The notes under the pieces are model-generated. The model made no database searches, was not told the DNA's origin, and saw nothing but the letters and a program-made list of their open reading frames with translations. This document shows, in pieces, positions 1-64,000 of a stretch of DNA of 64,000 bases. The stretch is from Macrostomum hystrix (Eukaryota > Animalia > Platyhelminthes). The stretch spans positions 17,608,001-17,672,000 of the forward strand of contig CATNEN010000038.1 of the NCBI GenBank assembly GCA_950097015.1, given 5' to 3'. Position 1 is the stretch's first letter. Every line of letters starts with the position of its first letter. Position numbers and translations under genes: made by a program.

Positions 1-320
1 ACAGAATGGATTGCTAGTCTAGCCTCTCAGTGAAGAAAGAAACAGAATGGATTGCTAGTCTAGCCTCTCAGTGAAGAAAGAAGCAGAATGGATTGTTAGT
101 CTAGCCTCTCAGTGAAGAAAGAAACAGAATGGATTGCTAGTCTAGCCTCTCAGTGAAGAAAGAAACAGAATGGATTGCTAGTCTAGCCTCTCAGTGAAGA
201 AAGAAACAGAATGGATTGCTAGTCTAGCCTCTCAGTGAAGAAAGAAGCAGAATGGATTGTTAGTCTATAGCCTCTTAGTGAAGAAAGAAACAGAATGGAT
301 TGCTAGTCTAGCCTCTCAGT
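1..320. repeat. Minisatellite, 41-bp unit (runs off the window start)
   Basis: ACAGAATGGATTGCTAGTCTAGCCTCTCAGTGAAGAAAGAA, ~8 copies. Confidence 0.97.
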
Positions 321-769
321 CAATAAAGGAGAGTGAATTGCAATGGATTAAAAGTCTTTAATCTAATTAATTAATTAATAATTATGTAGCAATCAAATGT
401 ATACATTTTGCTATGTATTCTCTTCAATTTACTTAATCAGAATGTGGGCTAAGTATTAACATGACTGAAAAGCACATTAGCTCCCCATGCAATTAATGAT
501 TGTCCTTACCAAGATTGTTTTGTCTGGAGTAAAAAAAATGCATTACCTAATCCGATGCTCATATATAGCTTTATTTGTATAAACAGTAATGCATTAGTGC
601 GTCTTAATCTTCTGAATCTCCCAATATCGCTACATGCATTTATTAACAGTATGACTTACAAGCCATTTTGCCACACGTTTTTATACCAATGTGGGGATTT
701 TTTGCAGCGCCTGAATGCTAACAGCGTTAGGTGGAGACTGATTGGTTGACAGACTAGGCGAGGGTGTCC

Positions 770-1145
770 TGTGGTTGAGCTGCGCCTAATAGTTAGGCTT
801 AACCAGTGAAATTTGAGAAATTCGCGTCAGGGTGTCCATAGTGACCTAGTTCCACCTGTTGTAGCCCTTGAAGGTCCAGCAGTCCGTTAAAATCAAGGTA
901 GGTGACCACCGAAGACGGAGATGATGCAGGGCACATTCGGGTGACGTGCTGATAAATTTTGAAGGCCTGGCAAGGCCGCAATGAGGCGGCGCAATGCTAA
1001 TTCGTGCATAGGGGTGCATGGAAAACACTAGCACTTGTGGGAAAAATCCGACCTTCGGCGAGAACCATCGAATATCTCGACGGTCTGATGAGCCGTGTTC
1101 TTGAGTTTCGTGGGCTTGCGTTGCTCCGTTCGGGTGTAGCACAAA
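770..1145 (-). mobile_element. Possible decayed gag-like ORF1 fragment of a non-LTR element
   Basis: GC-richer island; RPCQAFKIYQHVTRMCP resembles a degenerate CCHC zinc knuckle. Confidence 0.3.
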
Positions 1146-2139
1146 AATGGTAAGAATGGGGGGAATTCCTTACATTGGTAGTTCTACTGTTAATTCACTA
1201 ACTTTATCTTATAGGCGGTCCTAATATTTTCTAATTTTTTATTCTGACCAATCAGTTACGAGTATTATCTGTATCGCTACTCAACAGTGAGATTAACTAA
1301 ATCTTATCTCTTTTTTTCTAGACAAAATCAGACAAAGGCGCAAATTATACCATATCAGCCTCTAGACCAATCAAAAATGGACGCGAAAATCTCTTGCCTA
1401 ACCAATCAGAGAATGATAAAAATTTCTCCATGTTGACCAATCAGAAACAGAGATTGACACATACACAAATTTTACTCTTTCCCAATAATCTGGACGAATT
1501 ATAATACGATGGCACTCTTAATGATTGCCTGCAAGCTGACAAGCAAGAAATTTTTTATCACAAGTATTTGGAAAAAGAAACACATAAATAAATAAGAATG
1601 TGTTTCTTTAAATTCTGCTTTCAGTTAGTAAAAAATTGCAGCAAAAAAACCTTATTACAAGAAGCTTTGCTCTATATTTTTAGGCTCTATATTAGTACTA
1701 ATTTTCAATAACAGCCGAAGCCGAAGTCTCGTATTTTGGTGCTTAAAATAAACAAATAACAAAATAAGTAAGCGCGGAAGGCGTAACTCAGAAAACACAG
1801 CGCAGCTATATTTTGAACAGACCTGGAAAAAGTCTATGATACATCTTTGGCTCGCAGATTTTCTACTGGTTTTCGCTAACAGTAGCTCGCAACAATTCAT
1901 TTTACACGGCCAATCTGAATAGAATACTGGGTAACCCACAATACGAATTCATTAGTAAAGTGTGTACTCGCATGGAAAATCTGAAAAATACATAGGAAGT
2001 TTTAGTATACGTTTGCTTGTTAAAGACTAACTAAGCCAATTGTACTTGAAAGTTAATTCAACACAATCAAATCCTCTAAAACGAACAAATAAAAGCACAG
2101 TCTAATTATCGACCAATCATAAAACGGAAACTGAGTTTT

Positions 2140-2335
2140 GCTCCACGACCAATCAGAGAGCAGCTTACTGTTTACTCACCCCGACCAATCCGAGAACAAT
2201 AAACTGCTCATACCCTGACCAATCAGAGAGCAGCTAACTGTTTACTCACCACGACCAATCCGAGAACAAGAAACTGTTCATACTCTGACCAATCAGAGAG
2301 CAGCTAACTGTTTACTCACCCCGACCAATCCTAGA
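2140..2335. repeat. Degenerate ~70-bp tandem repeat rich in GACCAATC
   Basis: GACCAATCAGAGAGCAGCTAACTGTTTACTCACC..GACCAATCCGAGAAC, ~3 copies. Confidence 0.85.
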
Positions 2336-3535
2336 AGAGGAAATCCTTATTTTACGCCGTCAGACCAATAAGAGAATAGCACAACAGTTTAGGAAATCTT
2401 ATACCAACATGCATCGCAATATCGTAACACAAATTATTATTAGTAACTTATAGATTAAATGAGCTGAGATCGAGACATTTATAATTAATTGTCGCATTTT
2501 CATGGGCAGTGTTAAAAAACAAGGCCGTATCAGAAACAATCAGAGGCAAAATTGTTAGCTAGAAACTAACACTGAGCAATCATAGGCTGGCTAAGCGAAA
2601 CTAAATAACTGCGTGCTAATCCTAATCACAATTGTACAATACTAGTACAAATAAAAAGATCGCAATACAAGAAACACTAAGATCATTAAGTGCCAGCTAA
2701 AAAAGCTAACGAAAATCTCCATCGAGGAATCTGTTATAGTAGATTAGCTCTTTGAATAGCAAAAATACTTGGGAATTTTAATATACACTTTTGGTTAATT
2801 TTAAGCACTGTTGTATAGGTAAAGCTATGCCTAATTGCGCGATAGAAGCAAACAAGCAAGACGGAATATAAAATAAAAGCAGGGGCTATTTTGCGAAACG
2901 ACACCTGAAGCATATCTGGACTGATATAGAAAATTCTAGACATGTCACCAAGACTTGTCAATCAATTTTTTTATAATCTTCTTTATGTTTAGTTGGCACA
3001 TTTTTCAAAAGCCATATGACTATCCTGGTGACACATATAAAGATTTCGCACCGATAATCAATTACTAACAATAGCTAATAGTTTAATTCAATAAAAAAGC
3101 CTAGATAATTATATCTAAACAAATAATTTTAAATAACATATGAAAATCATCTTGCTAAAAATCTAAACAGAAATTTAAGAATCCAATTTATTAAAAAAAA
3201 CAACTTGTTCCACTAAAATAAAACTGAACTGCCACAACAAAACACCTGAACTATGGATTTCTAGGAAATTAAATGGACAAATGACAGCCAGACAATACGC
3301 AGTTATTGCTGGATCACATCTGTTGCAATATTTACAATGTAAAGCGATGGACCTGTTTGTAGCACAGAATAGAAAGGGACGAGAAAAGACAGTGGAACAA
3401 GTCAACTATTTGACACCCAGTGGAAGGCTGGACCACACACAACTCACCTACTTAACTAATCTGTGATTGAACGCAATACGATAATTAAATTGTTAACAAA
3501 CGATTTAGCAACAATTGTAGATAATCCACGGCGTA

Positions 3536-3985
3536 ACATCTCATAGGGTGAGATTAATCTATGGAGTCACATCTCTTAGGGTGAGATAATCTATGGAGTC
3601 ACATCTCATAGGGTGAGATAATCTATGGAGTCACATCTCATAGGGTGAGATAATCTATGGAGTCACACATCTTAGAGTGAGATAATCTATGGAGTCACAC
3701 ATCTTAGAGTGAGATAATCTATGGAGTCACATCTTTTAGGGTGAGATAATCCATGGAGTCACATCTTTTAGGGAGAGATAATCTATGGAGTCACACATCT
3801 TAGTGTGAGATAATCTATGGAGTCACACATCTTAGGGTGAGATAATCTATGGAGTCACATATTTTAGGGTGAGATAATCTATGGAGTCACATCTCTTAGG
3901 GTGAGATAATCTATGGAGTCACATCTTTTAGGGTGAGATAATCTATGGAGTCACATCTCTTAGGGGGAGATAATCTACGAGTCAC
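3536..3985. repeat. Minisatellite, 32-bp unit
   Basis: CATCTCATAGGGTGAGATAATCTATGGAGTCA, ~14 copies. Confidence 0.97.
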
Positions 3986-4106
3986 TAGTCTAATATATAA
4001 GTCACGTGATTAAAAAATATCAAGGTAAAAAATCATGGACAAATCGGAAAATAAATTCACACACCAAATCGATAAGGCAGGTAGGTCCAAACAAACAAAT
4101 CGCTAA

Positions 4107-7100
4107 CTACAAATCTTTTTTCCGCCCAGTCCCATTGCTGGCGGAAGCAACAGGCGGCTTAATTGGGCTGAAAAAGTCCGACTTAACTAGTCGGGCAAAC
4201 AGCACGCTGTTCATAACGCTGATGATGAGTAGGCCGGTGGCGCCCAGAGCGGCCACAGGTTTCGGCAGCTGGTCATAGCTTGACCACAACCAGCGCACCA
4301 TCCAGCTGGTGGTCAGGCCGCGGAAGGCTAAAAAACTCACTGGAATTGGAGTGCAAAATTTGTAATTAAGAAAGGGATTATTTTCTTTGGAATGGGAATT
4401 TTTAGTCTAGGGTGGAACTTCTTGGTGTAGAAAAGGGAGTTCTGGCAATGAGGATTCTTAATGTGGAGTAGGGATTTCTGTGAGATAGGGACTTTTATGT
4501 GTGAGGATGATTTTTTATGAAAGAAAGGGAATTTTTATTACAGTGTGGAAGATTCTTACTGTAGAATGGGGATTCTTAGTGAAGAATGGGGATTCTTAGT
4601 GAAGAATGGGGATTCTTAGTGAAGAATGGGAATTCTTAGTGAAGAATGGGAATTCTTAGTGAAGAATGGGGATTCTTAGTGAAGAATGGGGATTCTTAGT
4701 GAAGAATGGGAATTCTTAGTGAAGAATGGGGATTCTTAGTGAAGAATGGGGATTCTTAGTGAAGAATGGGAATTCTTAGTGAAGAATGGGGATTCTTAGT
4801 GAAGAATGGGGATTCTTAGTGAAGAATGGGGATTCTTAGTGAAGAATGGGGATTCTTAGTGAAGAATGGGAATTCTTAGTGAAGAATGGGGATTCTTAGT
4901 GAAGAATGGGGATTCTTAGTGAAGAATGGGGATTCTTAGTGAAGAATGGGGATTCTTAGTGAAGAATGGGAATTCTTAGTGAAGAATGGGGATTCTTAGT
5001 GAAGAATGGGGATTCTTAGTGAAGAATGGGAATTCTTACTGTAGAATGGGGATTCTTAGTGAAGAATGGGGATTCTTAGTGAAGAATGGGAATTCTTAGT
5101 GAAGAATGGGGATTCTTAGTGAAGAATGGGAATTCTTAGTGAAGAATGGGGATTCTTAGTGAAGAATGGGGATTCTTAGTGAAGAATGGGGATTCTTAGT
5201 GAAGAATGGGGATTCTTAGTGAAGAATGGGGATTCTTAGTGAAGAATGGGGATTCTTAGTGAAGAATGGGAATTCTTAGTGAAGAATGGGAATTCTTAGT
5301 GAAGAATGGGGATTCTTAGTGAAGAATGGGGATTCTTAGTGAAGAATGGGGATTCTTAGTGAAGAATGGGGATTCTTAGTGAAGAATGGGAATTCTTAGT
5401 GAAGAATGGGGATTCTTAGTGAAGAATGGGGATTCTTAGTGAAGAATGGGGATTCTTAGTGAAGAATGGGGATTCTTAGTGAAGAATGGGGATTCTTAGT
5501 GAAGAATGGGGATTCTTAGTGAAGAATGGGGATTCTTAGTGAAGAATGGGGATTCTTAGTGAAGAATGGGGATTCTTAGTGAAGAATGGGAATTCTTAGT
5601 GAAGAATGGGAATTCTTAGTGAAGAATGGGAATTCTTAGTGAAGAATGGGGATTCTTAGTGAAGAATGGGGATTCTTAGTGAAGAATGGGGATTCTTAGT
5701 GAAGAATGGGGATTCTTAGTGAAGAATGGGGATTCTTAGTGAAGAATGGGGATTCTTAGTGAAGAATGGGAATTCTTAGTTGTAGAATGAGGACTTTAAT
5801 TGCACGAGCGTATAATGGGGACTTTTAGTGTAGAATGGGGATTTTTTGTGCATATGGGGGATTTTTAGTATAGAATGGTGACTTTTAGTGTAGAATGGTG
5901 ATTTTAAGTGTAGAATGGGGGTTTTTAGTGATGGGTGGGATATTATAAGTGCAGAATGGGGATTTTTAGCTTAGAATAGGTATCTATGTGTAGGACAGGG
6001 ACTTTTAGCGCAGGGTTGGAATTTAAGCTTAGGATGCGGATTGATAGTATAGATTAGGTTTTTTATACATAATGATGATGGGGACATTTGTGAAGTGGGT
6101 ATTATTAAAACGATGAAAATTTTTGTGTGGAAACAAAATCTTATCATAGGATAAGGATTATTCTATTGGAATTGGGATTCCACAAATTAAAAAGCTGACA
6201 AGGTCAACGACTAATGAGACTCACCGACATTGCTGACACTGAGCAGTCTGTAGCCAATCGATTCCCTATTCGCCAGTCTCAAATTAGCCAACTGCCGACT
6301 GTGCAAGAATATGGAATTCACCTCCATAAATAGCGAGATAACAGCGAACGCAACGTAAGTCCGCTGCACCACAGCCAGTCCGTAGGTGATGAATATCTGG
6401 CAAATTGAACATCACATTTTAGTTATTTAATAACTGCGTAACAATACAAGAAGCGGTTAAAAAAATAAATAGCAACGAACACTGCATGACAATGACTAAA
6501 GAACGTACACAAGAGTATGTGCCTAAGTACATATCTATTAAAAATTATAAATTTATCGAAAAAACCAGGTAAAGCTGCGTCGAATAACTTGCACCTTGAC
6601 AACCTATTAACTATTAGTTTGTGTGTGCTTTATAACCATCTTAAGCTTTACAATTCGCTTAATAAAATAAACCCTAATGAAAACCTAATGAAATAAAAGT
6701 AGGAAATTCTTAATATTGCGCCCCCTGTAAAATAATCGCCCTTGTCTTCTCTAATCTCACCCTTGTCTTCTCTACTCTCACCCTTGTCTTCTCTAATCTC
6801 ACCCTTGTCTTCTCTACCCTCACCCTTGTCTTCTCTACTCTCACCCTTGTCTTCTCTACCATCACCCTTGTCTTCTCTAATCTCACCCTTGTCTTCTCTA
6901 ATCTCACCCTTGTCTTCTCTACTCTCACCCTTGTCTTCTCTAACCTCACCCTTGTCTTCTCTACTCTCACCCGTGTCTTCTCTACCATCACCCTTGTCTT
7001 CTCTAATCTCACCCTTGTCTTCTCTACTCTCACCCTTGTCTTCTCTACTCTCACCCTTGTCTTCTCTACACTCACCCTTGTTGTCTCTACCCTCACCATT

Positions 7101-10100
7101 GTTGTCTCTACCCTCACCCTTGTCTTCTCTACACTCACCCTTGTCTTCTCTACTCTCACCCTTGTCTTCTCTACCATCACCCTTGTCTTCTCTAATCTCA
7201 CCCTTGTCTTCTCTACTCTCACCCTTGTCTTCTCTACTCTCACCCTTGTCTTCTCTACCCTCACCCTTGTTGTCTCTACCCTCACCCTTGTTGTCTCTAC
7301 CCTCACCCTTGTCTTCTCTACTCTCACCCTTGTCTTCTCTACCCTCACCCTTGTCTCTACCCTCACCCTTGTTGTCTCTACCCTCACCCTTGTCTTCTCT
7401 ACCCTCACCCTTGTCTCCTCTACTCTCACCCTTGTCTTCTCTACTCTCACCCTTGTCTTCTCTACCCTCACCCTTGTCTCTACCCTCACCCTTGTTGTCT
7501 CTACCCTCACCCTTGTTGTCTCTACCCTCACCCTTGTCTTCTCTACTCTCACCCTCGTCTTCTCTACTCTCACCCTTGTTGTCTCTACCCTCACCCTTGT
7601 TGTCTCTACCCTCACCCTTGTTGTCTCTACCCTCACCCTTGTCTTCTCTACCCTCACCCTTGTTGTCTCTACCCTCACCCTTGTTGTCTCTACTCTCACC
7701 CTTGTTGTCTCTACCCTCACCCTTGTCTTTTCTACCCTCATCATTGTCTATTTTACCCTCACCCTTGTCTTCTCTATTCTCACCCTTGTCTTCTTTACTC
7801 TCATCTCTGTCCAGTATACTCTTACCCTTATACTCTTCTCTCTTAAAAATGTCTTCTTTTAAACTCTTCTCTTTTTTCCACTGCACTTTTAACAAGAAAA
7901 TTTCAAAAGTCAAAGTCGAATATAATATGCCCTTTTTCCATAAAATGAAGACATTGAACTGCAGCACAAGTACGAAGTATTAGGGCCAGGGGTAAGTAGC
8001 GTTTGCTAATGAAAAAACGCTTATCTAGACAGTGCGCCCCCTATCTGAGGGGTCACACAGGTGAGAGAACTTAATCCAGCTAATCACGCCACTACCACAC
8101 CGAGGCTGCGTGAAATTTTTGATCTCTAATTGGAAAATATTAAATCAATATTAAAAAGCTGTTTAAAAACAACCACCAGACTCACAATAAAATGATGCAA
8201 AAGTAGCTCGATTGTCTCCGTTGTGAGCTTTCTTCGGAGCATGTGAATACAGTCGTGAACGAAGTAGCCTAAAAGAGACAAATTTACGCTAATTGAGTTG
8301 ATAAATATATATAGATACATTTTATAGCAGATTGTGACACCTCAGGGAAGAATATTACCAGAAGATTGTGACACCTGAGGGAAGAATATTACCAGAAGAT
8401 TGTGACACCTGAGGGAAGAATATTACCAGAAGATTGTGACACCTGAGGGAAGAATATTACCAGAAGATTCTGACACCTGAGGGAAGAATATTACCAGAAG
8501 ATTGTGACACCTGAGGGAAGAATATTACCAGAAGATTGTGACACCTGAGGGAAGAATATTATCAGAAGATTGTGACACCTGAGGGAAGAATATTATCAGA
8601 AGATTGTGACACCTCAGGGAAGAATATTACCAGAAGATTGTGACACCTGAGGGAAGAATATTATCAGAAGATTGTGACACCTGAGGGAAGAATATTATCA
8701 GAAGATTGTGACACCTGAGGGAAGAATATTATCAGAAGATTGTGACACCTGAGGGAAGAATATTACCAGAAGATTGTGACACCTGAGGGAAGAATATTAC
8801 CAGAAGATTGTGACACCTGAGGGAAGAATATTATCAGAAGATTGTGACACCTGAGGGAAGAATATTACCAGAAGATTGTGACACCTGAGGGAAGAATATT
8901 ACCAGAAGATTGTGACACCTGAGGGAAGAATATTATCAGAAGATTGTGACACCTGAGGGAAGAATATTATCAGAAGATTGTGACACCTGAGGGAAGAATA
9001 TTACCAGAAGATTGTGACACCTGAGAATTAATATTATAGAAGATTGTGACATCTGAGGCTTAATTGGTGTAACTAACATAAAAATAATTATCTTCAAAGA
9101 GCATAAAGAGCTATACAACATTAAATTTACAATTTTATTAGTACCACTTACCTAAGGAGAAGCAGATAAGACTAAGTGCCATTGGAGTACAGGTGCCAAC
9201 AACATCCTCAAGCATTGCTGGCTGAAGGTAGACACTAAAACAAGATAAAAAGCTACTAAATTGTGATGTATTAATCAAATGTGTATCATTTACATAAAAC
9301 AAATAAATATGTAGCATAAAAATAAATTTATCTATGACTATATTACAAAAGAGAATAGAGTAAAACCTGGGCAAAAGTTTTCCTAATATTTTGTTTTATA
9401 GTATATCTTTAAGAGATATTAATGTTTGGTTGATATTCTCAAGTCCATATAGTGAATTTTCTGTGAACTGTCACATTATCATTAACTCAGTAAAATAAAT
9501 GCAATGTTATATTTATGTAATATATTAATTTTTGTTAAAAAACAAAACTAACAAAAAAAGAAACAAAAAATCTTGACACTAAGATCCCCATTGCAGCCAA
9601 TGGTCATTTTTGCAGTGTCAGGTACAAATTTAAAATATGGCTAGCGTGCTGGTGTACCAGCCATTGATCATATGTGGTGCTGCAAGCTGACCAAAGGCTC
9701 TTTTTGGGGGTTCATCACTGAACTGAATGACCTTTTTGGGGTTGGCACACTTGGCATGGTGTCCTATGTGATCTAGCGTAGTTTTTGGATTATGGCTAAG
9801 GAGTCTGGCACATTTTGGACCTTAGCTGTAATAGGGACTAAGATGATCAAATAACCTGTGTCTAATAATTGCCATAGACTTTTACATCAGTCATCAAAGT
9901 ATGCTAAAAAGCACATAAAAAACAAAAACATGAATTTATGCAATTAATTAAAAAAATGTTAACTAATGCTTTTTGGTTGTACAACTAATATATTTTTTCT
10001 TTATGTAAATAAATTTGTTTTTCTTTCAAGTCCATCTCATTAAGTAAAATTATATTGAATATGAAGCAGAAATCAGTAGAGCCCTTGAAGCCATATTATA

Positions 10101-10591
10101 AAATAAAGTACAAATAAATGTTTCCTTGGTCTGTTGAGGTCCTAGTATTGTAGTCAATTGCAGTGGTTAGGTTACACTCACCTCAAGATTGCTAGCAAAC
10201 CACTGAAAACTGAATGTATCTCTGATAAAAGGATGTTTTGTATTTTCCATAATCTTTTAGGATTACTTTTTTGCTGAGAAGACACTGTGTTACCATTTGT
10301 TTTAGCATTTGCATTGCCATTAGGCCTACCATTGGCATTGGTACTAGTCACATAATCAGATTGCTTATATAAGCAATCATTTCCATTAATTTCTTTGTGG
10401 GCGCTGATTGCACTAGTATAGCCACTTTTCGACTCAGAGTTAAAAGCTGCAAACAGCAGCTTATATAACGTAGATTCAGTGTTTTGAGATGCCCTAGTTA
10501 GTAAAACATCAATTATTACAAAGAATAATACAGTTAATAGAATGATAAGGGCTGAAGGTACTACTTCAATACAATCATCGCTTCTGTGCAT
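4107..10591 (-). CDS. TLC-domain membrane protein, TLCD1/TLCD2-like (5 exons, 326 aa)
   Basis: Exons 10591-10182, 9234-9152, 8268-8186, 6396-6225, 4339-4107; all GT-AG and phase-consistent (981 nt). Motifs WKIQNILLSEIHSVFSG, GYFVHD..LLLHH, LFMEVNSIFLHSR and RLVKSDF match TLCD1/2. C-terminus KKDL. Confidence 0.88.
4550..5780. repeat. Minisatellite, 20-bp unit (TLCD intron 4)
   Basis: GAAGAATGGG(G/A)ATTCTTAGT, ~61 copies, with degenerate flanks from ~4390 to ~6060. Confidence 0.98.
6737..7810. repeat. Minisatellite, 21-bp unit (TLCD intron 3)
   Basis: CTCACCCTTGTCTTCTCTACT variants. Confidence 0.97.
8329..9060. repeat. Minisatellite, 34-bp unit (TLCD intron 2)
   Basis: AGAAGATTGTGACACCTGAGGGAAGAATATTA(C/T)C. 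Confidence 0.97.
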
Positions 10592-11180
10592 GTCTGTTAT
10601 CAGCTTCTATTTGGGTCAACGTTATGATAGCTCCAAATAAATGTTATAATTTGTATAACCGGCCGGTTTAGCAGACTTAGCAGAGCCAGAGGCAAAGCAG
10701 CTATTTAAGAAATTTGTTTTATATTCTACGATCTCTAGTTTTATCGAACACCGATTTTTATTCCTTATAATTCTACCAAAACAATAATAATCAGATGGTA
10801 ATAAAACAAAACTACAGCGATGAGTAACGAACGATCAACTCTTACTCAATTACTTCCGTTTACACTACTAGGATTATGGTCTGGACCGCACGTGAAATTC
10901 AGTGGTTTTAAATAAAAAAAATTATATTTCTTAGGAAACCATTCGAACTAACAACTTTTTAACTTGTACCTCTAAACACAACTAAAAATATTGAAAATTT
11001 AAATGATAAGTATTTGGAATTGCATAAAAAGTTTTTGTATTAAAGTGTATAGTTTTAAATAAATTGCTTAAGCGTCTGCGATTAAATTTAAAAGAAATAT
11101 TCAGCTTAATTTTTTATTTTACTATCTCAATTCAGAGTTAGGCAAGAAAACCTTTAGGCTTTATGCTCTAATTGTCTGCA
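10592..11180. promoter_or_regulatory. Bidirectional promoter region between TLCD-like and MKS1, with candidate X-box (10926-10939) and ETS-like motif (10852-10858)
   Basis: Divergent start codons 590 bp apart; ATTTCTTAGGAAAC resembles the RFX X-box; ACTTCCG ETS core. Confidence 0.55.
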
Positions 11181-14100
11181 ATGAGCTCGAATGAAAAGAA
11201 CCTGATTGGTGTTTACCAGTGTCACCCGGAGGATGACATAAAAAACTTGAAAATAAGGTACGATTGTCCTTTGCATGTTTTGTTTAATTAAAAAACTATT
11301 TTTCGTGAATCTAACTAAGAAAATTGAAATAATTTATGCATTTTTTTAATTCACTAGAAAACAATGGCTTTGATTTGGTACATTTGATTCAAAAGCATAG
11401 CATGACACTTAACTGCCTGGCTTGGAAACTTTGATGATTTAGCATGTTAGAAGTATTTTTGGAAGCAAAAACCTTTGTGGTTCCGTTTACTTTTACTTTT
11501 ACTTTACTTTGACAAGTAAAATTCATTCGTTACAGAAACAGTTGTAGAAAAGCATAGCTTAGAGAATTAGTTCAAAAAAAGCTTGAACTACGTTTGCTTA
11601 CTCTATTAGAAGAAAAAGAATCTACGTATGAATACTTCAATGCATTTTTTAGAGTCAAAGTATGGAAAATAACAACGGAGAAAAATGAAGAGGAGGTATA
11701 CGACTTCAAGTGGCAAGAGAAAGTGTTTAGTATGAAAGAACTCGACAAGTACAAAGACGTCACAGAGGCGGACGCCACCGATCACGAAAAGCGGTGTAAA
11801 AAGATTCTCGATCAATGGAAGTAAGTGATTGTCATTGAATGTCGTTTGATATCGAGAACTCGTATCAGAATATTCTTGCTTGCCTATTCACAGGCAAATG
11901 CGACACAAAATGCTGAAGGATCACAGGCTCTACTCTTTGGTAGATGATGAGATAGCATTAGAGAGTGAAGAACAGGTAACACTTATTCTTGCGACGATAT
12001 TTCCAATGAAAATATTATAGGTTAAAAAGCATTTGCAAAACTATTCAATTAAGTTATAAAAATCATGGCCAGGATCGTCTGACAGATTATGAGTTAGAGA
12101 GGCTGACAGCGACAGAGGCGGCTTTCAGAGAGGCTCAGCGAACGCAGTCGGACGACGCGGCAGTTGGTCAGCAGAGGTGAGGCAGCATTTACAATCAAAT
12201 TCTATCTACTCCTCAGATCTACTCATGATCTCTGGGTGAATCTACTCAGACTTATATACTGTGTGAATCTACACATAGTCTCAGTGTGAATCTCAAGGTT
12301 GTGTAAACCTCTGCGAGGGTTGCCCCAGAGCTCAATGGGAGCCAGGTTTGAAGCGCGGCAGGCGCAGCCGGATGATCAACCTGTCAATCAAGTTTCTTTT
12401 GCCCCCTTTTGTAGAAACGCCGCCAGCCAATCGGCAGCCAGTGTGCTCACTTCCAATCAGGACCGGGAGCAGTTCCTGCGCCAGTTCTTCACTTCGCCAA
12501 AGTCGCAGCGTATGCGGCTGATGTTCGATTATCGGCCAAAGCTGCGCGACGAGGAGCCGCTGGCGGCCGCGGCTGCAGCAGTTGGCGACCCCGCCAATCA
12601 GCCAGCTGATCAGCTGGACACAACGCAAAAGCTGCTCTGCACAATCACGTACGACCCGCGTGATCGCATGCTTAGCCTACAGCCGGATTTCACAACGCAT
12701 CCGCTCATTGTTGGTGAGTCGCTAATTGGTGAATGCAAATTATCTAAATAATGAAATGACGATTTAAATTAGTCGTCGATTAAAACCAATAGGCAACTGG
12801 CGCTACACCATTGAGAACATTTCGACAAAAATGTCCGAAGCGGAACGCAATCGCGTCCTATCTCAGGAGAAAGAGGTGAGATTCTAAATAGCAAAATAAA
12901 AAAATGCAAAATCAATCAATAACAAAGACCACAGCCGCTTGATTTAACTCGCAGAGAATCAAGCTAAAAGCTGAGAGCAAGCAGATTTTTCGTCCAATCG
13001 ATTTCGAGATGCCCAGCCAACCATTGAGAGTGCTGATCCGGGGCGAGATTATGACCGCTCGGCACTTTGAGTACAATTATCTGTACGTGCACTTCTTTCT
13101 AGACTTGACGCCGGGTAAGTAGAAATGCTTGCATATAGTATAAAGACACTACTCAAGAACCGCTTGATGGGAGCACTGCTCAAGAAACACCTTAGAATGG
13201 GAGCACTGCTCAAGAAACACCTTAGAATGGGAGCACTGCTCAAGAAACACCTTAGAATGGGAGCACTGCTCAAGAAACACCTTAGAATGGGAGCACTGCT
13301 CAAGAAACACCTTAGAATGGGAGCACTGCTCAAGAAACACCTTAGAATGGGAACACTGCTCAAGAAACACCTTAGAATGGGAGCACTGCTCAAGAAACAC
13401 CTTAGAATGGGAGCACTGCTCAAGAAACACCTTAGAATGGGAGCACTGCTCAAGAAACACCTTAGAATGGGAGCACTGCTCAAGAAACACCTTAGAATGG
13501 GAACACTGTCCAAGAAACACCTTAGAATGGGAACACTGTCCAAGAAACACCTTAGAATGGGAACACTGTCCAAGAAACACCTTAGAATGGGAGCACTGCT
13601 CAAGAAACACCTTAGAATGGGAACACTGTCCAAGAAACACCTTAGAATGGGAACACTGCTCAAGAAACACCTTAGAATGGGAACACTGCTCAAGAAACAC
13701 CTTAGAATGGGAACACTGTCCAAGAAACACCTTAGAATGGGAACACTGTCCAAGAAACACCTTAGAATGGGAACACTGTCCAAGAAACACCTTAGAATGG
13801 GAACACTGTCCAAGAAACACCTTAGAATGGGAACACTGTCCAAGAAACACCTTAGAATGGGAACACTGCTCAAGAAACACCTTAGAATGGGAACACTGCT
13901 CAAGAAACTTACTCAGATAAAAACACAGCTCGAGATAGATGTCAAATTATTTTGTACTATCGTTCTAGAGATATTGAAAACATCTTTCTATGGACTACGG
14001 CGAATATATATTTCAGATTGGTACGTTACTCAAGCGGCCGGTTTGTCTGGCACAACTCAAATTTGTTCAACTAAGGTTGAAGAAGTTGTAAGTATTTATT

Positions 14101-17100
14101 AAAAACATATGCAAATAACCTATTTATGTGCTTGTTATACTGCTTGCGATTTGTTTAAATTAAGCATGGTTGTGTTTATTATTATTATTTTCTGCGAAAG
14201 AATTTCTACGAAAGACAATGAATCTGTGGAGTACATTATATCTGTTAAAGCTAGTCTACAAAATAGTCGATTTCTAATACCCTAAAAATTTAAGTAAATA
14301 AAATATAAATGAAAACAATACCAAAATTTATAACCGAAATGAAAATTTCCTTTGCCGCATGCATTTTTCAGCTCACGCCAATTGAAAGAAAGGTTTGAAA
14401 TTTGAGCACACAATTCACTATTTTTTAGAGTTTGCCTTTTTATTTTTCTCTCGCAATCAATCGTTTAGTTTTGATTATTGCCTTAATTTTTTAAGCATTC
14501 GCGTCTAGTCTTGTCGCCTGGGAAACCTGATGTCATTACCGAATATAGATTTTTGATTCACACACAATTATCAAATTATTAAAAAATGACATATTGATCT
14601 TCATTTATAGATTTTGCTGTGCATTTGCAGATCAAGTCCCACATGGCTTGAGAAATTAGCTTAAATTTTCTTTCAGGTTTCTTTAAAAAGCAAAAGGGGT
14701 ACCGCAGAAATGATGTTGTGACATTTTATCTTCTGTAACTTACTACAAATTAAGCTTTCGATCTTAAGATGCAAGCCACATTATTATTTTAGGATCATGA
14801 CTTACCTAATAATTCGCGACTTTCAGGACGATGTTGCGCACTTTTCGTATCCGTTTGAGTTTGAGCTGTTCTTTGAGCGCCTTGTACCAGCCGGAGAAGA
14901 CGGTGAGATACCCGATAGTAAATTATGGATTGAATACACTGAATGATGGATTAAGTACGCTGAATGATGGATTAAGTACACTGAATGATGAATTGAGTAC
15001 ACTGAATGATGGATTGAGTAGACTGAATGATGGATTGAGTAGACTGAATGAAGGATTGAGGAGACTGAATGATGGATTGAGTAGACTGAATGATGGATTG
15101 AGTACACTGAATGATGGATTGAGTAGACTGAATGAAGGATTGAGGAGACTGAATGATGGATTGAGTACACTGAATGATGGATTGAGAAGACTGAATGAAG
15201 GATTGAGTAAGACTGAAATTCCGATTGAGAATAGTTTACGTTGTCGACAGACTAGAAACTATTCAGTGAAGTTATAAAGTTTCAATCAAATGTTCGCGGG
15301 ACAGAAGTATTTATAAAGTTATCCCCATCATTCAATCTTCTTCCTAGACTACACATTTCCCCGCTGGCCAGTGATGTACTTCGAGGTGATGTCCCAGGAC
15401 AGTTGGACAAGGCACAGGACTGAGGGCTACAGCTACCTGACGCTGCCAGCTGAGCCCGGACCGCACGACTTTCGGCTGCAGTGCTGGCGACCAACTGGAA
15501 ACTCGGTTGTCTGCGAGCTCCGCCGATTCTTCATTGGTGAGGGTCCGGGGGACGTTTTTGCAACGCATTTGCTTGCACGGGGAAATTAAATTCTAGACAA
15601 AGCAGGATAGCATTTGTTGTCACCAGACCCGCAGCAAGTAAGGAGGCAATTCTGCCCATTCAGCTGATTCCTGAGCACACACGCAACAGGTGTGTTCATC
15701 TGTCCTGACTTTCTCATCATCAGGCAGTGTACACTTTCACTGTGCCTTGGAGGTTGGCCCTCAAGAGCATAACTTGCACGACAAGTCCTCAAGCCTTCTC
15801 TCAGCGTCTGGCCCCTAAATGAATGTGGCCTCGCCGCGGAATCGAGCTCAGGGACCTTGGTGCGAGAGGCACGCGCGTTAACCGCTCTGACTCTCACCCC
15901 ATTGGCTATATTTTTGTTGCTTATCTTCTGAAACAAAAATCAATTTTCTACATCTCCAGAACGTCGATATATTCAAAGATTTTGCCAGAGAACCTGTACA
16001 CTGTCTCCCGTAAGCACAAATGTATTCATGCAGTAAACCCATGTACTCTAATAAGCACAGCACCTGAGTACAGTCAGCTCACGTTTCGAAAAAATGAGTC
16101 TACAAGCAGAGTTACTAGACCTTCAACGAGTGACACCATCTGACCGTACACACTCGCTCAGCAAACCACGGGTGTACACTTGGCCAGTTAAACCAAACAG
16201 GAGGCCGTCGACAAAAATTGTCTGGTAGATTTCTCCCCTTGGTAATAAAAAAGGCAAAAATTCTGGGTTTTTTTCTGACTGTTAAAGCATACCTAAACTG
16301 ACTTAAAATAGGGTGAGTGGCAGAGCGGTTAACGCGTTTGCCACTCGCACCAAGGTCCCTGAGCTCGATTCCGCGACTAGGGCACCTTGACTTGGGCCGC
16401 ATCCGCGGTACGTGAGAAGGCGTGGGGGCTTATTGTGAAATTCACGCCCTTGAAGACCAATCTATCTCCAAGGCAAAGTGAGTACTCTGCCTGACAATGA
16501 GAAAGTCAGGGCATATGTAAACACCTGTGTAAGCATGTGCCGGAGTATCTGTGTGCTCAGGAGTCAGCGAAATGCGCAGAATTGCCTCCTCGCTGGCTGC
16601 GGGTCTAGTGTCACCAAATGATGCGCCATTGCCCGCAGACCTCCTGCAATTATTATTTTTATAATTTTAATATATTGACTTACAAACTGATTGCCCATGA
16701 ACGCTGACTCACCGTCCTCGTCAGGTGGGACTCCCGAGCTGGAGGACAGCACATTCGCCAACGTGCCGACAGATTTCGATGGTACCCATCTAAGCAAGTT
16801 CGGCTTCAACACGGAGACAACCGGAGAGCTGACTGTGCGCCTGCACTCGATTCACCAGTCTGCCCGACTGGCCGAGCTCAGAGCCGCTAGCGCGGCCGGC
16901 GCAGCAGGTGGAGTCATTCAAGGCGGCGGCAAGTTCAGCGGCGACTTTGGTGGAGCTGCCGGACCTAGCTATCTGGATCTGCACAGGGCTCTGAGTGAGT
17001 TCGCTTGTACTCATACTCCTATTTTGGACTTCCGACCGAGAGATCGGACCGAGAACCAAATTTTTCAATTAGTGAATACACTTAATTCAAAAATGATTCT

Positions 17101-17734
17101 GTATACCTTCAAAAGATTCTGCAGCTTCTGGAGATTCTGTAGCTTCTGGCGATTCTGTGGCTTCTGGAGTTTCTGTAGCTTCTGGAGTTTCTGTAGCTTC
17201 TGGAGATTCTGTAGCTTCTGGCGATTCTGTAGCTTCGGGAGATTCTGTAGCTTCGGGAGATTCTGTAGCTTCGGGAGATTCTGTAGCTTCGGGAGATTCT
17301 GTAGCTTCGGGAGATTCTGTAGCTTCGGGAGATTCTGTAGCTTCGGGAGATTCTGAGATGCAGTAGCTTCGAGAGATTCTGAGATGGACAGATCTTTCAA
17401 AAATTGTATTTTTGTTTTATGGACAGATCGATTGTCGCTGAATACAGACATTATTTATGCAGTGACGACCCCATAGTGGTTTAGGTATAAAACTCAACTA
17501 TTCGATTTAAACCATTGAATTTCACGAATTGCCACAGCGGCCTTTCAACGGGCTCGCCAGCGTCTGCAGGATGCCAGGCGAGCCCACGCGTTCCTGGACC
17601 AGCAGCAGCAGCTGCAGCTACTGCAGCAGCAGCAGGCGGCGCTTAGCCGCGACGCAGAGGACGCAGAGGAGCTGATGCGAGAGTACAGGGAGTTGGCTCT
17701 GGCACCCGACGGGGCCGCGGAGTCAACCGCGTGA
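11181..17734 (+). CDS. MKS1: Meckel syndrome type 1 protein (B9/C2-domain ciliary transition-zone protein), isoform with last exon A, 591 aa
   Basis: Exons 11181-11257, 11653-11820, 11894-11975, 12073-12176, 12415-12713, 12793-12875, 12955-13114, 14017-14087, 14827-14902, 15348-15536, 16725-16994, 17538-17734; all GT-AG, in phase. Motifs WQEKVFS, LQPDFT, WRYTIEN, GEI..A..FEY..LYVHFF, VAHFSYPFEFE, WPVMYFEV, ELRRFFIGG.PELED, LSKFGF.TETTG, AFQRARQRL. Confidence 0.93.
13145..13910. repeat. Minisatellite, 30-bp unit (MKS1 intron 7)
   Basis: CAAGAAACACCTTAGAATGGGAGCACTGCT, ~25 copies. Confidence 0.98.
14925..15215. repeat. Minisatellite, 21-bp unit (MKS1 intron 9)
   Basis: GGATTGAGTACACTGAATGAT. 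Confidence 0.96.
15615..15900 (-). mobile_element. SINE family A copy
   Basis: Reverse complement of the 19210 copy (tRNA-like head, internal hairpin). Confidence 0.85.
16310..16660 (+). mobile_element. SINE family A copy, near full length
   Basis: Head GTGGCAGAGCGGTTAACGCG..CTCGATTCC; tail hairpin then (ATT)n. Confidence 0.88.
17113..17385. repeat. Minisatellite, 18-bp unit (MKS1 intron 11)
   Basis: GATTCTGTAGCTTCGGGA. Confidence 0.96.
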
Positions 17735-18284
17735 AATGTACTTTTCTATGCACCTGCAGAGCGTGTACTTTTATTTTCCTCTACTTATCTACTTGTCGAT
17801 TCTTTCTTCTCGTATTTTAGTGGCATTCCCCAGTCTTGAGGGGATTGTAACCAATTAGCTAGTGCTTTGGACTACTCAGTCCAAATTTTAAAATAGATAT
17901 AGCTTCTGGGTTAGAAATTACATAGTCCACGGACTAAAGAGTAAGTAAGAGCTACACGCAGCAATGGCTGCATTATATGCATCAATTGTGTCCGGTGTCT
18001 TACTATCAATCTGTTCTTTTAAAAAGTTTCTGCACTACAGGTCACATTACTTACTTACTACTTTCAACTCGTGCCTTCCGTTTTCGCGGAAAAGAAACCT
18101 AAATGATTAAATAATACAGTAATTCTATCACAAACTACAGACTTTTAATTAAGTACACTGCTTCCTCTTTGAAAAAATGCTTGCACCTTTTTAGATTTTG
18201 TTTGCCTCTTTCGATATCTAAACTACTTGTCCTAAAACCGATAATAACCAAATGCATCTAAAAACTCTTGTTCCTTCTTACCAG

Positions 18285-18556
18285 ACCGTTTCCGCGCCGC
18301 CCGCACCCAGCTGGTGATGGTGCAGAAGGCCTCATCTGGGGCTCTCATGCTCAGCCTGCAGCAGCAGCAGCTAATGGGTGGCGGTGGCGGGGCCGACACT
18401 CCGCCCCGGCCGGCGCCGAGACGACGCTTGAGCAGCGGCAGCGGAGCGGCTGCGGCAGCCGATGAAGACAACGCGCAGTCGCGCAGGGGTGTCAGCTTCG
18501 GCGGCGACACACTGACAGCCGAGTACATGCGGCAAATTCAGGCCAGGGAAGAATGA
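18285..18556 (+). CDS. MKS1: Alternative terminal exon B of MKS1
   Basis: Strong acceptor ttgttccttcttaccag; same phase (1) as exon A; begins (N)RFRAARTQL, similar to exon A (T)AFQRARQRL; GC-rich coding-like sequence to TGA at 18556; AATAAA near 18995. Confidence 0.7.
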
Positions 18557-19209
18557 TCGGAACCTTATTAAGCTCGGCAAGCGTATTAGAAATCGGTGCT
18601 GGACACCGAAAAATGTCATGTTATGTCTCTCACATTCGCTTGCTAATTGTTGATGCGTTTAGAAATGAATGACTAGGATTCATTTTTAACGTCATGTTGT
18701 AACTATTGACTAGATACGCATGTCAGTTACGGAAGGACTGACTTCGGAATAGAATAGTCACCAACAGCTGCATACGGATCTGGTCCAGAAAATCATTGTA
18801 TCACATAAAATATGAAACTTTATACATCGTAGTTGTATTATACTAGCCAGGAAAGAAACGTGCAAACCAACCTTTGACTCATGTCATTATTATTTCTCAT
18901 TAACCTTTTACGAAAGTAGTTACAATCAAGGCTATTACTACACAAACCCTAAATGTTTGAGTGCATTCAAAATATGTGCTGTTAAACTATACTTGAATAA
19001 ATGACAGTAGACAATTTTCTAAAAAAACATATATTTGCTAGTTTATTTTGTTTGCGGTTTCAGATGCTAAAGGAACAATTTATTTTTATTCTGTGATGCT
19101 TATGATGAAAATTCTTGAGAACCTAGGTGTATTTTGTTGCAAATAAAAATAAAATGCTTAATCCAAGAAATAGCACACCGTTAACTTGATTGGCTTAGCC
19201 TTGTATTAA

Positions 19210-19570
19210 GGGGGTCGGTGGCAGAGCGGTTAACGCGTTTGCCACTCGCACCACAGTCCCTAAGTTCGATTCCACGGCGAGGCCACATTTATTTGGGGCG
19301 CAGCCGCGGAGAGAAGGCTTGGGGGCTTGTCGTGCAATTTACGCCCTTGAGGGCCAACCTCCAAGGCACAGTGAGAGTGTACACTGCCTGACGATGAGAA
19401 AGTCAGGGCAGATGTACACACCTGTGTGAGCGTATGCCTGCGTACGGTATCTGTGTGCGTGTGTGCTCAGGAGCCAGCGAAATGGGCAGAACTGCCTCCT
19501 CGCTGGCTGCGGGTCTAGTGTCACCAATCTATGTGTCATTGCCCGCAGCCCTCCTGAAATTATTATTATT
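19210..19570 (+). mobile_element. SINE family A, full-length reference copy (~360 bp, tRNA-derived)
   Basis: A box TGGCAGAGCGG, B box GTTCGATTCC, two internal hairpins, (ATT)n tail; about 10 dispersed copies in the window. Confidence 0.9.
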
Positions 19571-19973
19571 TAGCCTTGTATTACTCGGGTCTGTGATAAA
19601 TTATGACTGACTGGGCGACGACCAATACAGACCATCATGGCCATGACTCCAAAAAAACGGAAACTGACGGTCAAAAAAGAAAATATAAACGTACAGTCAG
19701 TCATTCCGTAATACACAAATACAGGCCATAATAATTTTATGACATAAAAATACGTAAAAATGTAATCGTCAATACCAAAATAATGCATAGAGAACGAAAA
19801 ACAAATGCAAGGTAAATGATACAAGTAGACTGTCAAGTAAACTTTATCGTTAATTTTTTAATTAAAAAAATTTACCTAAAATATTTTATGAAATCGATTG
19901 GCCTACAATAAAGAAACAAAGAAACGGAAGCAAGAGCTGATGGCGAGAACTTCGTTCTGGAAAACGGTAAAGT

Positions 19974-21540
19974 TTATATGCCGGTGTCCTGGGAGAAGGT
20001 CGCCACAGTTTTCCCTCCTGACATAATGCAGTAGCCGAAACCAGAGACCGAGTTGATTTGCGAACCGTCGGTGAAGCAGTGTATTTCACGGGGTTGGCCG
20101 TGGTCACGTACTTCCTGGCGAGGCGGAATGCTGGTTTTGAATTTGAGCGGTGCGCACAGCGTCGACGGGATTCCGTCTGAGAGAATTTTGAGGCCTCCAG
20201 CTGCGTCCAGGTCCCGTAGGCTGAGGTCGCCGTGGGGCCGGAGGTTCCGCTTGGTGAAGGCAAGTTGCTTCCGGATGGAGACGCCCGCGTCCAGAAGACG
20301 ACGAGCCGTCTTCATCGCTTCCCCTTTGATAAAAAGATCTAAAGGGGGAAGGTCCAGGAAGGCATTCATGCCAGCGAAGGGAGTGGAGGGTGCCGCACTC
20401 ATGATGGCTCGACAAGCACGGCCCTGCACCTTGTTTAGGGCCTCCAGGACCCCTTTGGTCTCCAGGGCACTATTCCAGATGAAGCCGGCAAAAGAAATGG
20501 CTGGTCTTACAATGGTAGTGTAAGTCCACCATTGAGGGCGGGGGGGTGACGCCCCATGTAGCACCGAAGGCTCTGCGGATCTGCGCAAGTGTCGCGAGAG
20601 CTTTGCGAGTTTTGAGTTTGACGTGAGGTGTCCAACTCAGCCTGTGGTCGAGGATGACACTAGGCATCTAGTTTGCTTCTCCATGGCGATGGGTTTGTCA
20701 TAGAGAGAAGAGGCTCAAACCTGTTTCGCTTGCTGGTGAACATGATGGCAACGGTCTTGGACTCAGAGAGTTTGAGGCCGCAACTATGAGCCCAGCGTTC
20801 GGCACGGAGGATGGAAGCTTGCAGAAGGTCTCTAAGGACCGAGTGTGACGGTCCAGCCACCGTGGCGGTGACATCGTCAGTATAGCCGATTTTTTGGACC
20901 GGGTCCGGGTCAGGGCTGCAGAGCAGCTCGTCCATGACAATTTTCCAAAGGATCGGACTGAGAACGCCACCCTTAGGGCCTCCCTTCTGGACTTTCACAG
21001 AGCGGGAGTGGCCAAGCAGGTGCGAGGTGGCAGTTCGGTGAGAGATCATACACATGATCCAGCGGTTGAGGTGCTCGTGCGCAGCCCGGCGCTCCAGGGC
21101 TCGCCTAAAGGCTCCGATGAGCACATTGTCGAAGGCACCGTCAGTGTCGAGGGAAAGCAAGAGAGCGAAACCAGTGCCAAGCACGGCGCGCTCTAGCTTG
21201 TCGACAATGGCATGCAGAGCACTTTCGATCCGGATCGAAAGGCGTGCTGGTTGGCGGAGAGCGGGGAGTTCCTCAGCTCAAGGTGAAGGAGGCGCCAAAG
21301 AACTAGCCTTTCAAGCAACTTAAGAAAGAAGATCGATGTTAAGCTGATGGGGCGGAAGGCTTTGGCAGAATGGTAGTCTCCCTTCCCAGGCGATGGTGGC
21401 TTCCTGCCAAGACCTGGGTACGTAACCGAGGGTGATACAGGCCTTAAACAGGTTGCAGAGGAGGCCGAGGAACCTCGCCATTTTTCACCGCTTCATACAA
21501 GAAGGCGGGGTAAATGTTGTCAGGTCCAGGCGTCCAGGCG
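19974..21540 (-). mobile_element. Decayed non-LTR retrotransposon fragment, RT + RNase H (LOA/Lian-, R1-group-like)
   Basis: Frameshifted pieces: FRPISL, LSLDTDGAFDNV, KGGPKGGVLSPILW, GYTDD, RLSWTPHV, YTTIVRPAISF, VQGRACRAI..A..STP, CFTDGS (RNase H). Truncated at both ends. Confidence 0.88.
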
Positions 21541-22527
21541 ATCTCAATGTTTTCTGCAAACTTTATAGACAGCTATATCAATCTTTATCATAACTCCGTA
21601 AACGCAATTCTATCGTCAGCCCGCTGCTACCTATATTTAACACGATTAGTGAGACACCGACCTCGATGCGATAATCACAATAACACCTAGCCTTGAACCC
21701 TAAGGTTTTGTCTAAAATCTGGCTCATTCTTATTCTGCTCAAGATACCGATTCTAATTGAAGCAGTCCATCGTCAGAAATCGTCAGAATGAATTAAGTTT
21801 ATGCGCATATCTCGTATCAACGCAGGTGCGTAATTGTTGCGTATGCGTGTTTTTATTGCACACCAAAATATTAGGAGCTTAAATAAAATATTATTGTTTG
21901 CAAATTAAAACGTTGCTATGTGAACTAATTTTAGGCGTCAATAATTTACACACTAATAAAAATTGAAAAGCATTAATTTTAGATCTTTAAATCATAGTAA
22001 ATTACGAAAGTATAGCCATGTTAGCGAGAACAAATCGTGCAAAACTAAAATAAGGTTATGAATTAACGCATGAAAACTGCGAGACTGAAAATCTTCAAGA
22101 AAAAATATCTACTTGATGGAAGATGAATTGTAAAAAGTAACACAGAGTTCAATTATCTATATACGAGTATAACTTTTCAAAAAGCTTTTCGAAACAACAA
22201 AGAGGCTGATTTAAAAATTAAAGTAAAAATTAGAACTAAATGTTCCTTAATATTGCTGCAAAAAATGTATATACTATCCCATTAACTGCAGTGGCAACCA
22301 ATGCCATAGAAGTACACTCGACCATAGACAAAAAGCCAACCAAGTGACGAATTACATTAAAAATCAACCATAGGCTTACAAAACGCTCGAGTTTAGGATT
22401 GAAGCTAAAAGTGAATTGAATTTTAAGAGAAGACCTTGAAATGAATTACTTAGCTTGGTTTATTTTAGTCTATGGCCATGATAATTCAACCGAAGAATGT
22501 ATTTATTCTCCACATGATTGTTTTTTT

Positions 22528-22640
22528 AGGGCGCCACTGCCACGGGTGCGCCAGTACTGGGGGCGCCACATAGAATTGTTAGTCGATTAGGCCCCCCCTA
22601 ATCGCGGCTCCCTTGCCCCCCGCCTGGTTACGCCCTATAG
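22528..22640. mobile_element. Solo terminus of a non-autonomous DNA transposon (hAT/MITE-like)
   Basis: Repeated GGGCGCC subterminal motifs ending CCTGGTTACGCCCT; matching other end not found. Confidence 0.4.
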
Positions 22641-22744
22641 TACTGTATAAAAACAACATTCCGCACTGCTTCAATTAACAAGGCTGTGTAAAATGGGTAA
22701 TAATCCGTATTAGCTGCACCATAAGCCTCAAGCCTACGACTTCC

Positions 22745-22812
22745 GGGCGGAATCGAGCTCAGGGACCTTGGTGCGAGGGGTAAACGCGTTAGACCGGTCT
22801 GCAACTCACCCT
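22745..22812 (-). mobile_element. SINE family A head fragment
   Basis: GGAATCGAGCTCAGGGACCTTGGTGCGAG shared with other copies. Confidence 0.7.
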
Positions 22813-22990
22813 GTCTAGCATTAATATTATTAAAAGGCTTAAGGTAATTTTTTGCGATGATATAGAAAAAAGAAATAAGCATGTTGAGGCTTTATCCTTT
22901 TAGGATAGAAGAAAAACTGTTTTTTTCGAGTTCAAATTTAACAAAACGATTTTTTTGTTTCTAATTCAACAGTTTTAGAAGGATTAAGGA

Positions 22991-25900
22991 TTATCGATTC
23001 GCTCCGCCGATTCTCGGCTCTCCGTTCTCGTCGTACTCGTCTAGAAAGCCGAGGTGCTCAGCCGCGGCCGCCTCCACAACTGCCCCGGCACCGACAGCGC
23101 CGTGCAGCTGCGGCGTCAGTTGATGCGGATTAAATGTTTAATTATCTTGCCTTCAATCAGGTGTTACACATAAATGGATAGCTCGTCCACTTGTAGCCTA
23201 TAGTCGCTAGATTTTTTCTATCTAACTAAAGCTAACGGAGGTGTGCCAAAAAAAAGAAATTTCATTGACTTACATCTGGCTGCGACACCGTCAGTCTGTA
23301 GTCATCTTCGCTGCCTTGCGGCGACAGGGACCTACGCCGCTCCTCGATGTTCAGATGCCGATAGGAAGCCACCCTGGGAATGGCCAAGAACCTATCGACG
23401 TCGTTCTCCGTGGGGCTGTCGTGCAGTTGGCCACCGCCAAGAACCTTCTTCTGCCATTTCTTCTGCCTGTTGAGCTCGATCCAGCGCTTGCGTTCCACCT
23501 CCTGTTAACAATTGTTTACAAATTTCATCTCTCCCGTGTCTCATCTCTCCCGTGTCTCATCTCTCCCGTGTCTCATCTCACCTGTGTCTCATCTCACCTG
23601 TGTCTCATCTCCCCTGTCTCATCTCTCCTGTGTCTCATCTCTCCTGTCTCATCTCTCCTGTGTCTCATCTCTCCTGTGTCTCATCTCTCCTGTCTCATCT
23701 CTCCTGTTTCTTATCTCTCCTGTCTCATCTCTCCTGTGTCTCATCTCTCCTGTGTCTCATCTCTCATGTCTCATCTCTCCTGTGTCTCATCTCTCCTGTC
23801 TCATCTCTCCAGTGTCTTATATCTTAAAGAGACTTTATATACATTTTATGCCAAGAAAATAAAGTGAAAGGAAGCAATAAAGTGGTGACAAAAACTCACT
23901 TCCTCCTTCTGGTGCTGCACCAGGTCTTTGACGTTTTGAAGCAGTTCGTCGATCTTTGACTCTGTCGAGTCGTCGTCCTTGGCTGACAGGCATAGCGCTC
24001 GGTTTAATGGAAAGAAGTCGAACTTCTCGTCGTTTAGCTGTGCATTGATTAGATTGTTGGGATTTCACATAAATTCATCAATTTTATCAGTTATAATCAA
24101 TTCCTGAGAAGCAGTGACAAGGTAAAATTCCTTGCCGATAAGGGAGGTGAGGTGAGATGAGACAGGGGAGTGTGACAGTAAAATGGGATAGGGGGAGAAA
24201 AGCTTACTTTAGGGGCCAAGGGAATTTAGAATTTAAGACTTATGGTGCCCGAATCTCGTCTGCGGGCCGATGGTTACTTACTGAAAGACTGCTGCAAAAA
24301 GGTCTATATTGGGGTTCAAAGTCTAGCAAAAAAACAAGCAACCTACCATTTTATAGACGTGCAGATCCAATGAAGTATAGTCATTCTTAGCCGTATCTTC
24401 CAGGTGAATAAAGAAGAAGATATAGGCCCACATGTTGTGCTCGTTGCGCACGTGATACTCGAAGCCCTGTCCGTGGTGCTCGAAGTCGTAGTTGTTGCGC
24501 GAGCAGATGAAGCAGCAGTTGCGCATGTCAGTTTCAGCTAGCCACTTCTTGTCGCGCAGCTGACTGAATGTGTCTACGATGATGCCAAAGATGATGTTCA
24601 AACCGATGGTGGTGATCAGGATAAAGAAGGTCACGTGGAAGAGTGCCATCCACACGTAGTGCTCAAAGGTTCGCTCTGTGGTTACTGGGGTGAGATTCTG
24701 CAAGAGATCGAGGTTTGATTTTTAGTAGTTTTTTTTCAGCTACGTTTTACTTTGAGAGGGGTCAGTGGCAGAGCGGTTAACGCGTTCGCCTCTCGCACCA
24801 AGGCTCCTGAGCTCGATTCAGCGGCGAGGCCACATTTATTTGCATTTTTTGCCCGTGAGTGCCAACCTCAAAGGCACAGTAAAAGTGTACACTGCCTCAT
24901 GATCAGAAATTAAGGGCAGATGCACACCTTTATGAGCGTATGTCTGCGTACCGTATAATAATAATGACAATAATTGCAGTGGAGCTGCGGGCAATGGCAC
25001 ATCATTTGTTGATACTAACCTGCCTGATTAAAACTTTCCTACCTGAATTTAAATCAAATACGCGCAGTGTCGTCAGGCAGTGTTAACTTCACTGTGCCTT
25101 GGAGGTCGGCCCTCAATGACGTAACTTGCACGACAAGCCCCTAAGCCTTCTCTCCGCGGCTGCGCCCCAAATGAATGTGGCCTCGCCGCGGAATCGAGCT
25201 CAGGGACCTTGGTGCGAGAGGCAAACGCGTTAACCGCTCTGCCAGTGACCCCCTTCTGCGTTTCGTATGTGTGAGTGTGAGCTCAGAAGCCCGCAGCCCT
25301 CCTGCAATTATAAAAAATCACGTTGGCACACTTGTTTAGCTTTTTTTCTGTTTCATCGCTGCATGATAGTTTGGTCCAGCCATTTAAATTTGCAAGCCAA
25401 TACAATACCTTTTGATTTTAGCATCAAATAGGGTTTGAAGGATTGAACTCACCTCAAAGAGGTCGCCAATTAAGCCAAATCGCAGCACGGTAACGAAGCA
25501 CTGGTACAGGTTGCCGCAGAACATCAGGCTCTCATCCGGGCGGAATCCGGCGCGAAATTTAGCAAAAGCGAGTACAGCGTACAGGTACATGATTACAATG
25601 CCGAGGACGGACACCCAGATCAGGGAGAGGCCTGCGTGGTGGATCGATAGGTGGGGTCCGGTTTTACGCGTGTTCAATCAGTTTCCGGACTATATGAAAC
25701 AACTTCTCTATGAATTAGCTCATAATGTACGTCCGTAGAATACATATACAAAGTTTACTCATCTAATGTAAAGTCGCAATCTGTCTCACACAATTTAATT
25801 TCAAATTCATCCATCCACCGTTCCCAAGCCCATCTACAATGGATCGCTCATTGGAGAGTGACGTGACGATTTACGACTACAAAAGTTGTCTGACTCAGAC

Positions 25901-28900
25901 AAGAGAGCTTAGCAACATGGCGCGTCCCAGAACAGCCATTTCGGGAATGGTTCGTTGAATCTCGTTAGATTTAGCCGTCGCTCTAAAACGAGGCTCGAGA
26001 GCGACGACCCTTAAGCTCCACAACCGATGAAAATTTAGCCGCTGTAGTGCCAGCACTGATTGAAAAAGATCCTGGAAGGACGGTACAACAACTGGCACAA
26101 CTAGCATTTCATCAGGAAGCTTTTCCACCATTCTTCATGAAAGGCTTCGGCTAAGCAAGGTATCCTCCCCCGAGGTGCCAAGCCATTTTTGACAGTTCGA
26201 CGGGGTATGGTAACCAAGCTCTCAAAGATGGTCCTGTTCCGAAGCCAAGCAGATGGTTGCTGCATGCCTTCATGGCTCATTGAGGTCTGATCCCGCTGGT
26301 AACACAGATGACACTGACTGCATGTGACAAAATGCATGCTCTAGGTGCTAGAGCATCTAAGGACTCAAAGGACTCAAACGAGAGGCGTCTAAGGACTCAA
26401 ACACGTGGCCTGTGCCAGGACAGCCCAGACCTGGCCCCGCGCGACTTTTTTTGTCCCGTCGTTTAAAGAGCCTTGCTCAAAGGAGTTCAGTTTGAGTCGC
26501 CAGCACGGGGCAGTCCAGCACTTTCGCAGTCACTCAGTACGAGTGAACCGGCTGCTTTACTACGTGGTTTGAAAGGAAGAGGAAGTGGATCTAAGCTACT
26601 GGGGAGTACTTTGAAAAGTCCTGAGAAGTATTTTTTCGACGCTTTTTTAATTCCACGTATCAGGAATTTTTTCAATACCCTAAGTTCACGAACTAGTTCA
26701 CGGGACGATCGCAATAAAAAATTTTCTTGATGAAACTAGACGCCAGACTTGAATTCTTACTTACCATTGGTCGTCACCGCCTGAATGACGCCCTGTAGCA
26801 TCTGATTGTTGTTGACAATGTTCAGCAGGTGAAAAGCAAAGAAGTACGGACTGTAGAAGGTCCCGGCAAAGGAACAGCCGACAAACACCAGGTAGTAGAG
26901 CGTCTGGATTGAGAACAACCGCACCGAGAGTTTGTCCTGGCCTCGCTGCTCCTGCAGGTCGTCGACTTCGTCCAGCTCTTTGCGTCGCCAGCTTCGCAGC
27001 TTCCTCACCAAAGCCGCCACCTCCGGTGGCCTCGGATGATTGGCCACAAAGAAGGCCAAGAGCAGCACCAGAGCCAGGGCGTCCAGCGTGTAGGCGAATG
27101 CCTGCATCCACTCGGACAGCCTAGGATAGGCCGCCTTCCACTGGCCAGTTGAGCTAAATGCGTTTTAACAAGGTACTCAAGCTGATGGACTTAGCACAGA
27201 AAAGTTCTGGGTCAGTCATACATGTAGTATGCCCGGGCCAGTTTTCCATGATAGTAGATAGACCACGGGTGGTATCTATCATTTTTTGGTATCTCCCAAA
27301 ATATTCAAACAATCGGCATGAAATTCCAGAACACGGTCATAAAACATCGGCATCGTCGAGATATATTAACGTCTCTTGTCGGGGTGTCTGGTGGCAAAAA
27401 TCCACCAATACGAGTATAGGCAAATCATTTAACCTTGTCGGCTGTTGTTTTTAATTCTTTTGTACTGATTTTTTTAATTGAACCAATATGGATTCGTCAT
27501 AGAAGTTTATACAGAGCAAGGTCAGTTGTCCTTGTCACCATCTCGGCAAGGCTGATGTCGGACGGCTTTCAAAGTTAGTTCATCGTAAAAAGCGGAAAAT
27601 TTTTATCCATAATATGAACTTTCACGAAAATCAGTCAAGATCGGTTTCGAAGCGATCGTGAAGTAGGCAGTGGGTGTTTGAAATCCCCCGGGATCCTTCA
27701 GCAGGGGGGGGGATTGCGTAACCTTTCTACTGCTAAAGCTCCTCCTTGTACTTCTTCTGCAGAGACGGTCTATAGTCAACCGGGCTAGCTTGTTAAGAAA
27801 AATAATTTCTTAACCCGGCGCCCGCACCCCTTTTAAAATTTGGTACATGCACATTGAGTTCCCATTCCTATTGGTTCCCTAATAATGAGTAAATAGATAT
27901 GATATTTGTACGATAACCACGTGACCCTGATGCTCTATCTAACCGCATACCTGTAGGCAGGAGCTGTAGCATTCGTGACATTTTCTATTGTGGTGACGTT
28001 TCCACCGCCGCCACCAGCGGCCGCCGCTGCAGCTTCGGGAGCCTCCAGCCCGATCAGCATGATGACGTTCAGCACAACGGCAACCAGAGTGGCCAAGTGA
28101 TTCCAGATCATCCAGAATCTGGTCAGCGAGATGGTCACCGGGTTTGACAACACCTTCTTCTGATAGTGAATGTCGTTCAGGATAGCCTTAGTCCAGTCCA
28201 TGAAGTCACGAATTTTCGTGCTAGACGAGTTTCGATCGACGCTCCATTTTAGTTTTTCTTTGACTTCTTCGCGAAGGACGTTCTGCCAATATAGAACACC
28301 GGCAGAGATAGGGATGTTAACAGATATGACTGGTCACTGTAGATGACTAAGGTAAGGTAACCAGTCTGTTACCTTATTTCGCACTCGAAAGTGCATCCTC
28401 TGCAGATTGTCCCCTTTGACAATCTCGATGGTCATGGAGTTCTTCTTGAACAGCTTGAACGCCTTCTGTTGCACTTCGGTGATTCGGAGCTCTGAAAAGG
28501 TTATTATATGCGTAGACAAGCATGTTAATGAATGTATTCGTAATTGTACTCGCAGTCAGTGAAGTACAACTGAGGTATCATAATCGGCTAATCATTTAAT
28601 CACCGCCCACGCGAAAGACGTTGATCGACTTTTAAAAGTCACATTTTTTGTTAAACTGGAATCTATCTACAGATAAAAAATCTGGACAAGCGAGGTGGTC
28701 CACGTAATTCTACTCATTCCACGCAACTAAAAAGCACAGACAAGCATTCATTTACGCGTTCCCATGTCGTCATAGGCACAAAATTAGCAAACTTATGGCT
28801 TTTGGTTTGACAATTGGATGGACGCTTTCACAAACACTTTAACAACATCTATGTATCGTAGTGACAGTAGAAATCTAAATTTGAATATACATTACCGCAA

Positions 28901-31900
28901 CTATTCAAAGGCGCTTTCAGAGGCTGCGTACAGCTGTTCTGTCCGTGGACAGGGGAGGCCTTCACACAAGCGCAAAATTCTACACTGCAGCTAATGCTGG
29001 CACCAATTTCACAACTGTGATAGCTGGGAAAGCAATAGGAAATTAATGCCTTGCTCAAGTCTACCTAATTGAGCTGAGGTTTGAACTCCCGACCTTCCAG
29101 TCTTTTAACACCCCGAAGTCGTTAAATTTTCTGATGATCGTAAAAATAAAACGATAAGAAAGTAATTTTTTAACGTCTAGATTGAAACGCCATACAAGTG
29201 TTATAGAAGCAATTCTGGAAATAAAATTCTTATTATTTGAAAAGCGACTCAAACAACTTTAAACAGCTGTTAATAAACAATTGAGCAAAGTATCAATGTG
29301 TTTGCGTTTCTACAAAACCAGGAGACCGATTAGTATCTCTATTTTTAATGATCTGATCGGCATCGTCCCATATTGCGCCGTTCAATTTAATAAGTCTATC
29401 TGTTCATTGTAATGACTCACAGACAAAATGCATAAATATATTCGTTCATTCTTTGTCATTTTACATGACTTTAAATATAAACATGAAGCTTAACCCTTTT
29501 CAGCATGCTCACACTAACATACTTTACGAAAAGCTTTTTATTTCATGACTCGAAACTGAAATTCAACTGAGATTGATATAAATTCTCCGTAGGAAATCAC
29601 ATCACTTTATAATATAGGAATAAAAGCGGCATCTGATATTTAAAAAAAAGTTAAATTTTAACACGACTGTTGTCGCAAAACTTATTGATCAATACGGACT
29701 TAAATGCGAAAAAAACCACGTTACTAGTGTACTAGAAGGTCAGGCTTGGACTAGCTGACGCTGTCACTACGAACCTTCAGCTGACAATTAAAAGTAGGAA
29801 TACCAAGCTACGAGCTCCGGGGGTCGGTGGCAGAGCGGTTAACGTGTTTGCCTCTCGCACCAAGGTCCCAAAGTTCGATTACCCGGCGAGGCCACAGTCA
29901 TTTGGGGCGCAGCCGCGGAAAGAAGGCCTTGGTGGCTTGTGGTGCAATTTACGCCCTTGAGGGTCAACCACCAAGGCACAGTGAAATGTACACTGCCTGA
30001 CGACGAGAAAGTCAGGGCAAATGTACACATCTGTGTGAGCGTATGCCTACGTATGGTATCTGTGTGTGTGTGCTCAGGAGTCAGCGAAATGGGCAGTATT
30101 GCCTCCTCGCTCGCTGCGGATCTAGTGTCACTTAATGATGTGCCATTGCCCGCAGCCCTCCTGCAATCACTATATTATATTATCAGATAACTCCCATTCG
30201 AATTTTTTGCTGCGGCTGAAAAAAGTCACGACACCGCCATGCAGCGACTTTTCGAATACAATTTGTTATTTCACTTGGCCGAATGTGGCTTGTTAAGCGA
30301 GATTTGAAAAATTCTAAACCCAAGTGCTGTGCCACCGGCTGAAACTGTTGAATTTCCAGAAGATCCACGCCTAGTAGAAGACCAGTGGACACCCAATAAC
30401 GACTGAAGTAACGTATATATATATAGAATGTATATATATGCAACACTCGTGCTTTTTGGGAAAAAGGTTTAAGGGCCACAAGTTGTCCGGAAAAGTAAAT
30501 AGCAAATTTACGTTTTGTACTGCCTGAGTTATGCAAACTATTTTTCATAATTTATTACACCTGCCCAATTAGACCAATGTGCAGCCGACAGCACAGCAGC
30601 AGCTATTGTACGGCACATATTAAGGCTGCGTATCGCTGTTCAGTCCATGGACTGGTTGGCGCCACGTACATTGGGAGTACCAATTAAACAGCTGGGTAAA
30701 CTATTTAGTTTCTTAATGCAGAGTTAAGTTTCTTGCTAAAGGACACAAATTATTTGTTCGGAGTCGTGAATCGAACCTCCGACCTTCAAGTCGTGAGTCC
30801 TACGCTCTAAACCACTAGGCTACAACCCCATCGAAGAGTCTTAGCATTATTATACGTTAGTATTTAATAGATACAAAGTGCATAGTAGATACTAAACTGA
30901 ACTGTATGTTTCAGCAAGTCCTAATGGTATTATATAGTTCGGTGGAGTACACTTTTATGGTCCCAGCAAAATACATACTAAAACATTTTCCATAGTCCAT
31001 TTCGAGTTCTGCGGGCTTCTACTCTAGTATTCCATGTAGACACTAAAGACTAAGATGCTGCAGACGCACTTGGTGTCTTGGTTGACAAGCTGATCAAATT
31101 TCAAAGCTTGGCACCAGCTGTACTGATGTCAGATTTGAAAACAAAAAAACTGACAATAAACGATCCTCTCCTATCCTACCCGTCTGTTTTACAAATGGTG
31201 GTCCTTAATTGGGCCGTTTTATATGTTCGTGCTAGAGTAGGCGCGTGCTTGAGTGAGGGCGGCGAGTTCTCATCCATTTTTTTGCTCTGTTCAGACGCAG
31301 CAAAAAATTATCAGGTGGAAGTTCCACTTGATACTTCTACTATTAAGCCATTCTCAGGTATCGAAACCTACAGGACACACGGACATAGACTACTAAACAA
31401 AGATTTAACCGGCGAACATCGTGCTCAATGAAACATACCTCTTCCATAGGGATCTGAATCTGCAAGCAAAGCAGGGGGTGGCGCGCGTGTCCGAACAGGT
31501 GCACTTTAACAAACAATGTCCGGAGGTTTTTGCACCGATTTCAAATCGCAGACCTTTTCAAAAGTGAAAATAGTCACGTGATTTGCTCGTACAGTCCTAA
31601 TTTAAGTAGAATATGCATAATTTTTCCGTTGATTTTACACTAAATCTAGCCTGACAATATGGCAAACTAATTAATCTCACCTTTCTTTCCCATCAGCGGA
31701 TCAATGTCGTAAAGGCGGGCCAGAATCACGTAGAACGAGAAGCCGACATCGAAAACCAACTCCATGAGCTCCTTCCTATCCTCTTTGGCCTGTTAATGTG
31801 GTACACAATGCACAACAAAAAAGTAATAATTTAGTATTTGGTGCCTCTTGCACCATGGTCCCTAAGCTCGATTCCGCGGCGAGGCCACATTTATTTGTGG

Positions 31901-34900
31901 TGCAGCCGCGGAGAGAAGGCTTGGGGGCTTGTCTTGTAATTGACCTCCTTGAGGGGCAATCCTCCAAGGCACAGTGAGAGTGTACACACCTGTGTGAGTG
32001 TGTGTCTGTGTAAAGTATCTGTACGCCTGTGTGCTCAGGAGTCAGCGAAATGGGCAGAACTGGCTCCTCGCTGACTGTGGGTTTACTGTGCCATGGCCCA
32101 CAGCCCTCGTGCAATTAATAGATTTGTGTTGTTGGTGGCGTTAAATCAATGAAAATGGGTGTAATGTGGGCGGCATATCAAAGAAAAGAATAGCAGTAAA
32201 GGCGGCCCATCCAAGAAACGAATAGCAGTAAAGGCGGCCCATCAAAGAAACGAATAGCAGTAAAGGCGGCATATGAAAGAAATGAATAGCAGTAAAGGCG
32301 GCATATCAAAGAAACGAATAGCAGTAAAGGCGGCCCATCAAAGAAACGAATAGCAGTAAAGGCGGCATATGAAAGAAATGAATAGCAGTAAAGGCGGCAT
32401 ATCAAAGAAACGAATAGCAGTAAAGGCGGCCCATCAAAGAAACGAATAGCAGTAAAGTCGGCCCATCAAAGAAACGAATAGCAGTAAAGGCGGCACATCA
32501 AAGAAACGAATAGCAATAAAGGCGGCCCATCCAAGAAACGTATAGCAGTAAAGGCGGCATTTGAAAGAAACGTATAGCAGTAAAGGCGGCATATGAAAGA
32601 AATGAATAGCAGTAAAGTCGGCCCATCAAAGAAACGAATAGCAGTAAAGGCGGCCCATCTAAGAAACGAATAGCAGTAAAGGCGGCCCATCAAAGAAACG
32701 AATAGCAGTAAAGGCGGCCCATCAAAGAAACGAATAGCAGTAAAGGCGGCCCATCAAAGAAATGAATAGCAGTAAAGGCGGCAAGTTAAATTAATAGTTG
32801 CAAAAGGCGGGACATCAAAGAAATAACGTCTGTAGAATGTGACACATTCAAAATGTAATTTTAAAAAAGAATGAATGAGATGTGAATGGGGTGGAAAGAA
32901 GTCAATCAAAGGCCCGTAAAAAATATAAAGATAACGGTGGCACTTTATTGCCGAATCATCTCAAAATTTGGTCTCACCAAAAGTCTCCGAAACAGTCCAC
33001 CGCCTTCCTTTCCATCGTTGAGTTGCATCTCGTAGCACTCGGCCATGACCCGGTAGAGCGCGCCCTTGTCCAGAGTGTCCTTAACCTCCCGGGCGATGAC
33101 AATGGCCTCAGGTGAGTTTTCTTCAATCAGCGAGATCACTAGATTAGCAATGGACTGGCGCAGCTGGGCGATTTGAGCCACGCTGCAGGCTTCAAAGTCT
33201 GAGCTGCGCAGAATGAAGTTGATGTAGTCGATGATCTTGTTGTCGTACACAGTGGCCCGATTCTCTTGGTTGCCCTAATAGTTTTGGATTGAGGTGGCGG
33301 CTTCGGAGTGACGTGATTGGTTCGGAGTGAGGTGGTTGGCTTAATCTAAGGAGGCGGTTTGGAGTGAGGTGGCGGTTCGGATTGAGGTGGTGTTTTGGAT
33401 TGAGGTGGTGTTTTGGATTGAGGTGGTGTTTTGGATTGAGGTGGCGGCTTCGGAGTGAGGTGGTTGGTTCGGAGTGAGGTGGTTGGCTTAATCTAAGGAG
33501 GCGGTTTGGAGTGAGGTGGCGGTTCGGATTAAGGTGGTGTTTTGGATTGAGGTGGTGTTTTGGATTGAGGTGGTGTTTTGGATTGAGGTGGTGTTTTGGA
33601 TTGAGGTGGTGGTTTGGAGTGAGGTGATGTTTTGGAGTGAGGTGGCGGTTCGGATTGAGGTGGTGTTTTGGATTGAGGTGGTGGTTTGGATTGAGGTGGT
33701 GGTTTGGAGTGAGGTGATGTTTTGGATTGAGGTGGCGGTTCGGATTGAGGTGGTGTTTTGGATTGAGGTGGTGGTTTGGATTGAGGTGGTGGTTTGGAGT
33801 GAGGTGGTGGTTTGGAGTGAGGTGGTGTTTTGGAGTGAGGTGGTGTTTTGGATTGAGGTGGTGTTTTGGATTGAGGTGGTGTTTTGGATTGAGGTGGTGG
33901 TTTGGAGTGAGGTGATGTTTTGGAGTGAGGTGGCGGTTCGGATTGAGGTGGTGTTTTGGATTGAGGTGGTGTTTTGGATTGAGGTGGTGGTTTGGAGTGA
34001 GGTGGTGGTTTGGAGTGAGGTGATGTTTTGGAGTGAGGTGGCGGTTCGGATTGAGGTGGCGGTTTGGATTGAGGTGGTGGTTTGGAGTGAGGTGATGTTT
34101 TGGAGTGAGGTGGTGTTTTGGATTGAGGTGGTGGTTTGGAGTGAGGTGATGTTTTGGAGTGAGGTGGCGGTTCGGATTGAGGTGGTGTTTGGATTGAGGT
34201 GGTGTTTTGGATTGAGGTGGCGGTTTTGAGTGAGGTGGTGTTTTGTAGTGAGGTGGCATTTTAGATTGAGGTGGCGGGTCTGGAAGGCTTTTTGGCCGAA
34301 GCCTTGTATTCCGCAAGGTACGAGTACTTACCAGATTAATTAAGTGATAAATGAGCTACATATACGGCCGGGGTATTGGCATTTTGGGACTATGCAGTTG
34401 GGCTATAATTCATGAGAAAGTCGAGAATTCAGTAGCAAGGAAAGGAGAGCAGTCAATTCACGAACCGCGCAGAACTCGTTGACAGTGGAAAATAGCTGAA
34501 TTAGCAAGTCGATGGTGTCAGCGTTGATGTTAGCGTAGGCCACGTTGATAAACTGGGACACCTCCGCAACGATGTTGAACGACTTCACATTGTCCGGCTG
34601 TTCACGTAGGTAATTCTGCAGTCCCAGGTGTTGGCCATCGCAGATGCGGGCTAGCACCTTGAGGACTAGGCCGATGTAGCCGTCGTCCTTCATAGAGATC
34701 TTCCAGTCTTGCTCGGAATCACCCATGCCGGATGCTGAGTTGACGTCCTGATTGATAGAAGACATCACTTCGCATCGTGGTTAATACTGTACTTAATAAT
34801 GGTTAATAATGGCACTTTATCTAGTGAGAGTCGACCTGTAACCAGCAAAGAGTCGATTTAGCCCATTCCGCTGACTCCTGAGCACACAGACGAACACGAA

Positions 34901-37900
34901 TACAGTACGCATGACTTCATTTCATTGTCAGGCATTGTACACTCTTAGTGCGGCTTGGCCCTTATTTGTGTTAAATAGCAGGGCAAGCCCCAAAGCCTTC
35001 TCTGCGTGACTTCACCTTAAATGTATGTGGCTTCGGCGCGGATTCGAGCTCAGGGACCTTGGTGCGAAAAATCGGACATGCTGCCGTTCAGAAAATCAAC
35101 GCCCATTGTATTTTAGATTTACTTTAACAGGTAGTAAAATATAACTAATTATACCTGCCCCATTGAGTCACATGTGCAGCCGACAGCACAGCCTATTGCG
35201 CTGTGCGAAGGACATCTCACAATCCTATAATTGGTACCCATTTAACAGCTGGGTGAACTTAAGCAATGCAGAGTTAGGTGTCTAACTAATAGACACAATT
35301 GTTCCAGTGGAGTCGGGATTTGAACAACGGACCTTCAAGTCGCGAGTAGATACCGACCTTCTGAGGCCTGGTTTTATGAAGTTCCACAGAATCTTACCCT
35401 TGAGCCAGGAGTGCCACCGCCGCCGGCGCCGGCGCCGCAGCCTCCGTTGCTTCGATCGAGCAGTCGCTGCCTAGCAGAAGCCGAATCCCTTTCGGAACCC
35501 ACAGTGCCATTCGCAAAGGCCACAGACTTCTTCTTGCTTCCGCCCCCGTTTCCGCCGCTGCCGCCGCCGCCGCCGCCGCCGCCAGAGCCGATTCCATTGC
35601 CGCCGCTGTCTCCGTGGTCGCCGTGTGCGCCGTTGCCGCAGCGACGCTTTGACATCGAGGCGGACTGCATCTGCGTTAGACTCACTCGACGCTGAAGTGA
35701 AGATGATAAAGAAGGTTCGTTCTAAATTTTGAAATAATTCGATATAGTTGACAGTTTCCGATAAATACAATTTTTAAGGATAAAGTTTTACGTATTGTAT
35801 CTAATAGATGCTAATAGATGAGTCGGCGTGAAGTACGTGCAATTATGGAATAAGCAAGCATCTCTGATTGGTCGGTTCAATGGATTCAAAGGGCTGATTA
35901 TTCCGCCCTTTGCCGAGTCGGCTGCAGAGTCGCTGATTGGCTGATAAGTTCAACAGTTTTAAATGTGCGATTTCTCTGCCGAGTCAGGCAGCGGACGTAG
36001 CTGATTGGCTGGTAGGTTCAACAGTTTTAAATGTGCGATTTCTCTGCAGAGTCAGGCAGCGAAAGTAGCTGATTGGCTGGTAGGTTCAACAGTTTTAAAT
36101 GTGCGATTTCTCTGCAGAGTCAGGCAGCGAAAGTAGCTGATTGGCTGGTAGGTTCAACAGTTTTAAATGTGCGATTTCTCTGCAGAGTCAGGCAGCGAAA
36201 GTAGCTGATTGGCTGGTAGGTTCAACAGTTTTAAATGTGCGATTTCTCTGCAGAGTCAGGCAGCGAAAGTAGCTGATTGGCTGGTAGGTTCAACAGTTTT
36301 AAATGTGCGATTTCTCTGCAGAGTCAGGCAGCGAACGTAGCTGATTGGTTGTTGAAGACGAGATATTTGAAATTTTAGCCTTTTTGCAAAATTAAAGTAT
36401 GAAGATCTGTCATTGGTTGACAAGGGACAAATGACCTAGTTCAAGATTATTAATTAGTAACATCTAATTTCAACAAATCATCAGGAAATTGTCTCTAGAG
36501 TGAAGCCAAAATTAGTGCATGTACAAAATAAAAATAAAGCTAAACTATTTATTCACAGATTTACTCTAACTGAAGGCATAAAAATGATCACAGAAACACA
36601 CAAGGGAGTTAAAAAACTTCTGAAAAGTAATATTTTCATTACGTCAACCAAAAGCGTTGTGACGTAAAGAACTAACTGTTTACTCAAATCCCGTAAATTT
36701 TGTTTTACTTCTGACCACGAGAAAGAAGTTAAGAATATCGAATGCAGACAAGTCAGTTAAAAAATAAATGGGTTACATATTTGTTAGTTCGGATTTCTTA
36801 ATTAGACAGCTGAAATCTCATTAATTATTTGAGTAGGTTCAGGGGGGTAAAAATAGCTAATTACTCGGAACTAAATGTAGTTACCAGTGCGTCCTGCAAC
36901 AATTTGTTAGTTTGAATTAGGCTTGAAAAGTTAAATATAATAATTTTTCTGTTAGAAAAACATTCAATTCAATTTCACTTAAATCAAAGACTTACAGTGA
37001 GATCATTATTAGTCTGTTCAATTTTCATCTCCAGGTGGTATTGCTGAATTTGCTGCAATTTTTTGTAATTTTATGTGGTTTTGTGTACCTTTTATACAGC
37101 AGTTTTGTGTACTTTAAAACAGTTTTGTGTACTTTTATACAGTTTTGTGTACTTTTATACAGTTTTGTGTACTTTTATACGGTTTTGTGTACTTTCATAC
37201 AGTTTGGTATACTTTTATACAGTTTTGTGTACTTTATGAATATGATCTAACGGTGTTACCTGAAGAGCTTTGACCCCTAGTGTCATTGTTGTTCGAAGAT
37301 TATCAGCTTGACTTTTCGCGTCTAACAAGCGTGCCCTCTGCTGCGAGATTAGCAATCGTTTCTCTTTGATGTTGGCGGTGGACATTTGCATGCGATTGCG
37401 CACCGCGTAGAAAAATACCTCCTCTTTAGTGTGAAGGAAGTAGTGCAGCATGCTTTGCTGCAAGTGTTTTTTTGGAAAATATCGATTTTTTAAGAGTTTG
37501 GTGTCGACATTCAGCTAATGATAAAATGGAACTGTTAGTTAATGTTTGCTGATGGTAAAGGGTCTGATTGGAGAAGGAGTGAGGTGGGTGCCCGCTCGGA
37601 TTCTGATTGGAGGCGGAGTGAGGTTGGGTGCCCGCTCTGATTCTGATAGGATGCGGAGTGAGGTTGGGTGCCCGCTATGATTCTGATAGGAGGAGGAGTG
37701 AGGTTGGGTGCCCGCTATGACTCTGATCGAATGCGGCATGAGGTGCAGGGTGTCCGCTCTGATTCTGATTGGATGCGGAGTGAGGTTGGTGCCCGCTATG
37801 ATTCTGATAGGAGGAGGAGTGAGGTTGGGTGCCCGCTATGACTCTTATTGAATGCGGCATGAGGTGGGTGTCCGCTCTGATTCTGATTTGAGGCGGAGTG

Positions 37901-40900
37901 AGGTTGGGTTCCCGCTCTGATTCAGATTGGAGGCGGTGTGAAGTGCGTGTCCACTGCTCTATTTAGGGTCTTTATGACAGCGGAGTGTTAGGAGTGTCAG
38001 CACACATTTTTTAACGAAAGAGCTGGCGAACCTGAACTTTCTCGTTTGCGTTGAACAGCATGATGCCAAGCAGTGACAGAACCTCCTTTGCAATGGAACT
38101 ATTCGTGGAAGCCAGGTGCGGCAGAGCGTGCTTCATCAGGTCGAATGAGTTTAGAGTGGACTGAATGTCCGAGATGGTTCGTAGACCACTGAAACGACAT
38201 TAAAGCCAAAATATTACAGTCCTAACCACCATTAGGATATATAAAATATAATATAATATGATTATATTATATTCTATTGCATTCTATTCTATTCTATTCT
38301 ATTCAACTCTATTCAGCCGGGACAGGCCGCTCACCGCTTCACTCGAAACTCAGACATGCGGACTTCCCATTCGTCCGGCAGTTTCCGTTCCTCATTGTGA
38401 ATGAAGGCTCGAAGGATTTGTAAGACCCGCACAGTCAGACGCTCCTGATCTCGGCGACTATTGGCCTCCTGACTAGTCGGCTTGGAGACGTGCTGCGAAC
38501 TCGATACCGACGTGATTCTGGGAAAAATAGAAAAAGAAAAAAATCGACTGGCAAAGGCATAACAGGCCCCCTAAATTATTTACGCTGAAATAGAAAATCC
38601 TTTTTTCCTTGATTTCTTCTCTGTACTTCAACCAATTTTGCGTATTGCACTACTAAAATCCCTTAGTAATATGTATAACATTGGTTCATTACATCATGTT
38701 ACAACGCATCAAAATCTCAGGTCTTATAAACACTTTTTATATTCATTTTTCAATGCATATCGTAATGATTGAAACTATCAGTGCCGATACTCTACAATCG
38801 AGGTATTTGCCAGGTATTTGACACGCATATTCCAAGGTCCACTAGAAGAAGAATGATGGGACACTTCGTTTCTTGGAAAAAGTTATTATTAAAGGCTAAT
38901 TTTTACGAAAAAATGCACTAGCGAGATAGGAAATCTTCACGTTTTATTCACATTCAAATGTTGATAACTTTTTATTGGAATCAGATTCAACTCTGTTCTT
39001 TTAAAATAACTTAGAAAACATGCTGCTTCAAGGAATTTTGTAGCCAAGTGGTAAGAGCGTCTGACTTACGACTTGAAGGTCGGGGGTTCGGTTCTTAGCT
39101 CCCCTGGAACAATTGGTGTCCGTAAGCAACATACTTACATCTGCATTGCTTCAGTTCGCTCAGCTGTTAAATGGGTACTCAGCATTAGCTGGGCTAGTTG
39201 AGGGTGGGTGTGGCGTCCCCCCAGTCCATGGACTGGAACAGCCGAACGCAGCCTTTAAATGTTATAAAAACTGATGAACTTATTTGACAGGTATGTCCAT
39301 GTGTCTGACAGTTTATATCCTTGCTTTGGACAGATATGTCGTGACATGTGACAGGTATATCCTTGTATTTAAAAACTGTAATTTATATATTGTATTTAAA
39401 ATATGTGGGTTTCCCAGGTAAGATACTAGGATTTGACAAGTTGATTTTTAAGTTCGGCAGGTATTTCAATAGTGTTTCACAATGTCTTCAGAGCTAATTT
39501 ATTGAGACATTCGGCTAGCTCAGCGCCCTGATCAGTCTGGGTGCTGCCAGCATGGCGGCTGAGAAGAACAAAAGGCCGAACGCGGTCATGCGCATGATCG
39601 TACCGATACTCAGACTGAACCAGTGCGGCCTAGTCATGCCCCTCAGGTCATAGCCAGACTCCGTGATCAGCAGGGTGAGGTAGAGCACATTGCCGACTAA
39701 ATCATCTGCTTGCAGCCGATTAGTTTTCAGCCTTTTCAGCAGCACGTGAAACAATTTCTGATTGACTCGAGCCTCGTCGTACAGCAGCTGCTCAAGGTAA
39801 TCGGACATGCTGAGTCTTTGAAAGTTTAGCTTCTAAGACACTTATCGAGTGGCAGCTTTGACTGTTGATACTTCTTTAATATAGCGTCAAAGGGTTTCTA
39901 CCATAGACAAAGCAATGAAAATGTAATCAGTTGGTTAGAGCTTCCGACTTCTAACCGAAATAATTAAAATTAATAATAATTGATTACACCTGCCACAATA
40001 GGGCCAGATGTGCAGCCGACAGCACAGCCGCAGCTATTGCGCGGCGCATCTGAAGACTGGGTAACGCTGTTCAGTCCATGGACTGATGGACTGGGGGGAC
40101 GCCACACCCACCTTCAATTACCCCAGCTATTGCTGGTACCCATTTAACAGCTGGGTGAGCTGATGCACTGCAGAATCTTTAGTTAAGTGGTTTGCTAAAT
40201 GACACAAATTGTTTCAGTGGATCGAGTCGGGAAACGAACCCCCGACCTTCAAGTCGTGAGTCCGACGCCCTAACCACTAGGCTACAACCACTAGGCTAAC
40301 CGAAAGCAAGTCACTTCTATCTGCCCTGACTTTCTAATCGTCAGGCAGTGTACACTCTCTCTGTGACTTGGAGGTTGGCCCTCAAGGGTGTAAATTGCAG
40401 GACATGCCCCAAGCCTACTCTACGCGGCTGCGCCCCAAATAAATGTAGCCTCGCCGCGGAATCGAGCTCAGGGACCTTGGTGCGGGATCGAATAATCATG
40501 CTAAGAAATCCAATCTTACAGTTGCTATAAAGTTTCTAGCACTTTCTTCATTCCCAAATAAACGCTTTCTAAAAAAGGATTCCCCTATATGAGCCCAAGT
40601 TTCTAAAAATACGCTCGTAGCTAACTCTAATTTTTGTATTTTACCTTAGTCCGCTAACTAGCAGTCTGGCCAGCTTGTAACGAAGTTCCGGCTTGCGACT
40701 GTTCAGATTAACAAAACAGCGAACGTGATTTTGAAACTCTTCGTCAAGGGGCAGCGCTTCGTCACCGCCTACGCAGGTGTATTCTGCGGGTTGTCGATGA
40801 GAATCAGAGTGAGAAACGATGAGAATCACTGTGAGAACCGATGAGAATCAGAGTGAGAACCGATGAGAATCACTGTGAGAACCGATGAGAATCACTGTGA

Positions 40901-43900
40901 GAACCGATGAGAATCAGAGTGAGAACCGATGAGAATCAGAGTGAGAACCGATGAGAATCAGAGTGAGAACCGATGAGAATCACTGTGAGAACCGATGAGA
41001 ATCAGAGTGAGAACCGATGAGAATCAGAGTGAGAACCGATGAGAATCACTGTGAGAACCGATGAGAATCACTGTGAGAACCGATGAGAATCAGAGTGAGA
41101 ACCGATGAGAATCAGAGTGAGAACCGATGAGAATCACTGTGAGAACCGATGAGAATCACTGTGAGAACCGATGAGAATCACTGTGAGAACCGATGAGAAT
41201 CACTGTGAGAACCGATGAGAATCACTGTGAGAACCGATGAGAATCAGAGTGAGAACCGATGAGAATCACTGTGAGAACCGATGAGAATCACTGTGAGAAC
41301 CGATGAGAATCAGAGTGAGAACCGATGAGAATCACTGTGAGAACCGATGAGAATCACTGTGAGAACCGATGAGAATCAGAGTGAGAACCGATGAGAATCA
41401 CTGTGAGAACCGATGAGAATCACTGTGAGAACCGATGAGAATCAGAGTGAGAACCGATGGGATCAATGTGCGAACCGATGAGAATCACTGTGAGAACCGA
41501 TGAGAATCACTGTGAGAACCGATGAGAATCACTGTGAGAACCGATGAGAATCAGAGTGAGAACCGATGAGAATCACTGTGAGAACCGATGAGAATCACTG
41601 TGAGAACCGATGAGAATCAGAGTGAGAACCGATGAGAATCACTGTGAGAACCGATGAGAATCACTGTGAGAACCGATGAGAATCACTGTGCGAACCGATG
41701 AGAATCACTGTGAGAACCGATGAGAATCACTGTGCGAACCGATGAGAATCACTGTGAGAACCGATGAGAATCACTGTGAGAACCGATGAGAATCACTGTG
41801 AGAACCGATGAGAATCACTGTGAGAACCGATGAGAATCAGAGTGAGAACCGATGAGAATCACTGTGAGAACCGATGAGAATCACTGTGAGAACCGATGAG
41901 AATCAGAGTGAGAACCGATGAGAATCAGAGTGAGAACCGATGAGAATCAGAGTGAGAACCGATGAGAATCACTGTGAGAACCGATGAGAATCACTGTGAG
42001 AACCGATGAGAATCACTGTGAGAACCGATGAGAATCAGAGTGAGAACCGATGAGAATCACTGTGAGAACCGATGAGAATCACTGTGAGAACCGATGAGAA
42101 TCAGAGTGAGAACCGATGAGAATCAGAGTGAGAACCGATGAGAATCACTGTGAGAACCGATGAGAATCACTGTGAGAACCGATGAGAATCACTGTGAGAA
42201 CCGATGAGAATCAGAGTGAGAACCGATGAGAATCAGAGTGAGAACCGATGAGAATCACTGTGAGAACCGATGAGAATCAAAGTGAGAACCGATGAGAATC
42301 AGAGTGAGAACCGATGAGAATCAGAGTGAGAACCGATGAGAATCAGAGTGAGAACCGATGAGAATCAGAGTGAGAACCGATGAGAATCACTGTGCGAACC
42401 GATGAGAATCAGAGTGAGAACCGATGAGAATCAGAGTGAGAACCGATGAGAATCAGAGTGAGAACCGATGAGAATCAGAGTGAGAACCGATGAGAATCAC
42501 TGTGAGAACCGATGAGAATCACTGTGAGAACCGATGAGAATCAGAGTGAGAACCGATGAGAATCACTGTGAGAACCGATGAGAATCACTGTGCGAACCGA
42601 TGAGAATCACTGTGAGAACCGATGAGAATCACTGTGCGAACCGATGAGAATCACTGTGAGAACCGATGAGAATCACTGTGAGAACCGATGAGAATCAGAG
42701 TGAGAACCGATGAGAATCACTGTGAGAACCGATGAGAATCACTGTGAGAACCGATGAGAATCACTGTGAGAACCGATGAGAATCACTGTGAGAACCGATG
42801 AGAATCAGAGTGAGAACCGATGAGAATCACTGTGAGAACCGATGAGAATCAGAGTGAGAACCGATGAGAATCACTGTGAGAACCGATGAGAATCACTGTG
42901 AGAACCGATGAGAATCAGAGTGAGAACCGATGAGAATCACTGTGCGAACCGATGAGAATCACTGTGAGAACCGATGAGAATCACTGTGAGAACCGATGAG
43001 AATCACTGTGAGAACCGATGAGAATCAGAGTGAGAACCGATGAGAATCACTGTGAGAACCGATGAGAATCACTGTGAGAACCGATGAGAATCAGAGTGAG
43101 AACCGATGAGAATCACTGTGAGAACCGATGAGAATCACTGTGAGAACCGATGAGAATCACTGTGAGAACCGATGAGAATCACTGTGAGAACCGATGAGAA
43201 TCACTGTGCGAACCGATGAGAATCACTGTGAGAACCGATGAGAATCACTGTGAGAACCGATGAGAATCACTGTGAGAACCGATGAGAATCACTGTGAGAA
43301 CCGATGAGAATCAGAGTGAGAACCGATGAGAATCACTGTGAGAACCGATGAGAATCACTGTGAGAACCGATGAGAATCAGAGTGAGAACCGATGAGAATC
43401 AGAGTGAGAACCGATGAGAATCAGAGTGAGAACCGATGAGAATCACTGTGAGAACCGATGAGAATCACTGTGAGAACCGATGAGAATCAGAGTGAGAACC
43501 GATGAGAATCAGAGTGAGAACCGATGAGAATCACTGTGAGAACCGATGAGAATCACTGTGAGAACCGATGAGAATCAGAGTGAGAACCGATGAGAATCAG
43601 AGTGAGAACCGATGAGAATCAGAGTGAGAACCGATGAGAATCAGAGTGAGAACCGATGAGAATCAGATGTGAGAACCGATGAGAATCAGAGTGAGAACCG
43701 ATGAGAATCAGAGTGAGAACCGATGAGAATCAGTGTGAGAACCGATGAGAATCACTGTGAGAACCGATGAGAATCACTGTGCGAACCGATGAGAATCAGA
43801 GTGAGAACCGATGAGAATCAGAGTGAGAACCGATGAGAATCAGAGTGAGAACCGATGAGAATCAGAGTGAGAACCGATGAGAATCAGAGTGAGAACCGAT

Positions 43901-46900
43901 GAGAATCAGAGTGAGAACCGATGAGAATCAGAGTGAGAACCGATGAGAATCAGAGTGAGAACCGATGAGAATCAGAGTGAGAACCGATGAGAATCAGAGT
44001 GAGAACCGATGAGAATCACTGTGAGAACCGATGAGAATCAGAGTGAGAACCGATGAGAATCACTGTGAGAACCGATGAGAATCACTGTGAGAACCGATGA
44101 GAATCAGAGTGAGAACCGATGAGAATCACTGTGAGAACCGATGAGAATCACTGTGAGAACCGATGAGAATCACTGTGCGAACCGATGAGAATCACTGTGA
44201 GAACCGATGAGAATCACTGTGCGAACCGATGAGAATCACTGTGAGAACCGATGAGAATCACTGTGAGAACCGATGAGAATCACTGTGAGAACCGATGAGA
44301 ATCACTGTGAGAACCGATGAGAATCAGAGTGAGAACCGATGAGAATCACTGTGAGAACCGATGAGAATCACTGTGAGAACCGATGAGAATCAGAGTGAGA
44401 ACCGATGAGAATCAGAGTGAGAACCGATGAGAATCAGAGTGAGAACCGATGAGAATCACTGTGAGAACCGATGAGAATCACTGTGAGAACCGATGAGAAT
44501 CAGAGTGAGAACCGATGAGAATCAGAGTGAGAACCGATGAGAATCACTGTGAGAACCGATGAGAATCACTGTGAGAACCGATGAGAATCAGAGTGAGAAC
44601 CGATGAGAATCAGAGTGAGAACCGATGAGAATCAGAGTGAGAACCGATGAGAATCAGAGTGAGAACCGATGAGAATCAGAGTGAGAACCGATGAGAATCA
44701 GAGTGAGAACCGATGAGAATCAGAGTGAGAACCGATGAGAATCAGTGTGAGAACCGATGAGAATCACTGTGAGAACCGATGAGAATCACTGTGCGAACCG
44801 ATGAGAATCAGAGTGAGAACCGATGAGAATCAGAGTGAGAACCGATGAGAATCAGAGTGAGAACCGATGAGAATCAGAGTGAGAACCGATGAGAATCAGA
44901 GTGAGAACCGATGAGAATCAGAGTGAGAACCGATGAGAATCAGAGTGAGAACCGATGAGAATCAGAGTGAGAACCGATGAGAATCAGAGTGAGAACCGAT
45001 GAGAATCAGAGTGAGAACCGATGAGAATCAGAGTGAGAACCGATGAGAATCACTGTGAGAACCGATGAGAATCAGAGTGAGAACCGATGAGAATCACTGT
45101 GAGAACCGATGAGAATCACTGTGCGAACCGATGAGAATCACTGTGAGAACCGATGAGAATCACTGTGCGAACCGATGAGAATCACTGTGAGAACCGATGA
45201 GAATCACTGTGAGAACCGATGAGAATCAGAGTGAGAACCGATGAGAATCACTGTGAGAACCGATGAGAATCACTGTGAGAACCGATGAGAATCACTGTGA
45301 GAACCGATGAGAATCACTGTGAGAACCGATGAGAATCAGAGTGAGAACCGATGAGAATCAGAGTGAGAACCGATGAGAATCACTGTGAGAACCGATGAGA
45401 ATCACTGTGAGAACCGATGAGAATCACTGTGAGAACCGATGAGAATCACTGTGAGAACCGATGAGAATCACTGTGAGAACCGATGAGAATCACTGTGAGA
45501 ACCGATGAGAATCACTGTGAGAACCGATGAGAATCACTGTGAGAACCGATGAGAATCAGTGTGAGAACCGATGAGAATCAGAGTGAGAACCGATGAGAAT
45601 CACTGTGAGAACCGATGAGAATCACTGTGAGAACCGATGAGAATCAGAGTGAGAACCGATGAGAATCACTGTGAGAACCGATGAGAATCACTGTGCGAAC
45701 CGATGAGAATCACTGTGAGAACCGATGAGAATCACTGTGAGAACCGATGAGAATCACTGTGAGAACCGATGAGAATCACTGTGCGAACCGATGAGAATCA
45801 CTGTGAGAACCGATGAGAATCACTGTGAGAACCGATGAGAATCACTGTGAGAACCGATGAGAATCACTGTGAGAACCGATGAGAATCACTGTGCGAACCG
45901 ATGAGAATCACTGTGAGAACCGATGAGAATCACTGTGAGAACCGATGAGAATCACTGTGAGAACCGATGAGAATCACTGTGCGAACCGATGAGAATCACT
46001 GTGAGAACCGATGAGAATCAGAGTGAGAACCGATGGGATCAATGTGCGAACCGATGAGAATCACTGTGAGAACCGATGGGATCAATGTGCGAACCGATGA
46101 GAATCACTGTGAGAACCGATGAGAATCACTGTGAGAACCGATGAGAATCACTGTGAGAACCGATGAGAATCACTGTGAGAACCGATGAGAATCAGAGTGA
46201 GAACCGATGGGATCAATGTGCGAACCGATGAGAATCAGAGTGAGAACCGATGGGATCAATGTGCGAACCGATGAGAATCAGAGTGAGAACCGATGGGATC
46301 AATGTGCGAACCGATGAGAATCAGAGTGAGAACCGATGGGATCAATGTGCGAACCGATGAGAATCAGTGTGAGAACCGATGGGATCAATGTGCGAACCGA
46401 TGAGAATCACTGTGAGAACCGATGGGATCAATGTGCGAACCGATGAGAATCACTGTGAGAACCGATGGGATCAATGTGCGAACCGATGAGAATCACTGTG
46501 AGAACCGATGATAATCACTGTGAGAACCGATGAGAATCACTGTGAGAACCGATGAGAATCACTGTGAGAACCGATGAGAATCACCGTGAGAACCGATGAG
46601 AATCACTGTGAGAACCGATGAGAATCACTGTGAGAACCGTTGAGAATCACTGTGAGAACCGATGAGAATCACTGTGAGAACCGATGAGAATCAGTGTGAG
46701 AACCGATGAGAATCACTGTGAGAACCGATGAGAATCACTGTGAGAACCGATGGGATCAATGTGCGAACCGATGAGAATCACTGTGAGAACCGATGAGAAT
46801 CACTGTGAGAACCGATGAGAATCACTGTGAGAACCGATGAGAATCAGAGTAATAATAGATTAGAAATGGTATGAGGTTGGGTTAGAATCATTAAAAGTCG

Positions 46901-49900
46901 TGAGTCAGATGAGTAGAGAAGACTGCTCAAGGTTTGTTACTATGCACACTAACCTCTATCCGAGCTGTACTTTAGCTGTGCTTTAACAGTGTTATGTCCG
47001 CCCCACAGCAAGCTCAAGTTGACGGCCATAGTTTTAAGCTTAGAGTTTAGTATAATCTCCTGTTCGTAGTACTCTTTGTTGCCCTGTTTTAATAACAAAG
47101 ACATTTTAATTTTTATGAAATAAAGTTTTAGGAAAACTCAGTGCTCAGATAATTAAATAATTCTCACCGATTTCATCTGGGCCACGGTGTCTAAAAGTTT
47201 GGTGCCTTTGCCGATGTTTTCAACCACGGCTTCCATGATCTGATAATTAACGAATATTTTTTTCAGTTCGCAAAGAGAATTTTCCCGTCTCCCTCATGCC
47301 CCCCTTTTAACTCTATTCCCTCTCCCAAATGTACCTATTCTTGTTAATCTACCTAATATCCCTAATCTATCCAATCTTACAATTCTCCCCAATCTACCGA
47401 TTTTCCCTAGTCTCCCGATTCTCCCGATTCTACCAATTCTCCCAATTCTCCATGTTCTTCTCAATTCCCCTTCTCCCTATTCTCCCAAATCTCCCCATTC
47501 TTCCCATCCTTCCTACGCTCGTATTCTCCCAAATCTCCCAATTCTCCAAAATCTCCCCATTCTTCCCATTCTCCCTATTCTCCCAAATCTCCCTATTCTC
47601 CCAAATCTCCCTATTCTTCCCATCCTCTCTATTCTCCCAAATCTCCCTATTCTTCCCATCCTCTCTATTCTCCCAAATCTCCCTATTCTCCCAAATCTCC
47701 CAATGCTCCCAAGTCTCCCTATTCTCCCAAATCCCCCTATTCTCCCAAATCTCATAATTCTCCCAAATCTCCCAATTCTCCCAAATCTCCCCATTCTTTC
47801 CATCCTCCCTATTCTCTCAGATCTCCTAATTCTCCCAAATCTCCCTATTCTCCATTATCTTCCCAATCTCCTCATTCTCCCAATATCCCCATTCTCCCCA
47901 TGTTTCTCTCTCTGGTATCAAGTAGCCACAGGCACGGATCTCACAGATGGATTATGCGAGCTCTTCTTAACCAGCGTGCTCAAACAGGCCACCATCTGGG
48001 TGAGTATCTTCGGCTCAACAATGATCGCGGCCATCTGGCAGCAGAAATCGATCGCCGATTCGGTCAAGCGGTCGAAGATCGCTCGCTCCCTACTGAAGTC
48101 TTTGTCCTCTTCGGCCTGGTAGAACTTGTTAGCAAACACCTGCAGGAATGGGAACACAGAGTCGAACACATAGTGCAGCGAGGCGTGGCCGCGGAAATCG
48201 TCCTCTCGCATTCGAACCACGGCGCTGTTTTGGCGTAGTGACAGGTGGAATAGTCAAAATTTTTTTGTCTGGCGGAATTTAATTCCATTTCCTTCGTTAT
48301 GAGCCAGTCGGGCCTATCGATTTAATCTAACGGGTCTCTCTGAGCTTCTCTGACTTTCCTGTCTCTATCTGACCCTCTCCTGACTCTCTCCTGACTCTCT
48401 CTCTGACTCTCTCTCTGACTCTCTCTCTGACTCTCTCTCTGACTCTCTCTCTGACTCTCTCTCTGTCTCTCTCTCTGACTCTCTCTCTGACTCTCTCTCT
48501 GACTCTCTCTCTGACTCTCTCCTGACTCTCTCTCTGACTCTCTCTCTGACTCTCTCCTGACTCTCTCTCTGACTCTCTCACTGACTCTCTCTCTGACTCT
48601 CTCTCTGACTCTCTCCTGACTCTCTCCTGACTCTCTCTCTGACTCTCTCTCTGACTCTCTCTCTGACTCTCTCTCTGACTCTCTCCTGACTCTCTCTCTG
48701 ACTCTCTCCTGACTCTCTCTCTGACTCTCTCTCTGACTCTCTCTCTGACTCTCTCTCTGACTCTCTCTCTGACTTTCTCACTGACTCTCTCTCTGACTCT
48801 CTCCTGACTCTCTCCTGACTCTCTCCTGACTCTCTCCTGACTCTCTCCTGACTCTCTCCTGACTCTCTCTCTGTCTCTCTCTCTGACTCTCTCTCTGACT
48901 CTCTCTCTGACTCTCTCTCTGACCCTCTCCTGACTCTCTCTCTGACTCTCTCTCTGACTCTCTCCTGACTCTCTCTCTGACTCTCTCACTGACTCTCTCT
49001 CTGACTCTCTCTCTGACTCTCTCCTGACTCTCTCCTGACTCTCTCTCTGACTCTCTCTCTGACTCTCTCTCTGACTCTCTCTCTGACTCTCTCTCTGACT
49101 CTCTCTCTGACTCTCTCCTGACTCTCTCTCTGACTCTCTCTCTGACTCTCTCTCTGACTCTCTCTCTGACTTTCTCACTGACTCTCTCTCTGACTCTCTC
49201 CTGACTCTCTCCTGACTCTCTCTCTGACTCTCTCCTGACTCTCTCCTGACTCTCTCCTGACTCTCTCCTGACTCTCTCACTGACTCTCTCTCTGACTCTC
49301 TCCTGACTCTCTCCTGACTCTCTCCTGACTCTCTCCTGACTCTCTCCTGACTCTCTCCTGACTCTCTCCTGACTCTCTCCTGACTCTCTCTCTGACTCTC
49401 TCTCTGACTCTCTCCTGACTCTCTCCTGACTCTCTCTCTGACTCTCTGACTCTCTCTCTCTGACTGTCTCTCTCTGACTCTCTCTCTCTGACTGTCTCTC
49501 TCTGACTCTCTGACTCTCTCTCTAACTCTCTCTCTCTGACTCTCTCTCTCTGACTCTCTCTCTGACTCTCTCTCTGACTCTCTCTCTGACTCTCTCTCTG
49601 ACTCTCTCTCTGACTCTCTCTCTGACTCTCTCTCTGACTCTCTCCTGACTCTCTCTCTGACTCTCTCTCTGACTCTCTCTCTGACTCTCTCTCTGACTTT
49701 CTCACTGACTCTCTCTCTGACTCTCTCCTGACTCTCTCCTGACTCTCTCTCTGACTCTCTCCTGACTCTCTCCCGACTCTCTCCTGACTCTCTCCTGACT
49801 CTCTCACTGACTCTCTCTCTGACTCTCTCCTGACTCTCTCCTGACTCTCTCCTCACTCTCTCCTGACTCTCTCCTGACTCTCTCCTGACTCTCTCTGACT

Positions 49901-52900
49901 CTCTCTCTGACTCTCTCTCTGACTCTCTCTCTGACTCTCTCTCTGACTCTCTCCTGACTCTCTCTCTGACTCTCTCTCTGACTCTCTCCTGACTCTCTCT
50001 CTGACTCTCTGACTCTCTCTCTCTGACTGTCTCTCTCTGACTCTCTCTCTCTGACTGTCTCTCTCTGACTCTCTGACTCTCTCTCTAACTCTCTCTCTCT
50101 GACTCTCTCTCTCTGACTCTCTCTCTGACTCTCTCTCTGACTCTCTCTCTCTGTCTCTGACTCTCTCTGACTCTCTCTCTGACTCTCTCTCTGACTCTCT
50201 CTCTGACTCTCTCTCTCTCTCTGACTCTCTCTCTGACTCTCTCTGACTCTCTATCTCTGACTTTCTCTCTCTGACTCTCTCTGACTCTCTCACTGACTCT
50301 CTCTTTTTATCTCTCTTTTTTATCTCTCTCTGACTCTCTCTCTGACTCTCTCTCTCTCTCTCTGACTCCCGCTGACTATCTTTATCACTGTCCATCTGTC
50401 TATCTAAATTTCCAGTCTGACACACACAGACACACTTCACAGATTCTATCTGCATAGACATGAATCTTGCAATCTCTATTCATTTCAGTCTCTGGATGGT
50501 CCCTAACTTTTCCAGGTTGAGTTTCAAAGGCTTGCTCTCATCTTCGGCCACTAGCGACGAGCACAGTGGACAGGTGTCGTGCAGTCGCATACTGAAATTG
50601 GCGGATGAGCTTCAATGCTAATTTGCTCCATTTGTACTTTTGCAGTGAATTGCTTCAATAATAGTCTTTACATTTTGGGAAACGGTCGCATAGACATGAA
50701 ATACACAGAGTCCCTATCTGCATCGTCTCTGATCCAGTAGGCCAGACCCTGTAGCTCCCTGGCCAGGTGGTCCACGTAATCCCAGATTAGGCTGCGGGAT
50801 TAGCAATCAGTACAATTACTTAATCTGCTTCTAGTAGCAATACAAGCGTTTATATAGTAAGAATGGCAAAGCAATACAATCTAAGGAAATGGAAGGTTGC
50901 CCAATTAAACAGAACCTTTACAATAAAAGGTGCCATACATTAAACAGTATTGCGGGTTCATTTTGTTTAAACGTGGGGTATGTACTGAGAACAGGTTCGG
51001 TGTGTGAGTGTGTATGCATGTGTGTGTGTATGAGAACAGGTGAATCAGTGTATGAGAACAGGTGAATCAGTGTATGAGAACAGGTGAATCAGTGTATGAG
51101 AACAGGTGAATCAGTGTATGAGAACAGGTGAATCAGTGTATGAGAACAGGTGAATCAGTGTATGAGAACAGGTCAATCAGTGTGTGAGAACAGGTGAATC
51201 AGTGCATGAGAACAGGTGAATCAGTGTGTGAGAACAAGTGAATCAGTGTATGAGAACAGGTGAATCAGTGTATGAGAACAGGTGAATCAGTGAATGAGAA
51301 CAGGTGAATCAGTGTATGAGAACAGGTAAATCAGTGAATGAGAACAGGTGAATCAGTGTGTGAGAACAGGTAAATCAGTGTGTGAGAACAGGTGAATCAG
51401 TGTGTGAGAACAGGTGAATCAGTGTATGAGAACAGGTGAATCAGTGTATGAGAACAGGTGAATCAGTGTGTGAGAACAGGTGAATCAGTGTATGAGAACA
51501 GGTGAATCAGTGTGTGAGAACAAGTGAATCAGTGTATGAGAACAGGTGAATCAGTGAATGAGAACAGGTGAATCAGTGTATGAGAACAGGTAAATCAGTG
51601 AATGAGAACAGGTGAATCAGTGTGTGAGAACAGGTAAATCAGTGAATGAGAACAGGTGAATCAGTGTGTGAGAACAGGTGAATCAGTGTATGAGAACAGG
51701 TGAATCAGTGTATGAGAACAGGTGAATCAGTGTATGAGAACAGGTAAATCAGTGTATGAGAACATGTGAATCAGTGTATGAGAACAGGTGAATCAGTGTA
51801 TGAGAACAGGTGAATCAGTGAGTGTGAACAGGTGAATCAGTGTGTGAGAACAAGTGAATCAGTGTGTGAGAACAAGTGAATCCGTGAATGAGAACAGGTG
51901 AATCAGTTTATGAGAACAGGTGAATCAGTGTATGAGAACAGGTGAATCAGTGTGTGAGAACAGGTGAATCAGTGAATGAGAACAGGTGAATCAGTGAATG
52001 AGAACAGGTGAATTAGCGTATACGACGTAAGAACAGGTGAATCAGTGTGTGAGAACAGGTGAATCAGTGTATGAGAACAGGTGAATCAGTGAGTGTGAAC
52101 AAGTGAATTTTAGGGACAGAAATATTTACAGGCACAGTTTATAAAATTATTTTTTTGGGATTAAGTAACAAGCAAGGCTATCAATAAATGCTAAAGCGAA
52201 TCACTCAAAGGATAAATATGGCAAAGGATAAATAGGATTTCTTAGAAAATTCTATTTTGAGCCAGAAAGCAGTATTTAAACTATCAATACACTGAAAGTT
52301 GTATCTTCAACAATTGTTAAGTTTTGTAATTTTTTAGCGAATATAAGCTAGATTACGCAGTTGCTAAGGCGGGATTCTATAGGTTGAATTATATTAAATA
52401 AAAAATTCAAAAACTTTGCATTGGATCTTACCTTGAGTATCTAAAATTTATAGGCAAATGAAAGCTTTTATATTGTTCTATTATAATATTATTATCATTT
52501 AAATGCGGTCGATTGAGATAATTAGTGACAGGTAGACAGAGTGACAGGTAGACAGAGTGACAGGTAGACAGGGTGACAGGTAGACAGGTTGACAGGGTGA
52601 CAGGTAGACAGGGTGACAGGTAGACAGGGAGACAGGTAGACAGGGTAACAGGTAGACAGGTTGACAGGGTGACAGGTAGACAGGGTGACAGGTAGACAGG
52701 GAGACAGGTAGACAGGGAGACAGGTAGACAGGGAGACAGGTAGACAGGGTGACAGGTAGACAGGTTGACAGGGTGACAGGGAGACAGGGTGACAGGTAGA
52801 CAGGGTGACAGGTAGACAGGGTGACAGGTAGACAGGGTGACAGGTAGACAGGGTGACAGGTAGACAGGGTGACAGGTAGACAGTGTGACAGGTAGACAGG

Positions 52901-55900
52901 TTGACAGGGTGACAGGGAGACAGGTAGACAGGGAGACAGGTAGACAGGGTGACAGGTAGACAGGGTGACAGGTAGACAGGGGGACAGGGAGACAGAGTGA
53001 CAGGTAGACAGGGTGACAGGTAGACAGGTTGACAGGGTGACAGGGTGACAGGGTGACAGGTAGACAGGGTGACAGGTAGACAGGGTAACAGGTAGACAGG
53101 TTGACAGGGTGACAGGTAGACAGGGTGACAGGTAGACAGGGAGACAGGTAGACAGGGAGACAGGTAGACAGGGTGACAGGTAGACAGGTTGACAGGGTGA
53201 CAGGTAGACAGGGTGACAGGTAGACAGGGTGACAGGTAGACAGGGTAACAGGTAGACAGGTTGACAGGGTGACAGGTAGACAGGGTGACAGGTAGACAGG
53301 GAGACAGGTAGACAGGGAGACAGGTAGACAGGGTGACAGGTAGACAGGTTGACAGGGTGACAGGTAGACAGGGTGACAGGTAGACAGGGTGACAGGTAGA
53401 CGGGTAGACAGGGTGACAGGTAGACGGGTAGACAGGGTGACAGGTAGACAGGGAGACAGGGTGACAGGTAGACAGGGTGACAGGTAGACGGGTAGACAGG
53501 GTGACAGGTAGACGGGTAGACAGGGAGACAGGTAGACAGGGAGACAGGTAGACAGGGAGACAGGTAGACAGGGTGACAGGTAGACAGGGTGACAGGTAGA
53601 CAGGGTGACAGGTGTCTGTAATAACATGCGCCAGTGGGGAGTTTTTCCCTCTCTCACCTGTCGTGAATGATGTCAGGCGATCTGTTCTCACTAGATGCGG
53701 CCGAAGTTTTCATATAGGCGTAGAACATATACCTGAGAAACGGCCGTTTCAGATGATTCTCAACATCCGTGTCGTTCAAAATGCCGAGTATCTCTTCGGC
53801 GCCAAGGATTGTCTGACAGAGCGACTCGATGTAGCGGTTTTCTCCTTCGGCACAGGTGGCCAGCAAGTCAACCAGGCTCACCAGGTATTGGCAGTGATTG
53901 GCGCCGCGATTGCCGCTCAGCACCTCCATTCTGGAGGACGGGTTAGTGACCGATTTATCAATGACAGATTCACATTTTTCACACATTGATCTACGATTGA
54001 TAGATACATTGACAGATTTGTCCATGATTGATTGACCGAATATCTTTGATTGGTTGACAGATTTATCTACAATTGGTTTACAGATTTATATTCGATTGGT
54101 TGACAGATTTATCTACGATTGATTGACAGATTTATCTACGATTGATTCACAGATTTATCTTCGATTGGTTGATCTACGATTGATTGACAGATTTATCTAC
54201 GATTGATTGACAGATTTATCTACGATTGATTCACAGATTTATCTTCGATTGGTTGATCTACGATTGATTGACAGATTTATCTACGATTGATTCACAGATT
54301 TATCTTCGATTGGTTGATCTACGATTGATTGACAGATTTATCTACGATTGATTGACAGATTTATCTACGATTGATTGACAGATTTATCAACGATTGATTC
54401 AAAGATTTATCTACGATTGATTGACAGATTTATCTACGATTGATTGACAGATTTATCTACGATTGATTGACAGATTTATCTACGATTGATTCACAGATTT
54501 GTCTACGATTGATTGACAGATTTAATTACGATTGATTGACATATTTATCTACGATTGATTGACAGATTTATCTACGATTGATTCACAGATTTATCTTCGA
54601 TTGGTTGATCTACGATTGATTGACAGATTTATCTACGATTGATTGACAGATTTATCTACGATTGATTGACAGATTTATCTACGATTGATTGACAGATTTA
54701 TCTACGATTGGTTGATCTACGATTGATTGACAGATTTATCTACGATTGGTTGATCTACGATTGATTGACAGATTTATCTACGATTGATTCACAGATTTAA
54801 CAACGATTGATTCACAGATTTATCTACGATTGATTGACAGATTTATCAACGATTGATTGACAGATTTATCTACGATTGGTTGATCTACGATTGATTGACA
54901 GATTTATTTACGATTGATCGACAGATTTATCAACGAATGATTCACAGATTTATCTACGATTGATTGACAGATTTATCTACGATTGATTGACAGATTTATC
55001 TACGATTGATTGACAGATTTATCTACGATTGATTGACAGATTTATCAACGATTGATTGACAGATTTATCTGCGATTGATTGACAGATTTATCAACGACTG
55101 ATTCACAGATTTATCTGCGATTAATTGACAGATTTATCAACGATTGATTGACAGATTTATCTACGACTGATTCACAGATTTATCTGCGATTAATTGACAG
55201 ATTTATCTGCGATTGATTCACAGATTTATCAACGAATGATTCACAGATTTATCTACGATTGATTGACAGATTTATCTACGATTGATTGACAGATTTATCT
55301 ACGATTGATTGACAGATTTATCAACGATTGATTGACAGATTTATCTACGACTGATTCACAGATTTATCTGCGATTAATTGACAGATTTATCTGCGATTGA
55401 TTCACAGATTTATCTGCGATTGATTGACAGATTGACAGTTTTTTCCCTGTCTATGATTGACTGACATATCTATCAACGATTGATGGATATATACATCGCT
55501 ATATTTCAATCGATGATTGATTGGTAGATCTATCAAGAACTGATTGATTGATTTTTTCATTGATTAAACAATTTATTAGAATTTATTGACAGTTTGACAG
55601 ATTGATAGCCCACCTGTCCTTCGCCGTGCACTGCTCCAGAATGTAGGCTACCTTGCTGTAGTTCTGCATAATGTACTTCATAACTAAGGTCTGGTTTCGC
55701 TTCAGGGCCAGACCTGGGCCGTCCACTTTCACAATGCAGGCCAGAAGTTCGAGAAATTCAGGCGCCTTTTCCTGATTATCTGCGACCAGGCTGACAATCT
55801 TGGAGATTTGCTTCGGCAGGATCTTCAGGCAGAGCTCCTGATTGTTGGCGAACACCTCCTTGAGGGCCAGTGCCAGGTCGGACTCAACCAGTCGAACGCG

Positions 55901-58900
55901 AAGCAAATTATCCAAATTATTAAACACCTGATTCTGTACATCTTCGTAGCGCATTGTTAGAGCTTTGAGCAGTTTAACGGCTCTCTTTAGCACGCCAACA
56001 GTTTGGTGATATTTCTCCGATAGCTGAACGTCGGTTTCGGTGGACAGAATGTCGAAGACAACGCTCAGCACGTCTGGATGACGATTCGAAAGTAAGTTAT
56101 TTAATAACAGTGAGGTATTGTTTGATAAAAAATGAAATATTGAAGAATTTAGAATGAAAATAAAGGATAAGGAATGAGTTTAAAATTAAGGATGGACAAA
56201 AAAGAATTATGAAGAGAGGAGGAGAGACTTCAGGGTCTGGGGAGGGCGACGCATGCGGTGGGCAGACAGAGAAAAAGCGGGGCGGGACCAATCAGGCGCC
56301 GACCGGGCCACGCGAAACCGGTTTGGCGGTGAAGGGGTCAGGGCTAAAGCCACGCAGGACTGAGGTTGGCTGGGTGGGGGTGAGGGCGTGAGAAAAGCTA
56401 TAACCAATCAGAGAACTCTGGATTTGCATGAACCAGCCCAGCTAGAAAACCGGATTGGGGGTGGGGCAAGACAGATCGATAATAAACAAAAACAAGAGAA
56501 AGAAGACTGACAACAGATGCATGAAATATTGAAGAATGAAGAATGAAATATCAGCGGCGAATAAAAATAGCGAAATCCTTTTTTATATTATTAAAACAAT
56601 AATAATAATAATAATTGATTAAACCTGCCCCAATTGGGTCAGATGTGCAGCCAACGGCACAGCCGCAGCTAATGCGCGGCGCATCTGAAGGCTGCGTACA
56701 GCTGTTCAGTCCATGGACTGGGGGGACGCCACACCCACCTTCAATTATCCCAGCTAATGCTGGTACCCATTTAACAGCTGGGTGAACTGAAGCAATGCAG
56801 AGTTAAGTGTCTTGCTAAAGGACACAAATTGTTCCAGTGGGGTCGGGAATCGAACCCCTGACCTTCAAGTCGTGAGTCCGATGTCCTAACCACTAGGCTA
56901 CAACCTCTTTTTAAAAATTATTAAAAAGTATTAATTTTTATTATAAAATTTTATTATTATTTTTTTTTAAAATAAAATTATCATTATTAAAATTTTTAAA
57001 AATTAAAAAGCCATCATTATTAAAAGCAAATACTAAAGAATTATTAGAAGGGTAGTCTAGCAAAGGGGTTGGAGCGTCTGACTAAAATACGGTCGGGAGT
57101 TCGATTCCCGACTCCGTTGGAATAATTTTTGTCCTATAGCAAGACAAAACTGCATTGCTTCAGTTTTCCCAGATGTTAACAGTTTAAAGGTATTTTCACG
57201 CTGGGGAAAGATGAAAAATCACTAGGTCAGCACTGAAGTCGAAGACCCTGGTGACAAGGATATATTTAAATATATTTTAGCCTGGGAATATTTTAGCCCG
57301 TGTTCCAATTTTTCATCTGTGTCCATGGACACAATTAACGAAAAACTGATGCAGGAAGTACTATTGGCAGCTATCGCAGGTTCAATAAATCTTGAGTACT
57401 CACTGTGGCTGATCATGAGCCTCTGGTTCATAGGATGCGGCTCCTCCTCAGCCTTGGGCAGGTGGCATAGCTCGAACAATTCGCCAAGAATTGTCTCCAT
57501 TTTAGTGGCCTGATCGGCTGTCCATTTGCTCCTAGCCATCATTTTCAGAAGTGGAACCTGTTTGCCGACCTCGCGGTGTACGCGGCACGAGTCCGGAGTG
57601 ACCAACACCAGCGAGTTGATGGCGAGGGTGAACATTGAGCTCTTGGCTGAGTAAAGCTTGTTGAGCAGTTGGAGTGACAGCTGCACCATTGGGTCGTATT
57701 CGTAGTGAGCTAGGTCCTGCGTAAGAATGACCCGGACTAACTCTTTGATTTGAATCAGATTTATTCAATGAACCCCATTTCACTTAGACCAAGTCTAGGC
57801 TGATAGAATGATAAATAGGTCAATGATCTACGATTCCACCTTCGATTCTATCTACGATTCTACCTTCGATTCTATCTACGATTCTACCTTCGATTCTATC
57901 TACGATATTATCTACGATTCTATCTACGATTCTATCTACGATTCTATCTACGGTTCTATCTACGGTTATATCTACGATTCTATCTACGATTCTTTCTACG
58001 GTTCTATCTACGGTTCTATCTACGATTCCATCTACGATTCTACCTTCGATTCTATCTACGATATTATCTACGATTCTATCTACGATATTATCTACGATTC
58101 TATCTACGGTTCTATCTACGATTCTATCTACGATTCTATCTACGATTCTATCTACGATTCTATCTACGATTCTTTCTACGGTTCTATCTACGATTCTATC
58201 TACGATTCTTTCTACGATTCTATCTACGATTCTATCTACGATATTATCTACGATTCTATCTACGGTTCTATCTACGATTCTATCTACGATTCTATCTACG
58301 ATTCTTTCTACGGTTCTATCTACGATTCTATCTACGATTCTTTCTACGGTTCTATCTACGGTTCTATCTACGATTCCATCTACGATTCTACCTTCGATTC
58401 TATCTACGATATTATCTACGATTCTATCTACGATATTATCTACGATTCTATCTACGGTTCTATCTACGATTCTATCTTCGATTCTATCTACGATTCTATC
58501 TACGATTCTATCTACGATTCTTTCTACGGTTCTATCTACGATTCTATCTACGATTCTTTCTACGATTCTATCTACGATTCTATCTACGATATTATCTACG
58601 ATTCTATCTACGGTTCTATCTACGATTCTATCTACGATTCTATCTACGATTCTATCTACGATTCTATCTACGATTCTATCTACGATTCTTTCTACGGTTC
58701 TATCTACGATTCTATCTACGATTCTTTCTACGGTTCTATCTACGGTTCTATCTACGATTCTATCTACGATTCTATCTACGGTTCTATCTACGGTTCTATC
58801 TATGGTTCTATCTACGGTTCTATCTACGATTCTATCTACGATTCTATCTACGATTCTGTCTACGATTCTATCTACGATTCTGTCTACGATTCTACCTTCG

Positions 58901-61900
58901 ATTTATTCTACGATTATATCTACGATTCTGTCTACGATTCTATCTACGATTCTATCTACGATTCTACCTTCGATTCTATCTACGATACTATCTACGATTC
59001 TATCTACGATTCTGTCTACGATTCTACCTTCGATTTATTCTACGATTATATCTACGATTCTGTCTACGATTCTACCTTCGATTTATTCTACAATTCTATC
59101 TACGATTCTATCTACGGTTCTATCTACGATTCTATCTACGATTCTATCTACGATTCTATCTACGGTTCTATCTTCGATTCTATCTACGGTTCTATCTTCG
59201 ATTGCAGTTCTTGAAGTTTGTGTCACTTTTGCTAAGTTTAGTACAGTTCTTAGATTTTGCTAGCTTTTGGACAAGCAATAAAAGCTTTTTGAAGTGCATT
59301 TTCAGTCATCACAATCATTAATAGATCACCATTAGTATTGAGGTTAATGTCTCGTTGTCCAGGTAACCGGAAGACTCGTCGAACATTGCCCTGAGCTCTT
59401 TACGCATTGAGTTCTGCAACTTCTTGCTGTTTCTAAAAGAAGAATGATAGCTTAACAGCCTCAGCAAGCATTCAGATTCATATTTTGACTGTCAAAAGTA
59501 AGTTTTCATACTTTTTCTTATCAAATGGATCAAATGTTTCGTAGAGGGCTGGAACCAGCTGATGAAAGTACTTTTTCTTGCCGGACACTTCACTGACTTC
59601 GCACTCTTTGAATTTCTTGATGAACGACTGAAATGGAACATTGGAATTTAATTGGAGAGTCCTAACAATAGTAGTAATTAGGGCAATTTTGAGAGTATTT
59701 TGAACTAAACCAATGATGGAATTGTCTATGGAATTGTCTATGGAGTTGTCTATGGAATTGTCTATGGAGTTGTCTATGGAATTGTCTATGGAATTGTCTA
59801 TGGAATTGTCTATGGAATTGTCTATGGAGTTGTCTATGGAATTGTCTATGGAATTGTCTATGGAATTGTCTATGGAGTTGTCTATGGAATTGTCTATGGA
59901 ATTGTCTATGGAATCGTCTATGGAATTGTCTATGGAATTGTCTATGGAATCGTCTATGGAATTGTCTTTGGAATTGTCTATGGAATCGTCTATGGAATTG
60001 TCTATGGAGTTGTCTATGGAATTGTAGATGGAATCGTAGATGGAATCGTAGATGGAATTGTCTATGGAATTGTAGATGGAATCGTAGATGGAATAGTAGA
60101 TAGAATCGTAGATAGAATCGTAGATAGAATCGTAGATAGAATCGTAGATAGAATCGTAGATAGAATCGTAGATAGAATCGTATATAGAATCGTAGATAGA
60201 ATCGTATATAGAATCGTAGATGGAATCGTAGATGGAATCGTAGATGGAATCGTAGATATAATCGTAGATAGAATCGTAGATGGAATCGTAGATAGAATCG
60301 TAGATAGAATCGTAGATAGAATCGTAGATAAAATAGTAGATGGAATCGTAGATTAAAGTCTAAACGTACAGCTAGTCGGGCATTTTCCTGGAAGGTCATC
60401 ACCAGGTCCAGCACTTCAAGGGCTGCGTGCTTGGCGCTGACGATGGCTTGGGTCTCCGGGCTTCGCTTGTACCGCTCCCCTGATTTGAATCTCTGCACCA
60501 GCTTCTTGCGATCTTTGGAGTCTGAAATTTTTCCAGACGGGGTATCACAATGGAATGCGTTTTTTCAGAAAGAAATTTGTCATTTTAATCAAATATTTAA
60601 AAACAAAAACTTAAACTCGTAAAAACGATATTTTGCAGCAAAGTATACAAAAACTTACCAATAGACAAAAATGAGAAATCCTAAAAATCTAGAGTTACCC
60701 AAATCTTTCGTAGATGGAATCGTAGATGGAATCGTAGATGGAATCGTAGATGGAACCGTAGATGGAATCGTAGATGGAATCGTAGATGGAATCGTAGATG
60801 GAACCGTAGATGGAATCGTAGATAGAATCGTAGATGGAATCGTAGATGGAATCGCAGGAATTTGATGGAATCGAGTCTACTGAAATCTAACCAAAATCTT
60901 CAGAAATCTTACCCAAATCTACTGAAATCTCACCTAAATCTACAGAAATCTCTAGAAATCTACAGAAATCTACTGAAATCTCTAGAAATCTACAGAAATC
61001 TACAGAAATCTACAGAAATCTACTGAAATCTCTAGAATTCTACAGAAATCTCTAGAAATCTACAGAAATCTACAGAAATCTCTAGAAATCTACAGAAATC
61101 TACAGAAATCTCTAGAAATCTACAGAAATCTACAGAAATCTACTGAAATCTCTAGAAATCTACAGAAATCTACAGAAATCTACTGAAATCTCTAGAAATC
61201 TACTGAAATCTCTAGAAATCTACTGAAATCTCTAGAAATCTACTAAAATCTCTAGAAATCTACTGAAATCTCTAGAAATCTACTGAAATCTCTAGAAATC
61301 TACTGAAATCTCTAGAAATCTACTGAAATCTCATCCAATTCCAGAGAAATCTCTCTGAAATTTAACATAAAAATCGATTTAAATCTAAGAAATCTAGCCA
61401 AATTCTTATTATTTTGTCTACCTTAAATAACTATTTTAAAGCGTATTTGCAAACAATACGCTTCAAAATCGAAGCGGCAGAGGTATCAGAGTCCCAGATC
61501 CCCACACTCGCCTCTGCCAGGTATTCTCTCCGTCGGATAGGGGAGATCGTTTTCCCCGTCCAGCAGATTCCTGAGCGGCGGCAGCAGTTTCGACAGGTCC
61601 TGGATGTCACCGTAATAGCCAAACTGAACCAGGTAGTGCAGCAGTTTGAGCACCTGCTCAATCAGGATGTTATTGGCTATCTGGGAGGCAATCATTAGAC
61701 GATTCTGGTCAAGAAATTGGGTGATCCAATCTCGGATCACCGGGAATATTGTCACTAAGTCTTTAGCGGCCTGAAAAAGAGGAAAAATGCATGATAAAGT
61801 TGCTTCTTTTCTATCGATTCTTAATTCTTCTATCAATCAATTTTACAACTATTTTTAACTGCATTTTCTATGAATTCATTCTTCGATTTACTTTAATTCT

Positions 61901-62581
61901 GCACTCCTTCTTTCGCTCCCTCATTCACTTCCGCATTCAATCCCTCATTCACTTCCTCATTCGCTCCATCATTCACTCTCTCATTCACTCCCTCATTCAC
62001 TCCCTCATTCACTCCCTCATTCACTCCCTCATTCACTCCCTCATTCACTCCCTCATTCACTCCCTCATTCACTGTCTTATTCACTCCGTCATTCACTTAC
62101 TCATACACTCCCTCATTCACTCCCTCATTCACTCCCTCATTCACTCCCTCATTCACTCCCTCATTCACTCCCTCATTCACTCCCTCAGTCACTCCCTTAT
62201 TCAATCTCTTATTCACTCCCTCATTCACTCCTTCAGTCACTTCCTCATTCACTCCCTCAGTCACTCCCTCAGTCACTCCCTTATTCAATCTCTTATTCAC
62301 TCCCTCATTCACTCCTTCAGTCACTTCCTCATTCACTCCATCATTCACTCCCTCATTCACTCTCTCATTCACTCCCTCATTCACTCTCTCATTCACTCCC
62401 TTATTCCCTTCTTCATTCACTCGTAATGACTAGCTTTTAGAAGCAAAACAATCTGTGCTCACGTAATGCTCAGCCGAGCTAGCGTTCTGTCCGAAATCTT
62501 TGCTGCCAACGTATTCGTAAATGAATGATAGCTGGGGATTTTCCACCACCGAGTAGTTGTTGCCAACGTTTACGAACAAGC
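22991..62581 (-). CDS. Divergent inositol 1,4,5-trisphosphate receptor-family (IP3R/RyR superfamily) channel; 5'-partial, 30 exons, ~2015 codons in window
   Basis: Exons 62581-62463, 61770-61512, 60521-60370, 59627-59512, 59432-59330, 57716-57404, 56073-55614, 53930-53658, 50791-50672, 50591-50508, 48224-47945, 47239-47168, 47083-46954, 40783-40645, 38517-38335, 38188-38032, 37457-37260, 37052-36996, 35691-35398, 34747-34466, 33274-32978, 31789-31681, 28491-28373, 28282-27951, 27153-26765, 25631-25453, 24697-24347, 24037-23900, 23501-23274, 23107-22991; phase-consistent chain. RIH motif LVDLLATCAEGEN; RIH-associated CDGQHLGLQNYLREQ..NEFCAGNQEN; IEIV; S6 LNIIFGIIVDTFSQLRD; zinc finger CFICS..H...EHNMWAY; FFPLNRAL. 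Confidence 0.92.
23525..23822. repeat. Minisatellite, 14/16-bp unit
   Basis: TCTCATCTCTCCTG(TG). Confidence 0.95.
24757..25312. mobile_element. Cluster of SINE family A copies in opposite orientations
   Basis: + copy 24757-24965; - copy ~24970-25253; + tail fragment 25255-25312. Confidence 0.85.
25664..26745 (+). mobile_element. Mariner (Tc1/mariner) relic, internally deleted, filling an intron
   Basis: Broken frames give RPLSSTTDENLAAV..LIEKDP.RTVQQLA, TILHERLRLSKVS, SPDLAP.DFF, LKGVQFES, FTTWFER...GEYFEKS*. Left end TACGCGTGTTCAATCAGTTTCCGGACT is mariner-TIR-like; right TIR unclear. Confidence 0.75.
27160..27800 (-). mobile_element. Possible highly decayed mariner-like transposase fragment
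   Basis: Scattered pieces on the minus strand (LLHDRF, FYDES, FMTVFWN) in mariner order; many stops. Confidence 0.3.
29820..30183 (+). mobile_element. SINE family A copy, full length
   Basis: Colinear with 19210-19570. Confidence 0.9.
30553..30828 (-). mobile_element. SINE family B (tRNA-derived, CORE-type) copy
   Basis: Colinear with 56598-56906. Confidence 0.82.
31843..32120 (+). mobile_element. SINE family A copy, 5'-truncated, central hairpin deleted
   Basis: Colinear with the family except that GTGTACAC joins directly to ACCTGTG. Confidence 0.85.
32168..32785. repeat. Minisatellite, 32-bp unit
   Basis: ATCAAAGAAACGAATAGCAGTAAAGGCGGCCC. Confidence 0.97.
33282..34276. repeat. Minisatellite, 18-bp unit
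   Basis: GATTGAGGTGGTGTTTTG variants. Confidence 0.97.
34820..35070 (-). mobile_element. SINE family A copy, diverged
   Basis: Reverse-complement similarity, including CGAGCTCAGGGACCTTGGTGCGA. Confidence 0.8.
35148..35350 (-). mobile_element. SINE family B copy, partial
   Basis: GGTACCCATTTAACAGCTGGGTGAAC core and shared tail. Confidence 0.8.
35930..36350. repeat. Tandem repeat, 68-bp unit
   Basis: CTGATTGGCTGGTAGGTTCAACAGTTTTAAATGTGCGATTTCTCTGCAGAGTCAGGCAGCGAAAGTAG, ~6 copies. Confidence 0.96.
37075..37240. repeat. Minisatellite, 20-bp unit
   Basis: ACAGTTTTGTGTACTTTTAT. Confidence 0.93.
37563..37945. repeat. Minisatellite, ~40-bp unit
   Basis: TTCTGATAGGAGGAGGAGTGAGGTTGGGTGCCCGCTATGA. 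Confidence 0.93.
39038..39260 (+). mobile_element. SINE family B copy, 3'-truncated
   Basis: Head TAGCCAAGTGG..GGTTCG; core GCATTGCTTCAGTTCGCTCAGCTGTTAAATGGGTAC. Confidence 0.82.
39515..39808 (-). CDS. Intronic 97-aa ORF with C-terminal hydrophobic segment (nested small gene or alternative last exon of the IP3R-like gene)
   Basis: ATG to TAG, non-repetitive, GC-rich codons like the real exons; AATAAA (minus strand) ~12 nt after the stop; TATATTAA ~70 nt upstream; CAG|C-ATG in phase with upstream exon 40783-40645. Confidence 0.5.
   Translation of the reverse strand: MSDYLEQLLYDEARVNQKLFHVLLKRLKTNRLQADDLVGNVLYLTLLITESGYDLRGMTRPHWFSLSIGTIMRMTAFGLLFFSAAMLAAPRLIRALS
39970..40290 (-). mobile_element. 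SINE family B copy, full length
   Basis: Colinear with 56598-56906. Confidence 0.85.
40320..40486 (-). mobile_element. SINE family A fragment
   Basis: Reverse complement of head and central hairpin. Confidence 0.8.
40797..46850. repeat. Large minisatellite, 22-bp unit, ~275 copies
   Basis: GAGAATCA(CT/GA)GTGAGAACCGAT. Confidence 0.99.
47320..47900. repeat. Degenerate 9/18-bp pyrimidine-rich minisatellite
   Basis: ATTCTCCCAAATCTCCCT. Confidence 0.92.
48335..50375. repeat. (CT)n-TGA compound micro/minisatellite, 11-12-bp unit
   Basis: CTCTCTCTCTGA / CTCTCTCCTGA. Confidence 0.98.
51028..52107. repeat. Minisatellite, 22-bp unit
   Basis: TGAGAACAGGTGAATCAGTGTA. Confidence 0.98.
52525..53613. 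repeat. Minisatellite, 8/16-bp unit
   Basis: GACAGGTA GACAGGGT. Confidence 0.98.
53985..55437. repeat. Minisatellite, 23-bp unit
   Basis: GACAGATTTATCTACGATTGATT. Confidence 0.97.
56598..56906 (-). mobile_element. SINE family B, full-length reference copy (tRNA head + CORE-like domain + (ATT)n tail)
   Basis: Minus strand: A box TAGCCTAGTGG, B box GGTTCGATTCCC, then TGTGTCCTTTAGCAAGACACTTAACTCTGCATTGCTTCAGTTCACCCAGCTGTTAAATGGG, resembling the MIR/CORE consensus. Confidence 0.88.
57050..57180 (+). mobile_element. SINE family B fragment, diverged
   Basis: GTTCGATTCCCGACTCC..TAGCAAGACA..GCATTGCTTCAGT. Confidence 0.75.
57826..59203. repeat. Minisatellite, 12-bp unit
   Basis: ATCTACGATTCT. Confidence 0.98.
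59715..60352. repeat. Minisatellite, 12-bp unit grading from ATGGAATTGTCT to ATAGAATCGTAG
   Basis: Right half is the reverse complement of the 57826 array. Confidence 0.97.
60708..60872. repeat. Minisatellite, 12-bp unit
   Basis: GATGGAATCGTA. Confidence 0.96.
60878..61360. repeat. Minisatellite, 10-bp unit
   Basis: TACAGAAATC / TCTAGAAATC / TACTGAAATC. Confidence 0.96.
61915..62422. repeat. Minisatellite, 12-bp unit
   Basis: CTCATTCACTCC. Confidence 0.96.
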
Positions 62582-62744
62582 CTTGAAGTGTTATTGATTA
62601 ATTTTTGAAATTCGGAAAAAAAGTCTTCACCAACCGAAATTTCGTTGTTTTTGGAAGCAATAGCTTTTGAGAAGCTAAGAATTGCACAAGTGCACACAAA
62701 GAATTGTGCGCTTTTGGAAGTTTTGTGTTTTCGGATCATAGTAA

Positions 62745-63058
62745 TTTTGTAATTTTTGTACTTTTCTACATTTTGCACTTTTAGTAATTTTGTACTTTTA
62801 GGAATTTTGTTATTTCAGGAATTTTGTACTTTAAGGAATTTTGTACTTTTAGGAATTTTGTACTTTTAGGAACTTTGTACTTTTAGGAACTTTGTACTTT
62901 TAGGAATTTTGTACTTTTAGGAATTTTGTACTTTTAGGAATTTTGTACTTTTAGGAATTTTGTACTTTTAGGAATTTTGTACTTTTAGGAATTTTGTACT
63001 TTTAGGAATTTTGTACTTTTAGGAATTTTGTATTTTTAGGAATTTTGTTAGGAATTAG
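62745..63058. repeat. Minisatellite, 17-bp unit
   Basis: TTTTGTACTTTTAGGAA. Confidence 0.96.
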
Positions 63059-63567
63059 GAAGCTTTTTCGTTTCTTAGAACTGATTCATGCAATCGCCTA
63101 CTGTGAAAAGTAGCCCCAATGGTGCATTCATTATCTTCTCAAAAATCCCATAAATAGGAATAAAAAACTATTGTTTCCAGTATAAACAGGGACGATGCTG
63201 ATCCATTAATGGGATTATTTCTTTCGTCTCTTCTTCCCTGGCCTAGTCTGGGAATTTCAATACCAAAAGAAATTACACAAAAGTGTCTATTTTCTTTTTT
63301 AGACTGGAAATATATTTTAAGTGCGTCTTAAATTGCAGCTGATTGGGGGTAGTTTAGCGGTTTCTGAAGGAAACTCCTGGCCATACGGGCTGCAGAAATG
63401 CTTTTAGCCTGGACTTAAATTTTATTGCCCGCAATTTTGCGTAAACCTTTTGGGATTTCGCTGAGGATTAGTGCATTAGCGGTACAACTGAATACAATTT
63501 GATTCGACCGTTTCCGATACGGATAAAGTACTCAAATATATACAGACCTGTGTTACTGAACTAGATT

Positions 63568-63742
63568 TCTACGATTCCATCTACGATTCCATCTACGATT
63601 CCATCTACGATTCCATCTACGATTCCATCTACGATTCCATCTACGATTCCATCTACGATTCCATCTACGATTCCATCTACGATTCCATCTACGATTCCAT
63701 CTACGATTCCATCTACGATTCCATCTACGATTCCATCTACTG
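63568..63742. repeat. Minisatellite, 12-bp unit
   Basis: CTACGATTCCAT, reverse complement of the 60708 array. Confidence 0.97.
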
Positions 63743-64000
63743 TTCCTGGAATGAATATGCGTGCCTAATATTAAACGCCTGAATGACGGCAGACAACGAG
63801 GCACTTACGAATCGCATTTGGTGCTCACTCTACAAGTCCCTACAAGCCAGCTTTATCTAAACAAACTAGACCAAACCCATGAGAATTGCTGCACAAGATT
63901 TTATAAAAAGTTACTCGTTTTCAGCGTTAGGGACAGTCAGACATGCTCAGGCATCGAGTTAAGTCTCAAGTCCGTATTCCCCTCCCAATCAGAGAAATCA

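What the first reader, a model, noticed from the sequence alone, without database searches (positions are those of the whole stretch)
25453..25520. IP3R-family channel lacking the canonical GGG(I/V)GD selectivity filter
Seen: the pore region, within a single exon, reads C-GNLYQ-CFVTVLRFGL-IGDLFE. Established: canonical IP3Rs read C(I/V)VT.L..GLR(S/N)GGG(V/I)GD and RyRs GVRAGGGIGD; this glycine run forms the filter. The alignment implies a clean 5-residue loss of RxGGG with GL and IGD kept. The S6 gate (LNIIFGIIVDTF), the C2H2 zinc finger and the reading frame are intact, so it does not look like a pseudogene. The S5-pore luminal loop is also very short. Inference: an intracellular channel with a rebuilt pore (different selectivity or conductance), or a non-conducting regulatory subunit.
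Basis: partly seen in the sequence, partly recalled or inferred. Interest (0 to 1): 0.82.

Follow-up and report, generated by a model that had tools for sequence, protein, structure and literature searches.

The report
Flatworm IP3R-B channel, glycine-free pore
This exon encodes the pore of an intact flatworm gene from a little-studied invertebrate branch of the IP3-receptor/ryanodine-receptor channel family, and its odd pore motif without the glycine run is the normal, conserved signature of that branch rather than a one-off.

Summary
Minus-strand exon 25453-25631 reads ...CGNLYQCFVTVLRFGLIGDLFE, with no GGGxGD. The gene is intact and is not human; its nearest kin are Macrostomum lignano proteins.

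The motif is not peculiar to this gene:
- R[YF]GLIGD[LM]F[ED] occurs in 61 of 120 relatives, from molluscs, annelids, nemerteans, a brachiopod and Macrostomum.
- This genome has 4 such loci and 4 loci of a sister type (HRGLIAGIYD).
- It also has one canonical IP3R (GGGIGD) and one canonical RyR.
- The pore exon is under purifying selection: dN/dS is 0.06-0.14 against its paralogues.

The "clean 5-residue deletion" is not established. The distance from the pore-helix Cys to S6 is 54 residues in both types. AlphaFold2 models put the pore helix and S6 at the same positions in both types. Different aligners give gaps of 0, 2 or 5 residues.

The gate, the zinc finger, the Ca2+-site acidic residues and six of eight IP3-contact side chains are kept.

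Best reading: a further paralogue of the known but physiologically uncharacterised IP3R-B branch. This scan already reached the same conclusion on two other pieces of this genome. Conduction, selectivity and ligand were not tested.

The parts
23012..64000 (-). Part of the IP3R-B-type gene that lies in the window (about 30 exons). The 5' exons continue beyond the right edge, to about 30 kb further (own-genome loci L017-L019).
   Evidence: tblastn of natural homologues P0152, P0003, P0015, P0005, P0217 and P0161 gives collinear exon hits. The five stops in the P0217 hits lie in introns or past exon ends.
25453..25631 (-). Exon for S5, the pore helix and the pore loop: (G)LSLIWVSVLGIVIMYLYAVLAFAKFRAGFRPDESLMFCGNLYQCFVTVLRFGLIGDLFE
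   Evidence: Sequence and splice signals. 70% identical to M. lignano P0003/P0152. dN/dS is 0.06-0.14 against paralogues L002-L004.
25453..25476 (-). Codons of GLIGDLFE, the glycine-free motif that stands where canonical channels have GL(R/L)xGGGxG(D/E)
   Evidence: In the 61 GLIGD-type relatives: R 61/61, first G 61/61, L 60/61, I 57/61, second G 61/61, D 57/61, F 58/61. The following residue is acidic in 65 of 66.
24347..24697 (-). Exon for the luminal loop end, S6 with the gate (LNIIFGIIVDTF), the linker zinc finger (CFIC...HVRNEH) and the start of the C-terminal domain
   Evidence: PDB phmmer: IP3R3 9.4e-20, RyR2 1.1e-17. Pfam Ion_trans 1.6e-06.
24698..25452 (-). Intron between the pore exon and the S6 exon. 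It holds two copies of a dispersed short repeat in inverted orientation (24789-24819 and 25191-25221).
26763..27041 (-). Exon with S4 and the start of the S4-S5 linker (...FYSPYFFAFHLLNIVNNNQMLQGVIQAVTTNG)
   Evidence: tblastn hits; ORF listing
34466..34699 (-). RIH-associated exon. It carries the two acidic residues that align with the Ca2+-site residues E1882 (here D) and E1946 (here E) of human IP3R3.
   Evidence: Pfam RIH_assoc 1.2e-16; alignment to 6dqj_A residues 1873-1948
23265..24037 (-). C-terminal exons (23900-24037 and 23265-23504); a last short hit lies at 23012-23056
   Evidence: tblastn hits

Best explanation
The exon belongs to an intact, selectively constrained paralogue of the IP3R-B branch of the IP3R/RyR intracellular channel superfamily, in a macrostomid-like flatworm genome. 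Across animals this branch has lost the GGGxG(D/E) filter. One spiralian subfamily carries the fixed decapeptide R[YF]GLIGD[LM]F[ED] instead, and this gene is one of four such genes in this genome.

Shown here: family placement, conservation, purifying selection, and retention of the S6 gate, the zinc finger, the Ca2+-site acidic residues and most IP3-contact residues.

Inferred, at roughly even odds: it forms an ER tetrameric cation channel. Its narrow part would be a shorter loop at the C-terminal end of the pore helix, in which the conserved Asp and Glu side chains, rather than glycine backbone carbonyls, supply the cation-attracting ring. It would be opened by Ca2+ and possibly by IP3.
For: - Nearest relatives are M. 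lignano proteins at 77-85% identity over the S6 exon.
- The window's two exons fall in a 12-row clade with SH-aLRT 97 and 99. The rest of that clade comes from Mollusca, Annelida, Nemertea, Brachiopoda and Platyhelminthes.
- The genome's own canonical IP3R and RyR fall outside that branch.
- Of the 120 proteins listed, 61 are GLIGD-type, 49 have other glycine-free loops, 9 are canonical (the named ones are choanoflagellates), and 1 lacked a recognisable S6 motif.
- Own-genome census: 4 GLIGD-type loci, 4 HRGLIAGIYD-type loci, 1 GGGIGD IP3R, 1 GGGIGDE RyR and 1 very divergent locus.
- dN/dS for the pore exon is 0.06-0.14, with dS 1.0-2.0, against the three close paralogues.
- No in-exon stops.
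- The gate Phe and the zinc-finger Cys/His align to IP3R3.
- E1882 aligns with D and E1946 with E.
- IP3-site side chains against human IP3R3: R266->R, R503->K, K507->K, R510->R, R568->R, K569->K.
- The AlphaFold2 model of a natural snail-like orthologue with the same GLIGDLFE has a pore helix running through ...RYGLI, then G-D, then a one-turn helix LFEV. pLDDT there is 82-87.
Against: - No functional or expression data exist for this gene. No identical transcript-derived fragment was found.
- According to a citing passage, the one tested member of the branch, Capsaspora IP3R-B, could not bind IP3. I recall that it also released no Ca2+ in response to IP3.
- Two IP3 contacts differ: Y567->S, and R270 aligns with P (an R follows it in this gene).
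- The bulky Leu and Phe inside the loop could just as well close the pathway.
- The structural models are monomers of moderate confidence: mean pLDDT 60.8 and 76.2, and 66-75 in the filter blocks (residues 121-140) of the control.
- Two clade members depart from the motif: P0001 reads RFGFDWR, probably a faulty gene model, and the Lingula protein has GLIGA.
- That Capsaspora CAOG_04510 is the published CO.IP3R-B was not verified.
Confidence: 0.8

Rival explanations
1. One reading: a canonical IP3R pore lost exactly RxGGG by a 15-nt deletion. GL and the (I/V)GD of the filter were kept, leaving a shortened filter with the original Asp.
For: Profile-profile alignment (hhalign) of GLIGD-type against canonical sequences places a 5-residue gap exactly there and pairs IGD with (I/L)G(D/E).
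Against: - The same alignment needs a compensating 5-residue gap on the other side, immediately afterwards.
- Total length from the pore-helix Cys to S6 is 54 residues in both classes.
- The GLIGD type aligns without gaps to the sister type (GLIDGLQE / GLIAGIYD). That type aligns to canonical sequences with only a 2-residue gap, so the three alignments contradict each other.
- MAFFT pairs LFE with LGE using a 2-residue gap.
- phmmer aligns the motif to the RyR filter GGGIGD with no gap within the motif.
- AlphaFold2 places the pore-helix end and the S6 start at the same positions in both types.
- In any case the change is ancient and clade-wide, not specific to this gene.
Confidence: 0.15
2. 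A non-conducting subunit: the protein keeps the scaffold but no longer passes ions. It would act as a regulatory, tethering or dominant-negative partner of the canonical IP3R or RyR.
For: - The glycine run, which mutagenesis ties to conductance in IP3R and RyR, is absent (passages in PMC2995152; G2498S loss of conduction in PMC13503717).
- The tested Capsaspora IP3R-B is reported as not binding IP3 (citing passage).
Against: - The pore loop itself is the most conserved short block of the clade.
- The pore exon has dN/dS 0.06-0.14.
- The S6 gate residues and two acidic residues in the loop are kept. That is unexpected if permeation no longer mattered, although a structural role could conserve them too.
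Confidence: 0.25
3. A pseudogene or an assembly artefact (15 nt missing).
For: None was found beyond the unusual motif. Expression of this particular gene is unconfirmed.
Against: - Collinear exons without in-exon stops over about 63 kb.
- Strong purifying selection.
- The same motif occurs at three other loci of the genome and in five phyla.
Confidence: 0.02

Closest known systems
IP3R-B subfamily. Named by Alzayady et al. 2015, Mol Biol Evol, which I could not read and cite from recall plus a citing passage. Called 'IP3RB' in leech by Heath-Heckman et al. 2021, PMC7992859, of which I read passages.
   Same: - IP3R-like length and Pfam architecture in the full-length relatives.
- A branch separate from IP3R-A and RyR.
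- The branch holds Capsaspora, choanoflagellate and invertebrate proteins, and no vertebrate protein is among the 120 listed.
- The leech paper says this subfamily is absent from vertebrates and that its physiology remains to be determined.
   Different: Nothing places this gene outside the subfamily. The glycine-free pore motif is not mentioned in the leech paper ('pore' occurs 0 times). I could not check whether the 2015 paper describes it.
Canonical IP3 receptors (IP3R-A; vertebrate ITPR1-3; this genome's own copy at locus L009)
   Same: - RIH_assoc domain, 6-TM channel domain, S6 LNxIFGxIxDTF, and CxxC/HxxxxH zinc finger.
- A profile of the clade aligns to IP3R3 from residue 3 to 1121 and again in the channel domain, 595 bits in total.
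- Most IP3-contact basic residues and both Ca2+-site acidic residues are kept.
   Different: - The filter GGG(V/I)GD is absent.
- The gene lies outside the IP3R-A lineage in the tree.
- Y567->S, and R270 is not matched.
Ryanodine receptors (this genome's own copy at locus L016: GLRAGGGIGDEIESPD)
   Same: - The channel domain of the clade profile scores higher against RyR2 (267 bits in one stretch) than against the IP3R3 channel domain (137.7 + 36.8 bits).
- phmmer aligns the motif to the RyR filter GGGIGD with no gap within the motif.
   Different: - Only the C-terminal channel region aligns with RyR chains.
- Relatives are 2300-3000 residues long with IP3R-type N-terminal domains.
- There is no glycine run.

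Membership tests
IP3R/RyR superfamily | RIH / RIH-associated domains | tested here: met
   RIH_assoc PF08454, E = 1.2e-16, on ORF 34403-34768. Full-length relatives carry PF01365 and PF08454.
IP3R/RyR superfamily | C-terminal 6-TM channel domain with the S6 gate motif and a CxxC...HxxxxH zinc finger after S6 | tested here: met
   The S6 exon aligns to IP3R3 (9.4e-20) and RyR2 (1.1e-17). The alignment printed for IP3R3 shows the motif, both Cys and both His matched. Pfam Ion_trans also matches.
IP3R/RyR superfamily | Selectivity-filter sequence GGGxGD between the pore helix and S6 (passages in PMC2995152) | tested here: not met
   The exon reads RFGLIGDLFE. The genome's own canonical IP3R and RyR have the filter.
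IP3R-A (canonical IP3 receptor) | Groups with IP3R-A in a phylogeny | tested here: not met
   The genome's own IP3R-A piece (L009) lies outside the 29-row branch that holds the window's exons. IP3R-A sampling was thin (one sequence) and its branch is long.
IP3R-A (canonical IP3 receptor) | IP3-coordinating residues. The list is recalled from the ligand-binding-core literature; human IP3R3 numbering was counted on the alignment. | tested here: inconclusive
   R266->R, R503->K, K507->K, R510->R, R568->R and K569->K are kept. Y567->S, and R270 aligns with P (an R follows it here). Binding itself is not testable here.
RyR | About 5000 residues, with SPRY and RyR-repeat domains | tested here: not met
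   Relatives are 2300-3000 residues long and carry the IP3R-type domains PF08709 and PF02815. Only the channel region aligns to RyR chains.
IP3R-B | A third branch beside IP3R-A and RyR, holding filasterean/choanoflagellate and invertebrate proteins and absent from vertebrates | tested here: met
   50-row branch with SH-aLRT 95; 29-row branch with SH-aLRT 91 that includes Capsaspora CAOG_04510. The names include no vertebrate. That CAOG_04510 equals the published CO.IP3R-B is not verified.
IP3R-B | No IP3 binding (reported for the Capsaspora protein; citing passage) | not testable with these tools
   The sequence keeps six of eight contact side chains, so this is open for the spiralian clade.

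The most novel reading that the evidence does not exclude
Spiralian GLIGD-type IP3R-B proteins are working intracellular channels with a permeation design of their own within the IP3R/RyR superfamily. A two-residue G-D link at the end of the pore helix is followed by a one-turn helix bearing a conserved Glu, so that acidic side chains replace the glycine-carbonyl filter and give a different conductance or selectivity. The channels would still be gated by Ca2+ and perhaps by IP3. The growth of the IP3R-B branch to at least eight genes (four of them GLIGD-type) in this flatworm would then point to cell-type-specific roles, like the touch-neuron-specific ip3rb2 of the leech.
Probability: 0.3. Interest if true: 0.6.

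Novelty: new member of a known kind. Interest (0 to 1): 0.35.

Why it matters
IP3R-B is the third, ancestral branch of the intracellular Ca2+-release channels. Vertebrates lost it, and it has hardly been studied physiologically (leech paper).

All 110 glycine-free proteins in the list, which include every animal member named there, lack the glycine filter (the 120th protein could not be scored). One spiralian subfamily has fixed a different acidic motif under strong constraint. Together these give a concrete question: what do these channels conduct, and what opens them?

For this particular window the result is mostly a clarification. The oddity is the family norm, it is not a deletion unique to this gene, and the scan has already reported it twice in this genome.

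Tried and rejected
Human origin: rejected. The nearest relatives are Macrostomum lignano proteins, and the assembly is 220 Mb in 42 contigs.

Pseudogene or assembly error: rejected.

A one-off remodelling of this gene: rejected.

Reading the IP3-binding residues exon by exon against the PDB mostly failed.
- The beta-trefoil exon gave only weak RyR2/IP3R1 hits.
- One ARM1 exon gave nothing.
- The other matched only a designed repeat protein, which I take as spurious.
- I therefore used a profile of 18 natural full-length relatives and then read this gene's own exons by eye against it.

Transcript support was sought with the S6 exon. The 11 hits were all 75% identical or less, so none comes from this gene, and its expression is unconfirmed.

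Foldseek on the model only confirmed the IP3R/RyR channel fold. It gives no residue-level equivalence, so it could not settle the alignment.

ARAGORN found no tRNA-like head for the dispersed repeat.

Literature:
- Searches found only the leech paper discussing this subfamily.
- The 2015 founding paper is not held, so I cannot say whether the glycine-free pore is already in print there.
- Supplements were closed and may hold pore alignments.

Exons were searched, aligned and placed in trees one by one.
Full report
OBSERVATION. The finding lies on the minus strand. Codons 25518..25453 read CGNLYQCFVTVLRFGLIGDLFE. They sit in one exon, 25453-25631, with an AG acceptor at 25633-25632 and a GT donor at 25452-25451. 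The exon starts in phase 1 and encodes S5, the pore helix and the pore loop. The next exon, 24347-24697, encodes the end of the luminal loop, S6 (LNIIFGIIVDTF) and a CxxC...HxxxxH zinc finger. It matches IP3R3 (9.4e-20, 74 bits) and RyR2 (1.1e-17, 67 bits) about equally well. Pfam finds Ion_trans on this exon and RIH_assoc on ORF 34403-34768.

GENE MODEL AND ORIGIN. Every exon was searched, aligned and placed in trees on its own. Natural homologues map collinearly by tblastn from window 23012 up to the right edge. They continue for about 30 kb more in the same contig (loci L017-L019), so the gene spans about 63 kb. The five stop codons inside the P0217 hits all lie in inserted blocks (introns) or past exon ends. 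The contig is not human. The nearest proteins are from the flatworm Macrostomum lignano, 85% and 77% identical over the S6 exon. The assembly is 220 Mb in 42 contigs.

IS GLIGD A CLADE MARKER? Yes.
- A search of 1.84 billion representative proteins with the S6 exon gave 3969 hits. The closest ones carry R[YF]GL[IVM]G[DA] where the filter should be.
- In a tree of 102 rows, the window's two exons fall in a 12-row clade (SH-aLRT 97). That clade sits inside a 50-row branch (SH-aLRT 95), which also holds Capsaspora CAOG_04510 and choanoflagellate proteins that still read GGGLGE.
- A second search used the channel region of the Tubulanus protein P0015 and listed 120 proteins. Of these, 61 are GLIGD-type, 49 have other glycine-free loops, 9 are canonical GGGxG[DE], and 1 had no recognisable S6 motif. 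The named canonical ones are Salpingoeca.
- The GLIGD-type proteins come from Mollusca, Annelida, Nemertea, Brachiopoda and Platyhelminthes. NCBI mostly labels them 'ITPR1/2/3-like'.
- Within them the motif is nearly fixed: R 61/61, first G 61/61, L 60/61, I 57/61, second G 61/61, D 57/61, F 58/61. The next residue is acidic in 65 of 66.
- There are exceptions. P0001 (M. lignano) reads RFGFDWR, probably a faulty gene model, and Lingula has GLIGA.
- A tree of 38 named rows gives the GLIGD clade SH-aLRT 99. It also recovers a sister spiralian clade (HHG.V[ED]G.Y / HRGLIAGIYD; SH-aLRT 95). Hemichordates, an acoel and Trichoplax fall in a 26-row animal clade (SH-aLRT 95), and a sponge and Capsaspora lie just outside it.
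- Both spiralian clades hold molluscs, annelids, nemerteans, a brachiopod and Macrostomum, so the duplication predates these phyla.
- This genome's own canonical IP3R and RyR pieces lie outside the branch, on long branches. Sampling of those two families was thin.

CENSUS IN THIS GENOME. The S6 exon finds 16 matches in the assembly. Reading the pore exon next to each gives the following loci.
- Four GLIGD-type loci: this one, C30:1.73 Mb, C38:32.14 Mb and C29:0.75 Mb.
- Four HRGLIAGIYD-type loci: two about 5 kb apart on opposite strands of C10, one on C11 and one on C39.
- One canonical IP3R (C7, GLRNGGGIGDLLRKPS).
- One canonical RyR (C41, GLRAGGGIGDEIESPD).
- One very divergent locus (C12).
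So the animal has ordinary release channels as well as an expanded glycine-free branch.

SELECTION. Against the three close paralogues the pore exon has dN/dS of 0.064, 0.100 and 0.144, with dS of 1.0-2.0. Wherever dS could be computed for the S6 exon, dN/dS is 0.012-0.18. The pore is constrained.

DELETION OR REPLACEMENT?
- The distance from the first pore-helix Cys to the S6 LN motif is 54 residues in 53 of 66 GLIGD-type sequences and in 30 of 68 canonical ones. It is the mode in both classes.
- hhalign of the two profiles does place a 5-residue gap, pairing IGD with (I/L)G(D/E). It then needs a compensating 5-residue gap immediately afterwards.
- The GLIGD type aligns without gaps to the sister type. 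The sister type aligns to the canonical type with a 2-residue gap. The three alignments therefore contradict one another.
- MAFFT pairs LFE with LGE using a 2-residue gap.
- phmmer aligns the motif to the RyR filter GGGIGD with no gap within the motif.
- I ran AlphaFold2 on two natural proteins with the same 49-sequence alignment. In the GLIGD-type protein P0004 the pore helix is residues 157-170, then G-D, then a one-turn helix LFEV at 173-176, and S6 starts at 186.
- In the canonical control P0037 the pore helix is residues 114-127, then SGGG as coil, then a turn LGE at 132-134, and S6 starts at 143.
- Counted from the pore-helix Cys, the pore helix is at positions 4-17 and S6 starts at position 33 in both models. 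Only the coil before the turn is two residues shorter in the GLIGD type.
- These are monomer models of moderate confidence. pLDDT is 82-87 around the P0004 loop and 66-75 in the two ten-residue blocks that hold the control's filter (residues 121-140).
- What is robust: helix and S6 keep register, the glycine coil is gone, and two conserved acidic residues remain. Which acidic residue, if either, corresponds to the canonical filter Asp is open.

OTHER FUNCTIONAL SITES.
- The gate Phe, the downstream hydrophobic residue of S6 and the four zinc ligands are matched to IP3R3.
- The two acidic residues that I recall as the activating Ca2+ site of IP3R3 are E1882 and E1946. They align with D and E in exon 34466-34699.
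- A profile of 18 full-length GLIGD-type proteins aligns to human IP3R3 from residue 3 to 1121. I recall the IP3 contacts as R266, R270, R503, K507, R510, Y567, R568 and K569, and I counted their numbering on that alignment.
- At those contacts the clade and this gene's own exons show R, P (followed by R here), K, K, R, S, R and K. Six of the eight side chains are kept or conservatively replaced, so IP3 binding cannot be ruled out from sequence.

LITERATURE.
- Passages in PMC2995152 establish GGGxGDx as the conductance-determining sequence in IP3R and RyR.
- A passage in PMC13503717 reports that G2498S in GGGVGD abolishes conduction.
- A passage in PMC9113742 cites Alzayady et al. [quoted passage not shown]
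- The 2015 paper itself is not held. What I say of its content beyond that passage is recalled.
- Passages in PMC7992859 (leech) describe IP3RB as present in the bilaterian ancestor and lost in vertebrates. They also say it is duplicated in leech, that ip3rb2 is specific to touch neurons, and that its physiology remains to be determined. The word 'pore' occurs 0 times in that paper.
- Searches found no other paper on this subfamily in the held library.
- Supplements were closed and might contain pore alignments.

MECHANISM. Shown: this is an intact, constrained IP3R-B-type gene whose pore loop is the clade's conserved signature. Inferred, at roughly even odds: it forms a tetrameric ER cation channel in which the Asp at the pore-helix C-terminus and the Glu of the following turn provide the negative ring, while Leu and Phe pack away from the axis. 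It would be gated by Ca2+ and possibly by IP3. The main rival is a non-conducting regulatory subunit. It is not excluded, but it fits poorly with the extreme conservation of the loop itself.

EARLIER NOTES OF THE SCAN. Two notes on other pieces of the same genome (s1-313516 and s1-363646) reached the same conclusion: a flatworm IP3R-B whose glycine-free pore is the branch's normal signature. I saw them only after my own searches and trees, and my results agree with them. A third note (s1-853319) concerns a 97-codon ORF in an intron of this gene. It has no Pfam match, and no homologue covers it.

VERDICT. The finding is a new member of a known but poorly understood kind, of moderate-to-low interest for this window. 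The family-wide question of what these channels conduct and what opens them remains open and testable.

Noticed in passing
window 40795-46846; also 48362-50363, 51026-52108, 52525-53613, 54008-55433, 57826-59203, 33283-34274, 32169-32782: Many introns of the gene are filled with large tandem arrays. An example is a 22-bp unit repeated 275 times over 6 kb at 40795-46846. This explains the strong GC- and AT-skew blocks in the composition profile.
   Followed up: partly
window 15839-15869, 16341-16371, 22750-22780, 24789-24819, 25191-25221, 31844-31874, 40459-40489: A dispersed short repeat occurs 7 times in the window (0 expected by chance). Two copies lie in inverted orientation inside the 755-nt intron between the pore exon and the S6 exon. 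ARAGORN sees no tRNA in the window.
   Followed up: partly
window 20660-21184 (minus strand), with neighbouring ORFs at 19974-20588: A reverse-transcriptase fragment (Pfam RVT_1, E = 1.1e-15) lies about 2 kb downstream of the gene's 3' end. It is probably a decayed retroelement.
   Followed up: partly
window 39515-39808 (minus strand): A 97-codon ORF inside an intron, flagged by another first-stage note (s1-853319). It has no Pfam match, and none of the six homologues mapped by tblastn covers it.
   Followed up: partly
own genome, C10:2149299-2154794 (loci L005/L015 and L006/L013): Two HRGLIAGIYD-type IP3R-B genes lie about 5 kb apart on opposite strands, which looks like a recent local duplication.
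   Followed up: no
own genome, C12:1079034-1079249 (locus L011): A very divergent family member: the S6-like stretch reads MNIIAGVILDKF and the zinc finger CLLCNR...HHVEKEH. Its pore was not found within the 3.2-kb locus.
   Followed up: no
own genome, C29:749109-750272 (loci L004/L010): The fourth GLIGD-type paralogue has its S6 exon split by an extra intron at ...SQLR|DKKW.... The two TGA 'stops' reported by the genome search lie beyond that exon end.
   Followed up: partly
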